In this document: positions 1-64,000 of the stretch, piece by piece | How positions within the stretch are numbered: the stretch's first letter is position 1 | Layout: the number at the start of each line of letters is the position of its first letter | Assembly: GCA_041687695.1 (NCBI GenBank) | Contig: JAWLBL010000008.1 | Location: 32,074-96,073, forward strand | Source of the DNA: Myxococcota bacterium | GTDB lineage: Bacteria > Myxococcota_A > UBA9042 > PHBI01 > JAWLBL01 | Reading direction: 5' to 3' | Length of the DNA: 64,000 nucleotides | Translations under genes and position numbers: made by a program | Notes under the pieces: generated by a model | Told to the model about the DNA's origin: nothing | Databases searched by the model: none | Seen by the model: the letters and a program-made list of their open reading frames with translations, nothing else

Positions 1-264
1 CCCGCTCGATGCGCAGGCGCGTCCGGCGCGGCCCGAGGGAGCTTCGGGCCGGTAGGGGGCGCGTGGGGCGGCTTGTCCAAGAGCTGCCCCTGACGTTTGC
101 ACGACCCATGCCAAGGGGGCCTCGCCCACCGCTGGCGCCGAGACCCACCCGCCCGGTGCGCGGCCGCCCGGGCGAAGCGCGGACCAGTCCCCGCCTCCCG
201 AGCGGGATTTTCACCACGCGCGGCCCGCGTGCTTCGAGCCCCGCCCTCTGCTACAAGCCATCCG

Positions 265-1173
265 ATGCGCCTCCGCACCTTCGCCTGCTCCGTCCTGCTC
301 GCGCTGGCCGCGGTCTCCTGCGGCCACACGGGCACCCTCCCCGGCCGCATCGGCAGCTTCGAGGGCACCCCGGTCGACGAGTCCTCGGGCCTCGCCGCCA
401 GCCGCACCCAGCCCGGCGTCTTCTGGACCCACAACGACTCGGGCGACTCGGCGCGCGTCTTCGCCGTCACCGCCCACGGCCAGCTCCTCGCCGAGGTCGC
501 CCTCACCGGCGCCACCCACGTCGACTGGGAAGACATCGCCACCGACGCCGCCGGCCACGTCTACGTCGCCGACTGCGGCAACAACGACAACGATCGCAAG
601 GACCTCGTCGTCTATCGCTTCGTCGAGCCGCAGCTCTCCCTGGGCGCCGCCCCCGCCAAGCTCGCCGTCGGGGTCGACCGCCAGCTGCGCTTCCGCTACC
701 CCGACCAGCAGAAGTTCCCCGACGAGACCCGCCTCAACTTCGACTGCGAGGCCCTCTTCTTCGCCCAGGGCAAGCTCTACCTGCTGACCAAGCACCGCAG
801 CGACACGCGCACGACCCTCTACCGCTTCCCGAACCTCAGCGGCACCGCCGAGCTGTCCCTCGACTACCTGGGCGAGTTCGACCTCGGCGGCGCCGACAAG
901 GACTTCGGCGGCCGCGCCACCGCCGCCGACGCCACCCCCGACGGCCAGACGCTCGCGGTCCTCAGCTATCACGCCCTCTTCCTGTTCGCCCGCCCCGCCG
1001 ACAGCGACCTCTACCTGACCCGGCCGCTCCACCGCATCGACCTCGACCAGCGCGTCACCGATCAGGCCGAGGCCGTCGCCTGGGACGGCGACTCGCTCCT
1101 CCTCACCAGCGAAAGTGGCGACATCTTTCGCATCGAGCGCCCGCTCGACCCGGCGACGACCGCCTTCCCCTGA
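265..1173 (+). CDS. Putative lipoprotein with beta-propeller-like repeats (possible phytase-like/SdiA-regulated-type domain)
   Basis: Internal ATG (M57 of ORF 97..1173, which opens at an upstream TTG) gives MRLRTFACSVLLALAAVSCG, a signal peptide plus lipobox; repeated NDSGDS / DCGNNDN motifs; high GC3 coding bias. Functional call weak. Confidence 0.5.
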   Translation: MRLRTFACSVLLALAAVSCGHTGTLPGRIGSFEGTPVDESSGLAASRTQPGVFWTHNDSGDSARVFAVTAHGQLLAEVALTGATHVDWEDIATDAAGHVYVADCGNNDNDRKDLVVYRFVEPQLSLGAAPAKLAVGVDRQLRFRYPDQQKFPDETRLNFDCEALFFAQGKLYLLTKHRSDTRTTLYRFPNLSGTAELSLDYLGEFDLGGADKDFGGRATAADATPDGQTLAVLSYHALFLFARPADSDLYLTRPLHRIDLDQRVTDQAEAVAWDGDSLLLTSESGDIFRIERPLDPATTAFP

Positions 1174-1295
1174 TCGCCCCCCGGCGAACGCCACGATCCG
1201 GGTGGCTCCCGGCTGGCGTTGCGCCGCCGCGCTCTGCTAGCCTCCGGCCCCGGTCTCCGCCTCGTCCGCCCCGCCACCGGCCTCAGGTACGCGCC

Positions 1296-3890
1296 TTGCA
1301 CCGTCCCGCCCTCCTCGCGCTCCTGGTCCTGCTCCTCGCCCTGCCGCCCCGCCCCGCTGCGGCGCAACAGGTGACCCCGCCCAAGCTGGTCACCTTCGTG
1401 CAGGCCACCCTCCCAGCGGACGCCCCCCGCCGCGCCGCCGACGTCGTCCTCCTCATCACCATCGGCGCGGACGGCGCCGTGACCGAGGTCGAGATCCGCC
1501 AAGGCGCTGGCGAACCCTGGGACACCGCCGCCATGGCCGCCGCGCGCCAGTTCGTCTTCGAGCCGGCCCTGGTCGACGGCGCCCCGGTCCCGGTCAAGGT
1601 CCCCTTCACCTACACCTTCCGCGTCCCCGTCCGCCGCGGCCCCATCGTCCCGCAGCCGCAGGCCCGCCGCGACACCGAGCGCTCCCCCGAGGGCCGCGTC
1701 GTCTCGGGCCGCATCGCCGAGCGCGGCTCGCGCACCCCGCTCGGCGGCGTGCAGATCAACGTCCGCGACCCGCGCACCGACCGCACCTGGACCACCATCA
1801 CCGACTCGAACGGCCGCTACGCCCTCGAGGATCTCCCGGCCGGCCGCCTCGAGCTGACCGTCCTCAGCGGCGACCACCAGACCCTGACCCGCCCCGTCAC
1901 CCCGGCCCCGCGCGCCGCCGACGGCGCCGTCCCCGCGGGCGACACGCTCTACCTCGCGCCGGGCACCTGGACCGGCTACGGCACGGTCGTCAAGGCCGAT
2001 CGCCGCCCCGAGGCCGCCAGCGAGATCGCCCTGACCGACGACGAGCTGCGCAAGATCCCCGGCACCTTCGGCGACCCGACCCGCGTCGTCCAGACCCTCC
2101 CCGGCGTCTCGCGCTCGCCCTTCGGCCTCGGCTACTACGTCGTGCGCGGCGCCTCCTTCGAGAACACCGGCTTCTTCATCGACGGCCACCCGGCCTACTA
2201 CCTCTACCACCTGCTCGGCGGGCCCAGCGTCATCCACCCGCAGCTGGTCGGCCGCCTCAACTTCTATCCGGGCGGCTACCCGGCCCGCTACGGCCGCTTC
2301 GCGACCGGCATCATCTCCCTCGAGACCGCCGAGCCGCCCGACGACCGCTGGCACCTCGACCTCGAGCTCGACTACTTCCGCGCCGGCGCGATGTTCTCGA
2401 CCCCCTTCGACGACAAGAAGGGGCAGCTGACGGTCTCGCTGCGCCGCTCCTACTACGATCTGCTGCTGCCGCTGTTCGTCGACAACTTCTCGTTCGGTTT
2501 CACGGACTACCAGCTGCGCCTCAGCTACGATCTGGCCCCCGGCGTGCGCGCCTTCTTCGGCCTGCTGGGCGCGATGGACTTCCTCGACGCCGAGCAGACC
2601 GAGCCCGGCGACCGCCCCAACAGCAGCGACGCGGACCTGGGCTTCCACCGCATCTACGGTGGCGTCGACGTCGACCTGAACAAGCACCTGACCTGGAAGA
2701 ACAGCCTCGCCTGGGAGTACGACTACACCAGCTCGCGCCGCACCGCCGAAGGCGAGGACAGCATCAACGCCGCCGTCGACGGCTGGTACGCCAACCTGCG
2801 CTCGGGGCTGGTCTACACGCCGCTGAAGAACCTGATGATCGAGGGCGGCCTCGACGCCTTCTACGTGACCGTCAACGCCGACCTCAAGGTCCCCAGCCTG
2901 CCGCCGCTGGGCGATCCGCGCCCGCCCGAGTTCGACCCGCTGACGGTCGCCTTCCGCGTCACCACGCCCATGGCCTCGGTCGCGCCGTACGTGCTGGCCG
3001 ACTGGGAGGTCGTCAGCGGCGTCCGGCTGCTGCCGGGCCTGCGCGTGACGGGCGACTTCTGGGGCGGCGAGGTGCACTGGTCGGCCGACCCCAAGCTGGC
3101 GGTGCGCTGGCAGCTCGACGACCAGTGGACGCTCAAGACCATGGCGGCCATCGCCCACCAGCCGCCGGCCCCCTTCCAGGCCGACGAACCCTTCGGCGAT
3201 CCCAACATCCCGCCCGTGCGCGGCTCGCAGGCCTCGCTGGGCTTCGAGTGGGTCTCGCCCGACACCTCCTGGGAGATCAGCGTCGAGGGCTTCTTCAACT
3301 ACCTCCACAACATGGCCCGCCCGGCCAACGCCATCACCAGCGACGACGGCGAGCTCGAGCGCGTCTTCTTCGCGTCGGACATGGAGGGCCGCGCGTTCGG
3401 CGGCGAGGTCCTCATCCGAAAGCGCATGGGCGGCCGCCACTTCGGCTGGCTCTCCTACACCATCGCGCGCTCCGAGCGCCTGCGCCCGCCCGAGGACTGG
3501 GAGCTGTTCGAACTCGACCAGACCCACAACCTCTCGCTCGCCTGGAGCGTCCTGCTCGGCAACGAGTGGACCTTCGGGGCCCGCTTCAACCTGACCAGCG
3601 GCAACCCCTACTACCCCATCGTCGGCTCGCGCTACGACGCCGACCGCGACAGCTACGAGCCCATCTACGCGCAGCGCCCCGACCGCATCGAGGTCTTCCA
3701 CCGCCTCGACGTCCGCCTCGACAAGCGCATCCGCTTCGAGACCTGGATGATGGAGGTCTACCTGGACATCCAGAACCTCTACAACGCCGGCAACCCGGAG
3801 TCGCCGCGCTACAGCTACGACTTCAGCTACAAGACCGACGGCCTGTCCATCCCCATCCTCCCGACGCTCGGCGTTCGGGCCGCCTTCTGA
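1296..3890 (+). CDS. Oar-like TonB-dependent receptor family outer-membrane protein with N-terminal TonB_C-like domain and carboxypeptidase-regulatory-like domain
   Basis: C-terminal ~865 aa of ORF 9..3890. Signal peptide LLALLVLLLALPPRPAAAQQ; TonB C-terminal-like segment (VVLLITIGADGAVTEVEIRQGAGEPWDTAAMAAARQFVFEPALVDGAPV); CarboxypepD_reg-like segment (GRVVSG...TDSNGRYALEDLPAGRLELTVL); plug and barrel motifs; C-terminal aromatic residue (…RAAF). Start assigned to in-frame TTG with AGGT upstream, uncertain. Confidence 0.7.
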   Translation: MHRPALLALLVLLLALPPRPAAAQQVTPPKLVTFVQATLPADAPRRAADVVLLITIGADGAVTEVEIRQGAGEPWDTAAMAAARQFVFEPALVDGAPVPVKVPFTYTFRVPVRRGPIVPQPQARRDTERSPEGRVVSGRIAERGSRTPLGGVQINVRDPRTDRTWTTITDSNGRYALEDLPAGRLELTVLSGDHQTLTRPVTPAPRAADGAVPAGDTLYLAPGTWTGYGTVVKADRRPEAASEIALTDDELRKIPGTFGDPTRVVQTLPGVSRSPFGLGYYVVRGASFENTGFFIDGHPAYYLYHLLGGPSVIHPQLVGRLNFYPGGYPARYGRFATGIISLETAEPPDDRWHLDLELDYFRAGAMFSTPFDDKKGQLTVSLRRSYYDLLLPLFVDNFSFGFTDYQLRLSYDLAPGVRAFFGLLGAMDFLDAEQTEPGDRPNSSDADLGFHRIYGGVDVDLNKHLTWKNSLAWEYDYTSSRRTAEGEDSINAAVDGWYANLRSGLVYTPLKNLMIEGGLDAFYVTVNADLKVPSLPPLGDPRPPEFDPLTVAFRVTTPMASVAPYVLADWEVVSGVRLLPGLRVTGDFWGGEVHWSADPKLAVRWQLDDQWTLKTMAAIAHQPPAPFQADEPFGDPNIPPVRGSQASLGFEWVSPDTSWEISVEGFFNYLHNMARPANAITSDDGELERVFFASDMEGRAFGGEVLIRKRMGGRHFGWLSYTIARSERLRPPEDWELFELDQTHNLSLAWSVLLGNEWTFGARFNLTSGNPYYPIVGSRYDADRDSYEPIYAQRPDRIEVFHRLDVRLDKRIRFETWMMEVYLDIQNLYNAGNPESPRYSYDFSYKTDGLSIPILPTLGVRAAF

Positions 3891-3901
3891 GGGTGACCGC
3901 C

Positions 3902-4909
3902 ATGCCTCGCCACCCCGCTCGTCGTCTCCTCGCGCTCGCCCTGGCCCTGCCCGCTCTCGGCCCGCTCACCGGCTGCCTCGAGGAGCTGCCCGAGCCCAGC
4001 AAGATCGACCGCCTGCGCGTCCTCGCCATCCGCGCCGAGCCTCCCGAGGCCATGCCTGGCGAGGCCGTGCAGCTCTCGGCCCTGGTGGTCGACCCGGCCG
4101 GCCGCACCGTCACCACCCAGTGGTCGGCCTGCCTGCTGCCCGAGCGCGCCTTCGGCTTCTTCGGCGGCGGCTCGCAGACCAGCTCCAGCGGCGGCAAGGG
4201 CTACACCCTCGACGACGCCGGCTCGTGCGCCGAGGCGCTGGCCAAGGGCGCCGAGGGCGTCGACGATCTCGGCAGCGGCCTGTCGGTCCAGACCTCCATC
4301 CCCGACGACTTCATGAGCGACGAGGCCATCCGAGCGGCCTATCGGCTGCCCGAGGACCTCGAGATCCCCGGCGAGGCCCTGCTCGGCATCCAGCTCGTCG
4401 CCGGCATCAACATGAGCGTGTCGCTGGTCGTGCAGGCCGGCGGCGACCGCCTCGAGGCCGACAAGCGCATCAACGTCTCCAGCCTGGGCGAGAACGAGAA
4501 CCCCACCGACGTCGCCTTCCACATCGCGCCCGTGGGCGACGCCGGCGATCCGCCCACCACCGGCCCCGTCCCGGCTGACGGCCGCTGCTTCGCCGAGCCG
4601 GTCACCGTCGACGCGGGGCGCACCTACCGCCTCCGCGCGCTGAACATCCCCGACCCGCAGGTCACCTACCCGGTGCTGCTGCTCGGCAACTTCGGCGACC
4701 CCATCGCCGAGGACACCGAGGTCTACTACTACTCGTATTTCAGCACCCACGGCGTCTTCGATCGCAACACCATCAAGTCCAGCAGCGGCGAGACGCAGAC
4801 CTGGACCATCCCCGACGACGCGCCCGCCACCATCCCGCTGTGGATCGTCACCCGCGACGGGCGGGGCGGCACCACCTGGTGCGAGGACGAGATCGCCGTC
4901 ACGCGCTGA
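3902..4909 (+). CDS. Lipoprotein of unknown function, probably co-transcribed with the TonB-dependent receptor gene
   Basis: ATG 11 nt after the TBDR stop; signal peptide plus lipobox LALALPALGPLTGC; no recognised catalytic motif. Confidence 0.6.
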   Translation: MPRHPARRLLALALALPALGPLTGCLEELPEPSKIDRLRVLAIRAEPPEAMPGEAVQLSALVVDPAGRTVTTQWSACLLPERAFGFFGGGSQTSSSGGKGYTLDDAGSCAEALAKGAEGVDDLGSGLSVQTSIPDDFMSDEAIRAAYRLPEDLEIPGEALLGIQLVAGINMSVSLVVQAGGDRLEADKRINVSSLGENENPTDVAFHIAPVGDAGDPPTTGPVPADGRCFAEPVTVDAGRTYRLRALNIPDPQVTYPVLLLGNFGDPIAEDTEVYYYSYFSTHGVFDRNTIKSSSGETQTWTIPDDAPATIPLWIVTRDGRGGTTWCEDEIAVTR

Positions 4910-4970
4910 GCGCGGGTGGCGTTGCTCGGACCGGGTCACGGTGGTATCCCCCCCGCGGGGAGAGACAACC

Positions 4971-6599
4971 ATGACCAACGCCACCTCGCGCATCTTCGCC
5001 GCCGCCGCGGCCGTGTTCCTCTTTGCTGCCTGCGAGCCGGGCGCCGGCTCGGGATCGGGCGGGCCCCTGTGCCAGCCGGGGGTCGCCGCGCCGTGCGCGT
5101 GCCCGGGCGGCGGCCAGGGTCAGGCGACCTGCAGCGCGCAGGGCCTGCCCGGCGCCTGCGAGGGTTGCGCGGCCGCCGACGTCGGGGGCGACACCCTGGC
5201 CGACGTCGCCGGGCCGGCCGATGTCGACGAGCCGGACACGATCGCGCCGCCCGACACCAAGGGCCCCGACGTCGTCGGGACCGACCTCGGCGCGCCGGAC
5301 GAGGGGCCCGACGCGGTGGCCTGCGTGCCCGACTGCGCCGGGCGCGAGTGCGGCGACGACGGCTGCGGCGGCGTGTGCGGCAGCTGCCCGGCGGCGGCGC
5401 CGATCTGCGACGACGGCCTGTGCGCCGTCAGCTGCCAGCCCGCGTGCGCCGGCAAGCAGTGCGGGCCCGACGGCTGCGGCGGCACCTGCGGCGCGTGCAC
5501 GGGCGAGGCCACCTGCGACGCCGCCGGGGTGTGCCAGCCGCCGGTGTGCTCGCCCCAGTGCGGCGGCAAGGAGTGCGGCGACGACGGGTGCGGCGGCGCG
5601 TGCGGCGCTTGCCCTGGCGGGTACGCCTGCGACGCGGCCTTCCAATGCGTGTCGACCTGCGCGCCCTCGTGCGTCGGCAAGCAGTGCGGCGACGACGGCT
5701 GCGGCGGCTCGTGCGGCGCGTGCTCGGGCGGTTCGTCCTGCGCGGCCGGCCAGTGCGTGACCGAAAACCCGCTGCCCGCGACCGTGAACCTCGAGATCCT
5801 GGGCGTGCTGGTCGGCCCGGCCAAGGCCTCGGGCGAGGCGTGGGACGGGGGCGGCTTCATCTCGCAGGCGACGCTGAACGCCGTCTTCGAGGCGATGATC
5901 GGCGACAGCCCGTACTCCGACGTCCTCTCGGTGATGACGTCGGCGGGCATCGCCGCCCTGGCCATGCCCGATCCGATGGGCGTGGCCGAGATCGACGTCG
6001 GCAACGGCTTCGAGACGCCCACCTCGCTCGCCGTCGCCGCCAACAACACCGAGAACACCTTCGCCCCCACCTGGCCGGCCCCGCCGCCGCCGGGCTGGAT
6101 CCAGGCGCCGGTCAGCCCGCAGCTGCGCGTCCGGATCACCCTGGAGGACGAGGACGTCGTCTTCCACGACGCCATCGGGACCGCCGTCCTGACCTACGAT
6201 CACATCCTGGCGACGTGGAACAAGGGCGGCGCCGCGCACATCGCGGTCGACGACCAGACCGACGGCCAGCTGCTGTTCGTCACGCTGGCGGTCAAGCCCG
6301 GCTGCACCCCGCAGTGCCAGGGCAAGGCCTGCGGCGACAACGGCTGCGGCGGCGAATGCAGCAAGTGCCCCAGCGGCACCGCCTGCAACGGCGTCCAGTG
6401 CGTCGCGGCTTCCTGCGGCGCCATCGGCTTCGAGGGCTGCTGCCAGTCGGGCGACCTGTACTGGTGCGAGGGCGGCCAGCTCATCGGCCTGGCCTGCCAC
6501 AAGAACCCCTCGTGCGGCTGGTCGGCCCAGGGCTACTATGACTGCGGCACCGACGGCGCCTCCGATCCGTCGAACACCTTCCCCAAGTCCTGCCCCTGA
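4971..6599 (+). CDS. Cysteine-rich repeat lipoprotein (myxobacterial Cys-rich repeat family-like)
   Basis: ATG at 4971 preceded by GGGAGAG; lipobox FLFAAC; five copies of module C-x-P-x-C-x-GK-x-CG-x-DGCGG-x-CG-x-C (four in tandem) and a C-terminal Cys-rich domain. Confidence 0.7.
   Translation: MTNATSRIFAAAAAVFLFAACEPGAGSGSGGPLCQPGVAAPCACPGGGQGQATCSAQGLPGACEGCAAADVGGDTLADVAGPADVDEPDTIAPPDTKGPDVVGTDLGAPDEGPDAVACVPDCAGRECGDDGCGGVCGSCPAAAPICDDGLCAVSCQPACAGKQCGPDGCGGTCGACTGEATCDAAGVCQPPVCSPQCGGKECGDDGCGGACGACPGGYACDAAFQCVSTCAPSCVGKQCGDDGCGGSCGACSGGSSCAAGQCVTENPLPATVNLEILGVLVGPAKASGEAWDGGGFISQATLNAVFEAMIGDSPYSDVLSVMTSAGIAALAMPDPMGVAEIDVGNGFETPTSLAVAANNTENTFAPTWPAPPPPGWIQAPVSPQLRVRITLEDEDVVFHDAIGTAVLTYDHILATWNKGGAAHIAVDDQTDGQLLFVTLAVKPGCTPQCQGKACGDNGCGGECSKCPSGTACNGVQCVAASCGAIGFEGCCQSGDLYWCEGGQLIGLACHKNPSCGWSAQGYYDCGTDGASDPSNTFPKSCP
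5322..5765 (+). repeat. Four tandem ~111-120 bp coding repeats (Cys-rich modules) inside CDS 4971..6599
   Basis: Repeating peptide modules CVPDCAGRECGDDGCGGVCGSCP / CQPACAGKQCGPDGCGGTCGACT / CSPQCGGKECGDDGCGGACGACP / CAPSCVGKQCGDDGCGGSCGACS read from the translation. Confidence 0.7.
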
Positions 6600-6610
6600 G
6601 GCCGTCCGAC

Positions 6611-6880
6611 ATGACCGCACCGACTCCGCCGACTCCGCCGTCCCCCTCGGGTGACGCCGACGAGCCCCGCTTCGAGCGCCTGCTGACCGACCTCGAGGAC
6701 GTGGTGGGCCGCCTCGAGCGCGGCGAGCTCCCCCTCGACGAGGCGCTGGCCGCCTTCGAGCGCGGCATGACCCTGGCCAAGCGCGCCGGCGCCCTGCTCG
6801 ACGCCGCCGAGGCCCGCGTCGACCAGCTGCTCGAGGAGCGCGACGGCTCGACGCGCGAGGTCCCCTTCGGCGACCGCTGA
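6611..6880 (+). CDS. xseB: Exodeoxyribonuclease VII small subunit
   Basis: 89 aa; ERLEDVVGRLERGELPLDEALAAFERGMTLAKRAGALLDAAEARVDQL matches the XseB family. Confidence 0.9.
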   Translation: MTAPTPPTPPSPSGDADEPRFERLLTDLEDVVGRLERGELPLDEALAAFERGMTLAKRAGALLDAAEARVDQLLEERDGSTREVPFGDR

Positions 6881-6884
6881 GCGG

Positions 6885-7664
6885 GTGCCGCGCCCCCCCG
6901 ACAAGCCCGCCCGGCCGGCCAAGGAGCGCCTCGACGCGCTGCTGGTCGCCCGCGGCCTGGCCGAGACCCGCACGCGGGCGCAGGCCCTCATCCTGGCCGG
7001 CAAGGTCGTCGTCGACCAGCGGCGCCGCGACAAGCCCGGCGAGCGCTTCGCCGTCGACGCCGAGGTCACCGTCAAGGACGACGACGGCTGGGCCTCGCGC
7101 GGCGCCTACAAGCTGCTCGGCGCGCTCGAGGCGTGGCCGTGGCTGCGCGAGCGCGTCGCCGGCGCGTCCTGCCTGGACATCGGCGCCTCGACCGGCGGCT
7201 TCACCGACGTGCTGCTGCGCCATGGCGCCGAGCGGGTCGTCGCCCTGGACGTCGGCTACGGCCAGCTGCACTGGCGCCTACGGTCCGACCCGCGCGTCGT
7301 CGTCCTGGACCGCACCAACGTCCGCACCCTCGCGCCCGGCGCGCTGCCCTTCGCGCCGACGCTGGCGACCTGCGACGCCTCGTTCATCAGCGTGCGCCGC
7401 TTCCTGGACGTGGTCTACCGCGAGCTCGCGCCCGGGGGCCTGTTCGTCGTGCTGGTCAAGCCGCAGTTCGAGGTCGGCCCCGAGCGGGTCGGCAAGGGCG
7501 GCGTCGTCCGCGACGAGCAGGCGCGCCAGGACGCGCTGGCGCAGGTGCGCGCCGACGCGGCGGCCCTCGGGTTCATCGACCGCGGCGCCGTCGAGTCGCC
7601 CCTGCCCGGCCCCGAGGGCAACCGCGAGTTCCTGCTGGCCCTCGAGAAGCCGGCCGTGCCGTGA
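6885..7664 (+). CDS. tlyA: TlyA-family rRNA 2'-O-methyltransferase (S4 domain + FtsJ-like methyltransferase)
   Basis: GTG start; RLDALLVARGLAETRTRAQALILAGKV (S4 domain); GAYKLLGALEAW...CLDIGASTGGFTDVLL...LDVGYGQLHWRLR...KPQFE motifs. Confidence 0.85.
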   Translation: MPRPPDKPARPAKERLDALLVARGLAETRTRAQALILAGKVVVDQRRRDKPGERFAVDAEVTVKDDDGWASRGAYKLLGALEAWPWLRERVAGASCLDIGASTGGFTDVLLRHGAERVVALDVGYGQLHWRLRSDPRVVVLDRTNVRTLAPGALPFAPTLATCDASFISVRRFLDVVYRELAPGGLFVVLVKPQFEVGPERVGKGGVVRDEQARQDALAQVRADAAALGFIDRGAVESPLPGPEGNREFLLALEKPAVP

Positions 7665-7673
7665 CGGCGGCGC

Positions 7674-8180
7674 TCAGCGAGGCGGCGCCGCGCCCAGCCG
7701 CGCGGCCAGCGCCGTCGCGTAGCGGTCGATGAAGCGGTGCTGCGACAGGAACCGGACGCGCAGACGCTCGAAGGCCGGGCGCACGGCGACGTCCTCGATG
7801 ATCTCGACCCGCGTCCCGTCGCCCGAGGGCGTCAGCGTGATGGTGCGGTGCACCAGCGCCGGAGCGTCCGGCTCTCCGACCCTCAGCACCAGGCGATGCG
7901 GCGCCGCGCACTCCTCGACCCGGTAGACGATGCTGGTGCCGCCGTGGTGGTGCTCGCGCCACGACGTGCCCACCTCGACCGCCGCCGGCCCTGCGATGCC
8001 CTTGAGCTCGCGCCGCCAGCCGGGCTGCCCGTGCCAGTCGGTGACGACGTGCCAGACCACTTCGGGTGGCGGCGGCACCTCGAGCGCCCGCGACACCTGC
8101 GCCCGGTCGGGCAGCCGCCGCCCCCACAGCCACAGCGCGCTGCCCGCGGCCGCGGCGCCGGCCACCAGCCAGCCGAACAT
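7674..8180 (-). CDS. SRPBCC (START/polyketide cyclase-like) domain protein
   Basis: 168-aa C-terminal part of ORF 7674..8966 starting at internal ATG (MFGWLVAG...); its ATG overlaps the stop of the upstream gene (ATGA-type coupling); SRPBCC-like composition. Confidence 0.65.
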   Translation of the reverse strand: MFGWLVAGAAAAGSALWLWGRRLPDRAQVSRALEVPPPPEVVWHVVTDWHGQPGWRRELKGIAGPAAVEVGTSWREHHHGGTSIVYRVEECAAPHRLVLRVGEPDAPALVHRTITLTPSGDGTRVEIIEDVAVRPAFERLRVRFLSQHRFIDRYATALAARLGAAPPR

Positions 8181-8950
8181 CAGCCCCCCGCGCCCGGCTC
8201 GGCCATCAGGATCTTCTCGGGGTCGCGCGGGTCCTCGAACCAGCGGCCGGGCTGCTTGGGCGGGGCGAGATCGAGGTGGTAGTGGTTGGCGTGGCCCGCG
8301 TCGTACTCGGGGTCGAGCACGTTGGTGAAGACCCGCTCGGCGCGTAGCCGCTCGGCCAGCCGCCTCAGGAACTCGCGGCGCTTGGCGTGCCAGGGCCTGG
8401 TGCTGTGCCAGTGCTTCTTCAGGTCCACGATGCCGTAGCCCTTGATGACGAAGCTCGCGACGTCGATGGCGTTGCCGAAGCTGTGCTGGCTCTGCGCCTC
8501 GGGCCGCAGCCGCAGCCGGCGGCAGTTGTTCGTGCCGTACTGGACGATGTACTTGATGGTCTTGCCCTCGCCGAAGACCCGCTCGCTCTCCTCCTGCGCG
8601 ATGGCCTCGAACTTCGCCATCGCCAGCGCCATGGCGCAGCTCATCTTCGGATACCCCGAGTAGCGGATGTCGCCGGGGCCGCGCTGGTACAGCAGCGCCT
8701 GCGGCGTGTAGCAGGCCATGTCCGGGTACTGCACCCCGCGCCAGCGGTAGCCCTTGAGCACTCGTGGCCGGCTCTGGGGCAAGAAGCGGTACTTCGTGAC
8801 CCCCGCCTCCTCGAGCCTGGCCTTGCAGTCCTCGACGAACAGCGCCTCCCAGGGCGCCGCGTCGAAGCCGCGGGGCAGGGGAGGCGGGGGCGCCGGCTCG
8901 GTGGGCGGCGCGGAGAGCAGCATCAGGGCGATGAGCGTCAGCGGGGGCAT
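8180..8950 (-). CDS. Secreted hypothetical protein (possible extensin-like C-terminal / M15-like fold)
   Basis: Signal peptide MPPLTLIALMLLSAPP; balanced amino-acid composition unlike GC-shadow ORFs; HANHYHLD motif near C-terminus; translationally coupled to the downstream SRPBCC gene. Confidence 0.6.
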   Translation of the reverse strand: MPPLTLIALMLLSAPPTEPAPPPPLPRGFDAAPWEALFVEDCKARLEEAGVTKYRFLPQSRPRVLKGYRWRGVQYPDMACYTPQALLYQRGPGDIRYSGYPKMSCAMALAMAKFEAIAQEESERVFGEGKTIKYIVQYGTNNCRRLRLRPEAQSQHSFGNAIDVASFVIKGYGIVDLKKHWHSTRPWHAKRREFLRRLAERLRAERVFTNVLDPEYDAGHANHYHLDLAPPKQPGRWFEDPRDPEKILMAEPGAGG

Positions 8951-9153
8951 CCGGCGTCCTCGTCACGCGACCCGGGGTCCCATCCCTCGGGTCGCCGGGA
9001 ACGCTGGCACACCGGCCCCGCCGTGTCCAAATGCTTGGCGCCGCTGCGTCGGCGACGTCGCTCCGCGCGCGATGGGCGCCAAGGCGGGATCACCGCGTCT
9101 TTCCGGCCCGCGCAGCCCCGCTCGGCGCCTCGACCCGCCGCCGCGCCCGCCGC

Positions 9154-9747
9154 TCAGCTGCGCAGCATGAACCAGGCCACGCCGGCCGCCACCACGATCG
9201 CCACGGCGACCAGCACGGCCGCGCCCGACCCACCCTCGGCCTCGTCGCCCCGGCTCACGCGCGCGTGCATCCTCACGTCCGGCCGCGCCGGGGAGGACGG
9301 CGGCGCCCCGTACCCGCCCTGCGGCATCGGCAGCTTGCGCGAGGCCTGCAGGCGCTGGATCTCCTCGGGCGTCAGGGCCAGCGTCGGGTCCACCTGCCGC
9401 GTCACCTTCACCGGGCCCGAGCCGTCGCCGTCCTCGCTCAGCTCATCCAGGCTCGGCCCGGCGCTCGCGTCGAAGCGGATGACGAACTTGCCGATGCCGA
9501 TCTCGTCACCGTCGTTCAGGCGCTGCGCCTGCGTCGACAGCCCGTTGACGAACACGCCGTTGCTGCTGCCGGCGTCGACCACCGTGAAGCCGCCGCCCTC
9601 GAACCGCACCATCGCGTGCTGGCGCGAGATGCCGCGGTTGTCGATGACGATGTCGTTGCCGTCGTCGCGGCCGATGACCATCAGCGTCTTGCGGATGGGC
9701 ACCCGCTGCAGCTCGCGACCCTTGAGTGTGACGATCAGCTCGGGCAT
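9154..9747 (-). CDS. FHA domain-containing protein with C-terminal transmembrane anchor
   Basis: Internal ATG with GGGGG RBS; FHA core GRDDGNDIVIDNRGISRQHAMVRFEGGGFTVVDAGSSNGVFVNG; C-terminal hydrophobic stretch AAVLVAVAIVVAAGVAWF. Confidence 0.75.
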   Translation of the reverse strand: MPELIVTLKGRELQRVPIRKTLMVIGRDDGNDIVIDNRGISRQHAMVRFEGGGFTVVDAGSSNGVFVNGLSTQAQRLNDGDEIGIGKFVIRFDASAGPSLDELSEDGDGSGPVKVTRQVDPTLALTPEEIQRLQASRKLPMPQGGYGAPPSSPARPDVRMHARVSRGDEAEGGSGAAVLVAVAIVVAAGVAWFMLRS

Positions 9748-9840
9748 GTCCGTTCCCCCCGGGACCCGCGGATTATGGATTTGCCCGCTTCGCACGGTCA
9801 AGCGCGCCGCCCGCCGCCGACCGTGATACAACGCGGCGCC

Positions 9841-10842
9841 ATGCACACCGGTCCCCTGCACGTCGCCGTCACCCGCCGCGTCCCCGAGCCCGGCCTCGCC
9901 CTGCTCCGCGAGGCCGGCTTCGAGGTCCGGGTCAACCCCCACGACCGGGTCCTCGGCCCGGACGAGCTGCGCGCCTTCGTCGCCGGGGCCGCCGGCCTGC
10001 TGACCACCCTGGCCGACCGAGTCGACGCGGCCGTGCTCGAGGCCTCGGGCGCACGGGTCGTAGCCAACTACGCGGTCGGCTTCAACAACGTCGACGTCGC
10101 CGAGGCCACCCGCCGCGGGGTCGCCGTGACCAACACGCCCGACGTCCTGACCGAGGCCAGCGCCGACCTGACCTGGGCGCTGCTGCTGGCCGTCGCGCGC
10201 CGCGTGGTCGAGGGCGACGCCATGATGCGGGCCGGCGCCTTCCACGGCTGGGCGCCGCTGCTGCTGCTCGGCGCCGACGTCCACGGCAAGACCCTGGGCA
10301 TCGTCGGCGCAGGACGCATCGGCCGCGCCGTCGCCCGCCGCGCGGTCGGCTTCGGCATGCGCATCCTGTACGCCGGCCGCCGCGACCAGCCCGACCTCGA
10401 GGCCCAGACCGGCGCCCGGCGCGTGCCGCTCGACGCGTTGGTCCGCGAAGCCGATTTCCTGACGCTCCACTGCCCGCTGACCCCCGAGACGCGCGGCCTG
10501 CTCTCGCGCGACCTCGTCGCGTCGATGAAGCCGGGCGCCTTCGTCGTCAACACCGCCCGCGGCGAGGTCGTCGACGAGGACGCCCTGCTCGACGCCCTGG
10601 CCGCCGGCCGCCTGGGCGGCGTCGCCCTGGACGTCTACCGCGGCGAGCCCGACGCCATCGACCCGCGCTGGGCCCGGGTCGACCCCTCGCGCGTGGTCCT
10701 GGCCCCCCACATCGGCTCGGCCACCCACGAGACCCGCGCCGCCATGGCCGTCCTGGCCGCGACCGATCTCCGCCTGGCCCTGACCGGTCAGCGCCCGCGC
10801 CACCTCGTCAACCCAGACGCCTGGCCCAGCGAGACCCCATGA
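9841..10842 (+). CDS. D-isomer-specific 2-hydroxyacid dehydrogenase (glyoxylate/hydroxypyruvate reductase-like)
   Basis: ATG at 9841 inside ORF 9031..10842; NAD-binding GIVGAGRIGRAVARRA; catalytic region …NTARGEVVDEDALLDAL…. Confidence 0.85.
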   Translation: MHTGPLHVAVTRRVPEPGLALLREAGFEVRVNPHDRVLGPDELRAFVAGAAGLLTTLADRVDAAVLEASGARVVANYAVGFNNVDVAEATRRGVAVTNTPDVLTEASADLTWALLLAVARRVVEGDAMMRAGAFHGWAPLLLLGADVHGKTLGIVGAGRIGRAVARRAVGFGMRILYAGRRDQPDLEAQTGARRVPLDALVREADFLTLHCPLTPETRGLLSRDLVASMKPGAFVVNTARGEVVDEDALLDALAAGRLGGVALDVYRGEPDAIDPRWARVDPSRVVLAPHIGSATHETRAAMAVLAATDLRLALTGQRPRHLVNPDAWPSETP

Positions 10843-11783
10843 CCCGCATCGGCGTCATCGTCAACACCACCGCCAAGTACCACCGCCGCCACCCGCGCGC
10901 CGTCGACGCCATGCGCCGCGCCGTGGGCGAGCACGGCCTGCTCGCCGAGACGCGCACCCTCGACGAGCTCGAGGCCGCGGCCGCCGACTTTCAGCGCCAG
11001 GGCGTCGACCTCCTGGCCGTGGGCGGCGGCGACGGCACGACCTCGCTGACCCTGACCACCTTCGCCGGGGTCTACGGCGTCGGCGCGCTGCCGCCGGTCG
11101 CCATGCTGCGCGGCGGCACCATGAACACCATCGCCAACTCGGTCGGCGTCCGCCGAGCCAGCCCGCTGCGCCTGCTGTCGGACCTGGTCCAGGGCGCGGC
11201 CGCCGGCCGGCCGCTGCGCACGACCGAGCGCCTCGCCATCGACGTGAACGGCCGCCTGGCCTTCCTGACCGGCACCGGCGCCGTGTACGGCTTCCTCCAC
11301 GAGTACTACTCGGCCGGCAACCCCTTCCCGACGCCCTGGACGGCGGTCAAGACGCTGGCGCGCGGCGTCGGCAGCGCCATCGTCATGGGCGAGACCGTCC
11401 GCCGCATGGCCGCGCCCATCGAGGCCACGGTCACGGTCGACGGCGGCGAGCCGTGGCCGCTGCGCAAGTACATCAGCGTCGCCGCGGGCACGGTCGACCA
11501 GATCGGCCTGGGCTTCCGCCCGTTCTACCGCGCGACCGAGGATCTGCAGCGCTTCCACCTGCTGGGCATCCACACGTCGCCGGCGGGCCTGGTCGCGCGC
11601 TTGCCCCGCGTCTGGCGCGCCAAGCCCATCGGTGGCGAGCGCCACGTCCACGAGGCGCTCGCCACCGAGGCTGTCATCGAGACCGCCTCAGGGCGCGTCA
11701 ACTACATGGTCGACGGCGACGTCACGCACACCGAGGGCCCGCTCGTCCTGCGCGCGGGCCCTCGGGTGCGCTTCGTAGTCTGA
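10839..11783 (+). CDS. Diacylglycerol-kinase-family lipid kinase (DAGK_cat / YegS-like)
   Basis: ATG overlaps upstream stop (ATGA); GVIVNTTAK…LLAVGGGDGTTS signature of DAGK catalytic domain. Confidence 0.8.
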   Translation: MTRIGVIVNTTAKYHRRHPRAVDAMRRAVGEHGLLAETRTLDELEAAAADFQRQGVDLLAVGGGDGTTSLTLTTFAGVYGVGALPPVAMLRGGTMNTIANSVGVRRASPLRLLSDLVQGAAAGRPLRTTERLAIDVNGRLAFLTGTGAVYGFLHEYYSAGNPFPTPWTAVKTLARGVGSAIVMGETVRRMAAPIEATVTVDGGEPWPLRKYISVAAGTVDQIGLGFRPFYRATEDLQRFHLLGIHTSPAGLVARLPRVWRAKPIGGERHVHEALATEAVIETASGRVNYMVDGDVTHTEGPLVLRAGPRVRFVV

Positions 11784-11801
11784 CTCCGTCGGCCGCGCCG
11801 C

Positions 11802-14484
<2,683 letters not shown>

Positions 14485-14492
<8 letters not shown>

Positions 14493-15348
14493 TCGGGGAC
14501 TCCTCGGTCAGTCTCGCGATCTCCTTGCGGATGATCTCCTCCGCAAGCTCGGGAACCACCTTCCACGCGATGTCTTCCGCCTTCGGCCCGACCGCCTCGG
14601 CCACCGCCGCGCGCATCGCCGCCTCGGCCTTCGGCCCCATCCCGTAGGCCGCGTGCTCGACCACGTCGGGCATCGCCCGCGCGATGGCCGCGTCGATGGA
14701 CAGCTGCATCTGCGGCTCGGCCAGCCGCGCCAGGTGCTCGGTCAGGCGCTCCTCGATGAGCGCCCCGACCAGCGCCGGCAGCCGCGCCTCGACCGCCCGC
14801 GTCACCGCCGCCTCGACCGCCGCCCCGAGCAGCCCCGGCAGGCGCCGCTCCACCTCGGCCGCGACCATGCCCTCGACCTCGGCCGGCGCGACCGTCGCCG
14901 CTGCCGCGCTCGCGGGCGCCGCCTCCGCCGCCGCGTCACCCCACCCGGGCCCCTCGAGGTCGGCCTCGGGCAGCGGCTCGGGCGCCTGCTCGAGCAGGGC
15001 CCGCACCCGCTCGAGCAGGGCGTGCCGCTCGAAGGGCTTGGTCAGCACGTCCGTGACCCCGGCCTCGCTGATGCGCGCCAGATCGGGGCTCTCGTAGTCG
15101 GCCAGCGTCAGCAGCACCGGCGTGTCGCGCAGCAGCGGGTCGCGCCGCAGCGCCGCCGTCAGATCGTAGCCGTCCAGCCCCGGCAGCCTCGCGTCCACGA
15201 TGACCAGCCGCGGCCGGCGGGCGCGCGCGGTCGACAGCGCGTCACGACCGTTGGCGACGAACTCCAGCGCGACGTCGTCGGCTGCCAGCGTCAGCCGAAT
15301 CAGCGTCGTCAGCGTGCGGCTCGGCTCGGCGACGAGGATGCGCGACAC
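14485..15348 (-). CDS. Response regulator receiver protein with Ala-rich C-terminal extension
   Basis: GTG start (VSRILVAEPSR…) inside ORF 14485..16281; receiver motifs VIVDARLPGLDG…TKPF; 3' end overlaps valS start by 8 nt. Confidence 0.7.
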
Positions 15349-15407
15349 GGCGCGCGTCCCGGTGGCCTGCGTCCCGACGCCGCCCTGGCCATCGCGACCG
15401 CTCGGGC

Positions 15408-15749
15408 TCACGCTCCGCCGCTCTCCTCGCCCCAGGGGCGCACCTCGGAGGGGTCGGGCAGGAAGAAGGCCGCGACCTCCATCAGGATGACCCGCAGCTT
15501 GTCCGCCTCTCCGGCCGCCAGCACCTCGAGCGGCGTCTGGCCGTCCAGGTTGGGGATGGGGTTGGCCAGCCAGACCTCGGGCTCCTGGAAGATCAGCAGC
15601 GCCGTGCGCCACAGATCCTCGGGCACCTCGGGATCGCCCTCGGGCGCGCCCTGCCGGCCGCTCGTCCGCAGCTCGGGCGGCACGCTGGGCCAGTAGATCT
15701 CCATGAGCGACGCGTAGAACGCGTCCCACTGCGCGATGGTGGCTTGCAT
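15408..15749 (-). CDS. MbcA/ParS-type antitoxin C-terminal domain (DUF2384-like) protein, orphan
   Basis: 113 aa; C-terminal WLANPIPNLDGQTPLEVLAAGEADKLRVILMEVAAF matches the W..SPN..L...P.DL...GE...V...L pattern of Xre/MbcA/ParS toxin-binding domains; no RES-toxin gene adjacent. Confidence 0.55.
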   Translation of the reverse strand: MQATIAQWDAFYASLMEIYWPSVPPELRTSGRQGAPEGDPEVPEDLWRTALLIFQEPEVWLANPIPNLDGQTPLEVLAAGEADKLRVILMEVAAFFLPDPSEVRPWGEESGGA

Positions 15750-15849
15750 GCGCGCCTCTATACCACGCCGCTTCCGCGGCTGGGTATCTCGATTCGCGCC
15801 AGCCCCTCAGGGCCCCTCCGCCCGGCCCGACCCACGGCCACCCCTCCGA

Positions 15850-16165
15850 CCGACCCCCTCGGCCTCGGCCTCGGCCCCGGCTCCCGGCTCCCGGCCTCGG
15901 CTCCCGGCCCCGGCCTCGGCTCCCGGCCCCGGCCTCGGCTCCCGGCCCCGGCCTCGGCTCCCGGCCTCGGCCCCGGCCTCGGCCCCGGCTCCCGGCTCCC
16001 GGCTCCCGGCCCCGGCCCCGGCCTCGGCCCCGGCTCCCGGCTCCCGGCTCCCGGCCCCGGCCCCGGCTCCCGGCTCCCGGCTCCCGGCCCCGGCCTCGGC
16101 CCCGGCCCCGGCCTCGGCCTCGGCCCCGGCCCCCGACCCCGGCCTCGGCCCCCGACCCCGGCCCC
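15850..16165. repeat. GC-rich hexamer/heptamer microsatellite (CCTCGG / CCCCGG / CTCCCGG units, ~50 units)
   Basis: Read directly: cggcctcggcctcggccccggctcccggctcccggcctcgg… continuous for ~315 bp between the rnpB terminator and the MbcA-like gene; heptamer units break any reading frame. Confidence 0.85.
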
Positions 16166-16200
16166 AACGAAAAAAGCCCCCGACCCGCGAGGGTCGGAGG
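16166..16200 (-). terminator. Rho-independent terminator of rnpB
   Basis: Minus strand: GCCTCCGACCCTCGCGGGTCGGGGGCTTTTTTCGTT; 7-bp GC stem CCGACCC/GGGTCGG, loop TCGC, then T6. Confidence 0.6.
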
Positions 16201-16204
16201 CTTC

Positions 16205-16648
16205 GGACGCAGCATGAGCAGCCTGTAAGCCGAGTTCTGTCCCGACGGTCGGTCGCCCTCCCGCCGGCGATGGCCATTCATCTAGGCGACGGATTGCTCC
16301 GCCGCTCGAGCGATACTACCCGGGGGACGCGGACGGGCCGTCCGTGGCTTCCGCTCTCGCGGCCGCCAGCCCCACGATTGATCTTGCTCCAGGTGGGGTT
16401 TACCGACCCCCCAGGTCACCCTGGGCGGTCCGTGAGCTCTTACCTCACGCTTTCACCCTGACCTCCTGGGAGGCTCCTGTCGCCAGGATCCTCCGGGAGG
16501 CGGACTGCTCTCTGTGGCACTTTCCCTGGGGTCGCCCCCGCTGGCCGTTAGCCAGCACCATTGCCCTGTGGAGCTCGGACTTTCCTCCCGCCGCGGCGCC
16601 GTGAGACGCCCCGACCGGCGGCCATCCGGTCTACTCATGCTGCGAGCC
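16205..16648 (-). ncRNA. rnpB: RNase P RNA (bacterial type A)
   Basis: Minus strand has GGAGGAAAGTCCGAGCTCCACAGGGCA (P4/CR-I), P1 pairing GCAGCATGAG…CTCATGCTGC, and 3' region CTAGATGAATG…ACAGAACTCGGCTTA as in E. coli M1 RNA. Confidence 0.85.
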
Positions 16649-16652
16649 CGAC

Positions 16653-16683
16653 TTGATACGCACCCGGGAGGGCGCGGTCAATC
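16653..16683 (-). promoter_or_regulatory. Sigma70-like promoter for rnpB (-35 TTGACC, 17 nt spacer, -10 TATCAA)
   Basis: Minus strand: TTGACCgcgccctcccgggtgcgTATCAAgtcgggctcGCAGCATGAG places the TSS at the predicted mature 5' end. Confidence 0.4.
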
Positions 16684-16744
16684 GAAAGCCACGCGGACGC
16701 GCGGGCCGGCCGGGCAGGGGGCCGCCCGGTCGACCGCCCGCGGC

Positions 16745-17500
16745 TCAGCTCTGCAGGTGCGAGAGCTCGGCCACGTCGAAGTTCGCGTCCGGGTAGTCCT
16801 CCATGTAGAGGAAGCGCTGGCAGCTCGGGCAGCTCTGCAGGGTCTCGCCGCGCTGGACCAGGATGTAGGTCTGAGGCGGCAGCCGCATCTGGCAGCCGGT
16901 GCACTTGCCGTTCTCGCCCACCGACACGACGGCCTTGCCCTCGCGGCGGTCGAGCACCCGCTCGTAGCGGGCCAGCAGCGACCGGTTGATGCGGGCCCGC
17001 ACGCCGGCCTTCTGCGCGCCGACGTCGCCGATGGCGGCGTCGAGCTCGCGGAGCCGGTCCGCGCTCGCCTGCTCCTCGCGCTCGACCTCGCCCTCGAGGT
17101 TGGACAGCTTGTCCTCCTCGGAGGCGATGGAGCGCTTGTACTCCTCGATGGCCTCGGAGAGCCGCGTCAGCTCGGCCTCGTCCTCGGAGTACTTCTTGCG
17201 CAGCGTATCCAGCTCGCGCTGCATCGCCGCGTACTCCTTGGTCCGCGTCACCGTGGCGAGCTTCTGCTTGGCCCGGGCGAGGCGATCGCCGTCGGCCTGC
17301 AGGTCGATCTGCTTTTCCTGATGGAACCGCTGCGCCTCGACCAGCTTGTCCCGCTTGTCTTCGAGCTCCGAGCCCATCCGTCCGAGGATGGCCTTGAGGC
17401 GCTCGATGTTCGCGGTCATCTCGTCGCGTTGCAGCTTGTGCACGCGGATCGCGTCATCGATCCGCTGCAGCTCGATCAGTGCTTCGATGGTATCCTTCAC
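16745..17500 (-). CDS. C4-type zinc-ribbon domain protein (COG1579/DUF164-like), coiled-coil N-terminus
   Basis: GTG start with GGGGGG RBS (VKDTIEALIELQRIDD…); long coiled coil; C-terminal CTGCQMRLPPQ…CPSCQRFLY two-CxxC zinc ribbon. Confidence 0.75.
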   Translation of the reverse strand: MKDTIEALIELQRIDDAIRVHKLQRDEMTANIERLKAILGRMGSELEDKRDKLVEAQRFHQEKQIDLQADGDRLARAKQKLATVTRTKEYAAMQRELDTLRKKYSEDEAELTRLSEAIEEYKRSIASEEDKLSNLEGEVEREEQASADRLRELDAAIGDVGAQKAGVRARINRSLLARYERVLDRREGKAVVSVGENGKCTGCQMRLPPQTYILVQRGETLQSCPSCQRFLYMEDYPDANFDVAELSHLQS

Positions 17501-17647
17501 GACGCCCCCCAACACGCACGCGCACGCGTCTGCCCTTGAAAGCACAAGGGCGCCACCCTGAACGGATGGCGCCCGTAGCGCTCACTGCGGTAGTTGTCGG
17601 CTGCGTATCGGCCATTCGACAAACTGAGTCGCCTTGTTTCCAATCCG

Positions 17648-17720
17648 TGGGCCCACCTGGATTCGAACCAGGGACCAACCGGTTATGAGCCGGCGGCTCT
17701 CACCGCTGAGCTATAGGCCC
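17648..17720 (-). tRNA. tRNA with CAU anticodon; elongator-type with C4-G69/C5-G68, likely tRNA-Ile2 (lysidine, ileX-like) rather than tRNA-Met
   Basis: Minus strand GGGCCTATAGCTCAGCGGTGAGAGCCGCCGGCTCATAACCGGTTGGTCCCTGGTTCGAATCCAGGTGGGCCCA folds as cloverleaf (7-bp acceptor, TTCGAAT T-loop, anticodon loop CTCATAA); lies downstream of rpoD as ileX does in E. coli; CCA not encoded. Confidence 0.85.
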
Positions 17721-17924
17721 GTGCCTACAGGGTCGGGACCGTAACGCCATCGTTCGCGCCAAGTCAACAAGAGGTTGAGCCCCTCGCCGCCCTGCCACGA
17801 CGATGTCCGCCGCCGGCCTGTGCGGGCTGAAACCCACCCCCGGAGGCTTCATTCCCAGAGGCTCTCTGGGCGTCGGCGGCCCCGTCGGCCGGCTCCCGTC
17901 CGAGCCGCGATCTTCCCATCGAAG

Positions 17925-18440
17925 CGACGACGGCCAGAGCGCCTGGACGCTCCGGCCGCGCCGTGCCCGGGACCCCGGCGCCTCGGTGTCGATCCCGGAC
18001 CGACGACGGCCAGAGCGCGTGGACGCTCCGGCCGCGCCGTGCCCGGGCCCCCGGCGCCTCGCTGTCGATCCCGGAGCCGACGATGGCCAGAGCGCCTGGA
18101 CGCTCCGGCTGCCCCGTGCCCGGGGCCGCGGCGCCTGGGTGTCGATCCCGGAAACGACGACGGCCAGAGCGTCTGGACGCTCCGGCCGTGCCGTGCCCGG
18201 CGCCTCGGTGTCGATCCCGGAAACGACGACGGCCAGAGCGTCTGGACGCTCCGGCCGTGCCGTGCCCGGCGCCTCGGTGTCGATCCCGGAAACGACGACG
18301 GCCAGAGCGCGTGGACGCTCCGGCCGCGCCGTGCTCGGGCCCCGGTGCCTCGGTGTCGATCCCGGAAACGACGACGGCCAGAGCGCCTGGACGCTCCGGC
18401 CGTGCCGTGTCCGGGACTCCGGCGCCCGAGCGCCGAGCCC
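17925..18440. repeat. Tandem array of 7 near-identical 69-78 bp units, each with a strong GC hairpin (GGCCaGAGCGTCtgGACGCTCcGGCC), filling the rpoD-to-tRNA intergenic region
   Basis: Units begin at about 17925, 18001, 18079, 18157, 18226, 18295 and 18371: cgacgacggccagagcg(y)ctggacgctccggccg(y)gccgtgcccgg…cctcggtgtcgatcccggaaa. Variation is concentrated in the loop (tc/cc/cg) while stems are conserved. Array abuts the rpoD stop. Confidence 0.85.
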
Positions 18441-18444
18441 GATC

Positions 18445-20204
<1,760 letters not shown>

Positions 20205-20217
<13 letters not shown>

Positions 20218-22082
20218 CGCGTCCCTCGGGTGCCCTTCAGCGTGTTGAGCTGTTCCTGAATCTTCGCTTCTTCGACCAGGATCTGGATCAGATCCGTCTC
20301 GCGACCGGCGCGCGACAGGTCGCGCCGGCGCTGACTGAGCTCATGTTGTTGTCGTTTCAGCGCTTCGATCCGGAGTGCGGTCTCCAGCCCATCGAGATCT
20401 CGCCGCCAGTCTTGAGGCGGTGGTTGGGTCGTCATGGCCTGGAGGAGCGATGCGCGTAGCTCGACGTCTTCGAGCGCAGCTATGTAGTCATTGACGTTCA
20501 GCGTCTCTTCCGTCTCTCTGGACACCGCCAGAGCGTCGGCGGCTCTCTTAATGCGTTCGCTGGTCAACAGATTTCCGATTTCGTGTCCGAGGTAGACGAG
20601 CGAGGCGTCTGGGGCCAGCGTCAGCAGCACGAGGAGCTTGAGCTCGAGCACCGGCGGCGGGACCTTCGGGGCCGCTGGCGCGGACGCGCGGGGGGGCGGC
20701 GCGTCGGACCGGACTGGGGCGCCGCCCAGACGGGCGAGCGCGTCGCGCACGAACCGGGCGGTCTCAGCCTCCGACAACCCGAGGGCTTCGGCGAGGTGTC
20801 GGCCATAAAGCGACCGCTCGCGTCGGTCCTCGACCCGCCCCAGCACCGGCGCGAGCGCGTCGATGGCACGGACCTTGCCCTGCTGGCTGTCGCGCGCTCG
20901 CGTCTCCGCGGTCACCGCGTCGACCAGGAACTCCCAGCCGGGCAGGGCGCGGGCGATCAAGGCGTCGAGCGCCTCCTTGCCCTGGGCCCGGACGAAGGTG
21001 TCCGGGTCCTCGCCGTCCGGGAGCTGCACCACCGCGACCTGCAGCCCCTCGGCGAGGGCCATCGGGATCGCCTTGATCGTGGCCGCCTGGCCCGCCCGGT
21101 CGCCGTCGTACAGCAGGACGACCTGCGGCACGAAGCGCCTGAGCAGCCGGCACTGCGGCTCGGTGAGCGCGGTGCCCAGCGGCGCCACGACGGCCTCGAC
21201 GCCCTCTTGCGAAAGGCGCATCACGTCCACGTTGCCCTCGACGAGGACCGCGTGGCCGGCGACGCGCATCGCCTTTCGCGCCTCGTGCAAGCCGAAGAGC
21301 ATGGCGCCCTTGGTGTACACGGGGGTCTCGGGCGAGTTGACGTACTTGGCGACGTCCTTCTCGGTCGACAGCGTGCGCCCGGAGTAGGCGACGATGTCCC
21401 CCGAGAGGGTGCGGATCGGGAACATGAGCCGGTTGCGGAACCGGTCGTAGTGCCCGCCGCCGGACTCTCCACCACGCTGGCGCGGGACGCAGAAGCCCAG
21501 CGTCTCGGCGAGACGAAGATCTTGACTCTGGCTGACAAAGAACGTGCTGAGGCCGTCCCAGCGGTCCGGCGCGAAGCCGAGCCCGAAGCGATCGACGGTC
21601 GGGAGCGTCAGGCCGCGCTCGCGGAGGTAGGCGCGGCAGGGCTGCCCTTCGGCGGCCCCGAGCGCGTCCACGAAGAAGCGCTGCGCGAGGCGCGCCATGG
21701 CGTAGCACGCGTCCTTGAACCCGCGCGGCGCCGAGGCGCCGTCGCCGCCCCGACCGCCCGCCCGACGGCGGCCGTCGGCGGGCTCCTCGGGGATGTCGAT
21801 CCCCGCGCGCCCGGCGAGGTGGCGCACCGCTTCGACGAAGCTGTAGCCGTTGATCTCGCGGAGGAACGAGATCACGTCCCCGCCGGTCTGGCACCCAAAA
21901 CAGTAAAAGAACTGACGGTCCTCGTGGACCGTGAAGGACGGGCTCTTCTCGGCGTGGAAGGGACACAGGCCCTTCCACGACGTCCCGGCCTTCTTCAGCG
22001 AGACGTAGTCGCCGATGACCGCCACGATGTTGTTGCGGTCACGGACCTCTTGCAGGAGCGCGTCATCGAACCGCCCGGACAC
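20205..22082 (-). CDS. dnaG: DNA primase
   Basis: Zinc-binding [13 protein letters not shown]…[16 protein letters not shown]; TOPRIM region; 3' end overlaps rpoD start (classic dnaG-rpoD arrangement). Confidence 0.95.
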
Positions 22083-22154
22083 GCTCGTTCCCCCTCCCCA
22101 CTCGGCCGCCGCGTGGCGTAGAGCGGCCCAAGGGTAGGGATCGCGAGGGTGGTG

Positions 22155-22853
22155 TCAAGCATCGGGACCGCGCGGGGCCGGCGCCGGGGCTAGAGGCACG
22201 CGCGCGGGCCCCGGCCGCGGGCGCCCGAGGCCGCCCGGGCAGGGCGGCAAGAGCGTGGCGAACACGCCCAGGACGGAGTTCATGTCGCCGTCGATCCGGA
22301 TCTTGCCGGTGAAGAAGGCCGTCTGTGGGTTCTCGCGCCCGGCGGCCATGTCGACCAGATCGGTCAGGGCGACGGTCACCTTGGCGAGCGGGGCGTCGGG
22401 GTTCGGGGTCTGCCCGCCGGTCGCGAGCGTCACCTTGAACTCCTGGTTCTCCTCGCGGTCGTCGATGACCAGCTGCAGGTCGCCCGCCAGGCCCTTCATC
22501 GCCTCGACCTTGTCGGCGTTGCGATAGAGCTTGGCCAGCATCTTGGGGTCGACGGCGACCTTGCCGACGGCCGCCTTCAGGGTGTCGCGGATGCGGCCGG
22601 CGACGACCTCGCGCCAGTCGGCGACGGTCAGCTGGACGTGCAGGCCGGGGCTCGAGACCGTGCCCGGCTCGAGCTGCAGGTGCTGGCCCACCACGCCGAT
22701 GGTCCAGCTGCCGCCGCCCGCGCCGGTCAGGGTCACCTGCCCCTTGTCACGGCTGGCGTTGTCCGGGACCGGCTCGGTCGACAGGACCTGGTTGACCAGG
22801 GTCGCGAAGTCTTCGGGGACGATGTGGCGCGGCAGATCGGCGAAGTCGGTCAC
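22155..22853 (-). CDS. SCP2 sterol-binding domain protein with Pro-rich tail
   Basis: 232 aa, ATG start; SCP2-like lipid-binding signature weakly recognisable; high GC3. Confidence 0.55.
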   Translation of the reverse strand: MTDFADLPRHIVPEDFATLVNQVLSTEPVPDNASRDKGQVTLTGAGGGSWTIGVVGQHLQLEPGTVSSPGLHVQLTVADWREVVAGRIRDTLKAAVGKVAVDPKMLAKLYRNADKVEAMKGLAGDLQLVIDDREENQEFKVTLATGGQTPNPDAPLAKVTVALTDLVDMAAGRENPQTAFFTGKIRIDGDMNSVLGVFATLLPPCPGGLGRPRPGPARVPLAPAPAPRGPDA

Positions 22854-22967
22854 GGCGACGGCTCACGGGGCAAGGGTTCATCGGGCGGACGGGGCCAGGA
22901 AGGCCCGGAACCTAGGGACGGCGCCCCTCGTTGTCAAGGCGTGCCGCGCCATGCTAACCCCGGGCCC

Positions 22968-23642
22968 ATGCCCCGCTGCTTCGTCCCGTCGCTGCTCGTC
23001 GCCCTGACCCTGTCGCTGCTCCCCGCCGCGACCTCCGCCGCCGTCCCCGCCAGCGACGCCGTCGTGGCCAAGGCGCGGACCGTCCACGTGGCGCCGCCAG
23101 CGGACCACGCCCTGGTCCTGGTGCTCACCGAGCGCGCCGCCGAAGGCCAGCCCCGGCGCGTCCTTCGTGTCGTGCGCGCGCGCGGCGAGCGCTGGCTCGA
23201 GGTCGAGGCCTTCGGGGCGCCGGTCCCGTGGCCCGTCGAGGAGACGCCGCCGGCCGATCTCCCGCGCCTGACCGACTGGGTCGACTGGCTCCACGCCGGC
23301 CCCAGCGACGCCGTCCTGGCGCAGGCCGGCGTCGATCGCGGCCGCACCTCGCTCGGCCTCGCCGGCCGCACCGTGCTCTGGGTCGTGGGCGCGGGCCCGC
23401 GCGAGCCCGCCCGCCCTCAGGTCGCCATCGAGCGCGCCACCGGGCGCCTCCGGCGTTGGCACACCCCCCTCGTCCAGGTGACCTTCGACGGCGCCGCCCA
23501 CGAGGCGCGCTGGCCCGCCCTCGTCACCTTCACCCGCGACGGGCGACCGCCGCTCGCCTTCGAGCTGACCGAGGTCCGGCTCGTGCCCGACGCGCTGGCC
23601 CCGGCGCCGCCCGCGCCGCGCACGGTCCCGCCCGGGCCGTGA
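22968..23642 (+). CDS. Secreted hypothetical protein
   Basis: Internal ATG of ORF 22638..23642; signal peptide MPRCFVPSLLVALTLSLLPAATSAA; stop overlaps priA start (GTGA). Confidence 0.5.
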   Translation: MPRCFVPSLLVALTLSLLPAATSAAVPASDAVVAKARTVHVAPPADHALVLVLTERAAEGQPRRVLRVVRARGERWLEVEAFGAPVPWPVEETPPADLPRLTDWVDWLHAGPSDAVLAQAGVDRGRTSLGLAGRTVLWVVGAGPREPARPQVAIERATGRLRRWHTPLVQVTFDGAAHEARWPALVTFTRDGRPPLAFELTEVRLVPDALAPAPPAPRTVPPGP

Positions 23643-25879
23643 CGCGCCGCTTCGTCCAGGTCGCGGTCCCGGTCCCGCTGCACCAGACCTTCACCTACGG
23701 CCTGCCGGCCGGCCTCGACGCCCAGCCCGGCGTGCGCGTGCAGGTCCCGTTCGGCCCGCGCCGGCTGGTCGGCCTGGTCGTCGAGCCCCCCAGCGACAGC
23801 CCGTCGGGGGGCTTCGACCCCAAACGCATCCGGGACGTGCTGGCCGTCCTCGACCCGGCCCCGGTGCTCGGCGCCGACCTGCTGGCCCTGTCGCGCTGGT
23901 TGGCCGACTACTACCACGCGCCGCCAGGCGAGGCCTTCCTGCTGCCGCTGCCGCCCGCCATGAGCGGCGGCAAGAAGGGCGAGGCCCGCGAGCACGCACC
24001 CAAGACCGAGTCCATCGCCCGCTTCGTCGCGCGGCCGCCGGACGACGCGCGCCTGGGCGACAAGATGGACGCGGCGCTCAGCTGGCTCGAGACCGTCGGC
24101 GTCGCCAGCCTGCGCGAGGTGCGCGACGCGACCGGCGCCGACCGCGGCGTCATGACGCGGCTCGAGACGCGAGGCCTGGTGACGCTCGAGCAGCGCGAGG
24201 TCGCGCGCGACCCGTTCGCGGCGATGCCGACGACGCCCGACGCGGCGCCGCCGCCGACCGACGAGCAGGCCGCCGCGGTCCAGACCATCTCGGCCAGCTT
24301 CGGCGCCTACCGCGGGCACCTGCTGCACGGCGTGACCGGCAGCGGCAAGACCGAGGTCTACCTGGCCCTCATCGACGACGTCCTGGCCCGCGGCGAGGCC
24401 GCGATCGTGCTGGTGCCCGAGATCGCACTGACCCCGCAGCTGGTCGGCCGCTTCCGCGCGCGCCTGGGCGACCGGGTCGCCGTCCTGCACTCGGGGCTGG
24501 ACCCGGCCGCGCGCCATGAGCAGTGGCTGCGCATCGCCGCCGGTGAGCTGCCCGTCGTCATCGGCGCCCGCTCGGCCCTGTTCGCGCCCACGCCGCGGCT
24601 CGGCCTCATCGTCGTCGACGAGGAGCACGAGCCCAGCTTCAAGCAGGACTCGGCCCCCCGGTATCACGCCCGCGACCTCGCGCTCGTCCGCGGCTCGCTG
24701 GCCGGCGCGCCCGTCGTCCTGGGCAGCGCCACCCCCTCGCTCGAGACCTGGGCCAACGTCGCGCGCGGCAAGCTGACCCGCGTCACCCTGGCCCAGCGCG
24801 TGCACGCCCGCCCGCTGCCCGAGGTCGCGCTGGTCGACCTGCGCACCGCCGAGGTGGCCGACCCCGACGGGATGCTCTCGACCGAGCTCGTCACGGCGCT
24901 GACCGACACGGTCGCGCGCGGCGAGCAGGCCATCCTCTTCCTCAACCGCCGCGGCTTCGCGGCCTTCGTCCTGTGCCGCGCCTGCGGCGCTCGCATGGCC
25001 TGCCCCGCCTGCAGCGTCAGCTACACCTGGCACCGCCGCCGCGCCCGCCTGGTGTGCCACTACTGCGATCGCGTCGAGCCGCTGCCGCCGCGCTGCCCCG
25101 GCTGCCACGACGACGCCCTGCAAGAGGTCGGCTTCGGCACCGAGCGCGCCGAGGCCCTGCTCGAGACCTTGCTCCCGGGCGCGCGCGTCGGCCGCATGGA
25201 CCGCGACACGACACGCGGGCAGGCCCTGCTCTCCCTGCTCGATCGCTTCCGCCGGCGCGAGCTGGACGTCCTGGTCGGCACCCAGATGGTCGCCAAGGGC
25301 CACGACTTCCCTGGCGTCACCCTGGTCGGGGTCCTGCTGGCCGAGCAGGGGCTGGGCATGCCCGATCCGCGCGCCGCCGAGCGCACCTTCCAGCTCCTGA
25401 CCCAGATCGCCGGCCGCGCGGGCCGCGCCGACAAGCCGGGGCGCGTGCTGGTCCAGACCTTCGAGCCGGCCCACTATGCGCTGACCTATGCCGCGCGCCA
25501 CGACGCGACGGGCTTTCTGGATGACGAGCTGGCCCGCCGCCACGAGCGCGCCCTGCCGCCTTGGGCCCACCTGGCCTTGCTGCGCGTCTCGGGGCCCGAT
25601 CGGGATCGGGCCGAGGACGAGGCCCACCGGGTGGCCGAGCTCCTGCACGAGGCGCTGCGCGCCGACTCCGAGGCGCGGCGCGTCTCGGTGGTCATCGGCC
25701 CGCGCCCGGCCATCGTCGAGCGCATCGCCGGCCGCTGGCGCCACCAGATCCTGCTCAAGTCCGGCACCCGCGCCGCGCTGCACGCCACCCTGCGCCGCGC
25801 GACCGCCGCCCTCGACGCGGCGCCCCTGCCGTCGTCCGTGCAGCTGGCGCTGGACGTGGACCCGCTGAGCTTTCTGTAG
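23639..25879 (+). CDS. priA: Primosomal protein N' (replication restart helicase)
   Basis: GTG start; Walker A GVTGSGKTEVYL; DEEHE box; Cys-rich zinc-binding region CRACGARMACPACSVSYTWHRRRARLVCHYCDRVEPLPPRCPGC. Confidence 0.9.
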   Translation: MTRRFVQVAVPVPLHQTFTYGLPAGLDAQPGVRVQVPFGPRRLVGLVVEPPSDSPSGGFDPKRIRDVLAVLDPAPVLGADLLALSRWLADYYHAPPGEAFLLPLPPAMSGGKKGEAREHAPKTESIARFVARPPDDARLGDKMDAALSWLETVGVASLREVRDATGADRGVMTRLETRGLVTLEQREVARDPFAAMPTTPDAAPPPTDEQAAAVQTISASFGAYRGHLLHGVTGSGKTEVYLALIDDVLARGEAAIVLVPEIALTPQLVGRFRARLGDRVAVLHSGLDPAARHEQWLRIAAGELPVVIGARSALFAPTPRLGLIVVDEEHEPSFKQDSAPRYHARDLALVRGSLAGAPVVLGSATPSLETWANVARGKLTRVTLAQRVHARPLPEVALVDLRTAEVADPDGMLSTELVTALTDTVARGEQAILFLNRRGFAAFVLCRACGARMACPACSVSYTWHRRRARLVCHYCDRVEPLPPRCPGCHDDALQEVGFGTERAEALLETLLPGARVGRMDRDTTRGQALLSLLDRFRRRELDVLVGTQMVAKGHDFPGVTLVGVLLAEQGLGMPDPRAAERTFQLLTQIAGRAGRADKPGRVLVQTFEPAHYALTYAARHDATGFLDDELARRHERALPPWAHLALLRVSGPDRDRAEDEAHRVAELLHEALRADSEARRVSVVIGPRPAIVERIAGRWRHQILLKSGTRAALHATLRRATAALDAAPLPSSVQLALDVDPLSFL

Positions 25880-25978
25880 CGGGCGTTCGAAACGCGAAAT
25901 GCGCGGTCGCCGACCCGTTGTCCGGGGAGGCGCCGCGCCGTTCGCTGCAGGGGATGGGGAACCGAAAGGAGCCGGCGA

Positions 25979-26680
25979 TCAGCCGCGCATCACGTACTCG
26001 ACCGCCAGCTCGACCTCTTCGACCATGGCGCCGTTGCCCTTGCCGTCGAGGCGGAAGCTGGTCCACTTCATCGGCCAGGCGTCGATGAATCGATAGGTCG
26101 ACACGTAGGTCTGCCCATCGTCGGCGATGAGGTGGATGGCGCCGGTCTTGCGCGAGACCGAGCCGTCCATCAGCTCCTTGCACCAGTCCCAGAGCTTGGA
26201 GTTGGGCGTGTAGCCCTTGGTCAGCTTGATCGACCCGAACTTCTTCATGCCCGGGCGCTTCTTCGGGTACGGGTCCATGCTGTCGCGCCACTCGATGAGG
26301 TCGAACTCGACCGAGAGGCCGTCGCACTTCTGGAAGCGCCCCGCGTTCAGGCCGTCGATCTCGAGGACGAAGTTGAAGTCGCCCCAATGGTCGTCGACGC
26401 GGTTGTGCTCGCCCTTGCGCTCGAGCGGCGTGATCGTGACGCCCGGCGACTCGTGTCCGTTGGTCCCGCCGCTGGTGGTCGCCAGGTTCGTCTTGGTCAC
26501 GCCGCCGTGGTAGACGCCCGCGGTCCCGCCGTTCGTCGGAGAGAGCGTCGTCTTGGTCACGCCGCCGTGGTACACGCCCGTCGTCGGGACGCCCTTGGGG
26601 GCGCTACCCTGCGTCGGGACGAGCTTCGTCGTCGTCACGGATCGGCCGACCACCTTGTTCCATTGATCGCTGAATCCCAT
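25979..26680 (-). CDS. Phage T4 gp19-like tail-tube family protein (eCIS/Afp tube-like) with N-terminal repeat extension, orphan
   Basis: AGGAG RBS 7 nt upstream of ATG; C-terminal ~140 aa (NFVLEIDGLNAGRFQKCDGLSVEFDLIEWRD…GAIHLIADDGQTYVSTYRFIDAWPMKWTSFRLDGKGNGAMVEEVELAVEYV) matches conserved phage tail-tube (TIGR02241/PF06841-like) pattern; N-terminus carries duplicated GVYHGGVTKT(T/N)L segment; no sheath, baseplate or spike genes nearby. Confidence 0.7.
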   Translation of the reverse strand: MGFSDQWNKVVGRSVTTTKLVPTQGSAPKGVPTTGVYHGGVTKTTLSPTNGGTAGVYHGGVTKTNLATTSGGTNGHESPGVTITPLERKGEHNRVDDHWGDFNFVLEIDGLNAGRFQKCDGLSVEFDLIEWRDSMDPYPKKRPGMKKFGSIKLTKGYTPNSKLWDWCKELMDGSVSRKTGAIHLIADDGQTYVSTYRFIDAWPMKWTSFRLDGKGNGAMVEEVELAVEYVMRG

Positions 26681-26791
26681 CGGGTCCTGCTCCTATCCCC
26701 TGGAGAGTGGTCGGACAGCGCGCACGGATGGGAGGATAGATCGGGCCAGTTCCAGGATGCAAGCGGTCCAACCTCGTTGTATCGTGCGCGC

Positions 26792-27862
26792 ATGGATCAC
26801 CCTGTCGACACTGACGAAATCCGTCTGACCACCCTGGTCACGACCGGCGGTTGAGCGGCCAAGCTGGGTCCGGCGGACCTGGCCCGCGTCCTCGAACGCC
26901 TCCCGGTCGCGACCGACCCCCGCGTGCTCGTGGGGTTCGGTCACAGCGACGACGCCGCGGTGTATCTCGCGGCGCCGGATCTGGCCGTGGTGCAGTCCAT
27001 CGACATCTTCGGGCCCGTCGTCGACGACCCGTTCGACTTCGGGCGCATCGCGGCCGCCAACGCGCTCAGCGACCTGTACGCCATGGGCGTCGAGCCGGCG
27101 TTCGCCCTGGCCTTCGTCGGCTTCCCGATGGGCGATCTGCCCGAGAGCGTGCTCGAGGCGATCCTCGCCGGCGGCGCCGAGGCGTGTCGGCAGGCCGGCG
27201 CGTCGATCATCGGCGGCCACTCCATCCGCGACAAGGAGCCCAAGTACGGCCTCGCCGTCACCGGCTTCGGGCGCCCCGACGCGATCGTCACCAACGCGGG
27301 CGGCCGCCCGGGCGACGCCCTGGTCCTCACCAAGCCCCTGGGCTCGGGCATCCTGACCACCGCGCTCAAGCGCCAGCTGCTCGGCCCCGACGCCGTCCGC
27401 GACGTCACCGAGCTGATGGCCACCCTCAACCGCGGCGCTTCGGCCGCCGCGCGCGCCGCCGGCGTCCACGCGATGACCGACGTGACCGGCTTCGGCCTGC
27501 TGGGCCACCTCGCCGAGCTGGCGCGCGCCTCGGGCGTCGCCGCCGAGGTGGACGCCGCCGCCGTGCCGCTGCTGCCCGGCGTCCTGACCTTCGCGGGCTC
27601 CGGCGTCGTGCCGGGGGGCAGCCGCCGCAACCTCACCGATCTGGGCCCGGCCGTCCGGTTCGACGACGCGGTGCCCGAGCCGCTGCGCCTCGCGCTCGGC
27701 GACGCCCAGACCTCGGGCGGGCTGCTCATCGCCGTCGCCCCCGAGCGCCTCCCCGCGCTGCTGGCCGGCCTGGGCCCGCCCCACTCCCCGGCCGCCGCCG
27801 TCATCGGCCGCCTCGTCGCGCGGGCGCACCCCGACACCGCGCCCCTCATCCACGTCCGCTAG
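26792..27862 (+). CDS. selD: Selenide, water dikinase (selenophosphate synthetase), selenocysteine-containing form with in-frame TGA at 26852..26854
   Basis: ORF track starts at 26924 (GTG), but reading the same frame upstream gives MDHPVDTDEIRLTTLVTTGG-[TGA]-AAKLGPADLARVLERL… which aligns with E. coli SelD [25 protein letters not shown]; the TGA sits exactly at the catalytic Cys/Sec position; rest of protein (DDAAVY…, GGHSIRDKEPKYGLAVTG, MTDVTGFGLLGH) is typical SelD. Confidence 0.85.
26857..26884 (+). other. Candidate SECIS-like stem-loop immediately 3' of the selD UGA
   Basis: GGCCAagctgGGTCCggcGGACCTGGCC forms outer 5-bp and inner 5-bp stems starting 3 nt after the TGA; no fold computed. 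Confidence 0.3.
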
Positions 27863-27952
27863 CGTCGCCGCCCGCTGCTCGCGCATTGTCGTTTGTGGCG
27901 AGCCCTGACAAGCTGCTAGCCTATCGCGCCCGGACGAGGCGGAGGAGCTTCG

Positions 27953-30058
27953 ATGAGGACGAGACCGTGGGCGGCGGCGTCCGCCCTGGCCCTGCTGTTG
28001 GCGACCGCGCTGCACGCGTGCAGCGACGGGTCGAACCCGGGCCCCTGTGATCCCAGCGAGCCGTTCTGCCTGACCGAGGCGGCCGATCTCGAGGTCGAGC
28101 CGGTCGACCGCGTGGTCCTCGTGTCCAACGAGGCCGTGCCGCAGGGCGACTCGCTCGAGCAGGTCGTCCGCCTCGTCAATACCGGCGACGGCACCCTGCA
28201 GGTCAGCTCGGTGCAGCTCGAGTACGCGCCGCCCGCGGGCGCGTCCGATGGCGCCAAGCCCGCCTTCACCCTGGTCGATCCGGTCTTTTCGTTTCCGGCC
28301 AAGGTGCACACCCTCGGCGGCGCCGACTTCCCGCAGGGCGTCGAGCTGCGCGTCGTCTACACCCGCCCGCCGGACAGCGCGCCCCGCTCGGGCCGCCTGG
28401 TCATCAAGTCGAACGACCCGGTCGAGCCGACGGTCACCGTCGATCTCCGCGCCGAGGCGGGCTCGCCGGTCCTGACGACCGACAAGAAGACCCTCGACTT
28501 CAAGCTCGTCCCGATGGACGAGGCCCACAGCTTCAAGCTCAACCTCCTCAACATCGGCACGATGCCGCTCAACGTCAGCGGCTTCGCCCTCGCCGGCGAC
28601 ATCCGCTTCGGCGCCAAGGGGCCGGGCTTCGACATCGGCGGCGGGCCCAACAAGATCCGCTCGATCGATCTGCCGCAGGCCATCCCGGTCCCGGCCGGCG
28701 AGACCCGCAGCGTCGACGTGACCTTCGCCTCCGACGCCCCGACCCCCGCCGAAGGCGTCCTGCGCATCTTCTCGAACGACCCCGGCTCGGGCGCGACGGG
28801 CTACGAGGTCAACCTGGTGGCCAACAAGTCCGGCCCCTGCGTCCAGATCTCGCCACGCAACGTGCAGTTCGGCGGCAAGCTGGTCGGCTCGGTGGCCACC
28901 ATCGACGTCGAAGTCACCAGCTGCGGGTCCGAGCCGCTGAGGATCACGTCCTTCGCCATCGACCCGGCGTCCTCCTCGGACTTCGGCGTCAACACCAGCA
29001 AGCTCCCCGTCGGCACGCCCGAGGGGGGGCCGACCGAGGCCGCGCCCCTGGTGGTGCCGGTCAACGAGAGCGTCGTCATCGGCGTCGACTTCGTCCCGGA
29101 CGAGGTCAACCCCAAGGACGCCGACAACAAGCCCATCCCGGACACGGGGACGCTCCTCATCCAGTCGAACGCCTTCGAGTCGCTGGCGAAGATCCCGCTC
29201 AGCGGGGCCGGCGCGGAGAGCGAGTGCCCGGTGCCGGTCATCAAGGTCGCCGAGGGCGACGAGGTCATCCCGCAGACGGTCCTGCACCTCGACGGCCGGC
29301 AGAGCTATGCCGCTTTCGGCGGCATCGTCCAGTACCAGTGGTCCGTCGCGCAGCCCGACGGCAGCCAGTCGACGCTGGTCCCGTCGGTCACCGACCCGCA
29401 GCCGGTGTTCGAGGCCAACGTCGTGGGCGTGTACACGTTCAAGCTCGACGTCTGGGACGAGAGCAACACCAAGTCCTGCGAGTCCGCCGAGTACCAGGTC
29501 CTGGTGCAGCCCGATCAGGCCATCCACGTCGAGCTGACCTGGGTGACGCCCGGCGACGCCGACGAGACCGACACCGGCGAGGGCAAGGGCAGCGACATGG
29601 ATCTGCACTTCGCGCATCCCAACGCGACGGGCCCCGATCTGGACGGCGACGGCGCGCCCGACCCCTGGTTCGACGAGCAGTGGGACGCCTTCTGGTACAA
29701 CCCCAACCCCAACTGGGGCAGCTTCGACCCCAACGCCAACGACGACCCGTCGCTCGACCGCGACGACACCGACGGCGCCGGGCCCGAGAACCTGAACCTG
29801 GGCGTGCCCGAGGAGGTGGGCTACCGCGTCGCCGTGCACTACTGGGACGACCACGGCTTCGGCGACGCCCTCGCCTCGGTGCGCATCTACTCCTACGCGA
29901 CCCTCATCTACGAGCGGCTGGACGTGCCGCTCAACGAGCGCGACCTGTGGTGCGTCGGCGAGGTGCTGTGGCCCGAGGCCGAGGTCGTCGACTGCGGCGA
30001 CGTCGAGGGCGGGATCATCGTCCCCGACTACGTGAACCCGTTCTTCCTCCAGCCTTGA
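27953..30058 (+). CDS. Large secreted lipoprotein with multiple beta-sandwich/Ig-like segments
   Basis: 701 aa; signal peptide plus lipobox LLLATALHACS; repeated ~100-aa beta-rich segments; D/N-rich, probably Ca-binding, C-terminal region. Confidence 0.7.
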   Translation: MRTRPWAAASALALLLATALHACSDGSNPGPCDPSEPFCLTEAADLEVEPVDRVVLVSNEAVPQGDSLEQVVRLVNTGDGTLQVSSVQLEYAPPAGASDGAKPAFTLVDPVFSFPAKVHTLGGADFPQGVELRVVYTRPPDSAPRSGRLVIKSNDPVEPTVTVDLRAEAGSPVLTTDKKTLDFKLVPMDEAHSFKLNLLNIGTMPLNVSGFALAGDIRFGAKGPGFDIGGGPNKIRSIDLPQAIPVPAGETRSVDVTFASDAPTPAEGVLRIFSNDPGSGATGYEVNLVANKSGPCVQISPRNVQFGGKLVGSVATIDVEVTSCGSEPLRITSFAIDPASSSDFGVNTSKLPVGTPEGGPTEAAPLVVPVNESVVIGVDFVPDEVNPKDADNKPIPDTGTLLIQSNAFESLAKIPLSGAGAESECPVPVIKVAEGDEVIPQTVLHLDGRQSYAAFGGIVQYQWSVAQPDGSQSTLVPSVTDPQPVFEANVVGVYTFKLDVWDESNTKSCESAEYQVLVQPDQAIHVELTWVTPGDADETDTGEGKGSDMDLHFAHPNATGPDLDGDGAPDPWFDEQWDAFWYNPNPNWGSFDPNANDDPSLDRDDTDGAGPENLNLGVPEEVGYRVAVHYWDDHGFGDALASVRIYSYATLIYERLDVPLNERDLWCVGEVLWPEAEVVDCGDVEGGIIVPDYVNPFFLQP

Positions 30059-30063
30059 GGCGC

Positions 30064-31449
30064 ATGCTGCATCGCAGCATGGGGGCGTGGGGTATCGCCG
30101 TCGCCGTCGCCGTCGCCGGATGCGCGACCGACGGCACGCCGCGCGAGCAGCGCTCGGCCGCCGACCGGCTGGCCGAGCTCGAGGCCCCGGCGTTGAAGCC
30201 GGTCGAGCCCGCGCCCCTCGGGGCGGCCGGCGTGGTCGTCATGCGCAACGCGGTCGTGTGGACCGCCGCGGGGCAGCGGCACGACCCCGGCTTCGTGGTG
30301 CTGCGCGGCGAGCGCATCGAGGCCGTCGGAGCGGGCGAGCCGCCGGCCGTGGCGGGGGCGCACGTCATCGACGTCGAGCGGCGCTTCGTGACGCCCGGCC
30401 TCATCGACACGCACTCGCACCTGGGCGTCTACCCGTCGCCGTCGGCCCGCGCCCACGCCGACGGCAACGAGATGACCAGCCCCAACACGGCGGACGTCTG
30501 GGCCGAGCACGGCTCGTGGCCTCAGGATCCCGGCTTTCAGCGGGCCCTCGCGGGAGGCGTCACCACGCTGCAGGTGCTGGAGGGGTCGGCCAACCTCATC
30601 GGCGGACGCGCGGTGACGCTGCGGACGGTCCCGGCCCGGGGCACGCGGGCGATGAAGTTCCCGGGGGCGCCGGTCGGCGTGAAGATGGCCTGCGGAGAGA
30701 ACCCCAAGCGCGTGTACGGCGGCCGCAACCAAGCGCCGCAGACGCGCATGGCCAACGTCCGGGGGCAGCGGCAGGCCTTCTTGAAGGCCCAGAAGCTGGT
30801 GCGCGAGCTCGAGGCCGGCAAGACGCCGGAGCGCGATCTGGCCAGCGAGACGCTGGCGGGCCTTCTGACCGGACGCCTCGTCGCGCACGTCCACTGCTAC
30901 CGCGCGGACGACATGCTGGCCTTCTTGGCCATCGCCGACGAGTTCGGCTTCCAGGTGCGCTCGTTCCACCACGCGCTCGAGGCCTACAAGATCGCGGACG
31001 TTTTGGCGGCGCGCGGCATCTCGGTGTCGACCTGGGCCGACTGGTGGGGCTCCAAGCTCGAGATGTTCGACGGCGTCCCCGACAACGCCGCCCTGGTGGC
31101 GGCGGCGGGCGGGCGGGCCATCATCCACTCGGACTCGTCCAGGGACATCCAGCGGCTCAACCAGGAGGCGGCCAAGGCCCTGGTCGCCGGCCAGCGCGCC
31201 GGGCTGCGCCTGACCGAAGAGGACGCGCTGCGCTGGGTCACAGCCAACCCGGCCTGGGCGCTGGGCATCGACGGGCAGACGGGCACGCTCGAGGCGGGCA
31301 AGCGCGCGGACGTGGTCGTCTGGGACGGGCACCCGCTGAGCGTGTACGGGCAGGCGCGCTGGGTCTTCGTCGACGGCGCGCTGAGGTACGACCGGACGCG
31401 GCCCGGCGCGCCCTGGAGCGACTTCGAGCTGGGGCAGGGCGCGCCGTGA
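30064..31449 (+). CDS. Amidohydrolase-family metal-dependent hydrolase (lipoprotein)
   Basis: Internal ATG of ORF 29224..31449; lipobox VAVAGC; HSH metal-binding motif (TPGLIDTHSHLG) and downstream His/Asp residues typical of PF01979. Confidence 0.8.
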   Translation: MLHRSMGAWGIAVAVAVAGCATDGTPREQRSAADRLAELEAPALKPVEPAPLGAAGVVVMRNAVVWTAAGQRHDPGFVVLRGERIEAVGAGEPPAVAGAHVIDVERRFVTPGLIDTHSHLGVYPSPSARAHADGNEMTSPNTADVWAEHGSWPQDPGFQRALAGGVTTLQVLEGSANLIGGRAVTLRTVPARGTRAMKFPGAPVGVKMACGENPKRVYGGRNQAPQTRMANVRGQRQAFLKAQKLVRELEAGKTPERDLASETLAGLLTGRLVAHVHCYRADDMLAFLAIADEFGFQVRSFHHALEAYKIADVLAARGISVSTWADWWGSKLEMFDGVPDNAALVAAAGGRAIIHSDSSRDIQRLNQEAAKALVAGQRAGLRLTEEDALRWVTANPAWALGIDGQTGTLEAGKRADVVVWDGHPLSVYGQARWVFVDGALRYDRTRPGAPWSDFELGQGAP

Positions 31450-32699
31450 TGTTGCAGTGCGTCATGGCCGGGCTGATCGCCCTGCTGGGGGCCGTCGAGC
31501 CGCCGTGCACGGCATTGACCGGCGGACGTGTCTTCGCCGAGGGGCGGCTGCAAGAGGGGCTGACCGTCGTCATCGAGGGCGAGCGGGTAGCGGCGGTGGC
31601 CGCGGGCGCGGTGGCGCCGGCGCGGTGTCGGACGCTGGACGTGTCGGGCCAGGTGGTCACGCCGGGGCTCATCGATCCGTTCACCCGGTTGGGTGCGCTC
31701 GAGGTCCCGCTCGAGCCGGCGACGGTCGACCACGACGCTGGCGCCGCGGCCGGCCCGGTGAGGGCCGCCTTCCAGGTCGCCGACGCCTACAACCCGCGCT
31801 CGGTGCTCATCCCGGTCGCCCGCCGCGAGGGCGTGACCGCCGTGCTCACCCTCCCGGTCGGCGGCGTGGTCAGCGGACGGTCGGCCTTCGCCGAGCTGGA
31901 CGGCGCGACGCAGCGGCAGGCCGTGCGGCGTTCCGTGACCGCTCTGCACGCGAGCATCGGTGGCGGCGACGGCTCGCGGGCCGCCTCCTGGGCGCTGCTG
32001 CGCCAGCTGTTCGAGGAGGCCGCGCTCTTCCAGCGGACGCGCGCCCAGTGGGAGCGCAACGCCAGCCGGCCCTTCGCCAACCACTGGCGTGACCTCGAGG
32101 CGGTCCAGGCCGCGCTCGCGCGCGAGGTCCCGCTGGTCGTGCAGGCCGACCGCGCCTCGGACATCGAGGCCGCGCTGGCGCTGGCGCGGGCCCACGACCT
32201 GCGGCTGGTCGTCGCCGGCGGCGCCGAGGCGTGGCTGCTGGCGGACGCCCTGGCCGAGCGGCGCGTCGGCGTCATCGTCGACCCGCTGCTCTATGGGCCC
32301 GGGAGCTTCGACCAGGTGCACGCGCGCGTGGACAACGCGGCCATGCTGCGGGCGCGGGGGGTGCCCGTGATGCTCAGCACCTTCGACGCGCACAACGTCC
32401 GGCGGCTGCGGCAGATCGCGGGGAACGCGGTGCGCGGCGGGCTGCCCTGGGAGGCGGCGCTCGAGGCCATCACCAGGACGCCGGCCGAGGTGTTCGGCTG
32501 GCCCGACCAGGGACGGCTGCAAGCCGGCGCGGTCGCGAACGTGGTCGTCTGGAGCGGCGACCCGCTGGAGCTGTCGACGCGGGCCGAGCGGGTGTTCGTC
32601 CGGGGGCGCGAGGTGTCGCTGGAGACACGCCAGACGAAGCTGCGCGACCGTTACCTGACGTTGCCGGGGACGCCGGCGCCGCCGCTGCCGCTGCCTTGA
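31449..32699 (+). CDS. Amidohydrolase-family protein (second member of adjacent pair)
   Basis: C-terminal part of ORF 30087..32699; ATG overlapping upstream stop (TGATG); amidohydrolase-like composite-domain signature, less canonical. Confidence 0.75.
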   Translation: MLQCVMAGLIALLGAVEPPCTALTGGRVFAEGRLQEGLTVVIEGERVAAVAAGAVAPARCRTLDVSGQVVTPGLIDPFTRLGALEVPLEPATVDHDAGAAAGPVRAAFQVADAYNPRSVLIPVARREGVTAVLTLPVGGVVSGRSAFAELDGATQRQAVRRSVTALHASIGGGDGSRAASWALLRQLFEEAALFQRTRAQWERNASRPFANHWRDLEAVQAALAREVPLVVQADRASDIEAALALARAHDLRLVVAGGAEAWLLADALAERRVGVIVDPLLYGPGSFDQVHARVDNAAMLRARGVPVMLSTFDAHNVRRLRQIAGNAVRGGLPWEAALEAITRTPAEVFGWPDQGRLQAGAVANVVVWSGDPLELSTRAERVFVRGREVSLETRQTKLRDRYLTLPGTPAPPLPLP

Positions 32700-32702
32700 G
32701 CG

Positions 32703-33383
32703 TCAGGGCAGCTCGGGCGGGGGCTCGCCCAGCTCGTCACCCAGCTGCAGCAGGAAGGCGCGCATGAGATCGGCGCGGCGCTCGGCCTCGGCCCTGCCAG
32801 CGGCGGTGTTCATCGTGGCGGGCAGGCGCAGCAGCTTGGTGAAGAAGTGGTCGACCGAGAAGCGCCGGTCGTCGAGCGGGCGCTCGCGGGCCCAGGGGTC
32901 CTCGGTGTCGAAGTAGTGCGCGCCCATGCGGGTGCCGGTCGAGATGGTGCGGCAGATGCCGATGGCGCCGACGGCCTCGAGGCGGTCGGCGTCCTGCAGG
33001 GCCTTGCCCAGGGGCGTGCGCGGGGTGGCGCCGCGGGAGTAGCTGTGGTCGCGGATGGCCTCGCAGATGTCGGCGACCTCGTCGTCCTCGAAGCCGTGGC
33101 GGGCCAGCAGATCGCGGGCGGCGGCGGCGCACAGCTCGCTGGCGCGGGCGCGGTCGGGCGAGTCCTTGGGGACGTTGACGATGTCGTGCAGCAGGGCCGC
33201 CGCGATGGCGTGGCGCGGGTCGACGTCGGGCGCGCCGATGCGCAGGGTCCACAGGGCGACGCGCAGGACGTGCGCGAGGTCGTGGCCGGGGTCGTCGTCC
33301 ATCAGCTGCCGGACGTCGTCGTACAGGGCCGACAGGGCCGGGTCGTGGGCGATGAGCGACAGGAGGGCGTGGCGGCTGTCCAT
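32703..33383 (-). CDS. HD-domain phosphohydrolase
   Basis: 226-aa C-terminal part of ORF 32703..34079 from internal ATG; HD…D signature (LAHVLRVALW…LLHDIV). Confidence 0.75.
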   Translation of the reverse strand: MDSRHALLSLIAHDPALSALYDDVRQLMDDDPGHDLAHVLRVALWTLRIGAPDVDPRHAIAAALLHDIVNVPKDSPDRARASELCAAAARDLLARHGFEDDEVADICEAIRDHSYSRGATPRTPLGKALQDADRLEAVGAIGICRTISTGTRMGAHYFDTEDPWARERPLDDRRFSVDHFFTKLLRLPATMNTAAGRAEAERRADLMRAFLLQLGDELGEPPPELP

Positions 33384-33394
33384 GCGGGCACTCG

Positions 33395-34036
33395 CTAGGA
33401 GGCTGTAGTCAGGGCGAAGAGGAGCTGGGCGCCATAGTACAGCGGCAGGCCCCACAGGCGGTTGAGCAGCGTCGCATGGACGAAGCGCTCGCGGGCCACG
33501 GCGAGATCGGAGAGATAGAACGCGAAGGCGGCGACGAGCAGCCGCAGGTCCGGAGCGACCGCGAAGGTGGCGGTGGCGAGGGCGACCATGGCCGTAATGA
33601 CGGCGATGTACAGGACGACCGGGGTGCGGAGGGCGCCGCGGACGTGCGCGAGCAGCCAGCGGCCGACCAGGGCGGCGACGAGCCCGAGGGCGGCCAGGGC
33701 GATGGCGACGACGGTGGGGTCTACGCCGCGCAGGACGAAGGCCCAGGCGTAGGCGACGTGGCCCAGGAGAAAGGCGACCAGGCCCGCGAGGAACCAGCGC
33801 TTGTCGCGTGAGATGAGGCAGACGTCGCCGACGAAGGACAGGGCCAGCGCGACGAGGACGACGCGGCCGTAGGGGGTCGCCATGGCGTCGACGGCGACGG
33901 CGGCGAGCAGGAAGCCCGTGGAGGCGACGACCTTGCTGGCCCCGGAAGCCGCGGGCAGGCCGCGCCACTGAAACAGCAACATCCCGAAGACGCCCAGCAC
34001 GGTCATGGCCGCGCCGACGAGCAGCAGCGTGTTCAT
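33395..34036 (-). CDS. YhhN-family (lysoplasmalogenase-like) integral membrane protein
   Basis: 213 aa, ~7 predicted TM helices; YhhN-like FLLGHVAYAWAF motif. Confidence 0.75.
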   Translation of the reverse strand: MNTLLLVGAAMTVLGVFGMLLFQWRGLPAASGASKVVASTGFLLAAVAVDAMATPYGRVVLVALALSFVGDVCLISRDKRWFLAGLVAFLLGHVAYAWAFVLRGVDPTVVAIALAALGLVAALVGRWLLAHVRGALRTPVVLYIAVITAMVALATATFAVAPDLRLLVAAFAFYLSDLAVARERFVHATLLNRLWGLPLYYGAQLLFALTTAS

Positions 34037-37000
34037 CGGTCACCCCATCCGCCGCCGCCCGGCGTGGCGACCCTGACACGGTCGCCCGGGGCGAGCGCCA
34101 CGGAGGCGCCGTCCCAGGCCCGCCAGGCGCCCGCGGTGAAGACCTGGTCCTGGCCGGGTTGGCCGGGCGCGCCGCCGTCGAGCCCGGGCGCGCCGCGATC
34201 GCGTCGCGTGGCGAGCAGCGCGGCTGTGCCGGGGGCGAGGACCTCCAGCTCTCGCACGAGGCCGTCGCCGCCGGCGTGCCGGCCGTCTCCGCCGCTGCCG
34301 CGGCGGATGGCGAAGCCGCGGACGCGCAGGGGCAGACTGGCTTCGAGCACCTCTACGTCGGTGATGCGGGTGTTGGTCATGTGGACCTGGCGGCCGTCCG
34401 GTCCAGGGCCGGCGGGCGAGGCGCCGGTGCCGCCGCCCACCGTCTCGTAGAGCGACCAGCCTTGGCCGCCGAGGGTCAGGTTGTTCATGGTCCCCTGTGA
34501 GGCCGCGCGCGCGCCCGCGGCGGCGAAGAAGAGGTCGACCAGACGCTGCGAGGTCTCGACGTTGCCGCCAACGACGGCGGCGTCCGGCGGCGGGGCGACC
34601 AGGGAGGGGGAGGGCGCGACGAGGTCGACCCGGCGGAGGGCGCCCTCGTTGAGCGGGATGGGGCGGCCGACCAGGACGCGCAGGGCGTACAGGACGGCGG
34701 CGCGCAGCACGGCGGGCGGGGCGTTCAGGTTGCCCGGGTGCGGGCCGCCGGTGCCGGTGAGATCGACCCGCAGGCGGCCGTCCGAGACCGACAGGGCCAG
34801 GGCGAGCGGCAGGCCGGCCAGCGTGTCGTGGGCCCGGCCGGGGCGCAGCGTGGTCAGGACCTGGGCGACCGCCTCGTCGGCGACGTCGGCGAGGTGGGCC
34901 ATCCAGGTGTCGAGGAGGTCCGGCGGGCCCAGGGCGGTCAGCAGGCGGGCGGCGTGGGCGTTCGCGGCGACCTGGGCCTCGAGGTCGGCCAGGACCAGGT
35001 CGGGCTGGCGGCAGCCGACCAGGGCGGCGGCGACCTCGGGGCGCAGGGCGCCTTGTCGCAGCAGGGGCAGGTGCCGGACGACGAAGCCTTCGTCGGCCAG
35101 GCGGCGGGAGTGCGGCGGCATCGAGCCGGGGGTGAGGCCGCCGACGTCGACGTGGTGGCCGCGCGAGGCGACGAACCAGCGCGAGTCGCCGGCGTGGACC
35201 GCGGTGACCACCGTCAGATCGGGCAGGTGCGAGCCGCCGGCGGCGGGATCGTTGGTCAGCCACGCCTGGCCGGCCGGCGGGTCGGGCAGGTGACGCAACA
35301 GATCGCGCACCGTCTCGCCCATCGCGCCCAGGTGGACGGGGATGTGCGGGGCGTTGGCGACCAGCTGGCCCGCGCCGTCGAAGACCGCGCACGAAAAGTC
35401 CAGGCGCTCGCGGATGTTCACCGAGCGGGCGAGGCGCTGCAGCGTGACGCCGGCCTCCTCGGCGACCGCCTGGAAGCGGTTGGCCCACAGCTCGACGGCG
35501 TACGGCGTTCGGTCGGTCGGCAGCTCGGGGGCGGGCGGGGCGGTCGCCTGGAGCCACAGCAGGCCCCGGTGGCGGCGCGCGGTCCAGCCGGGCGGCACCC
35601 AGACCGACGTGGTCCGCGTCGCCAGCAAGCGGGGCCCGGCGACCTGCGCGTCGGCCAGACCCCAGGGATCGTCGTCGACGGGCGGCAGCGGCGAAGCCGG
35701 ACCGCGGACCCGCAGGCGGACGTTGACCAGCTCGACGGCCTGACCCGGGCGGTCGAAGCCGAAGCGGCGCCGGTGCTCGTCCGCGAAGGCGGCCAGGGCC
35801 GCGTCGGGGCCGGCCTCGGGGCCGACGAAGACCTCGACGGCGTGATCGGTCCCGGCGTGGCGCAGCTCCAGGCTGGGGCGGCGCTCGGGGAAGCCCTGCG
35901 CCGCCGTCGGCAGCTGCGCCTCGAGCTCGCGCCAGGCGGCCTGTGCCTCGGGCCAGGCCTGGGGCATCGGCCGCCAGACCGCGCGCACGCCGTGCTCCTC
36001 GGGCCGCGCCAGGGCCTGCCCCCACGCGCAGAGGACCGAGGCGCACGGATGCACGAGCACCGTGCGGACACCCAGGCGGGCCGCGACCTCGGCGGCGTGC
36101 TGGCCGGCGGCCCCGCCGTACGAGACCAGCGCGTGGTCGCGCACGTCGACGCCGCGCGCGGCGGCCAGCTGGCGCACGGCCTGGGCCATCGCTTCGCGGG
36201 CGATGGACAGGAACTCGGCGGCCTCGCCAGGCAGGGCGACGCGGGTCGGGTCCAGCGGCGGGTCGAAGGCGAGCGGGTCGACCAGCCCCTCGACGAGGGC
36301 CGCGTCGGTCAGGGTCGGCGGGCCGCCGCGTCCGTAGCACTGCGGCCCCGGGTTCGCGCCGGCGGACGCTGGGCCGACGCGCAGCCGCAGGCCGTCGCTG
36401 GTCAGGATCGACCCGCCTCCGGCCGCGATGGTGTCGACCTCGAGCATGGGGCGCCGCACCCGCACGCCGGCCACGCGGACGTCGCCCTCGCGCCGTGGCA
36501 GCTGGCCGACGTCGACCCGGCAGATGTCGGTCGAGGTGCCGCCCATGTCCAGCCCGATGGCCCGCTGGAAGCCCGCCTGCGCGGCGATGGCCTCGACGGC
36601 GAGGACCCCGCCGGCCGGCCCGGACAAGACCGCCTCGGGGGCGTGCAGCGCCGCGGCCGGCGCGTGGCTGCCGTCCGAGCGCATGGCGCGGGCGTCGGGC
36701 GCGATGCGGTCCCGCGTGAGCGCGGCCTTCAGCGCGGGCGTGATGGCGGCGTCGACCAGCGTGGTCTCGATGCGGGCGAGGTAGCCGACCTCGGGCGACG
36801 CCTCGTGGCCGAGGGCGACGTATGGGACCCCCAGCCGCCGCAGGTGATCGCCGGCAGCGCGCTCGTGGGAGGGGTCGGCGTAGCTGCCGACCAGCACCAC
36901 GGCGGCGGCCTCGAAGCCGGCCACGGCCTCGGCGGTCAGGGGCGACAGGTCCAGCGCTTCGACCTCGGCGCCGTCGGGGGCGTGGCGGCCGCCGATCTCG

Positions 37001-37302
37001 ATCGCCGCGGCGCACAGCGGCGCCGGCCAGCGCGCGTCCGGATCGAACAGGGCGGGGCGGGCCTGGTCGCCGATCCACGCGAGGTCCGCGAGCCCGCGCG
37101 AGGCGACCAGCAGGGTGCGGACGCCCTTGCCCTCGAGCAGGGCGTTGGTCGCCACGGTCGTCCCGAAGGTCAGCTCGCCCACCGCGAGCGCCCCCACCAC
37201 GGCGGCGTCGGACGGCACCTTGCGCACCTCGACGCGGCCGTCGTCGTGCGCGATGACGACGTCGGTGAAGGTGCCTCCCCGGTCGACGAAGGTTCGGGCC
37301 AT
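34033..37302 (-). CDS. Fused hydantoinase A/B (5-oxoprolinase-like, HyuA-HyuB) family protein
   Basis: 1089 aa; N-terminal hydantoinase-A region ([16 protein letters not shown]…) and C-terminal hydantoinase-B/oxoprolinase region. Confidence 0.9.
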
Positions 37303-37378
37303 CGCGAGCGCCCCTTCGAAAGACGAAGGCCCCGGGAGCGCGCCCCCGAGGCCGTCGACGTGCCGTGAGGTCAGGGGC

Positions 37379-37780
37379 TCACTGACCGAAGGTCATGCGC
37401 CACTGCTCGTTCGAGCGGGGGTCGCGCAGGGTCAGCGTGCGCGGGTCCCACGCGATCTGGTAGCTCAGGACGCGGTCGTTGCCCTGGGCGTCCTTGAGGT
37501 ACAGGTTGTTGCGCTGCAGCGTGTAGGTGCCCGTGGTCTTGGTGCTGGGGCACGGCGGCTGGCCACAGGGGCGGATGAGCTCCCAGGTGTAGCGGCCGTC
37601 GGCCTGCAGCGAGATGCGGCTGTTCGCCGCGCCCCACGAGCCGATGATGGCCTCGGAGTCCGGGGGCCGCTGGACTTGGGTCGGCCCGGGATCCGGCTGG
37701 ACCGTCTCCTTGTCGCCGCAAGCGGCCGTCGACAGGGTCAGGCTGAGGGCGACGAGGCCCAGGACTCGAACGAGGCGCAT
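37379..37780 (-). CDS. Small lipoprotein of unknown function
   Basis: Internal ATG of ORF 37379..37909: MRLVRVLGLVALSLTLSTAACGDKE lipobox; 133 aa. Confidence 0.55.
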   Translation of the reverse strand: MRLVRVLGLVALSLTLSTAACGDKETVQPDPGPTQVQRPPDSEAIIGSWGAANSRISLQADGRYTWELIRPCGQPPCPSTKTTGTYTLQRNNLYLKDAQGNDRVLSYQIAWDPRTLTLRDPRSNEQWRMTFGQ

Positions 37781-37951
37781 CGGTTCCTCCCGGTAGGCAG
37801 GGGGCTGTGGAGCGTTCGACGCCGCGGCGCAGGACCTGCCCGCGGGGCCACTCTCCAGGGTAGGTTGCGTGGTCCGCGCGAACTTACGTGCTCGCGCGGC
37901 CAGCGTCAACGAGCGTCGTCGTGGCCGTTGGCGACCGGCGCGCGCGTCGCC

Positions 37952-38740
37952 TCAGCGCTTGGACCCCGAGTCCGGCAGGTGCACGAACATCGCGCGCACC
38001 GGGTCGGTGTCGTCGCCGTAGAGGTACGCGGGCCCCAGCGAGTTGCCTCGCAGCGAGGCGTCGACCTTGGTCAGCCCGTCCTCGAGCTGCGGGCCGCGGC
38101 GGTTCTTCCAGCCCGCGCGCTCGTTCTCCTGCTGCTGCGCCCACTGCGCCTGCAGCATGATGAGGTCCTGCAGCCGGTCGGGCAGCTGCGCCGCGAGCGC
38201 GTACAGGACCAGGCCGGCCACCTCGGCGTCGGCCGCCGCGCGGTGCGCGTTGGTCAGCTCGATGCCCAGGCGCGCGGCGACGGCGCCCAGGTTGGCCGCG
38301 CCCTGGCCGCGGTGCAGCTCGCGCGCGAAGACCAGCGGGTCGACGTACTGCGTGTCGACCCAGGTCAGGCCGGCCCGCTCGAGCTCCGCGCGGATGAAGG
38401 CGCGGTCGAAGGCCAGGTTGTAGGCGCAGAAGACGTGCCCGTCGAGCCGCCGGCGGACCTCGGACGCGATGGCGCCGAACGTCGGCGCGCCGACCAGCTC
38501 CTCGGGCTGGATGCCCGTGATGCGGACGGCGTCCTCGGGGACCTCGCGCTCGGGGTTGACCAGCGTGCTCCAGCGCTCGACGACCTGGCCGCCGCACATG
38601 TGGATGATCGCTATCTCGATGACGCGATCGACCGCCGGGTCGAGGCCCGTGGTCTCGACGTCCACCACGGCCAGCGGGCAGGCGTTCCAGAGATCGGTCA
38701 GCGAAAATCGCGCCGCGGACGGGGCGGTCGTGGCGGTCAT
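37952..38740 (-). CDS. DnaQ-like 3'-5' exonuclease (DEDDh family)
   Basis: Exo I VVDVETTGLDP, exo II and exo III (HRAAADAEV) motifs. Confidence 0.8.
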   Translation of the reverse strand: MTATTAPSAARFSLTDLWNACPLAVVDVETTGLDPAVDRVIEIAIIHMCGGQVVERWSTLVNPEREVPEDAVRITGIQPEELVGAPTFGAIASEVRRRLDGHVFCAYNLAFDRAFIRAELERAGLTWVDTQYVDPLVFARELHRGQGAANLGAVAARLGIELTNAHRAAADAEVAGLVLYALAAQLPDRLQDLIMLQAQWAQQQENERAGWKNRRGPQLEDGLTKVDASLRGNSLGPAYLYGDDTDPVRAMFVHLPDSGSKR

Positions 38741-38753
38741 GTCGTGGGGCTCC

Positions 38754-39527
38754 TCAGGTTTCGCCGTCGATGCGGATGGCGATCTGATACACGCGCCGCC
38801 GGCTCACGCCCAGCCTGTCGGCGATCTCCTGGGCCGCCTCCTTCTTGCGGACGCCGCCGCCGAGCAGCGGCAGCAGCGCCTGCGCGATGTCGCGGTCCGA
38901 CACCTCGCCGTCGCTGGCCGCGCGGTGCACCAGCAGCACCGCCTCGCCCTTGAGCCCTTCGGTGATCTGACGGCTCAGCTCGCGCGCCGTGCCGCGGTAC
39001 CAGGACTCGTGACGCTTGGTCAGCTCGCGCGCGACGACCGTCGGCGCGTCCGGCAACGCCTCGGCCACGTCCGCCAGGATGTCGGGCAGATCCCGGGCCG
39101 GACAGAAGAAGACGTGCGTCCCCACGGTCAGCGACGACAACAGGGACACGCGCTCGCCGGGCTTCTTCGGGGCGAAGCCGTGGAAGACGAAGCGGTCGGT
39201 GGGCAGCCCCGCGACCGACAGGGCGGTGGTGACCGCGCTGGCCCCGGGCACCGGCACGACCTCGAACCCCGCGGCCAGCGCCGCGGCGACCAGGCGCTGA
39301 CCCGGATCCGAGATGGCGGGCGTGCCGGCGTCGGTGACCAGGGCCACCGAGCGCCCCTGTCGGAGCAGCTCGACGAGCCCCTCGGTGCTGGCCGCCTCGT
39401 TGTGCGCCTCGTGGCGCAGCAGCGGCGTCTCGATGCCGTACTGCTCGCACAGGACGCGGGTCACCCGCGTGTCCTCGCACGCGATGCGGTCCACCTCACG
39501 GAGGATCCGCACCGCGCGAAAGGTCAT
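38754..39527 (-). CDS. rsmI: 16S rRNA (cytidine1402-2'-O)-methyltransferase RsmI; true start appears to lie upstream of the ORF-track ATG (to about 39590)
   Basis: RsmI family motifs. The conserved N-terminal block …GALYVVATPIGNLED is encoded in-frame immediately upstream (39528..39575) of the first ATG, but no ATG/GTG/TTG precedes it before the TAG stop of the upstream TPR gene at 39590..39592; a G7 homopolymer (plus-strand C7 at 39569..39575) lies in this segment. Confidence 0.8.
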   Translation of the reverse strand: MTFRAVRILREVDRIACEDTRVTRVLCEQYGIETPLLRHEAHNEAASTEGLVELLRQGRSVALVTDAGTPAISDPGQRLVAAALAAGFEVVPVPGASAVTTALSVAGLPTDRFVFHGFAPKKPGERVSLLSSLTVGTHVFFCPARDLPDILADVAEALPDAPTVVARELTKRHESWYRGTARELSRQITEGLKGEAVLLVHRAASDGEVSDRDIAQALLPLLGGGVRKKEAAQEIADRLGVSRRRVYQIAIRIDGET

Positions 39528-39589
39528 GTCCTCGAGGTTCCCGATGGGGGTCGCGACGACGTACAGCGCCCCCCCTGTGACCTGCCCGC

Positions 39590-42500
39590 CTATTCGAACA
39601 TCTCCGAGTACTCGATCTGGATGCCCATGTACTGCCGCAGGCTCAGGTACTGGTCGCTCATCGCGTACATCACCAGATCCTTGAGCTTGTCGGCCTTCTT
39701 GAGCTTGGACGTGCCGGCGACCTCCTCGCGCAGCAGGTGCCCGGCCAGCTCGACGTCGTCACACACGAGCAGCGCCGCGTGGATGGCCGTCAGCTCGACC
39801 TGGCGATGCCACAGGCCGATGTGCGGCACCCGCCCGGACTGCTTCATCTCGGCGATGACCTGCGCGAGCTGCGTGCGGTTCTGCGGCGTGATGTCCTTGT
39901 CGAGCGCGGCGCGCGTCTCCCCGACCTGCTGCGCGATCTGCATCTTCAGCTCGTCGGGCATGTCCGCCTGCAGCTGCAGCTTGTAGCTCGGGTCGATGAG
40001 CGCCTCGGCCGCCATGAACATGATGTCGAGCTGCTCACGCTGGAACAGCGCCGCCATGATGTGCGTGTTGGTCAGGTACATCAGGCGCCGGGCGAGGTGG
40101 AACGCGAGGTCCTTTTCGCCCTTGCCCTGCAGCATGTCCGGCCCGATGGACAGGACCGGCGGCTGCGTGTCGAGGATCTCGATGCCCATGCGGGTCGAGC
40201 TGCGGTAGACCTCGGGCGGCTGCAGCCCGAGGATGCGGCAGACCGAGTTGATGACCGAGCAGATGAGCAGGCCCTCGCTCAGATCGATGCGGTCCTTCTT
40301 CTTGAGCCCGTGCTCCTTGAGCTGCTTGAGCGGCAGGCTCTTGTACAGGGACGCGTAGAGGATCGCGAAGACCTGCCCGAGGTACGGGTCCTCCTGCTGG
40401 CTGGCGACCAGCTGCGACATCGCCGTGGCGTCGACGATGCGGTTGGTCTCGGCCACCGCGGCCGACTGATGGTCGCGGTAGAACCGCTCCTCGTCCGGCT
40501 CGGCCCGGTTGAGCGCCACCAGCAGCCCGGCCATGACCCACGCCTTGTCGTAGGCCTTCATCCGCTTATAGAGCTCGACCAGCTTGTGGTAGCTGTCGAA
40601 GCGGTCCGGGTGCTGCCGGATGAGGTAGCGGTGCTCCTCGACGGCCTTGTCCAGCTGGTCCGGCGTCGACTCGTACAGCCCCGCCAGGATCTCGTGGATG
40701 GCCTCGTCGTCCGGCTTGATCTTCCGCGCCAGCTCGAACGCGCTGATGGCGTAGTCCGTGCGCTTGAGGCGCGAGCGGTAGATCTCGCCCAGGTTGCGGT
40801 AGAGCATGAAGTTCACCGCGCCGTACTTGGGCCAGCTGGCGCCCGCCTTCTGCACGCGCTGCAGCATGCGGCGGTAGTTCTGCTCGAGCGGCTTCCACTC
40901 CTTGGCGTGCGTCAGCAGCTCGTCGATGGCGCGGAACGCCTCGAGCTTCTCGATGTTGTAGTCCAGCGTCAGGTTCAAGTACTTGATGGCCGACTCGCGG
41001 TCACCGACCTCGTCGCGGTAGGTGACGGCCGCCGTGTAGGCCCAGGTGGACTTGCGCCCGGCGTCCTCCTCGATCTCGATGATCTTGTTGATCCACCGGA
41101 TCGCCTCGTCGAAGTTGCGCCGCTCGATGTGCACCTGCACCAGCTGCATCAGCGGCGCCTTCGAGAAGTTCCCGTAGCCGACGGCCTTCTGGTAGGCCTC
41201 GACGGCCTTGTCCGGCTGGCGCAGGTTGTCGCGGAAGATGTCGGCGATCTTCAGCTGGATGTTGAACTTCGCGAGCGGCTCGGACTTGAGCGCCAGCAGC
41301 TGCTGCATGTAGCTGATGGCCCCCGCCCAGTCGCCGTGCGCCTCGAGCACCTCGACGATGCGCTCGATGGCGCCCGCGTTGTTCGGCTGGTGCTGGATGA
41401 CCCGCGACAGGTACGTCTGCGCCACCGAGATGCGGCCCAGCTTCAGCGCGCTCTCGCCGAGGTTCAGGTACAGCAGGACGAAGTCCTCGTCGCTGAGCTC
41501 GGACCCGTAGGTGTCGATGACCTGCTGGTAGTAGCGCAGCGCCTCGGAGTAGTTCTGCTTCTTGAAGTGCAGCCGGGCGAGGCCCCGCAGCGTCTCCTTG
41601 TCGGGGCTCGCGTGCTCCACCGCGGCCGAGTACTCGTCGAGCGCGCGGTCGTCGTCGTAGACGGCCTCGGCGCACTGGCCCAGGCGCTTGTGCACCTGCG
41701 CCAGCCGCTCGCGGTCGCCGCGCGCGTCGAGCTTGTCGACCAGCACGTCGAGCAGCGGCATCGCCTTGGTCCAGTTCCGCGTCGCCATGTAGTGGTCGGC
41801 GAGCGGCCACAGCGTCTCCTCGGACTCCGGGTTGGCCTGGACCGACAGCTCGAGGTGCTCGAGGGCGCGGCCCTCGTCGTGCAGCTTGTCGCGGAACAGC
41901 GACGCCAGCTCGACGTGCACGTCGGCGCGCGCGACGTCGTCCTGCGCGTGCTGCAGCTTGTGCTCGAGGGTCTCGAGCACCAGATCGAAGCGCTCCTCGT
42001 AGCTGTACAGATCGATGAGCGCCTGCACCGGCTGCGGGTGTCCCGGCCACTCGGCCAGCGCCTGCTTGTAGTGCTCGGCCGCCCCGAAGGCGTCGTTCAG
42101 CTCGTCGCGCCGGACCGAGCCCTGCTCGCAGTGCAGCGCGAGCCGCTCCTCGTGGCCCGACTCCACCGCCAGCGTGCGGTCGAGCGTCCCGATGAGCTGC
42201 TCCCACAGCCCCTGCTCGCGGTACAGATCCCGCAGCGCGTCCAGCGCCGGCCGGTGCCCGGGCGCCTCGCTCAGCGCGCGCTCGTAGCTGCCGATGGCGC
42301 TGTCCAGATCGCCGATCTGGTCGCGGTAGACCGCCGCCATCGCCATCAGCGCCTGCGCCCGCTCCTCGGCGGTCTGCGCCACGCCGCGCTTCTTCTCGTA
42401 CAGGTCGACCAGATCGTCCCAGCGCGACGTCTCGGCGAAGATGCGCTCCAAGGCCTCGATGGCCTCGGCGTCGTCCGGCACGATGTACAGGATGCGCTGG

Positions 42501-45500
42501 AAGGCCTCGGCCGCCTGCTCGGCGTCCTTGAACACCTCCTGCTGCAGCAGGGCGATGTTGCGGCACGCCTCGACGCGCTGCTCGTCGTTGGTCGCCGCGC
42601 CGTAGCTGCGCTCGAAGACGTCGACCAGCTTCGCCCAGTCGTTGCGCTCGCCGTAGATGCCCTGCAGCGCCTCGATGGCCACCGCGTTGTTCGGGTCGAC
42701 CGCCAGGACATCCTCGTAGACGCCGATGGCCTCGTCGATCTCGCCCAGGTTGCCTTCGAGGATCTGCGCGACGCGCAGCTTCAGCTCGCTCTCGCGCTGC
42801 GGCTCGACCCGCGAGACCCGCTCGAGGACGTCGATGAGCGCGCGCCAGTCGCCGCGCTCGGTGTGCAGCCGCTCGAGCGCGCCGAGCGCCTCGCGGTTGC
42901 TCTCGTCGACCTCGCAGATGGCCTCGTACGCGCCGACGGCCCGCTCACGGTCGCCGATGTTGTGCTCGAAGACCTCGGCCGCGCTCGACAGCAGGACCAC
43001 CTTCTCCTGGTAGTCCATCGTCACGTAGCTGAGGCGCTGCAGCACGTCGACGAGCTTCTCGAACTGCTCCAGATCGATGTTCAGGTCGACCAGCGCGCGC
43101 AGCGCAGGCTCGCTGTCCTCGGCGTGCTCGAGCACGCGCTCGAAGTAGGCCGCGGCGCTCGCCGGGTCCTGCAGCTTGTCGCGCTGCACGTAGGCGGCCT
43201 TCAGCATCGCGTCGAGGGCCGCGTCCGGATCGAGGTGCTCGATGACCCGGTCGTAGATGGCCAGCATCTCGGGCCACAGGCCCGTCAGCTCGGCCAGCCG
43301 CGCCAGCTCGCTCAGGACGTGCGGCTCCTCGGGCGCCTCGTCGATGGCCGACTCGAGGACCATGAACGCCCCGTCGGCCTGGCCGAGCTTGTGCTCGTAG
43401 AGGCCGGCCAGCCGCTGGAGGTTCATCAGGCGATCTTCCATGTCGCCCAGATGCGCGTTGCGGCTCGTCAGCAGCTGCGCCAGATCCGCCCACTGCTCGA
43501 AGGCCTCGTAGATCGCCTCGAGCCGCTGGCTCGCCTCGACGTTGTCGGGGGCGTGCGTCAGGATCTCGACGTAGGTCCCGGCGGCGGCCGCCTGGTCCTG
43601 CAGGCGCTCCTCCTGGATGGACGCCATGTGCAGCCAGGTCTCGATCTGCTGCGCCGCGTCCTCGGTGTAGCCCAGCTTCACCCGGTACAGCTCGACCAGA
43701 TCCGCCCAGCGCTCCTCGGACTCGTACAGGTTCTCGAGGTTCTCGATGGCGTCGGGCGCCCCGGGGGCCAGCTCCAGCACCGCCCGCCACGCGTCGATGC
43801 CCGCGGGCCGGTCGCCCAGCGGCTCGGTCCGCAGCTCGGCCAGCTCGCGCCACAGCGCGACCTGCGCCTCGACGTCGTAGTGGCCGCTCTCGAGCCGCGC
43901 CTCGATGCACCCGGCCAGCGCCTCGTGCGCGTAGTTGTCGCGGTAGATGACGTGCAGCGCCTCGAGGGTCTCGGCGTCGAACGCGTCCTCGGCCCGCGCC
44001 TTCTCCCAGTACATCTGCGCCTGCAGCCCGTCCTCGAGCTGCTGCTGCCAGGTGCGGCCGATGCGCTTGAACAGATCCAGCCGCCGCGCGGCGTCGCCCT
44101 GGCCCATCGCCAGCTCGCGCTCGTACGCCTCGACCAGCCCGTTCCAGTCCTCCTGGCCCTCGCGCAGCCGCTGCAGCTGCTGGACGGCCTCGAAGCTCTG
44201 CGGCGTGACCGCGAGCACGTCCTCCCACAGGTTGATGGCGTCCTCGACCTTGCCGAGGCACACCTCGGCGATCTCGGCCATGTCCGCCATGTAGCCGGCG
44301 CGCTCGGCGTCGTCGCCCGTCGTCTCCGACAGCTGCTGGAGGATCTCGAACAGGGCGGGCCAGTTCTCGTCCTCGTGGTACATCGTGCGCAGCGCCTGCA
44401 GCGCCTCGCCGTGCGTGTCGTTGATGTCGAGCACGCGCTTCCAGGCGTCGATGGCGTCCTCGCGGCGCCCCAGGCGGTCGCGGTACAGCTCGGCGAGCCG
44501 CACCAGCAGCTTCATGCGCTCGTCGTCGAACTCGGCGACGTCGGCCTCGCGGGCCAGCACGCCCTCGAGATCCTCCCAGCGCTCGGCGGCGACGTAGATG
44601 CGGTCCAGCGCCTGCAGCGCCGGGAAGTTCTCGCCGTCCTGGCCCAGGATGAGCAGGTAGACGCGCTCGGCCTCGGCGATGTCACCCAGGCGATCGCGCG
44701 TGATGGCGGCCGCGCGGCCCCACAGCTCGACCCGGCGCTCGTCGTCCTGCACGGCGTCGGCGCCGTCCATCAGGATGACCTTCACCTCGTCCCAGCGGTC
44801 GGTCTCCTCGGCGAGCGTGCGCAGCTGGACCAGCAGGCCCTCGTCCTCGGGGTCGAGGCGGAAGGCGTGGCCGAACCAGGCGATGGCCTCGGGCTTGCTG
44901 CCCAGGCGCTCGAGGTTCAGCTCGGCCAGCTGCCGCATGATCTGCAGGCGGTCGAGCGGGTCCTCGAGGACCTCGAGCTTGAGCTCGAGCAGCCCGTGCA
45001 GCTCCTCCCAGGCCCCGCGGCCCGTGTAGATGGGCTCCAGGCGCTCGGCGATGTCCAGGCGGTGGACGCCCGCCACGTACAGGCGCTGCAGCTCGGCGAT
45101 CGCGTCCTCGGACTGCTCGTCGAGGTACAGGACCTCCATGTAGGCGTCGAAGGCCCCGTCGGTGTCCTCGAGGCAGGCCTCGCAGACCTGCGCGAGCTTG
45201 AAGAGGAAGCCCATCTTCTCGGCGGGCTCGGTCTGCGTCTCGATCTGCTGGCGCAGCACCTCGACCAGCGGCTCGTACTGGCCCTGGGCCTCGTACAGGG
45301 CGTGCAGCCGCGCCAGGACCTCCTGGTGATCCGGGTAGTCCTCGAAGATCTTCTTGTAGACGTCGGTCGCGCGCGCCGCGTCCTGGACGCGGTCCATCAG
45401 CAGCGCGCCGGTCTTGAGGCGCAGCCGCTGCGCGAGCAGCTCGTCGTCGGTGTCCTCGGCGCCGGCCGCGTACAGCGCGACCAGGGCCTCGATCATCTCG

Positions 45501-48500
45501 TGCTCGTCGGCCAGCCGCTCGAGCTCGGCCACCGTCGTCGGGTGCTGCCGGTCCAGCTCGAAGGCGCGCGCCTGCGCCTCGAAGGCCCGCGTCGCGTCGA
45601 ACAGGCGCTTTTCGGCCAGCTGCGCCATCTGGTGCAGCGTCTCGACCTTGCGGAACGGGTCGTCCGACTGGTGCGCCGCGATGATCTCGTACTGCTGCCA
45701 CAGCGGCTCGAAGGCGTTCATCTCGGCCAGGACCGGGCGCAGCACCTCGAAGGCGGCCTCGCGCTCGTCGCGGCTCTCGATGATGGCCTCGAGCGACGCG
45801 ATGGCGCCCTCGTGGCCGGGCACGCGGCCCAGCAGCTCGCCGTAGGCGGCGATGGCCTGGCGCGGATCGCCCAGGCGCTCGTCGTCCTCGAACAGCTTGG
45901 CGACGCGGAACTGCGCCTCGGCCCAGCCGGCCTCGTCGAGCAGCGCCTGCATCTTCTGCAGGACGTCCAGCAGGTTGAACCAGTCCTCCTGCCGCGTGTA
46001 CAGCCCGTCCAGCTCGTGCAGGGCGCCCAGCTCGGCCGGATCCCACTCGAGGATCATCCGCCAGGTCATGACGGCGTCGTCGAGGCTCTCCTGCTTGCCG
46101 GCCTGCACGTGGCCCATGAGCGACGCGTAGTACTTGCGCGTGTCGAGGTCGGCCGCCCGCTCGATCTTCTGGCGGTATACGCCGATGAGCTGCTCCCAGT
46201 CCTCGACCCGCTCGTACAGCCCCTCGAGGGCCTCGAGGGCCAGATCGCCCGTCGTGTCGAGGTTATGCAGCGTCTCGTAGATCTCGATGGCGCTCTCGGG
46301 CGCGTCGAGCACGGTCGCGCTCAGCTCGCCGGCCTCGGCGTACAGGGCCTGCTTGTCGGCCATGTCGCCGACCATCGGCGCCTTGACCAGCAGCATCTCG
46401 ACCAGCTTGTCCGAGCGCTCGAGCTGGCGGTACAGCGCGACGAGGGCCTCGATGGCCGGCATGTCGCCCGGATCGAGCTCGAGGATGGCGCGCAGGTGCG
46501 CCTCGGCGCCCTCGACGTCGTGCGTCGTGTCGCGGCACAGGCTGGCGATGGTGCGGTGCGTCTCTCGGCGCCGGTAGTCGTCGTCGATGTCGTCGACCAG
46601 CCCCTTGAGCGACAGCACCAGCTCGCCGTGGTTGCCCAGCACGTCGGCGAGGCGCAGCAGGTGCGACAGCGTCCCCTCGCTGGCCGGATCGAGCGCGGCG
46701 GCCGCCAGGTAGTGCTCGAAGGCGGCGTCGGGGCGCTCGCCCATCGCCTCGTACAGATCGGCGATCTTGTAGCGCCAGTCGACCTTCTCGAAGACGTCGT
46801 CCGAGGCGGCCTCGCGGACCGTGTAGACGTCGATGAGCTTCACCCAGTCGCCGACGCGGTCGTAGTAGGGCTGCAGGATGGGCGCGATGGCCGGGGCGTG
46901 CTCGGGCGCCTCGAACAGGCGCTCCAGGGCCTCGACCGTGCCCATGTGCTCGGGCTCGAGGGTCAGGTTCTCGGCGTAGAGCGAGATGGCCGTCGCCACG
47001 TCCTCGAGCACGGTCTCGTGCAGGCTGGCGAGGCGCGTCTGGTAGACCACGTGCCGCGGCACGTCGCCGCGGACCAGGTTGATGGCGTCCTCGAGGATCT
47101 GCGCCAGCTCGGTCCACTGCTCGGTCGCCGTGTACAGCTCGTCGAGCCGCAGCAGGGCGTCCATGTTGCCGGGGACCAGGTCCAGCGCCTCGCGCGCCGC
47201 GACCACGGCCTCGTCGTGCTTGCCAAGCCCGTCGCGCAGCAGATCGCTGGTCCGGAACAGGTACTGCAGCTTCTGCTCGACGTCCTGGCTCAGCTCGATC
47301 TTGCGGCGGTAGATGTCGAGCAGATCCTCGGAGCGGTCGAGCGCCGCGTAGATGCCCTCGAGCGCGTCGATGGCCTCCTTGTGCTCGGGCTCCTCGTCGA
47401 GGACCTTGTGGTAGAACTGCCGCGCGTGCTCGAGGTCCTGCTCGCGGCGGTGGTAGGCGCGCGCCACCTCGAGCTTGATCGCCAGGCGCGCCAGCGGGTC
47501 GCCCGCCTCCTCGGCGTGCTCGGCGTACAGCGCGATGAGGGCCGGCCAGCGCTCGAGCTGCGCGGTCAGGCGCTGGAACTCGCCGCGCACGTCGGCGCGG
47601 TGCGGCTCGTGGGCGAACCAGCGGCCGTAGGTGCGCCAGGCGAGATCCAGGTCGTCCAGCGAGCTCTTGTACAGATCGGCCAGGCGCTCGAGCAGCGAGA
47701 CCTGCTCGTAGACGTCCTCGTCGGCCGCCGCGGCCAGCAGCTGGATCTCGAAGACCTCGGCCAGGCGCGCCCACTCGGCGCGGTCGCGGTAGACCGGCTC
47801 GAGGATGCGGGTGATGCGCAGGCGCTCGTCCTCGTCGGCGAGCAGCTCTTCCAGGCGCGCGACCGACTCGAGGTGCTGCGCGTCGTGACGCAGCGCCGCC
47901 TCGTAGTGATCGACCGCGACGCGCACGCCCTCGGCGTCGGGCTGCACGCCGTAGGCCAGCATGCCCAGCTCGCACTCGAGGTCGGCCAGGACCACGGCGT
48001 GCGCGCCCTGGGCGGCCAGGATGTCGCGCTTGCGCTCGAGGACCTCGCGCAGCGGCGCCCACCGCTGCTGCTCGAGCTGGATGGCGATGAGCGCGTCGTG
48101 GACCCGCGTCTCGTCCGGGAAGTCGTCCAGCATCTCCCGGTAGATGGCCTCGGCCTCCTCGGCCTGCCCCAGCGCCTCGCGCCAGACCGCCGCCAGCTGG
48201 AACAGCGTCTCCTTGCGCTCGTCGCCGCCCTGCGCGATGCGCAGCTGCTTGTCGTAGACGACGATCAGCTGGTCCCACGCGCCCAGGTCCCGGTACAGCC
48301 CCTCGAGCGCGGCCAGCGCGGCCCGGTTGCCGTCGTCGAGCTCGACGACGCGGTTGAAGAAGGTCAGCGCCGTCTCGGCGAGGCCCACGTGGTCGCGGTA
48401 GACGTGGCCGATCTCCAGCAGGACGCCGACCTTGTGGCCCTCGTCCTCGATGAGGTCGACCGTCTCCTGCAGGACCATCACGTAGCTGTCCCAGTTGCCC

Positions 48501-50410
48501 GACGCCTCGGCGAGGCGGCGCAGCTCGGGGTGCAGCGACACGGCGTTCGGCGACTCCTGGACCGCCTGCACGTAGGCGAAGAAGGCCGAGTCGACGTCCG
48601 AGAGGTGCTGCTCCTGGACCTCGGCCAGCGCGAGCAGGAGCTGCTGGCGCTCGGCGCGGTCCTCGGTCGCCTCGAGCACGATGTCGTAGACGTTGGGCAG
48701 CTCGGCCCACGACCCGACCTCGCGGTAGATCGGCACCATCATGCGCGCGGCGCCCGCGTGGCGCGGCTCGATCTCGAGCACGGACTCGAGGTTCTTGACG
48801 GCGCGGCGCGTGTCGCCCAGCTCGTCTTGCCACACCGCCGCCGCCTTGAAGAGCAGCGTCGTCGTCTCGGCCGGATCCTCGAGGCTCTTGGCCTGCGACT
48901 CGAGCGTGCGGACCCAGTCCTGCGCCGAGGCGTAGGTCCGGAAGAACCACTCGAGGTTGTCCCAGTCGCGCTCGGCCGTGTACTTCTTCTTGAGTTCGGC
49001 CTGCGCCTTGCGGTGCTCGGCGTCGAGCTCGAGCACGCGGCGCCAGACCTCGGCGGCGCGCGCGTCGTCCTCGAGGCGCGACGAGTAGACCTGGCCCAGC
49101 TTCTCGAGCAGCGCCACCTTGTCGGGGGCGAAGTCGCTCAGCTCGGCGCGGCGGTCGAGGATGCGGGCGAGGTCCTCGAAGCTCTTCTCGCGCTCGTAGA
49201 GCGTCTCGAGCTCACCCAGGGCCTCGGCGTGGTCGGGGTCGATGGTGAGGACCCGCTCCCACAGCGCGATGGGCGTCTGCGGCTTGCGGATGCGCTCGGA
49301 GGCCAGCTTGGCCAGCTTGATGTAGGCCGCGTCGCGATCGGCGCCCTCGGGCAGCAGGCCGACCTCGCGCTCGGCGACGACGATGTAGCTGTCCCAGTCG
49401 TGCCGGCTCTCGTAGATCTCTTTGAGGACGTCGATGCCCTTGCGGTTGGTCGGATCGATCTCGAGGATGGCCTCGTAGCTCTTGATGGCCTCGCTCGAGT
49501 TGTTGAACTTGTCGAGCATGATGGTGGCGACGCGCTCGTGCAGCGCGATCACCTGCGCCGTTTCGGCCTCGTGCTCGATCTTCTGCTTGAGCACCTTGAC
49601 CAGATCCGGCCACCGCTTCATCTCGTCGTACTCGGCGGCGAGCGCGTCGAGCGCCTGCGTGTTGCCGGGCTCGAGCTCGAGGATCGCCTGCCAGGACCCG
49701 ACCACCTTCGACGCCGCGTTGAGGTGCGTCTTGAAGATGTCGATCATCTCGAGGTGCAGCGCGATGGCCTCGCTCACCTGATCCGCGCCGAGGCGGCCCA
49801 GGTTGTTCTTGAGCAGATCCACCATCGCGTGCCACTTGCCGACCTCGGCGAACAGGCGCCGCAGCGCGCCCTCGGCCTCGAGATCGTTCGGGTCCGCGGT
49901 GTACACGGCCTGCCAGAAGCCGACCGCCTTGTCCGGCTTGCCCCGCTCCTCGGCGAGGCGGGCGAGGACGCGCTTGCACTCGACCGGGTCCTCGATGCCG
50001 CCCATCTGCGGCTCGCTCAGGAACTGCTCGAGGCGCCGCCAGTTGTCCTGCTCGACGTAGAAGTCGATGTAGAACTCGCGCAGCAGCGACGGATCGCTGG
50101 GCGCGCTCTTCATCTTGCGGAACATCATCTCGGCCTTCTGGGCCGAGTCGAACGCCTTCCACAGCAGCAGGCCGTTCTGGTAGTGCAGGTAGGACGCGAC
50201 GTCGTCGTCCTTGGCCGTGCGCGCCTGCTGCGCCAGGATCTGGAACAGGCGGCTGGCCTCGCCCTCGGGCGCCCACTCGGGCAGCGAGGCGTAGAGGCTC
50301 CCCAGGGTGCCCTGGTCGTTCTCCGTGACCAGGTGTTTCACCAACGCTTCGAAAGCCTTGTGATCCGTAGGGTTGGCTTTGAAGGCTTCGAAGAGCTCGG
50401 TAGTGCTCAT
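39590..50410 (-). CDS. Giant tetratricopeptide-repeat protein (3606 aa; ~85 degenerate 38-40-aa TPR-like repeats plus a ~400-aa non-repeat C-terminal domain)
   Basis: Uninterrupted 10.8-kb ORF with diverse, protein-like composition and high GC3; recurring pattern A…W.RVLE.DP.N.EAL..L..LY……W..L; the co-located plus-strand 3597-aa ORF is the R/L/V/G-rich antisense shadow. Confidence 0.85.
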   Translation of the reverse strand: MSTTELFEAFKANPTDHKAFEALVKHLVTENDQGTLGSLYASLPEWAPEGEASRLFQILAQQARTAKDDDVASYLHYQNGLLLWKAFDSAQKAEMMFRKMKSAPSDPSLLREFYIDFYVEQDNWRRLEQFLSEPQMGGIEDPVECKRVLARLAEERGKPDKAVGFWQAVYTADPNDLEAEGALRRLFAEVGKWHAMVDLLKNNLGRLGADQVSEAIALHLEMIDIFKTHLNAASKVVGSWQAILELEPGNTQALDALAAEYDEMKRWPDLVKVLKQKIEHEAETAQVIALHERVATIMLDKFNNSSEAIKSYEAILEIDPTNRKGIDVLKEIYESRHDWDSYIVVAEREVGLLPEGADRDAAYIKLAKLASERIRKPQTPIALWERVLTIDPDHAEALGELETLYEREKSFEDLARILDRRAELSDFAPDKVALLEKLGQVYSSRLEDDARAAEVWRRVLELDAEHRKAQAELKKKYTAERDWDNLEWFFRTYASAQDWVRTLESQAKSLEDPAETTTLLFKAAAVWQDELGDTRRAVKNLESVLEIEPRHAGAARMMVPIYREVGSWAELPNVYDIVLEATEDRAERQQLLLALAEVQEQHLSDVDSAFFAYVQAVQESPNAVSLHPELRRLAEASGNWDSYVMVLQETVDLIEDEGHKVGVLLEIGHVYRDHVGLAETALTFFNRVVELDDGNRAALAALEGLYRDLGAWDQLIVVYDKQLRIAQGGDERKETLFQLAAVWREALGQAEEAEAIYREMLDDFPDETRVHDALIAIQLEQQRWAPLREVLERKRDILAAQGAHAVVLADLECELGMLAYGVQPDAEGVRVAVDHYEAALRHDAQHLESVARLEELLADEDERLRITRILEPVYRDRAEWARLAEVFEIQLLAAAADEDVYEQVSLLERLADLYKSSLDDLDLAWRTYGRWFAHEPHRADVRGEFQRLTAQLERWPALIALYAEHAEEAGDPLARLAIKLEVARAYHRREQDLEHARQFYHKVLDEEPEHKEAIDALEGIYAALDRSEDLLDIYRRKIELSQDVEQKLQYLFRTSDLLRDGLGKHDEAVVAAREALDLVPGNMDALLRLDELYTATEQWTELAQILEDAINLVRGDVPRHVVYQTRLASLHETVLEDVATAISLYAENLTLEPEHMGTVEALERLFEAPEHAPAIAPILQPYYDRVGDWVKLIDVYTVREAASDDVFEKVDWRYKIADLYEAMGERPDAAFEHYLAAAALDPASEGTLSHLLRLADVLGNHGELVLSLKGLVDDIDDDYRRRETHRTIASLCRDTTHDVEGAEAHLRAILELDPGDMPAIEALVALYRQLERSDKLVEMLLVKAPMVGDMADKQALYAEAGELSATVLDAPESAIEIYETLHNLDTTGDLALEALEGLYERVEDWEQLIGVYRQKIERAADLDTRKYYASLMGHVQAGKQESLDDAVMTWRMILEWDPAELGALHELDGLYTRQEDWFNLLDVLQKMQALLDEAGWAEAQFRVAKLFEDDERLGDPRQAIAAYGELLGRVPGHEGAIASLEAIIESRDEREAAFEVLRPVLAEMNAFEPLWQQYEIIAAHQSDDPFRKVETLHQMAQLAEKRLFDATRAFEAQARAFELDRQHPTTVAELERLADEHEMIEALVALYAAGAEDTDDELLAQRLRLKTGALLMDRVQDAARATDVYKKIFEDYPDHQEVLARLHALYEAQGQYEPLVEVLRQQIETQTEPAEKMGFLFKLAQVCEACLEDTDGAFDAYMEVLYLDEQSEDAIAELQRLYVAGVHRLDIAERLEPIYTGRGAWEELHGLLELKLEVLEDPLDRLQIMRQLAELNLERLGSKPEAIAWFGHAFRLDPEDEGLLVQLRTLAEETDRWDEVKVILMDGADAVQDDERRVELWGRAAAITRDRLGDIAEAERVYLLILGQDGENFPALQALDRIYVAAERWEDLEGVLAREADVAEFDDERMKLLVRLAELYRDRLGRREDAIDAWKRVLDINDTHGEALQALRTMYHEDENWPALFEILQQLSETTGDDAERAGYMADMAEIAEVCLGKVEDAINLWEDVLAVTPQSFEAVQQLQRLREGQEDWNGLVEAYERELAMGQGDAARRLDLFKRIGRTWQQQLEDGLQAQMYWEKARAEDAFDAETLEALHVIYRDNYAHEALAGCIEARLESGHYDVEAQVALWRELAELRTEPLGDRPAGIDAWRAVLELAPGAPDAIENLENLYESEERWADLVELYRVKLGYTEDAAQQIETWLHMASIQEERLQDQAAAAGTYVEILTHAPDNVEASQRLEAIYEAFEQWADLAQLLTSRNAHLGDMEDRLMNLQRLAGLYEHKLGQADGAFMVLESAIDEAPEEPHVLSELARLAELTGLWPEMLAIYDRVIEHLDPDAALDAMLKAAYVQRDKLQDPASAAAYFERVLEHAEDSEPALRALVDLNIDLEQFEKLVDVLQRLSYVTMDYQEKVVLLSSAAEVFEHNIGDRERAVGAYEAICEVDESNREALGALERLHTERGDWRALIDVLERVSRVEPQRESELKLRVAQILEGNLGEIDEAIGVYEDVLAVDPNNAVAIEALQGIYGERNDWAKLVDVFERSYGAATNDEQRVEACRNIALLQQEVFKDAEQAAEAFQRILYIVPDDAEAIEALERIFAETSRWDDLVDLYEKKRGVAQTAEERAQALMAMAAVYRDQIGDLDSAIGSYERALSEAPGHRPALDALRDLYREQGLWEQLIGTLDRTLAVESGHEERLALHCEQGSVRRDELNDAFGAAEHYKQALAEWPGHPQPVQALIDLYSYEERFDLVLETLEHKLQHAQDDVARADVHVELASLFRDKLHDEGRALEHLELSVQANPESEETLWPLADHYMATRNWTKAMPLLDVLVDKLDARGDRERLAQVHKRLGQCAEAVYDDDRALDEYSAAVEHASPDKETLRGLARLHFKKQNYSEALRYYQQVIDTYGSELSDEDFVLLYLNLGESALKLGRISVAQTYLSRVIQHQPNNAGAIERIVEVLEAHGDWAGAISYMQQLLALKSEPLAKFNIQLKIADIFRDNLRQPDKAVEAYQKAVGYGNFSKAPLMQLVQVHIERRNFDEAIRWINKIIEIEEDAGRKSTWAYTAAVTYRDEVGDRESAIKYLNLTLDYNIEKLEAFRAIDELLTHAKEWKPLEQNYRRMLQRVQKAGASWPKYGAVNFMLYRNLGEIYRSRLKRTDYAISAFELARKIKPDDEAIHEILAGLYESTPDQLDKAVEEHRYLIRQHPDRFDSYHKLVELYKRMKAYDKAWVMAGLLVALNRAEPDEERFYRDHQSAAVAETNRIVDATAMSQLVASQQEDPYLGQVFAILYASLYKSLPLKQLKEHGLKKKDRIDLSEGLLICSVINSVCRILGLQPPEVYRSSTRMGIEILDTQPPVLSIGPDMLQGKGEKDLAFHLARRLMYLTNTHIMAALFQREQLDIMFMAAEALIDPSYKLQLQADMPDELKMQIAQQVGETRAALDKDITPQNRTQLAQVIAEMKQSGRVPHIGLWHRQVELTAIHAALLVCDDVELAGHLLREEVAGTSKLKKADKLKDLVMYAMSDQYLSLRQYMGIQIEYSEMFE

Positions 50411-50512
50411 GTATCCCCTCGACGACCCGCGATGCGACGAACGACCCGAGACTGGTCAGCCCGGAAGGTCGCTAAGTCACTCGGAAAAGCGGCCCTTCCG
50501 GGGGCAGTCCGG

Positions 50513-50540
50513 GTCATAGCACAGCCCTGACGGGATTCCA
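50513..50540 (-). promoter_or_regulatory. Candidate sigma70-like promoter for the giant TPR gene (-35 TTGGAA, -10 TATGAC)
   Basis: Minus strand TTGGAAtcccgtcagggctgtgcTATGAC about 100 nt upstream of the ATG; weak consensus. Confidence 0.25.
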
Positions 50541-50549
50541 ACCGCACCC

Positions 50550-50582
50550 CCGGTTACGACGGCTTGCAAAGGTCGTAACCGG
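50550..50582. other. Perfect 11-bp inverted repeat CCGGTTACGAC-n11-GTCGTAACCGG, hairpin or dimeric operator
   Basis: Read directly; lies ~30 nt 3' of the upstream minus-strand gene stop and ~140 nt 5' of the TPR gene ATG; no U-tract follows on the minus strand. Confidence 0.5.
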
Positions 50583-50613
50583 AAGGATACGCGGCGCGCC
50601 CCGTCGGCCCGGA

Positions 50614-51681
50614 TCAGGGTAGGCCCAGCAGATCCCGCACCGCGTCGTGGAACCAGGGCCGGAAGGCCTTGATCCCGACCTCGCTCCCCGGGCCGCGATC
50701 GACGCGGTTGGTCAGCAGGACCACGACCAGCCGGTGGCGGCGGTCGATCCAGACGCTGGTCCCCGTGAAGCCCAGGTGGCCGATCGCGTCCAGCGGCACG
50801 CGGGTGCCGGCCGAGCTGGCGCCGGGCGAGGGCAGCGTCCAGCCGAGGACCCACGGCGCGTCGTGCGGGCGCGCGGCGGGATCCCAGAAGGCGCGCAAGG
50901 TGGCGCCGAGCGGGTCGCCGGGCGTCTCGGTGCGGCGCTCGAGATCGAGCGCCCAGGCGCCCACGGCCTCGGCCGTCGCGAACAGGCCGGCGTGCCCGGC
51001 GACGCCGCCCAGCGCCCAGGCGTTGAGATCGTTGACCTCGCCGAACAGCCGCCGGCCGCGCCGTGGACACACGCCGGTCGGCGCGTAGCGGGCCGGATCC
51101 GCGGGCGGCGCGACCCCGCCGAAGTGACCGCGAAAGCCCACGCGATCGCGAACCAGCGCGGGCAGCGGGCGGCCCAGGGCGCGCTCGAGGTGCCAGCCGA
51201 GCAGGATGTAACCGAGATCGCTGTAGACGACGCCGCGGGACGGGTCGGCCTGCCGGGCAAGGGCCGAGACGCGGGCCTCGATGACGGACCGCGTCTCGGG
51301 GGCGCCGGGCGTCCAGGCGCCGAACGTGGCGTCGAGGTGGGCGGGCAGGTCGTCGAGGGCGGGCAGGCCGGAGGTGTGGCCCAGCAGCGCGCGCACCGTC
51401 AGGCCGGCCCCGGACGGGTGGGCGCAGGGGGCGTCCAGGTCGAGCGCGCCCTCGCTGGCGAGCTGGGCGACGAGCGTGCCGACGGCGACGGGCTTGGTCA
51501 GCGACGCCAGATCGAACCAGGTCTCCGGGTGGGCGGCCCCGGCGGCGGCCACGGCGCGCGGGGTCCCAGCCTGGGCCACGAAGGCCGAGGCGGCGGGGAA
51601 GGCGCCGTCGGCCACGCCCCGGGCGAGCAGGGCGGCCAGCTCGCGGGACAGGGGCGCGTCGTGCGCGGGCGGCGTCGTCAC
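50614..51681 (-). CDS. Serine hydrolase of the beta-lactamase / penicillin-binding-protein family
   Basis: GTG start overlapping upstream stop (GTGA); SxxK active-site motif FDLASLTKPV; 355 aa. Confidence 0.8.
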   Translation of the reverse strand: MTTPPAHDAPLSRELAALLARGVADGAFPAASAFVAQAGTPRAVAAAGAAHPETWFDLASLTKPVAVGTLVAQLASEGALDLDAPCAHPSGAGLTVRALLGHTSGLPALDDLPAHLDATFGAWTPGAPETRSVIEARVSALARQADPSRGVVYSDLGYILLGWHLERALGRPLPALVRDRVGFRGHFGGVAPPADPARYAPTGVCPRRGRRLFGEVNDLNAWALGGVAGHAGLFATAEAVGAWALDLERRTETPGDPLGATLRAFWDPAARPHDAPWVLGWTLPSPGASSAGTRVPLDAIGHLGFTGTSVWIDRRHRLVVVLLTNRVDRGPGSEVGIKAFRPWFHDAVRDLLGLP

Positions 51682-52655
51682 GCGGGGGCGCCTGCGGGCT
51701 CGAAGGACAGCCGCGCCGGGCCGCCGTCGGCCGGGACCTCGAGCACGCCGCGCAGGTGGCTGCCGCGGCCGAAGGGCAGGGGGGCGTTGGCCGAGTCGTG
51801 GGTCACGGGGGCGCCGGCGGCCACCGGGATGCCCAGGCGGGGCGCGAGGTCGGCGAAGAACGCGTCGATCAGGACGCGCTGGTCGTCCGAGACGGCCGTG
51901 AAGCCGCCCAGGACCAGGCCGGCGGCTTCCTCGAGCCCGCCCGACAGGCGGAGCTGGGTGAAGAGGCGATCGATCTTGTAGACCGGCTCGCCCGTGTCCT
52001 CGAGGACGACGATGCGGCCCCGGAGATCGGCGGCGAAGGGCGTGCCGACCAGCGAGCTGACGACGCAGAGGTTGCCGCCGGCCAGGGCGCCCGTCGCGCG
52101 GCCGGGGGCGAGGGGGCGCAGGCCCTCGAGGGGTGCGACGTGGCCGGCGTGCCAGGCGGCGCGCACGCGGGCGAGGCTGGTCGTGTCCAGGCGCGAGAAC
52201 TGGCTGAGCGGGGGCCCGTGCCAGGCGGGCCAGCCGAGGCGGTCCCAGGCGGCCAGCAGGGCCGTGCCATCGCTGAAGCCCCACAGCGGTGCGGGCGGCG
52301 AGGCGGCGAGGCGTTCGCCCAGCGTCTCGAGGGTGCGCACGGCGCCGTAGCCGCCGCGGACCATCCAGAGGGCGGCGGGTTGCTCGGCGAGCGCGGCGAG
52401 GAGCTCGTCGGCGCGCCGGGCGTCGGAGCCGGCCAGGTAGTCGCCGGTCGCCAGGACGCCGGCGGCGTCGCCCGGCGCGTGCTCGTCGCCGTCCCAGGCG
52501 AGCGGGATGCCCAGGGCCTGCATGGCCGCGAGGCCCTCGTCGAAGGTGACCCGCTTGATCGGGCCGCTGGGCGCGACGAGGCGGGCGAGGGCGCGCGCGG
52601 CCGGCGCGTCCTCCCGCGCGTCATCGGGCGGCGGCGTGGACGGCGGCGCCGCCAA
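51678..52655 (-). CDS. LD-carboxypeptidase (peptidase S66, LdcA-like)
   Basis: S66-like layout (ARLVAPSGPI… N-terminal region, GGYGAVR, C-terminal catalytic region); start assigned to in-frame TTG, uncertain. Confidence 0.7.
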   Translation of the reverse strand: MAAPPSTPPPDDAREDAPAARALARLVAPSGPIKRVTFDEGLAAMQALGIPLAWDGDEHAPGDAAGVLATGDYLAGSDARRADELLAALAEQPAALWMVRGGYGAVRTLETLGERLAASPPAPLWGFSDGTALLAAWDRLGWPAWHGPPLSQFSRLDTTSLARVRAAWHAGHVAPLEGLRPLAPGRATGALAGGNLCVVSSLVGTPFAADLRGRIVVLEDTGEPVYKIDRLFTQLRLSGGLEEAAGLVLGGFTAVSDDQRVLIDAFFADLAPRLGIPVAAGAPVTHDSANAPLPFGRGSHLRGVLEVPADGGPARLSFEPAGAPA

Positions 52656-52657
52656 GG

Positions 52658-54013
52658 TCAGCGGCCCCCGGAGACGAGGCGCAGGCCGGGCTTGCGGGCG
52701 CGTTCGGTGGCCTGGGCGGCCTCGGCGGCCTGCTTGGGCTGCGACTCCTTGAGGAAGTCGGCGCCGTCGCCCATGCGCGACAGGCCGACGTCCATGCCGT
52801 AGGCGGCGAAGATCTTGCGCAGCGTCTCGTAGTGCTTCTCGAGCGAGGCGCGCACCGACTCGTAGCCGTGCTGGGCGGCCTCCTGCCGGCGCCAGAAGGC
52901 GACCGGGTTCATCGCGAAGAAGCGCGAGTCGGTCTCGGTCGGCTCGATGAGGATGACGTCGCCGCGGAAGCTGTCGTCGAGGCGCAGCTTCTCGATGCCC
53001 AGGCGCAGTCGACTGTGCAGCAGCGTGCGGAAGGCCTGGTTGATGATGGCCCACATGCCCAGATCCGCGATGGACCGCCGGTCGCTGGAGGTCAGGCGGT
53101 GGCGGTAGTTCACGAACGGGCGGAAGGGGTTGTAGCAGACGACGAGATCGGCGCCGTGGCGCACCGCCGTCGAGATGTTGGCGGTCTTGCGGACGGCGGC
53201 GTCGAGGTAGTCCTGCTCGCGGCCGGCCGGGCCCACGCGGGCCGGCTTGAAGAAGCCCGGGATGGCGGTGGAGGCCTGCACGGCCTCGCTGATGGTGACC
53301 GAGGTGTCCTCGTCGTGGCCGAAGACGACGCCCTGGGCCGTGTTGAGGTTGGTCGCGCCGATGTAGAGGCTCTTGCCCGTCTGCAGCTTGAGCTGGCGGA
53401 AGTTGTTGGGCAGCTCGTTGCGCTCGAGGTTGTGGCGGATGTAGCGCTCGATGCGCGCGTTGTCGAACAGGCCCGAGGGCAGGTAGCCGCCGCGCTGGCC
53501 CCAGGGGCGCTCGAGCAGCTCCGCGACGAAGGGCTCGAGCAGGGCCTCGGCCAGCTCGAGCGAGGGCTCGTCCAGAAAGCGCCGGGCGCGGCGGCGGAGA
53601 TCCCGCTGGTGGCGGGGCAGCAGCTGCAGGCACTTGTAGCCCAGGCGCGGGCCGTAGGTGACGAGATCGTGGGCCAGGTTGGTCGGCCGGGTGACGAACT
53701 CGCGCCAGTTGGGCAGGTAGAAGTCGACCGGCTTGAACATGGTCAGGCGCCCGGTCGAGCCGCGGATGGCGGCGACGAGCTCCTCGGCGGCGAAGCCGGC
53801 CGACAGGGGCGCGGCGAGGAAGGCCCCCGCCGAGATGCCCATGTACATGTCGAAGTCGGTGACCTTGAACTGCGAGAAGAACCGGTCGAGGGCGAGCAGG
53901 CCGCCCACCTTGAACGCGCCGCCCGAGATGGCGCCGCCGGCGAGCACGAGGGCGCGGCGGGCGTTGGGTCGCGGGCGCGACAGGTCCGACTTCTGGACGA
54001 TGGTGATGCCCAA
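52658..54013 (-). CDS. Patatin-like phospholipase
   Basis: TTG start with GGAGG 8 nt upstream; oxyanion GGAISGG and nucleophile elbow GISAG; DGG/DAA-type catalytic Asp region downstream. Confidence 0.8.
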   Translation of the reverse strand: MGITIVQKSDLSRPRPNARRALVLAGGAISGGAFKVGGLLALDRFFSQFKVTDFDMYMGISAGAFLAAPLSAGFAAEELVAAIRGSTGRLTMFKPVDFYLPNWREFVTRPTNLAHDLVTYGPRLGYKCLQLLPRHQRDLRRRARRFLDEPSLELAEALLEPFVAELLERPWGQRGGYLPSGLFDNARIERYIRHNLERNELPNNFRQLKLQTGKSLYIGATNLNTAQGVVFGHDEDTSVTISEAVQASTAIPGFFKPARVGPAGREQDYLDAAVRKTANISTAVRHGADLVVCYNPFRPFVNYRHRLTSSDRRSIADLGMWAIINQAFRTLLHSRLRLGIEKLRLDDSFRGDVILIEPTETDSRFFAMNPVAFWRRQEAAQHGYESVRASLEKHYETLRKIFAAYGMDVGLSRMGDGADFLKESQPKQAAEAAQATERARKPGLRLVSGGR

Positions 54014-54150
54014 GCAGGCCTCCGTGACGCGGTCAGGCGCCTGATAGTCTAGGGGCCCTCGCGGCCGCGCGGCAAGAAGCCCGCCGCGCGACCGGCGTCG
54101 TGGCCCAGGGGTACAGCCGCGCCGAGCGCGTCCGCATTCCCGGCGGGCGC

Positions 54151-54786
54151 TCAGCGTCGCTTGGCTTCGCGCAGCGGCCGATCGGGGTCGAGGTCCAGCA
54201 GGTGACAGGCGATGTCCGTCACGAGGGCCAGGATCTCGACGCGCGCCGCCTCGACGGAGGCCGCGCCGAGCATGATCCGGTTGTCCTCGGGGCGGTTGGT
54301 CACGAAGCGCGTGACGAGGTGCACCAGCGCGACCACGGCCCGCCGGACGGCCGGGACCGGCCGATCGATGGTGCGCGCGATGAGGTGCGCCAGCATGTCG
54401 GTGGTCGGGCCGACGCGACGCTCGCGCAGCTTCCAGTCGAGGCCGCCGCCCTCCATGATGCCGCGGATGAGGACGCGCACCGCGTCCCGGTGCACCTCGG
54501 CGAAGGCGAAGATCGCCTCGACGATCACCGCGGGCGGGGCGCCGAGGTCGAGCTCGCGGGCGAGGCGCGACACGTCGCCGTAGATCCGGTCGACGACCGC
54601 GTCGTACAGGCCCTGCTTGTCGCCGAAGTGATAGCTCAGCGCGGCTGGCGTGACGCCGGCGCGTGTGGCAATCTGATGCAGCGAGCCCCCGCTGTAGCCG
54701 GCGTCCGCGAAGACGGTCGTCGCCGCCTCCAGCGCCGCCTCGCGCGTCGCCTCGCGCGTCCTGCCCTTGATGCGTGCCATGGTCAC
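54151..54786 (-). CDS. TetR/AcrR-family transcriptional regulator
   Basis: N-terminal helix-turn-helix AALEAATTVFADAGYSGGSLHQIATRAGVTPAALSYHFGDK. Confidence 0.85.
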   Translation of the reverse strand: MTMARIKGRTREATREAALEAATTVFADAGYSGGSLHQIATRAGVTPAALSYHFGDKQGLYDAVVDRIYGDVSRLARELDLGAPPAVIVEAIFAFAEVHRDAVRVLIRGIMEGGGLDWKLRERRVGPTTDMLAHLIARTIDRPVPAVRRAVVALVHLVTRFVTNRPEDNRIMLGAASVEAARVEILALVTDIACHLLDLDPDRPLREAKRR

Positions 54787-55254
54787 CCCCCTCGGTGGCG
54801 CTGGACCCGATCAATGAATTAAACGCTATGTTAATTTTGCGCAAGGCCACGGAGCGCTTTCACAGACCTGATCGGTCAGCGGTGGCGGTGACCCCTTTCC
54901 GAGTCCGCTGACCGAATCCGTGGCCCGGCTCCGTGGCTGTGTCGGCGCACCGATTCCGTCCGCCGTAGCCGCGCTACGACCGCCGCCGCCGCTCCGACCG
55001 CCAGCGATTCAGCCTGGAGGGAGCGGCCGTTCCGAACCACACCTTCGTTCTGCAGGGGGAGCCATCCTTTCGTGTCAGTGGATGTGGCCCCACCCCTGCG
55101 ACCCTCCCGCGTCCTCTGACGCGATGGATGGCTTCCTCAGCGACGAGGCCTGTGCCCAGCCCAGCTCAGCGCCCGACCGAGCGCGCAGCGAGCTGCGCGA
55201 CCCACGAGCACGAGCAAGCTCGTGCAGTCCGACCGAAGCGTCCCGATGATGACC

Positions 55255-55560
55255 GTGGCCACGGCCTACGGCCTCGGCGACGGCCACGGCCTACGGCCTC
55301 GGCCACGGCCTACGGCCTCGGCCACGGCCTACGGCCTCGGCGACGGCCACGGCCTACGGCCTCGGCGACGGCCTCGGCGACGGCCACGGCCTACGGCCTC
55401 GGCGACGGCCTCGGCGACGGCCACGGCCTACGGCCTCGGCCACGGCCTACGGCCTCGGCGACGGCCTACGGCCTCGGCGACGGCCACGGCCTACGGCCTC
55501 GGCGACGGCCACGGCCTACGGCCTCGGCCACGGTCTCGGCGACGGCCACGGTAGCCGGCC
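55255..55560. repeat. GC-rich hexamer/heptamer microsatellite (CCACGG / CCTACGG / CCTCGG / CGACGG units), related to the array at 15850..16165
   Basis: Read directly: ggccacggcctacggcctcggcgacggccacggcctacggcctcggcc… for ~300 bp between tetR (start 54786) and the 3' end of the FAAL gene; mixed 6/7-nt units preclude coding. Confidence 0.85.
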
Positions 55561-55767
55561 TTGAGCGAAGTCGTGCAGCTGAGCCCTTGGATCATGAACA
55601 AGCCCGGACCGCCAGCATCCACGCTACGAGCCGCCCGGTTGCCGAGCCCGATCACCAATCAGGTCTAGGCGCTTTCGTGGGCGCGACGCGTAACCTTCGT
55701 CGGCGCTGGCTGACTCGAGGGCGCTGGCACGCGCGCGGGTGCGGGCGCCCCGCGCGCCTCGCCGGCC

Positions 55768-57567
55768 TCAGCGACGGCCCAGGGCGACGCGGCCGATGAA
55801 GCTGCGGACGTAGGCCAGTTGGCTCGAGGCGAGGTGCTTGACCGCCGTGAGGCGTCCGGCCTCGGCCGTCAGGCGACCCAGCGTGCCCTCGGCGTACAGC
55901 TCGGCGGCCTTGCGCCGCTGCAGCTTGCCCGAGCTGGTCTTCGGCAGGCCGCCCGGCGGCAGGACGACGATGTCCGCCACCTTCAGGCCCATCCCCTCGC
56001 TCACCGCCGCGCGCACGCTCTGCGCGACCTCCTCGTGGTCGGCGTCCTTGCGCGCCTCGAGGACCAGCACCAGCTCCTCGGTGTCGCCGCGCGCGGCGCC
56101 GAAGGCGATGGCGTTGCCGGTGCGCACCCCGGGCAGCTCCCAGACCAGGTGCTCGATGTCCTGCGGGTAGTAGTTCTTGCCGCCGATGATGATGAGCTCC
56201 TTTTTGCGCCCGCAGACGTAGACCTCGCCATCGGCGATGTAGCCAAGGTCGCCCGTGTGCAGCCAGCCGCCCCGCAGGACCTGGGCCGTGGCTTCGGCGT
56301 TGTCGAAGTAGCCCGGCATGATGCTGGGGCCGCGCACCACGATCTCGCCCACGGCGCGCTCGCCCAGCTGGCGCCCGGCGTCGTCGACCACGGCGATGGC
56401 GTGCTTGGAGAAGGGCTTGCCGCAGCTGACGATGCGCTGCGCTTCGCCGTCGGGCAGGGGCCGCGCCGCCTCGTGGCGGTGCACCAGCGCCTGCGCGTCG
56501 ACCAGATCGGTGCGCATCCCGGTGCCCGGGTCGGCGAAGCTGACCGCCAGCGTCGCCTCGGCCATGCCGTACGACGGGAACAGGCTGCTCGCCGAGAAGC
56601 CGGCGGGGCCGAAGCGGTCCACGAAGGCCTCGAGGGTGTCGGGGCGGATGGGCTCGGCGCCGCAGCCGGCGATGCGCCAGCTCGACAGATCCAGGCGGGC
56701 CAGCTGCTCGTCGCGCACACGCCGGGTGCACAGGCCGTAGGCGAAGTTCGGCGCGTAGGTGATGGTGCCCTTGTGACGGCTGATGGCCTCGAGCCACAGG
56801 TGCGGGCGCTTCAGGAAGGTCAGCGGCGCCATGCTGACCATGCGGACCTGATAGAAGAAGGGGGTCAGCACGAAGCCGATGAGCCCCATGTCGTGGTACA
56901 GCGGCAACCACGACACGCCGCAGTCGTCCGGGCCGACGCTCAGCGCCTCGCCGCCGATGCAGCGGCTGTTCTCGGCGAGGCCCCCGTGGGTGACCATCAC
57001 GCCCTTGGGGCGCGAGGTGGAGCCCGAGGTGAACTGGATGAAGCACAGGTCCTCGGGCGCGACCTCGGCCATCGGCGCCTCGGGGCCCGGGCCGGTCAGC
57101 GCGTCGACGACGGCGACCTCGCGCAGATCGGGGCACTGCACGAGCAGGCTGCCGAGCACCTTGTGGACCGTCTTGTCGGTGACGACGCCCTTGGCGCGGG
57201 CGGCGCGGACGATGTGGACCGCGTTGTCCAGGTAGCCGCCCAGCTTGCCGAGGCCCAGCGGGGGGTAGATGGGCACCGGGACCACGCCGGTCCAGATGGC
57301 GCCCAGGAACACCGACAGGAAGTCCTCGGTCTCGGGCAGCACCACGACCAGCCGGTCACCTTTGCGGTAACCGCGTTGCCCCAGCTGGTGGGCCACGCGG
57401 CGGGCGCGCCGGACCAGCTCCGCATAGGGCACCATGCGCTCGCCGCCGGCTTCGTCGATGAACGTGTATCCGTGGGACTCGACCGCGCCGGCCGCGGCGA
57501 TGGCCGCGCTGAGGGTCGGGTGGGGGGGCTCGCAGGCGGGGGCGGGGCCCTCTAGGATGACCGCCAT
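55768..57567 (-). CDS. Fatty acyl-AMP ligase-like adenylate-forming enzyme (candidate acyl-ACP synthetase)
   Basis: 599 aa; AMP-binding motifs FTSGSTSRPKGVMVTH, YGMAEA, GWLHTGDLG, and FAAL-type N-terminus; near the ACP and AOS genes. Confidence 0.85.
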   Translation of the reverse strand: MAVILEGPAPACEPPHPTLSAAIAAAGAVESHGYTFIDEAGGERMVPYAELVRRARRVAHQLGQRGYRKGDRLVVVLPETEDFLSVFLGAIWTGVVPVPIYPPLGLGKLGGYLDNAVHIVRAARAKGVVTDKTVHKVLGSLLVQCPDLREVAVVDALTGPGPEAPMAEVAPEDLCFIQFTSGSTSRPKGVMVTHGGLAENSRCIGGEALSVGPDDCGVSWLPLYHDMGLIGFVLTPFFYQVRMVSMAPLTFLKRPHLWLEAISRHKGTITYAPNFAYGLCTRRVRDEQLARLDLSSWRIAGCGAEPIRPDTLEAFVDRFGPAGFSASSLFPSYGMAEATLAVSFADPGTGMRTDLVDAQALVHRHEAARPLPDGEAQRIVSCGKPFSKHAIAVVDDAGRQLGERAVGEIVVRGPSIMPGYFDNAEATAQVLRGGWLHTGDLGYIADGEVYVCGRKKELIIIGGKNYYPQDIEHLVWELPGVRTGNAIAFGAARGDTEELVLVLEARKDADHEEVAQSVRAAVSEGMGLKVADIVVLPPGGLPKTSSGKLQRRKAAELYAEGTLGRLTAEAGRLTAVKHLASSQLAYVRSFIGRVALGRR

Positions 57568-57802
57568 GGCTGGGCGCCTCCGTACCGAGCAAGCGCTCGG
57601 AAAGTCAATGATTTCAAGGTTGAACGGAAGTGGCGCGGAAGCTACCCGCCCCCCCGGTGGGTGTCAAACCGAAACCACGATGGGCGCGGCGGCCGCGTCG
57701 CGGCGGGTTTCGCCAAAACGAAACGGGCGCCAGCGGCCCGGAGCCGCGCCCCCAGTGGCCGCGATGGCCCTCCAGACGCCCTGCCGGCTGGGCCGCGGGC
57801 CA

Positions 57803-57831
57803 TTGACCCCGCCGCCCGCGCCGCCTATAAG
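57803..57831 (+). promoter_or_regulatory. Sigma70-like promoter for the OmpA-TSP3 gene (-35 TTGACC, 17 nt, -10 TATAAG)
   Basis: cattgaccccgccgcccgcgccgccTATAAGcgc about 65 nt upstream of ATG 57895. Confidence 0.4.
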
Positions 57832-57894
57832 CGCCCGGTTGCAACGAGGCGGATGGCCGCGGCGCGTCGCGAGCCACCCTGCGCGGAGTGCGTG

Positions 57895-59154
57895 ATGCCC
57901 AGAGCTCTTCAGTCCCTCCTGGCCGCGGCCGTCGTCGCGGCGACCCCCGCCGTCGCGTCCGCGCAGTCGGCCGTCACCGCCCGCTCCGCCGACCTCGGCG
58001 TCGACATGGGCGGCCTGTTCTTCCTCGGCGGCGCCGAAGGCCTCAGCGACACGTTCGCCTACCGGATCGCGGGCGCCTACAACTTCACGCGCCACATCGC
58101 CGCCCACCTGGGCGTCGACTTCTCACCGCGCGAGGTCAACCAGGTCTCGGTGACCCACGTGCACCTCGCGGCCCTGTACCGCCCGCTCTCGCACGCCTGG
58201 TTCGTCCCGTTCGTCGGCGCCGGCCCCAGCCTCGCCGTGACCACGCCCAAGGACGGCGACGCCGACGTCGACCCGGCGGTCAGCGCGATGGCCGGCGTCG
58301 ACCTGTACCCCTGGGAGCGCGTCGGCTTCCGCGCCTCCACGCGCTACATGGCGCGCTTCGGCACCGACGACGACGAGACGACCTCGCACGACCTCATCGC
58401 CTCGCTGGGCATGTTCGTCACCTTCGGCGACCAGGCCCCGACCGGGCCCATCCTGCTCGACACCGACGGCGACGGCTTCCTCGATCCCGACGACCTGTGC
58501 GTCAACGTCCCGGGCCACGCCAGCGCCCAGGGCTGCCCCGACATCGACGGCGACACCATCGTCGACGCGGACGACCGCTGCCCGAACGACCCCGGCACCA
58601 AGGCCCTCGCCGGCTGCCCCGACAAGGACGGCGACGACATCGCGGATCTGGACGACCGCTGCCCCGACGTCCCCGGCACGCCGGCCCACAAGGGCTGCCC
58701 CGACCTCGACGGCGACGACATCGCCGATCTGGACGACCGCTGCCCCAAGATCCCGGGTGACAAGCGCTTCGGCGGCTGCCCGCCGCCGCCGCCCGAGGAG
58801 GTCGTCAAGAAGTACTCGGGCGCCATCGCCGGCATCACCTTCAAGTACGACTCGGCCGAGATCGAGCCCAGCTCCTTCCCGGTGCTCGACGAGGCGGCGG
58901 CCGTGCTGGCCGAGTACGCGCACCTGGTCGTGCTCATCGAGGGCCACACCTCGGCCGAGGGCAGCGCCCAGTACAACCAGGAGCTGTCGCAGCGCCGCGC
59001 CGAGTCGGTCCGCCAGTACCTGGTGGACAAGGGCATCGCGGCCGAGCGCCTGCAGGCCAAGGGCTTCGGCAAGGACAACCCGGTGGCGACCAACGACACC
59101 GAGGAAGGCCGCGCCCAGAACCGCCGCATCGAGTTCAAGATCCTCGTCCAGTAG
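57895..59154 (+). CDS. OmpA-family outer-membrane protein with thrombospondin type-3 (TSP3) Ca-binding repeats
   Basis: Internal ATG of ORF 57661..59154; signal peptide …AVASAQSA; N-terminal beta-barrel region; repeats DTDGDGFLDPDDLC / DIDGDTIVDADDRCPNDPG / DKDGDDIADLDDRCPDVPG / DLDGDDIADLDDRCPKIPG; C-terminal OmpA domain (…NQELSQRRAESV…NRRIEF). Confidence 0.85.
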   Translation: MPRALQSLLAAAVVAATPAVASAQSAVTARSADLGVDMGGLFFLGGAEGLSDTFAYRIAGAYNFTRHIAAHLGVDFSPREVNQVSVTHVHLAALYRPLSHAWFVPFVGAGPSLAVTTPKDGDADVDPAVSAMAGVDLYPWERVGFRASTRYMARFGTDDDETTSHDLIASLGMFVTFGDQAPTGPILLDTDGDGFLDPDDLCVNVPGHASAQGCPDIDGDTIVDADDRCPNDPGTKALAGCPDKDGDDIADLDDRCPDVPGTPAHKGCPDLDGDDIADLDDRCPKIPGDKRFGGCPPPPPEEVVKKYSGAIAGITFKYDSAEIEPSSFPVLDEAAAVLAEYAHLVVLIEGHTSAEGSAQYNQELSQRRAESVRQYLVDKGIAAERLQAKGFGKDNPVATNDTEEGRAQNRRIEFKILVQ

Positions 59155-59264
59155 CGTTCGAGCCTGCGGTGGCCCGCGGCGGCGCGCTCGGAGATGCCTC
59201 CGGCGCGCCGCTCGCGCATCCGGGCCCGGCCGCCAGGACCGAACGCCCGTTCTGGAAAACCCCT

Positions 59265-59293
59265 TTGACATCGCGGGCCCGGCGCCCTATGCC
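59265..59293 (+). promoter_or_regulatory. Candidate sigma70-like promoter for ACP-AOS operon (-35 TTGACA, 17 nt, -10 TATGCC)
   Basis: cctTTGACAtcgcgggcccggcgcccTATGCCggt about 65 nt upstream of ACP ATG. Confidence 0.35.
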
Positions 59294-59358
59294 GGTGCCC
59301 TCCCGAGGCCGCCCTCCGGGCGCGGCCTCTCTCCCCGAGACAGCGAGCGGAAAGAGAC

Positions 59359-59595
59359 ATGGCGAACGTGGACGTCGTGGCGCTGTTCAAGCGCGTCGCC
59401 TCCGAGGTCGAGCGCAAGGACTTCTCGAACATCACCCGCGACACGCGCGTGACCGACCTGGGCGTGGACTCCGTCACGATGATGGAGATCGTCGGGATGA
59501 TGGAGGACGAGCTCGGCATCCAGATCCCGGACACCAAGCTGTCGGGGCTGCAGACCGTGGGCGACATCGAGCGCGTCGTCCTCGAGCGCCTGTAG
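59359..59595 (+). CDS. Acyl carrier protein (stand-alone, likely dedicated to the adjacent alpha-oxoamine synthase)
   Basis: 78 aa; phosphopantetheine-attachment motif DLGVDSV. Confidence 0.85.
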   Translation: MANVDVVALFKRVASEVERKDFSNITRDTRVTDLGVDSVTMMEIVGMMEDELGIQIPDTKLSGLQTVGDIERVVLERL

Positions 59596-59605
59596 GGATC
59601 GGGCG

Positions 59606-60967
59606 ATGAGCAAGGACACGGCCGGCGAGTCGCCCGCCGGGGCCGTCGGCGCGCCGGACGCGCTGACCCCCGAGGCCGAGCAGGAGCTGTTCGCCCTGGG
59701 GCTGCGGCTCCTCAACAAGGACTACTTCGTCGGCGAGTACTGCCCGCAGAACGGCGTCGACGCCAAGGACCCCTTCGCGAAGGCGCGCCTGTTCGACGGC
59801 ATCATCGGCTCGCTCAAGGGCACCGGCCGCTTCTTGTTCGGCATGCCCATCGTGTCCAAGCCGGGCCCCCGGGTGACGGTCGAGGACCACGAGGGGCGGC
59901 GGCGCGAGCTGACCATGTTCGCGTCGAACGACTACCTGGGCCTGTCCGCCGACCCGCGCACCCACGAGGCCATCCGCGGGGCGCTCGACGAGTACGGCAT
60001 CGGCGCCGGCTCGAGCCGCGTCAACGTCGGCTACAGCGGCATCCACCGCGCGCTCGAGGCCAAGCTCGCCGACCGCTGGGGCAAGCAGGCGGCCCTGCTG
60101 TTCCCGACCGGCTTCGACGCCGTGTCCAGCACCATCGCCGCGCTGGCGGGCCCGAACGACCGCGTCATCATCGACGCGTCGAGCCACGCCTGCATCATCG
60201 ACGGCGCGCGCCGCTCGGGCGCCACGGTGCGCCTGTTCAAGCACAACGACCCCGAGCGCCTCGAGATGCAGCTGCAGCGCGCGGCCGAGGCCGAGGGCGG
60301 CACGCTGGTCGTCGTCGAGGGCGCCTACAGCATGGACGGCGACATCGCGCGCCTCGACGCCATCGTCCCGCTCTGCAAGAAGTACGGCGCACGGCTGATG
60401 GTCGACGAGGCCCACGCCATCGGCGTCCGCGGCGCCAAGGGCCACGGCGTGGCCGAGCACTTCGGCCTGTCGGACGAGGTCGACATCATCGCGGGCACCT
60501 TCTCGAAGTCGCTGGGTGCCACGGGCGGCTTCGTCGCGTCCAGCCGAGAGGTCGTCACCTACCTCAACTACCTGTCGACCCGCATCGTCTTCTCGGCCGC
60601 CTTCCCGCCCATCCTCGCCCGCGCCGTCTCGCGCGCCATCGACATCATGGAGGAGGACGAGGCCCTGCGCGGGCGCCTGTGGGACAACATCCGCTACTTC
60701 GCGGACGGCTTCCGCAAGATGGGCGTCGACATGCCCGAGGTGCAGGTCGGCGCCGTGCCGCTGCGCATCCACCGCGACGAGATCATGGTGACCTTCGCCG
60801 GGGATCTCTTCGACGCGGGCGTCTTCGCCTATCCGGTGGTCTACCCGACCGTGCCGCTGGGCAAGAGCATGTTCCGCCTGGCGATGCAGTCGGGCCACAC
60901 GCGCGCGCACCTCGACCACGCGCTCGAGGTCTTCCGGGGGCTGCTGGGCAAGTACGGCGTCCTCTAG
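59606..60967 (+). CDS. Alpha-oxoamine synthase family PLP enzyme, serine palmitoyltransferase-like (candidate Spt)
   Basis: 453 aa; PLP-lysine motif GTFSKSLGATGG; class-II aminotransferase fold as in Spt/BioF/Kbl; immediately downstream of a dedicated ACP and near an FAAL gene. Confidence 0.8.
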   Translation: MSKDTAGESPAGAVGAPDALTPEAEQELFALGLRLLNKDYFVGEYCPQNGVDAKDPFAKARLFDGIIGSLKGTGRFLFGMPIVSKPGPRVTVEDHEGRRRELTMFASNDYLGLSADPRTHEAIRGALDEYGIGAGSSRVNVGYSGIHRALEAKLADRWGKQAALLFPTGFDAVSSTIAALAGPNDRVIIDASSHACIIDGARRSGATVRLFKHNDPERLEMQLQRAAEAEGGTLVVVEGAYSMDGDIARLDAIVPLCKKYGARLMVDEAHAIGVRGAKGHGVAEHFGLSDEVDIIAGTFSKSLGATGGFVASSREVVTYLNYLSTRIVFSAAFPPILARAVSRAIDIMEEDEALRGRLWDNIRYFADGFRKMGVDMPEVQVGAVPLRIHRDEIMVTFAGDLFDAGVFAYPVVYPTVPLGKSMFRLAMQSGHTRAHLDHALEVFRGLLGKYGVL

Positions 60968-61350
60968 GTCGAGGACTCGGGCTCGTGGTCGATGATGACC
61001 GGGGGCTCGCGGCGCGCGCCCAGGGGACGCAGGCCGCGGCGCTCGCGGACCTCGTCCAGGTTGTGGCGGACCAGCTCGCCCAGATCGTCGACGATGGGGC
61101 CCAGCTTGCGGACCAGGCGCAGCTCCAGCTCGGCGACCTGCTGCAGCGTGCCGGCCACCAGATCCAGGCGGTCCATCACCTGCTCGGCGCGCCCCAGCAG
61201 GCGCAGGCCGGCCTCGCGGACCCGCGGGTCGACGGGGACGGCCTCGGCGCTGAGCAGCGCGTTCGCCAGGCGTAGCAGGCCGCGCGGGGCCGACAGCGCG
61301 CGGGGCGGCTGGGGCTCGGGCGGCGTCGGGGGCGTGTCGTCTTGGGCCAT
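60964..61350 (-). CDS. Hypothetical coiled-coil protein
   Basis: 128-aa ORF between aos and gloB; protein-like composition; no recognised motif. Confidence 0.4.
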   Translation of the reverse strand: MAQDDTPPTPPEPQPPRALSAPRGLLRLANALLSAEAVPVDPRVREAGLRLLGRAEQVMDRLDLVAGTLQQVAELELRLVRKLGPIVDDLGELVRHNLDEVRERRGLRPLGARREPPVIIDHEPESST

Positions 61351-61368
61351 GGGGGTCCTTCGCCGGCG

Positions 61369-62190
61369 TCAGCCGCGGAAGTCGTCCTTGAGCTTGCGGA
61401 TGACGGCCAGCACGGCCGCCGGGTCGGCGCCGTCGAGGGCGGCGTCCGAGGAGACGTGAGCGCAGGCGGTCGCCAGGACGCCTTCGGTGTCCGTGCGCAG
61501 GAAGGGGTTGGTCGCCCACTCCTCGGCCAGGGTCGAGGGCACCGACGGCCGCCCGGCCGCGCGCAGGGCGGCCACGCGCTCGGCGCGCTGCGCGATGGCG
61601 GGATTGTCGGGGTCGACCTCGCGCGCGAAGCGCAGGTTGCCCTCGGTGTACTCGTGGCCGAAGTAGACCTGCGTGGCCGAGGGCAGGGTGCCCAGCACCT
61701 GCCGCAGCGAGTGGGCCATCTGCGCGGGCGTGCCCTCGAACAGCCGCCCGCAGCCGGCGCCGAACAGCGTGTCGCCGGTGAAGACCGCGGCCACGTCGTC
61801 GTGGCCGGCCGCATCCACCACGAACGACACGGCGCCCGAGGTGTGCCCCGGGTTGTGCAGCACGCGGACGCCGGCGTCGCCCAGTGGGACGAAGTCGCCG
61901 TGCTGGACCGGGCGCGTCAGGCCCGGCACGCGGCCGGCGTCGCTGGCGTGGCCGACGACCTCCAGCTCGGGCAGGCGCTGTAGCAGGGCCTGGTTGCCGC
62001 CGGTGTGGTCCCAGTGGTGGTGGGTGTTCCAGATGGCGACGAGGCGCGCGCCCTGACGCTCGACCTCGGCCAGCACCGACTCGGCGTCGGCCGGGTCGAC
62101 GACCGCGGCCTGGCGCGTCCTTGGGCAGACGACCACGTAGGCGTAGTTGTCGCGCAGCTGGGGCAGCGGCGTGATGGTGAGGGCGGGCAT
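61369..62190 (-). CDS. gloB: Hydroxyacylglutathione hydrolase (glyoxalase II, MBL fold)
   Basis: HHHWDHTGG metal-binding motif, glyoxalase-II C-terminal domain. Confidence 0.85.
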   Translation of the reverse strand: MPALTITPLPQLRDNYAYVVVCPRTRQAAVVDPADAESVLAEVERQGARLVAIWNTHHHWDHTGGNQALLQRLPELEVVGHASDAGRVPGLTRPVQHGDFVPLGDAGVRVLHNPGHTSGAVSFVVDAAGHDDVAAVFTGDTLFGAGCGRLFEGTPAQMAHSLRQVLGTLPSATQVYFGHEYTEGNLRFAREVDPDNPAIAQRAERVAALRAAGRPSVPSTLAEEWATNPFLRTDTEGVLATACAHVSSDAALDGADPAAVLAVIRKLKDDFRG

Positions 62191-62434
62191 GGGGCCACTG
62201 TAGGGCCAGGCCGGGCGGCGACCAAGCCGAGAAGCGCGGCGCGCAAAGCGTCAGTCGGGGTGACAAAATGCGTCACCCACCCGTTCGAGCCAGCGTTTGC
62301 GCGGGGTTATGCGGCCTGTCGCCCGAGTGATCGCCCGGCTGGGGTGCCGTTTCCCGTCCCGTCCGCCGCGTTCGGGCGCCGCAACGTCACCGTTCGCGCC
62401 CCTATTCCCGCGCTCTGCGCGCTCCGCCCCTCGT

Positions 62435-62450
62435 TGGCACGGTCGTTGCT
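62435..62450 (+). promoter_or_regulatory. Sigma54 (RpoN) promoter, TGGCAC-N5-TTGCT, upstream of the pilin gene
   Basis: cgtTGGCACggtcgTTGCTtcat is a textbook -24/-12 match about 100 nt upstream of ATG 62550. Confidence 0.6.
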
Positions 62451-62510
62451 TCATCTCAGGGCGGAGCGTCGCGCGGACAAGGGGGTCCGGGTCGACTCTG
62501 TCTGAAGATG

Positions 62511-62526
62511 GTGCCCGAGCGGGCAC
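62511..62526. other. Perfect palindrome GTGCCCG-AG-CGGGCAC in the pilin 5' UTR
   Basis: Read directly between the sigma54 promoter and the RBS GGAGG. Confidence 0.4.
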
Positions 62527-62549
62527 ACAACGTCCTGGGAGGAACGGAC

Positions 62550-63125
62550 ATGTTGATGCGACTGAGAGAGCGCCGTGGCTTCACGCTGATCGAGCTCATG
62601 ATCGTCGTCGCGATTCTCGCCATCCTGGCGGTCGTCGCGGTTCCGGCGTTCATCAAGTACATGCGCCGCGCGAAGACGACCGAGGCCATCGATCAGCTGG
62701 ACAAGATCTACAAGGGCGCCGCGGTCTACTACACGACCCCGAAGGTCACCGCGGACGGCGCCAAGATCCCCTGCCAGTTCCCGGCCAACCAGGGCCCGAC
62801 CCCCATCGAGGCGGGCTGCTGCTCGGGCCAGGGCGCTGACACCAACAACGACGACCGCTGCGACTCGGACGCCGCGATCTGGAGCGAGCCGACCTGGGCG
62901 GCGCTGAGCTTCCAGATGACCGACGAGCACTACTTCACCTACTCGTACGTCAGCGACGGCGTGCTGGCCGACGCCGAGATGACCGCGCGCGCGAACGCCG
63001 ATCTCGACTGCGACGGCATCAAGTCGACCTTCCAGCGCACCGCCTTCGGCGACCCCGCCGCGACCTACGCGGAGTGCTCGCTGACCGGCTCCTCGGCGTT
63101 CTACGTCGAGCAAGAGACCGAGTAG
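62550..63125 (+). CDS. pilA: Type IV pilin (PilA-like major pilin / prepilin)
   Basis: Internal ATG after GGAGG; prepilin leader MLMRLRERRG|FTLIELMIVVAILAILAVVAVPAFIKY; C-terminal Cys pair. Confidence 0.8.
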   Translation: MLMRLRERRGFTLIELMIVVAILAILAVVAVPAFIKYMRRAKTTEAIDQLDKIYKGAAVYYTTPKVTADGAKIPCQFPANQGPTPIEAGCCSGQGADTNNDDRCDSDAAIWSEPTWAALSFQMTDEHYFTYSYVSDGVLADAEMTARANADLDCDGIKSTFQRTAFGDPAATYAECSLTGSSAFYVEQETE

Positions 63126-63160
63126 TCGCCCTGACCCCCTTTCTTTTCGAGGCCTGAGAC

Positions 63161-63305
63161 ACGAAGGCGTCCCACGCTACGGCGTAGGGGCGCTTTCGTG
63201 TTTGTCCGCTTCGGGGGATCGAGGGCCCTGCGTGACGAGGGCGTCCCTGGCTTGGTCGGGGGCGCCCTCTCGCGTTTCGAAGGCGTCCCGCGGGCGCTCC
63301 CCGAG
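63161..63305 (+). terminator. Three tandem GC-rich hairpin repeats sharing GA(A/G)GGCGTCCC…GGGGCGC; first followed by T-rich tract, likely pilA terminator
   Basis: acgaaggcgtcccacgctacggcgtaggggcgctttcgtGTTTGT; cgagggcgtccctggcttggtcgggggcgccctctcg; cgaaggcgtcccgcgggcgctcc. Confidence 0.4.
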
Positions 63306-63443
63306 GCCCCAGGTCCAAGCGGCCTAACCCGGGAAATCTCTTGACGCTTTCGAGAGCCCGGCAGTAGGTTCGCGCGCGCTCTTCGCCCGGGGGGAGAGCC
63401 CACCGCACGCCGTCCGCACGCCAAAATCAGCCGGAGCCCGCCC

Positions 63444-63890
63444 GTGAAGGTCAAGAAGAACACCGTCGTTCGAATCCATTACCGTATGGCGATCGAGGGC
63501 GGCGAAGAGATCGACTCGTCCTACGGCAGCGTCCCCCTCGAGTTCATCTGTGGTCGCGGCGAGGTCATCCCGGGCCTCGAGCGCGAGCTGATGGGGATGG
63601 AGCCCGGCCAGAAGAAGAGCTTCGTCGTCGCGCCCGAGGACGCCTACGGCCGCCACGACGCCGCGCTGGTCAAGGAGCTGCCGCGGGCCGGCTTCCCGGT
63701 GGACCTCAAGCTCGTCCCGGGCCAGCGCTTCAGCTACCGCTCCGAGCAGGGCGCCGAGCTGATGTACCAGGTGGTCCAGATCGGCGACGACACCATCCTC
63801 GCCGACTTCAACCACCCGCTGGCCGGCAAGCCGCTGCGCTACGAGGTCGAGATCATCGACGTCGAAGAGGACAACTTCGACAAGATCTGA
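63444..63890 (+). CDS. FKBP-type peptidyl-prolyl cis-trans isomerase (SlyD/FkpB-like)
   Basis: GTG start; FKBP-domain motifs (IHYRM…GGEEIDSS, EFICGRGEVIPGLERELMGMEPGQKKSF, FNHPLAGKPL). Confidence 0.85.
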   Translation: MKVKKNTVVRIHYRMAIEGGEEIDSSYGSVPLEFICGRGEVIPGLERELMGMEPGQKKSFVVAPEDAYGRHDAALVKELPRAGFPVDLKLVPGQRFSYRSEQGAELMYQVVQIGDDTILADFNHPLAGKPLRYEVEIIDVEEDNFDKI

Positions 63891-63919
63891 CCCGGCGCCG
63901 GCCTCACGGGGCGCGCCGT

Positions 63920-64000
63920 CAGAGGTCGCGTCGGAGCAGGGTCAGCAGGACGTACTCGTCGCTGCGCCAGTAGGCCCGCTCCAGCCGGTAACCGGCGAGC
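63920..64000 (-). CDS. 3' end of a minus-strand gene running off the window (unknown function)
   Basis: Minus-strand reading ends …LAGYRLERAYWRSDEYVLLTLLRRDL* with stop at about 63920; partial. Confidence 0.3.

Follow-up and report, generated by a model that had tools for sequence, protein, structure and literature searches.

Features of the locus

The window, i.e. the whole 64-kb stretch of DNA analysed, carries on its minus strand a giant open reading frame, which in the ORF scan ran uninterrupted from an ATG start to a TAG stop over 3,606 codons plus the stop (Table 1). The GC content at codon positions 1/2/3 was 0.735/0.361/0.98, the amino acid composition of the product was balanced and its N-terminus was kept in the orthologues (e.g. 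MSTTELFEAFKANPTDHKAFEAL compared with MSATDLLEAFEAKPSDHRAFEAL). The minus-strand frame is truly coding, and these data confirm the single uninterrupted 10.8-kb gene for a 3606-aa protein that had been described in an earlier note on this DNA. The frame of 3,597 aa on the plus strand was rejected as a gene; since its GC1 value was 0.977 and its L/V/R/A/G-rich translation contained almost no K/Y/W/M/S/T, it was regarded as an antisense shadow.

Table 1. Features identified at the locus, with positions in the window.
Feature	Position	Strand	Basis or remark
Giant gene, probable GltI/AgmK-family cytoplasmic TPR scaffold	39590..50410	-	ORF, codon-position GC, Pfam, end-to-end orthologue alignment
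GAGGGG ribosome-binding site (Shine-Dalgarno)	50415..50420	-	4 nt 5' of the ATG of the giant gene
N-terminal cap, 148 residues	49967..50410	-	without a Pfam family; conserved in the 3,600-aa subfamily
Tandem array of double-TPR units, ~43 with 72 aa each (residues 149-3290)	40541..49966	-	autocorrelation, self-derived HMM
C-terminal domain, 316 residues (3291-3606), predicted M48-like zincin fold without zinc site	39593..40540	-	
RRLMYLTNTH, residues 3441-3450, helix after the three-stranded sheet	40061..40090	-	column tallies
WHRQVELTAIHAALLVCDD, residues 3534-3552, most conserved motif of the domain	39755..39811	-	column tallies
rsmI, 16S rRNA C1402 2'-O-methyltransferase, directly downstream of the giant gene	38754..39593	-	Pfam, TIGR00096
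Perfect 11-bp inverted repeat, CCGGTTACGAC-N11-GTCGTAACCGG	50550..50582		11-nt loop
Antisense shadow ORF, 3,597 aa, not a gene	39737..50530	+	GC1, composition

The 3,606-aa product has a mass of 411 kDa, a pI of 4.67 and a net charge of about -300. Its N-terminus (MSTTELFEAFKANP...) was not signal-like, neither a signal peptide nor a transmembrane segment was found, and no 19-residue segment exceeded a Kyte-Doolittle hydropathy of 1.44, a maximum which fell within the C-terminal domain. Solely TPR-type families were obtained with Pfam, many of them well over their cut-offs (TPR_7 160.6 bits, TPR_19 146, TPR_6 128.6, TPR_2 124.7 and others), and the NCBIfam scan of the full protein gave generic TPR families alone, every one under its cut-off.

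The giant gene is followed by rsmI and RNase T genes and preceded by a beta-lactamase-family gene and a patatin gene. The perfect 11-bp inverted repeat in the upstream region had been noticed before as part of the regulatory region of the giant gene. The repeat itself is real and unique in the window (0 expected by chance), but its regulatory role did not hold: it was absent upstream of all nine orthologues examined, and its interpretation as a conserved operator of the giant gene was therefore rejected. It is situated 140 nt upstream of the ATG and 31 nt past the TGA (50614-50616) of the beta-lactamase-family gene; since a terminator is expected at this place, it is probably the terminator hairpin of the upstream gene. 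Nothing was found in a scan for promoter and terminator consensus sequences upstream of the giant gene, and the fold of its leader RNA was not exceptional (z = -1.9).

The repeat array

The autocorrelation of the giant protein peaked at a lag of 72 aa (216 nt; z = 23.7), while lags 34-40 remained at background, thus the repeat period of 38-40 residues proposed earlier was not borne out. A unit HMM derived from the protein itself gave 45 matches, corresponding to ~43 units, or roughly 86 hairpins, between the cap and the C-terminal domain. The consensus of the unit is LAELYRDRLGDADRAIEAYEAALELDPEHAEALEALERLYEERERWEELVEVLER followed by a linker of ~17 aa; a few units were 80-92 aa long, and a segment of 171 aa could not be divided into units.

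The giant protein could be aligned with its orthologues from end to end in single HSPs at 33-52% identity. In the 15 orthologues at most 68 residues were deleted and at most 47 inserted over the 3,606 positions, with uniform conservation of 0.41-0.56. The proteins of this subfamily (hereafter the 3,600-aa subfamily) form a length class of 3,568-3,612 aa, and even between deeply diverged members the total length varies by no more than about 1%. The identity between units within the giant protein was 24.5%, in contrast to 28-53% between orthologous units, and every unit was individually conserved between orthologues. As judged from the alignments, the individually conserved units and the constant length show the array to be a fixed-length structure with position-specific surfaces and no freely expanding repeat.

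The C-terminal domain

A non-repetitive tail of ~400 aa had been reported at the end of the protein. The tail is indeed distinct, but it comprises 316 residues. Neither Pfam nor NCBIfam has a model for it. The k-mer protein search with the tail gave a single partial match, and only chance matches were obtained when the PDB sequences were searched with the tail profile (Rap-1b, E = 0.7). The 48-sequence tail profile detected mostly short protein fragments with uninformative names, and the tail of the GltI-type protein P0095 (see below) a single fragment.

AF2 modelling of the domain on a 48-sequence alignment resulted in a pLDDT of 96 and superseded a run on a 2-sequence alignment, in which the pLDDT was 37. 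The predicted fold consists of a mixed sheet, then the active-site helix and then the Glu helix, and the closest structural match of the model was BepA. In the Foldseek search against the PDB the tail model had nothing at E <= 0.001, the top matches being BlaR1 and ZMPSTE24. Profile-profile comparisons with BepA, LoiP and HtpX of E. coli were not significant (E = 0.16 and 0.88), and in a likewise non-significant local hhalign alignment the R/R/Y/H of the domain were placed on H136/E137/H140/H145 of BepA. Since the sequence and profile comparisons are not significant, it is the fold that carries the zincin relationship.

Zincins carry HExxHxxxxH on the helix after a three-stranded sheet. RRLMYLTNTH stands at the corresponding place here, with [K/R]-x-L-x-Y-x-x-P-x-H as the consensus of the family, and the model shows an M48-type zincin fold in which R-R-L-M-Y has taken the place of the HExxH zinc site. 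E3539 belongs to WHRQVELTAIHAALLVCDD (family form VELTA[N][H/R]AG) on the Glu helix, and this position was E/D in 132 of the 139 relatives; it would sit where gluzincins carry their third zinc ligand, the Glu of an ExxAD-type motif, and the place of the lost metal would be taken by a Lys/Arg-Glu pair. Most likely, this dead peptidase domain would still have the substrate groove of the zincins and would use it to dock peptides.

Relationship to GltI/AgmK

[quoted passage not shown] It is needed for gliding and located at focal adhesions (PMC4508894), and gltI has been described as confined to Myxococcales (PMC3169522).

The C-terminal domain is the signature domain of the family. Its profile matched 1,644 cluster representatives, in every case at the C-terminal end, and among the best 150 of these matches 36 were 3,226-4,185 aa long. 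In the sampled loci the family was specific to Myxococcota, including Bradymonadia, and proteins of 3,300-4,200 aa were the norm. The domain profile of the window matched the extreme C-termini of P0095, P0073, P0090 and P0113 with E values of 1e-27 to 1e-32. The first of these, P0095 (4,185 aa), occupies the gltI position in a cluster in which the neighbours score over the NCBIfam equivalog cut-offs (bits/cut-off: GltE 292/225, CglF/GltF 117.7/90, GltG 657.9/650, CglE/GltH 129.8/70), and the best match of the gene downstream of it was GltJ (344.9 bits). It is P0095 and its NCBIfam-scored neighbours that define the GltI-family identity.

The similarity extends through the array. In single HSPs, residues 123-3597 of the window protein were collinear with 646-4119 of P0073 (29% identity, 1,314 bits), 537-3600 with 1048-4177 of P0095 (26% identity, 662 bits) and 846-3599 with 1361-4107 of the Lujinxingia protein P0113 (30%). 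In an NJ tree of weak resolution the members of the 3,600-aa subfamily grouped by themselves. The best explanation, which we consider likely, is that the gene encodes a cytoplasmic, very acidic solenoid of the GltI/AgmK family, a giant scaffold with a dead zincin domain. The large assembly platform of the earlier note is thus retained, as the protein is collinear with GltI/AgmK, but the protein is no orphan, since its family is large and conserved.

Linkage to rsmI

The product of the downstream gene scored 222 bits with TIGR00096 (cut-off 167.9) and contained the Pfam domains TP_methylase and RsmI_C. No canonical rsmI start was present at the stop of the giant gene; the only in-frame candidates were ATA at 39593-39591 and CTG at 39566-39564, the ATG at 39527 being internal. 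The ATA, which overlaps the TAG (39592-39590) of the giant gene, is the probable start, and translation from it gives a product that the TIGR00096 profile matches from residue 10 onwards. A frameshift at the G7 run, which might have rescued a canonical start, was rejected: no ATG/GTG/TTG is gained by it, and the junction in L002 reads A-TAG without a G run. Of the abutting stop and start codons described previously, the direct adjacency of the two genes stands and the canonical start does not.

A tight linkage of rsmI to the giant gene was observed in seven of the eight loci of the 3,600-aa subfamily. The pair occurs alone in the window and in L001, L002, L087, L088, L089 and L090, while in L081 and L094 (Lujinxingia litoralis) it lies in one row with a glt-like cluster. 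The adjacency is a deeply conserved feature, and the giant gene is ancestrally linked to rsmI, in many cases through a stop codon that overlaps the start. The two genes would be co-transcribed, and the conserved junctions suggest that rsmI translation would be coupled to termination of the giant ORF.

The 64-kb window carries valS and rpoD and is housekeeping in character. Genes of the glt, agl or mgl type were not found in it, and tblastn with the Glt proteins of L081, L085 and L086 against it returned generic TPR and FHA matches only. Neither the zincin-fold tail nor the linkage of the gltI family to rsmI was mentioned in the literature searched.

Proposed role and alternative explanations

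The giant protein may have a role in an Agl-Glt-type gliding machinery. Going by its homology to Myxococcus xanthus GltI, it would be a scaffold ~90-100 nm long which would dock the cytoplasmic domains (GltG FHA, GltJ GYF) of envelope-spanning Agl-Glt-type motor complexes and would link these complexes to AglZ/MglA. Of all parts of the focal-adhesion motor of myxobacteria GltI is understood least, and three of the observations, the tail fold, the unit array and the rsmI linkage, extend to the whole GltI family. Its zincin-fold pseudo-peptidase tail is a plausible peptide-docking head. The individual orthology of the 72-residue units and their fixed number argue that binding sites are specific to their position and that the array serves as a kind of ruler. 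The C-terminal domain also provides a specific annotation marker, by which members of the GltI family can be told from proteins with generic labels such as 'TPR repeat', 'hypothetical' or even 'golgin'.

It is possible, if somewhat doubtful, that the rsmI-coupled proteins of 3,600 aa represent an old subfamily, sister to GltI, and work as a non-gliding scaffold or ruler of fixed length, either in ribosome biogenesis or housekeeping, as the rsmI coupling might suggest, or in Ser/Thr-kinase/FHA signalling, as the kinase-fused relatives might. These proteins were beside glt genes in none of the eight loci, seven of which show the rsmI coupling, and further housekeeping genes were found near by (rsmA/ksgA and tsaD in L089; rlmH and rsfS in L081; valS and rpoD in the window). 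They also form a separate length class without the N-terminal 520 residues, and in shorter relatives a protein kinase is fused to units and a C-terminal domain of the same kind. However, rsmI also follows the GltI-type gene beside the glt-like clusters of L081 and L094, therefore the coupling is equally explained by inherited gene order, and the distance from glt genes has its parallel in M. xanthus, where the glt/agl genes themselves are spread over three loci (PMC3169522). Moreover, cluster names and accessions demonstrated no case of both types in one genome, and RsmI and TPR scaffolds have no known link. We consider it unlikely that the 3,600-aa rsmI-coupled proteins are a distinct ancient GltI branch outside the gliding machinery. 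If they were, ~43 conserved units with a length kept to ±0.6% at 25-35% identity would make a cytoplasmic ruler or platform with the dead M48 domain as its peptide-docking head, and RsmI synthesis would be slaved to the completion of a 10.8-kb ORF through the stop/start overlap with its ATA start.

An active, TPR-guided metalloprotease resembling BepA, with the array recruiting substrates for cleavage by the C-terminal domain, is very improbable. The best structural match, BepA, is itself an M48-TPR fusion, and one of the 48 relatives reached Pfam Peptidase_M48 (E = 7e-4) and another Peptidase_M56 (0.039). However, HExxH was absent from the domain in the window protein and in all 139 relatives, the first of the two zinc-binding His is replaced by K/R (in 122 of the 139) and the second by Y, the position of the catalytic Glu is variable, and the domain of the window had no Pfam peptidase match (PF01435 included) even at E = 1. 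The sequence, with its HExxH missing, already contradicts the active protease, and the domain is almost certainly not catalytic.

An assembly artefact, with repeats collapsed or joined into a chimera, can practically be dismissed as the source of the giant ORF, and so can a frame that is open by chance in DNA rich in GC: the opposite-strand ORF of 3,597 aa illustrates that long non-coding frames are possible in this composition, but the strong coding signature is confined to the minus strand, at least 14 independent assemblies yield end-to-end alignable proteins of 3,568-3,612 aa with few indels, and the collapsed repeats feared in the earlier note are not credible because the repeat copies in the DNA were 60-83% identical over no more than 100 nt and no long tandem arrays were found.

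Comparison with known systems

The GltI-type proteins and the giant protein are both giant, cytosolic and all-TPR, with a helical C-terminal domain and the same pseudo-zincin, and the identity between them is 26-30%. The orthologues of GltI (AgmK, MXAN_4863) include Adeh_3311 (4,074 aa), A2cp1_3455 (4,104 aa) and STAU_5650 (4,089 aa). The type has 46-52 collinear 72-aa units, compared with 43-47 in that of the giant protein, which lacks the N-terminal extension of ~520 residues and comes from a subfamily of its own with invariant length (3,568-3,612 aa). In some GltI-type loci, as at the giant gene, rsmI is located downstream. The giant gene lies outside a gltDEFGHIJ cluster, unlike gltI, which is found between gltH and gltJ (G1 cluster).

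The comparison with M48/M56 gluzincins included BepA (YfgC), HtpX, LoiP, Ste24/ZMPSTE24, BlaR1 and the minigluzincins. The tail has RRLMY instead of HExxH and shows no significant sequence or profile similarity to these enzymes, which are periplasmic or membrane-bound, whereas the giant protein is cytoplasmic. BepA consists of an M48 protease and a TPR domain; in the giant protein the order of the domains is reversed and the TPR part is ~25 times longer.

The third group comprises the Ser/Thr-kinase-TPR-pseudozincin proteins of Polyangiaceae/Labilithrix (~1,770-2,250 aa), for example in Labilithrix luteola DSM 27648 (L070). No characterised member of this group was found, the public labels being 'hypothetical' or 'TPR repeat' protein. 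Unlike the giant gene with its rsmI, their genes have no rsmI or glt neighbours. They share the C-terminal domain and the 72-aa unit, which occurs 13-16 times in them, while an N-terminal Pkinase replaces the cap and roughly 30 units of the giant protein.

Relation to GltI

The 3,606-aa window protein very probably belongs to the family of GltI (AgmK), the giant cytoplasmic TPR scaffold of the M. xanthus Agl-Glt gliding machinery, whose members are labelled in public sources as 'hypothetical', as 'TPR repeat protein' and even as 'golgin'. At the related locus L086 the genes ahead of P0095, a tail-bearing protein of 4,185 aa, code for GltE (292 bits, NCBIfam cut-off 225), CglF/GltF (117.7 bits, equivalog cut-off 90), GltG (657.9 bits, equivalog cut-off 650) and CglE/GltH (129.8 bits, equivalog cut-off 70), and a Zn-ribbon/GYF gene with GltJ as best match (344.9 bits) follows it; P0095 therefore takes the place of gltI in a gltDEFGHIJ cluster. 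The window protein and this protein at a gltI locus are of one family. The arrays of GltI-type proteins are collinear with that of the window protein at 26-30% identity, but the GltI type has about 520 extra N-terminal residues. With the relatives P0002, L002, P0030, P0024, P0078 and P0040 the window protein gives a single end-to-end HSP of 3,604-3,654 columns and 33-52% identity. In a weakly resolved neighbour-joining tree of the C-terminal tail, with long branches, the 3,600-aa group is separate from the 3,800-4,185-aa group, and shorter forms are nested in both.

Genomic context

No glt, agl or mgl genes were found in the 64-kb window, a housekeeping region with valS, rpoD, a tlyA-like methyltransferase gene and others, and none of the eight 3,600-aa-type loci has glt neighbours. 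In seven of these eight (the window, L001, L002, L087, L088, L089 and L090) rsmI lies immediately 3' of the giant gene. The main rival explanation, that this rsmI-coupled 3,600-aa subfamily serves a non-motility role, is possible although rather unlikely. An rsmI gene likewise comes after GltI-type genes that have a glt-like cluster ahead of them, at L081 and at L094 of the cultured Bradymonadia species Lujinxingia litoralis, in which both the GltI family and a glt-like cluster are thus present. At both loci the cluster includes GltE-like, CglF-like and GltG-like genes as well as one for a 309-aa TPR protein, and the 4,100-aa giant comes straight after it. At L094 an AgmX/PglI-tail protein is encoded between the GltG-like gene and the TPR gene, the giant has 4,109 aa and rsmI comes last. 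The simplest reading is that the ancestral order was glt cluster, gltI, rsmI and that the window lineage kept just the gltI-rsmI pair at the giant locus; the window gene would thus be the positional counterpart of gltI. A gliding role of the giant protein in its host appears about evenly balanced. The glt and agl genes of M. xanthus are themselves split over three loci (PMC3169522).

Several further neighbours were observed (coordinates in the table). In the window and at the distantly related locus L090, where the giant is 33% identical, a patatin-like phospholipase gene and a beta-lactamase-family (PBP4B-like) gene lie 5' of the giant gene and represent conserved local synteny. At L085 the place of rsmI after the GltI-type giant is taken by holB and a PSP1 (ricT-like) gene; holB, ricT and rsmI are neighbours in Bacillus, so the giant gene may lie inside an old housekeeping gene neighbourhood. 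Alone among housekeeping genes of the window is one for a protein of 233 aa whose domain resembles the tail-tube protein gp19 of phage T4 (PF06841, E = 7.6e-31); the ORFs scanned there showed no further genes of contractile tails or injection systems. A generic FHA match, obtained with the FHA domains of GltG as tblastn queries (E as low as 6e-7) where the GC3-based gene calls are ambiguous, was rejected as a GltG orthologue on length and context.

Positions of the features discussed, in the window or in related loci
Feature	Sequence	Position	Strand	Basis
Giant gene	window	39590..50410	-	ORF and codon-position GC
Antisense shadow ORF	window	39737..50530	+	
Inverted repeat	window	50550-50582		
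rsmI start candidate ATA	window	39593-39591		
rsmI start candidate CTG	window	39566-39564		
Sole ATG of rsmI	window	39527		
Patatin-like and PBP4B-like genes	window	50614-54850	-	
gp19-like tail-tube protein	window	25979-26680	-	PF06841
FHA match (rejected as GltG)	window	~9415-9740	-	tblastn
Patatin-like and PBP4B-like genes	L090	4210-7661		
Giant-rsmI junction	L002	10945-10990		
glt-like cluster, giant, rsmI	L094 (QHKO01000003.1)	1-22298		
glt-like cluster, giant, rsmI	L081	1-21209		
holB and ricT-like genes	L085	18599-21517		
Kinase-fused gene	L070	5357-10909		

Junction with rsmI

The earlier note described rsmI as abutting the giant gene, and it does lie directly downstream, but no canonical start codon is found at the junction. 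Translated from 39593, rsmI scores 222 bits with TIGR00096 (cut-off 167.9), and the profile starts at residue 10, upstream of the sole ATG; no in-frame ATG, GTG or TTG precedes it. The start candidates are an ATA, which overlaps the TAG of the giant gene as A-TAG, and a CTG 24 nt downstream. The same A-TAG junction occurs at L002 (giant 49% identical), where ATA is the sole candidate and the peptide after it is conserved (I-G-G-x4-G-x-LYVVATPIGN), which suggests a non-canonical ATA start. The other giant-rsmI pairs have GTGA, TAATG or gaps of 2-7 nt, with the exception of the long spacer at L001. These overlapping or closely spaced junctions in orthologous pairs support a putative translational coupling of rsmI to the giant gene by termination-reinitiation.

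The C-terminal tail

The non-repeat domain, previously put at about 400 aa, comprises 316 aa (residues 3291-3606) and matched no Pfam family and no PDB sequence. With a two-sequence tail profile, HMMER was run exhaustively against 1.84 billion cluster representatives and found 1,644 proteins at E <= 1e-3, of which 877 reached E <= 1e-10. The match ended within 10 residues of the C-terminus, mostly exactly at it, in all but one of 139 full-coverage matches. Four length classes of carriers occur (3,568-3,635 aa; 3,796-4,185 aa; about 1,500-2,250 aa; some standalone proteins of 450-520 aa on long contigs), and the tail is tied to TPR arrays family-wide. Four apparently complete standalone proteins (P0158, P0169, P0173 and P0185, on contigs of 41 kb to 1.1 Mb) consist of a few TPRs and the tail domain only, which makes the domain a mobile module and not just the terminus of giants.

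The AlphaFold2 model of the tail, built from 48 sequences of <=45% mutual identity, reached pLDDT 96.1 and pTM 0.93 (a first model from two sequences, with pLDDT 37, was useless). The tail has a zincin fold in which HExxH is lost. The helix after the three-stranded sheet, which carries HExxHxxxxH in zincins, reads R-R-L-M-Y-L-T-N-T-H in the window protein and [K/R]-x-L-x-Y-x-x-P-x-H in the family consensus, the first position being K or R in 122 of the 139 sequences. The best-conserved motif, W-x3-V-E-L-T-A-N-[H/R]-A-G-L-L-x-C-x-D, lies on a downstream helix, which has an acidic residue in 132/139 and resembles the third-ligand helix of gluzincins. Profile-profile alignment with the E. coli M48 zinc peptidases BepA, LoiP and HtpX was not significant; therefore the local alignment that places R/R/Y/H of the tail on H136/E137/H140/H145 of BepA gives only tentative residue equivalences. 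HExxH occurs nowhere in the domain in any of the 139 sequences; an active BepA-like protease is effectively excluded, and the tail is a pseudo-peptidase. The substrate groove would be kept as a peptide-binding surface, while a Lys/Arg-Glu pair may fill the former metal site.

The coding sequence and the repeat array

The giant gene is real. Its reading frame runs uninterrupted from ATG to TAG, as claimed before, a GAGGGG ribosome-binding site lies 5' of the ATG, and the first 30 residues are kept in orthologues of other assemblies. The GC content by codon position is 0.735/0.361/0.98, the classic pattern of genuine genes where the genome has 70% GC, and the composition is balanced. The plus-strand ORF of nearly equal length (3,597 aa) was rejected as a gene: its GC maximum falls at position 1 (0.977) and its product is nearly devoid of K, Y, W, M, S and T. 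This ORF is thus an antisense shadow of the giant gene, kept free of stops by the GC3 of 0.98 on the coding strand, and a possible trap for naive gene callers. That the ORF is an artefact of assembly collapse or chimerism can be dismissed with near certainty, since DNA copies are 60-83% identical over <=100 nt and protein identity between units averages 24.5%; Tandem Repeats Finder reported no repeat above 28 nt.

The product (411 kDa, pI 4.67, 696 acidic and 396 basic residues) has no signal peptide or membrane-spanning segment and is therefore cytoplasmic. Only TPR-type Pfam families matched, many well over their cut-offs, and no NCBIfam family reached its own. The 38-40-residue period proposed in the earlier note was not borne out: BLOSUM autocorrelation leaves lags 34-40 at background and peaks sharply at 72, 144 and 216 (z = 23.7 against shuffles at lag 72). 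An HMM bootstrapped from the protein itself found 45 copies tiling residues 149-3249, with the consensus LAELYRDRLGDADRAIEAYEAALELDPEHAEALEALERLYEERERWEELVEVLER followed by some 17 linker residues. A unit thus comprises two TPRs, or four helices, in 72 aa, a few units being longer (80-92 aa); about 43 units make about 86 hairpins, so the former count of some 85 repeats was about right.

In a 15-sequence alignment every orthologue has <=68 deleted and <=47 inserted residues relative to the window protein, although identity drops to 25%, and conservation per unit is uniform (0.41-0.56). Orthologous units are 28-53% identical, compared with the average of 24.5% between units of one protein. Each unit thus has its own orthologue in the other proteins, and the 3,600-aa type keeps a fixed number of them, its length of 3,568-3,612 aa being maintained over deep divergence.

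A kinase-fused subfamily of about 1,770-2,250 aa (L070 of Labilithrix luteola DSM 27648, L005, L036, L051, about 70 other Polyangiaceae loci; P0045) has an N-terminal Ser/Thr protein kinase, 13-16 of the 72-aa units and the pseudo-zincin tail.

The perfect 11-bp inverted repeat exists (11-nt loop, unique in the window), but its reading as the giant gene's own regulator is not supported: none of the nine orthologues inspected has it upstream. It follows the TGA of the beta-lactamase-family gene upstream at a distance of 31 nt and is more economically read as a terminator-type hairpin of that gene. A scan of the region upstream of the giant gene for consensus promoters and terminators gave nothing.

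Comparison with the gliding machinery

By homology to GltI, the giant protein would form a scaffold of about 90-100 nm, along which FHA and GYF domains may dock, with the pseudo-peptidase tail as a putative peptide-docking head. [quoted passage not shown] The kinase fusion is intriguing, since this FHA domain, which GltI is predicted to bind, is a phosphopeptide-binding one. GltI orthologues of 4,074-4,104 aa are described in Anaeromyxobacter and Stigmatella, and gltI as confined to Myxococcales (PMC3169522 and supplement). The size of 3,606 aa, noted earlier as unusual, stands as a figure, but giant length is normal for the GltI family. In the GltI literature searched the tail is not described as peptidase-like; the M48-like pseudo-peptidase tail, the 72-residue unit in fixed copy number and, judged from gene junctions, the probable conserved translational coupling to rsmI are new relative to it.

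Follow-up and report, generated by a model that had tools for sequence, protein, structure and literature searches.

The closest described counterpart of the locus reported here is the AasR-AcpR-SPT system known from Rhodobacteria (Caulobacter CC_1165/CC_1163/CC_1162; E. coli BL21 ECD_02851/02853/02854). Experiments showed that the E. coli BL21 acyl-ACP synthetase, AasR, acylates its cognate AcpR only and, together with the serine palmitoyltransferase (SPT), yields 3-oxo-sphinganine (PMC9386255). Other described systems share part of this chemistry. The SPT of Sphingobacterium multivorum (SmSPT; PDB 3A2B / 8GUH) has been studied with acyl-CoA and without a dedicated fatty acyl-AMP ligase (FAAL) and ACP. 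SulA, the cysteate acyl-ACP transferase of Alistipes finegoldii (PDB 7U7H; PMC9304779), has the alpha-oxoamine synthase (AOS) fold and uses acyl-ACP to start a sphingolipid-like lipid, drawing on the housekeeping ACP and no dedicated FAAL. Cultured myxobacteria (Sorangium, Nannocystis) carry ACP-FAAL operons (MXAN_6637/6636, sce7052/7053; PMC9386255) in which a small ACP is paired with a FAAL, as AcpR/AasR homologues.

We analyzed a 64,000-nucleotide stretch of DNA, hereafter the window, whose positions are counted from its first letter. It encodes the same three protein types as the Rhodobacterial system, its ACP gene is likewise immediately upstream of the AOS gene, and its ligase falls in the AasR family (3PBK; NF006624). 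The two arrangements also differ: the window FAAL gene diverges from the ACP gene, an OmpA-like gene lies between the two, and whereas five genes are adjacent in E. coli BL21, the window cluster is without the epimerase/CerR and YghO/bCerS genes. The three window proteins have clear domain identities, intact active sites and a conserved gene linkage, and we conclude from their sequences that the FAAL, ACP and AOS probably form a unit that starts the synthesis of a long-chain amino lipid, a 3-ketosphinganine-type base.

Layout of the four-gene locus

All four genes named in the original prediction are present where it placed them, with the ACP directly upstream of the AOS. Its divergent FAAL, put at about 1.8 kb from the ACP, begins 1.79 kb from the ACP start. 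The features are as follows.

55768-57567, minus strand: FAAL, 599 aa (Pfam AMP-binding, E 7e-67)
57568-57894, no strand: 327-bp divergent intergenic region between the FAAL and OmpA-like genes, with presumed promoters, read from sequence
57895-59154, plus strand: OmpA-like/TSP3 outer-membrane protein gene, 419 aa (Pfam OMP_b-brl and OmpA)
59155-59358, no strand: 204-bp gap between the OmpA-like gene and the ACP, a possible (speculative) ACP-AOS promoter region
59359-59595, plus strand: dedicated ACP, 78 aa (PP-binding, E 6e-12)
59606-60967, plus strand: SPT-like AOS, 453 aa (Aminotran_1_2, E 3e-59; PLP lysine K301)

The GC3 of all four genes is between 0.96 and 0.99, and therefore the FAAL, the OmpA-like gene, the ACP and the AOS are real genes; an independent public gene call of the same contig (GCA_041690335.1, JAWLHM010000004.1) contains identical ones. 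Only 10 bp separate the ACP stop from the AOS start. A sigma-70 consensus scan called no site in the divergent region (57568-57894), and a GGAG ribosome-binding site precedes the ATG of the OmpA-like gene at 57895. By eye, we found a TTGACA-17 nt-TATGCC element at 59265-59293, which might, speculatively, drive ACP-AOS expression; the scan, which accepts only a second hexamer ending in T, left this candidate uncalled. The 204-bp gap ahead of the ACP and the position of the window FAAL on the opposite strand are counterpoints to co-regulation.

The ligase and the carrier protein

The FAAL matches NF006624 (‘fatty acyl-AMP ligase’) best among 106 NCBIfam families, at 541 bits, which is below the model's cut-off of 600 and below the 870 bits of E. 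coli AasR. Its best PDB match is 3pbk (377 bits), the E. coli BL21 acyl-ACP synthetase AasR, with which it shares 36% identity over its full length (353 bits). In our alignment (A2), the FAAL-specific insertion in the N-terminal domain, about 25-30 residues long (columns ~398-440), is present in the window FAAL and in four other FAALs including E. coli AasR, while E. coli FadD is without it. The FAAL of the syntenic locus L086 is 59% identical. The nearest named homologues, at 47-51% identity, are the Polyangia FAALs of the cultured myxobacterial ACP-FAAL operons; a myxobacterial origin of the window is plausible. In these operons, the ACP gene is directly upstream of the FAAL gene with no AOS gene within 10 kb, whereas the window ACP is paired with an AOS, and the operon ACPs are 37-38% identical to the window type. 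By its sequence, the window FAAL appears to be a dedicated, AasR-like acyl-ACP synthetase.

The ACP has the features of an AcpR-type protein: it is a small PP-binding protein with a DS(L/V) serine (the phosphopantetheine site Ser38, in the motif LGVDSV), and its gene is directly upstream of an AOS gene. It scores under every housekeeping-ACP cut-off. Its similarity to E. coli AcpR is weak (33% identity over 45-48 aa), and it shares 51-57% identity with the ACPs beside related AOS genes in Bdellovibrionota-type and Xanthomonadaceae loci; altogether, the ACPs accompanying this type of AOS group together, at 42-57% identity to the window ACP. The linkage of the genes suggests that the FAAL would pass its acyl group to this ACP.

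FAAL-ACP pairs are common starters of lipopeptide and polyketide assembly, and the pair could instead be the lipid-loading start of a secondary-metabolite pathway, with the AOS acting in tailoring or chain release. The further PDB matches of the FAAL agree with such a role, as they include polyketide-synthase loading domains (7r7g, 327 bits) and an entry deposited as ‘Saframycin Mx1 synthetase B’ (3kxw, 284 bits). However, neither the window nor the 10 kb around any related locus contains a PKS, an NRPS or another assembly-line gene, the genes flanking the locus are housekeeping (GloB, FKBP, ClpB, peptidoglycan enzymes), and the sole conserved partners elsewhere are lipid-chain modifiers, which makes a secondary-metabolite pathway improbable.

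An SPT-like synthase in a separate clade

The AOS has the hallmarks of the alpha-oxoamine synthase family, namely the Aminotran_1_2 domain, the Schiff-base lysine and the His / Asp-x-x-His / Arg set. The PLP site is complete, with H194, S242, D267, H270, T298, S300, K301 and R424 in place. H194, D267, H270, K301 and R424 align with SmSPT H138, D210, H213, K244 and the conserved Arg, and the equivalents of the SmSPT residues N52, Y54, S81, H138, S185, D210, H213, T241, S243, K244 and A274 are all conserved. Within the motif G297-TFSK301SLG, the GTFSKSL stretch is identical to those of the Sm and Ec SPTs. SmSPT is the best PDB relative of the single AOS sequence (259 bits), and a profile of the AOS clade scores 353 bits on SmSPT, compared to 292 on Kbl and 291 on a cysteate acyltransferase. 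The AlphaFold model of the AOS (pLDDT 88.8) also has SmSPT as its best Foldseek match (3a2b, TM 0.94 normalised to the target), in a fold comparison that does not separate SPT from Kbl or ALAS. The AOS is about 36-40% identical to SmSPT and 36% identical to the E. coli SPT, which is in another clade. It differs from SmSPT by about 45 extra N-terminal residues and by a loop Ser in place of Gly80, so that the loop reads G-S-S-R and not the x-G-S-R of the SPTs. The N-terminal stretch is conserved in all clade members, is modelled as two helices (residues 25-48) and is absent from the characterised bacterial SPTs that we compared.

Another reading is that the AOS is a housekeeping enzyme, either BioF of biotin synthesis or Kbl of threonine degradation, which lies near the FAAL and ACP by coincidence. 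Of all NCBIfam models, bioF gives it the highest score, and JGI pipelines label its relatives ‘8-amino-7-oxononanoate synthase’ or ‘glycine C-acetyltransferase’. However, the scores are under the cut-offs of both bioF (TIGR00858, 336/426) and Kbl (NF005394, 318/460), and the proven E. coli B SPT scores 333 on the bioF model; therefore, the bioF score of the AOS is uninformative. The AOS is also under all three SPT equivalog cut-offs (NF047600, CFB, 326/640; NF047599, beta, 317/500; NF047603, alpha, 234/670). As a control, the E. coli B SPT passes its own model only (599/500) and reaches 340 bits with the CFB model.

In a neighbor-joining tree of 159 sequences and 393 columns, the AOS is in a separate clade with 100% bootstrap, whose members are almost all from uncultured bacteria. 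The clade is outside the BioF/Kbl/ALAS group and neighbors the group that holds the Sm, Sp and Ec SPTs together with L018, an AOS with a bCerS-like neighbor gene; the linking nodes have 3-30% bootstrap. The clade contains no characterised enzyme among the matches listed, and none of the best 120 matches is a clade-type AOS of a myxobacterium that has been named and cultured. With linking nodes at or below 30% bootstrap, the place of the AOS clade beside the SPT references is tentative. The residue Ala331 is a further marker: it is invariant across the clade (35/35), Ala is found in all 26 sequences of the SPT-reference group, and the position is Thr or Asn in 24/24 sequences of the BioF/Kbl/ALAS group. 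Clustering with BioF or Kbl beside biotin or threonine pathway genes would have pointed to a housekeeping enzyme; we found neither such clustering nor any bioA/B/D or tdh gene in the window or L001. The FAAL-ACP linkage, moreover, recurs in unrelated lineages, and we consider a BioF or Kbl identity very unlikely.

The amino acid substrate is a finer question. The serine selectivity of SPTs arises largely from the PLP phosphate and a water network (PMC10196870), and therefore sequence cannot prove which amino acid the AOS uses; when an SPT look-alike of Nostoc was tested, it made no 3-ketosphinganine (PMC8895605). If the same FAAL-ACP-AOS chemistry ran on glycine, alanine, threonine, cysteate or some other amino acid in place of serine, it would lead to a non-canonical amino lipid, for example a 1-deoxy long-chain base or a capnine-like sulfonolipid precursor, or else to a long-chain base that stays free and does not become ceramide. 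Such a substrate would suit the distinctness of the clade (100% bootstrap, no characterised member), its conserved N-terminal stretch of about 45 residues, its G-S-S-R loop and the absence of ceramide genes nearby, and the cysteate acyl-ACP transferase sets a precedent for an AOS working with acyl-ACP. However, the position that is Ala274 in SmSPT is Lys in cysteate acyltransferases (SulA Lys281), a marker proposed in PMC9304779, and it is Ala331 in the window AOS, which matches the SPTs and differs from Kbl, ALAS and BioF, the enzymes that use glycine or alanine. The clade profile also favors SmSPT over the best-scoring non-SPT by 61 bits. We regard a non-serine substrate as a credible minority reading, and serine as the likelier substrate.

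For the serine-using unit that we favor, the following mechanism can be proposed. The FAAL would adenylate a free long-chain fatty acid and, like other FAALs unable to acylate CoA, would load the 78-aa ACP with the acyl group at its phosphopantetheine arm. The AOS, translationally coupled to the ACP, would bind an amino acid, in all likelihood L-serine, as an external aldimine and condense it with the acyl-ACP, releasing CO2 and holo-ACP and producing a 3-keto long-chain base of the 3-ketosphinganine type. By analogy, the scheme would follow the AasR-AcpR-SPT logic of Caulobacter and E. coli B, built on an AOS of a different, uncharacterised lineage. The three-component reading of the original prediction, an acyl-ACP synthetase, a dedicated ACP and an SPT-like AOS, is upheld by the AasR homology, the FAAL-specific insertion, the gene linkage, SmSPT as the best relative and Ala331.

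Conserved neighbors and the OmpA-like gene

Nine loci of the AOS clade had enough sequence context for comparison, six of them from distant lineages (Bdellovibrionota and similar, and one Xanthomonadaceae MAG). The FAAL, ACP and clade AOS genes are adjacent in eight (the window, L086, L002, L003, L006, L007, L008 and L087); in the ninth, L085, the ACP and AOS genes are side by side on a contig that stops short of the FAAL position. The blocks from distant lineages also hold an enzyme of a kind known for lipid-chain modification: a fatty-acid desaturase, a CMAS-type methyltransferase or an FA_hydroxylase.

Genes for ceramide formation are another matter. Using the E. coli BL21 YghO and epimerase proteins as tblastn queries, we found no match in the window, L001 or the clade loci, bar one weak epimerase match in L002 (26% identical); the positive control, L018, was recovered. 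Pfam scans of the whole window found no bCerS- or CerR-type genes. Altogether, the 64-kb window, a further 7 kb outside it and the regions within 10 kb of the loci in its relatives are free of YghO/bCerS-like and CerR-like genes, the L002 epimerase excepted. The original prediction had read the locus as a candidate for sphingolipid initiation, with an arrangement like that described for ceramide synthesis in Caulobacter and other bacteria: the trio of acyl-ACP synthetase, ACP and SPT-like AOS is in place, but no bCerS or CerR gene accompanies it in the window or nearby, and a later conversion to ceramide is something we only infer. More tentatively, the AOS and its 34 aligned relatives may be a separate, unstudied SPT-like lineage, defined by the two-helix N-terminal extension, always accompanied by its own FAAL and ACP, and occurring among marine bacteria that resemble Myxococcota, in Bdellovibrionota and in a few further uncultured groups. 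This lineage could make long-chain-base lipids without bCerS/CerR, and its marine members could co-express an OmpA-type outer-membrane protein; as a whole, we hold this broader proposal to be less likely than not.

The OmpA-like protein combines a signal peptide and an OMP beta-barrel domain with four TSP3-type repeats of the form DxDxDGxxDxxDxC and, at the C-terminus, an OmpA domain; the repeats are predicted to bind Ca and the OmpA domain to bind peptidoglycan. Orthologues with 50-56% identity are directly upstream of ACP-AOS in L085 and L086, the two closest relatives found, whose AOS proteins are about 70% identical to that of the window. The gene had been described as inserted between the FAAL and the ACP; because it adjoins ACP-AOS in both of these relatives, it is not an insertion. 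The order OmpA-ACP-AOS is repeated in both loci, where the genes are separated by 6-19 bp or overlap.

Proposed pathway and gene content

Three genes of the locus, encoding a fatty acyl-AMP ligase (FAAL), an acyl carrier protein (ACP) and an alpha-oxoamine synthase (AOS), probably form a unit that makes a 3-keto long-chain base from L-serine and acyl-ACP. The FAAL would adenylate a free fatty acid and pass the acyl group to the dedicated ACP, and the AOS, holding L-serine as a PLP aldimine, would condense it with the acyl-ACP to yield the 3-keto base, with release of CO2 and holo-ACP. In this scheme, we infer the FAAL's ACP specificity, the choice of amino acid and what becomes of the product. 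The domain identities are clear, and the four locus genes are backed by codon-position G+C (the window has 72% G+C) and by an independent public gene call (contig JAWLHM010000004.1, assembly GCA_041690335.1). The genes are as follows.

55768-57567, minus strand: FAAL, an AMP-binding enzyme of 599 aa
57895-59154, plus strand: outer-membrane protein of 419 aa, with a signal peptide, a beta-barrel domain, four DxDxDGxxDxxDxC repeats and an OmpA domain
59359-59595, plus strand: ACP of 78 aa, with LGVDS38V
59606-60967, plus strand: AOS of 453 aa, class I/II aminotransferase fold, with G297TFSK301SLG
60964-61350, minus strand: Ala/Arg/Pro-rich protein of 128 aa, convergent with the AOS gene and overlapping it by 4 bp

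The original prediction had read a motif in the ACP and another in the AOS; both were found, and that observation stands. The 128-aa protein has no Pfam or NCBIfam match, and a homologue with 52% identity occupies the same position in L086, a closely related locus; a hydroxyacylglutathione hydrolase gene comes after it. Upstream of the locus lie genes for a TetR regulator, a patatin-like lipase, an LD-carboxypeptidase, a beta-lactamase-fold protein and a single TPR-repeat protein of 3606 aa (39590-50410, minus strand). The 980-bp gene-free gap from the TetR gene to the 3' end of the FAAL gene holds a tandem repeat (55257-55551; ~12-16 copies with a period of 25 or 19 nt, unit GGCCACGGCCTACGGCCTCGGCGAC, 80-84% matches).

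A consensus promoter scan of the locus returned nothing, and its terminator matches fell within genes or on the wrong strand. In the 204-bp gap 5' of the ACP gene, TTGACA and TATGCC are separated by a 17-nt spacer (59265-59293) and may constitute a separate ACP-AOS promoter; the equivalent gap in L086 and in L085, the other closest related locus, is just 6-19 bp.

The synthase and its relatives

The AOS belongs to Pfam Aminotran_1_2. Its NCBIfam scores, all below cut-off, are near-flat across the bioF (336 bits), Kbl (318 bits) and serine palmitoyltransferase (SPT) models (SPT-CFB, 326 bits; SPT-beta, 317 bits), with a third SPT model at 234 bits. Because the proven SPT of E. coli B gives the same cross-scores (340 on SPT-CFB and 333 on bioF), these equivalog scores are uninformative for the AOS, and we dropped them as a classifier. 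Among solved structures, the best match is the Sphingobacterium multivorum SPT (SmSPT) at 259 bits, versus 229 bits for a Kbl, and the margin widens when a profile of 31 AOS relatives is used (353.5 bits for SmSPT, 292 for Kbl and 291 for cysteate acyltransferase). An AlphaFold model of the AOS (pLDDT 88.8) superposes best on 3A2B, with a TM-score of 0.94 normalised to the target. This confirms the fold, which is not discriminating because Foldseek scores SPT, Kbl, ThAOS and ALAS almost equally; we therefore set structural rank aside as a test.

The catalytic residues are intact: all ten PLP- and substrate-binding residues known from SmSPT structures (N52, Y54, S81, H138, S185, D210, H213, T241, S243 and K244; PMC10196870) are kept in the aligned AOS. 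[quoted passage not shown] In our alignment, that column holds Ala throughout the clade formed by the AOS and its 34 aligned relatives (35 of 35 sequences) and in 26 of 26 sequences of the group holding the three SPT references, and it is Thr or Asn in 24 of 24 sequences of the group holding the BioF, Kbl and ALAS references. Judged by sequence, this column does discriminate among AOS groups. That the AOS is a BioF, the model on which it scores highest in NCBIfam, or a Kbl is very improbable.

The same alanine occurs, with a GTFSKSF motif, in an AOS encoded on a conjugative Bacteroides thetaiotaomicron plasmid (L091, 2836-4071), where a TetR gene adjoins and a MAC/perforin-domain gene lies ~2.7 kb off. 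The B. thetaiotaomicron 'plasmid' AOS (H28), considered as a possible SPT reference, was not used as one, since it is unnamed and neighbours a MACPF gene.

A search of 5.8 billion proteins returned ~80 relatives of the AOS at 48-74% identity, followed by a sharp drop to matches of 44% or less. Almost all come from metagenomes or metagenome-assembled genomes (MAGs), and their sources include marine 'Deltaproteobacteria bacterium', Bdellovibrionaceae, Pseudobdellovibrionaceae, a Xanthomonadaceae MAG and a Leptospiria MAG; when the clade alignment was used to scan species-representative genomes, the matches listed included at least four clade members and many distant AOS genes, and none of those listed came from the window's own genome. 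In a neighbour-joining tree (159 sequences, 393 columns, 100 bootstraps), whose references came from PDB alignments and annotated records of E. coli, Bacillus, Acinetobacter and Agrobacterium, the clade is recovered at 100% bootstrap. It adjoins three unnamed proteins and then a group with the Sm, Sp and Ec SPTs and the AOS of L018, a delta-proteobacterial MAG locus, while BioF, Kbl and ALAS are placed elsewhere; the nodes connecting these groups have 3-30% support. Clade members also share ~45 conserved residues at the N-terminus, missing from the bacterial SPT references, and the model places two helices there, at residues 25-48.

The ligase, its relatives and gene linkage

The top NCBIfam match of the FAAL is NF006624, 'fatty acyl-AMP ligase' (541 bits, below the cut-off of 600), and it has the ~25-30-residue insertion typical of FAALs, which E. 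coli FadD is without. A secondary-metabolite role for the unit is improbable. The best solved relative of the FAAL is 3PBK (377 bits), the ligase of the E. coli BL21(DE3) sphingolipid cluster (1273 bits, full length). The order of that cluster is yghO, fatty acyl-AMP ligase, epimerase, acyl carrier protein and spt. This ligase, the acyl-ACP synthetase AasR (ECD_02851), to which the FAAL is 36% identical over its whole length, makes 3-oxo-sphinganine jointly with the specialised ACP, AcpR, and SPT (Padilla-Gomez et al., PMC9386255), and Caulobacter AasR acylates AcpR, and neither CoA nor housekeeping ACPs (PMC9386255).

The closest named FAAL homologues (47-51% identity) are from Sorangium, Nannocystis, Minicystis and Labilithrix. 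In Sorangium (L096, 9735-11806) and Nannocystis (L097, 9714-11770) they form overlapping or adjacent ACP-FAAL two-gene operons, the arrangement described for myxobacterial AcpR/AasR homologues (PMC9386255), and no AOS was found within 10 kb of either pair.

Conserved linkage is the strongest evidence that FAAL, ACP and AOS function jointly, and it is observed in both close and distant relatives.

Gene arrangement around the AOS in related loci
L086 (AOS ~70% identical): FAAL on the minus strand, then OmpA, ACP and AOS on the plus strand, with 19-bp spacing and overlapping
L085 (AOS ~70% identical): OmpA, ACP and AOS at 6 and 3 bp; the contig stops short of the FAAL position
L002, L006, L007, L008 and L087 (Bdellovibrionota and similar): a block with genes for a CMAS-type methyltransferase, ACP, FAAL and a fatty-acid desaturase, from which the AOS gene diverges
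L003 (Xanthomonadaceae MAG): genes for ACP, FAAL, a desaturase and an FA_hydroxylase, from which the AOS gene diverges
L004/L005 (Leptospiria MAG): AOS without FAAL or ACP

The ACP is 51-57% identical to the ACPs of the distant loci, versus 33-38% to E. coli AcpR or the Sorangium ACP. Synteny with L085 and L086 also takes in genes with no relation to the locus (GloB, FKBP, and an amidase accompanied by a GNAT protein), and this synteny may therefore reflect relatedness alone. We note the conserved OmpA gene next to ACP-AOS and claim no shared function for it.

A DesA-like desaturase gene (210 bits on the Delta5 DesA model, below cut-off) comes after the ACP-FAAL pair in L002 (5953-9854), L003 (6200-9898) and L087 (5893-9828), and these blocks also contain a CMAS-type methyltransferase or FA_hydroxylase gene. 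Together, these genes suggest that the lipid chains of the Bdellovibrionota-type and Xanthomonadaceae loci are modified, whether unsaturated, methylated or hydroxylated.

Ceramide genes and significance

Using E. coli YghO and the epimerase of the E. coli cluster as tblastn queries, together with Pfam scans, we found no genes like those for the ceramide enzymes bCerS (YghO-like) or CerR (epimerase-type) in the window, in the 7 kb past its end or in the clade loci, with the sole exception of a 26% identical epimerase in L002; genome-wide absence cannot be concluded from these regions. Judging by gene order, we presume that YghO corresponds to the 'aca' acyl-CoA N-acyltransferase of PMC9386255. 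Among the loci searched, a YghO-like gene occurs solely in L018, whose AOS is 34% identical to that of the window. There (6411-17161), an epimerase, the AOS, a MacB/FtsX-ABC-OEP exporter, the YghO (bCerS-like) gene and a GT4 glycosyltransferase are clustered, with neither FAAL nor ACP, apparently as a complete glycosphingolipid cluster.

The lack of ceramide genes in these regions would suit the same chemistry acting on another amino acid or leading to a non-ceramide end product, which is possible but unlikely; the SPT-type residues of the AOS are consistent with the preferred reading, condensation of L-serine. Should the product be something other than a serine-derived base, the clade would mark a new amino-lipid class.

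Bacterial sphingolipid synthesis was elucidated just in 2021-2022, and to our knowledge the dedicated AasR/AcpR feeding route has been demonstrated for alpha-, beta- and gamma-proteobacteria only. Our results suggest use of the same 'private acyl pool' logic by a different SPT-like lineage from other, mostly uncultured phyla. The system type is already known (PMC9386255); new are an AOS that falls in a separate, uncharacterised clade and has an N-terminal extension, the occurrence beyond Rhodobacteria, and the lack of ceramide genes clustered with FAAL-ACP-AOS. If confirmed, the pathway would extend the range of marine community members counted as likely producers of sphingolipids or long-chain bases, give the orphan myxobacterial ACP-FAAL operons a testable role, and provide a compact three-gene set for converting free fatty acids to long-chain bases.

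Elsewhere in the window, 48 kb from the locus, a DAGK_cat lipid-kinase-like protein (10839-11783, plus strand; weak match to the lipid kinase MamU, 34 bits) is encoded next to a glyoxylate-reductase-like dehydrogenase. A T4 gp19-like tail-tube protein (25979-26680, minus strand) may be part of a contractile injection system.
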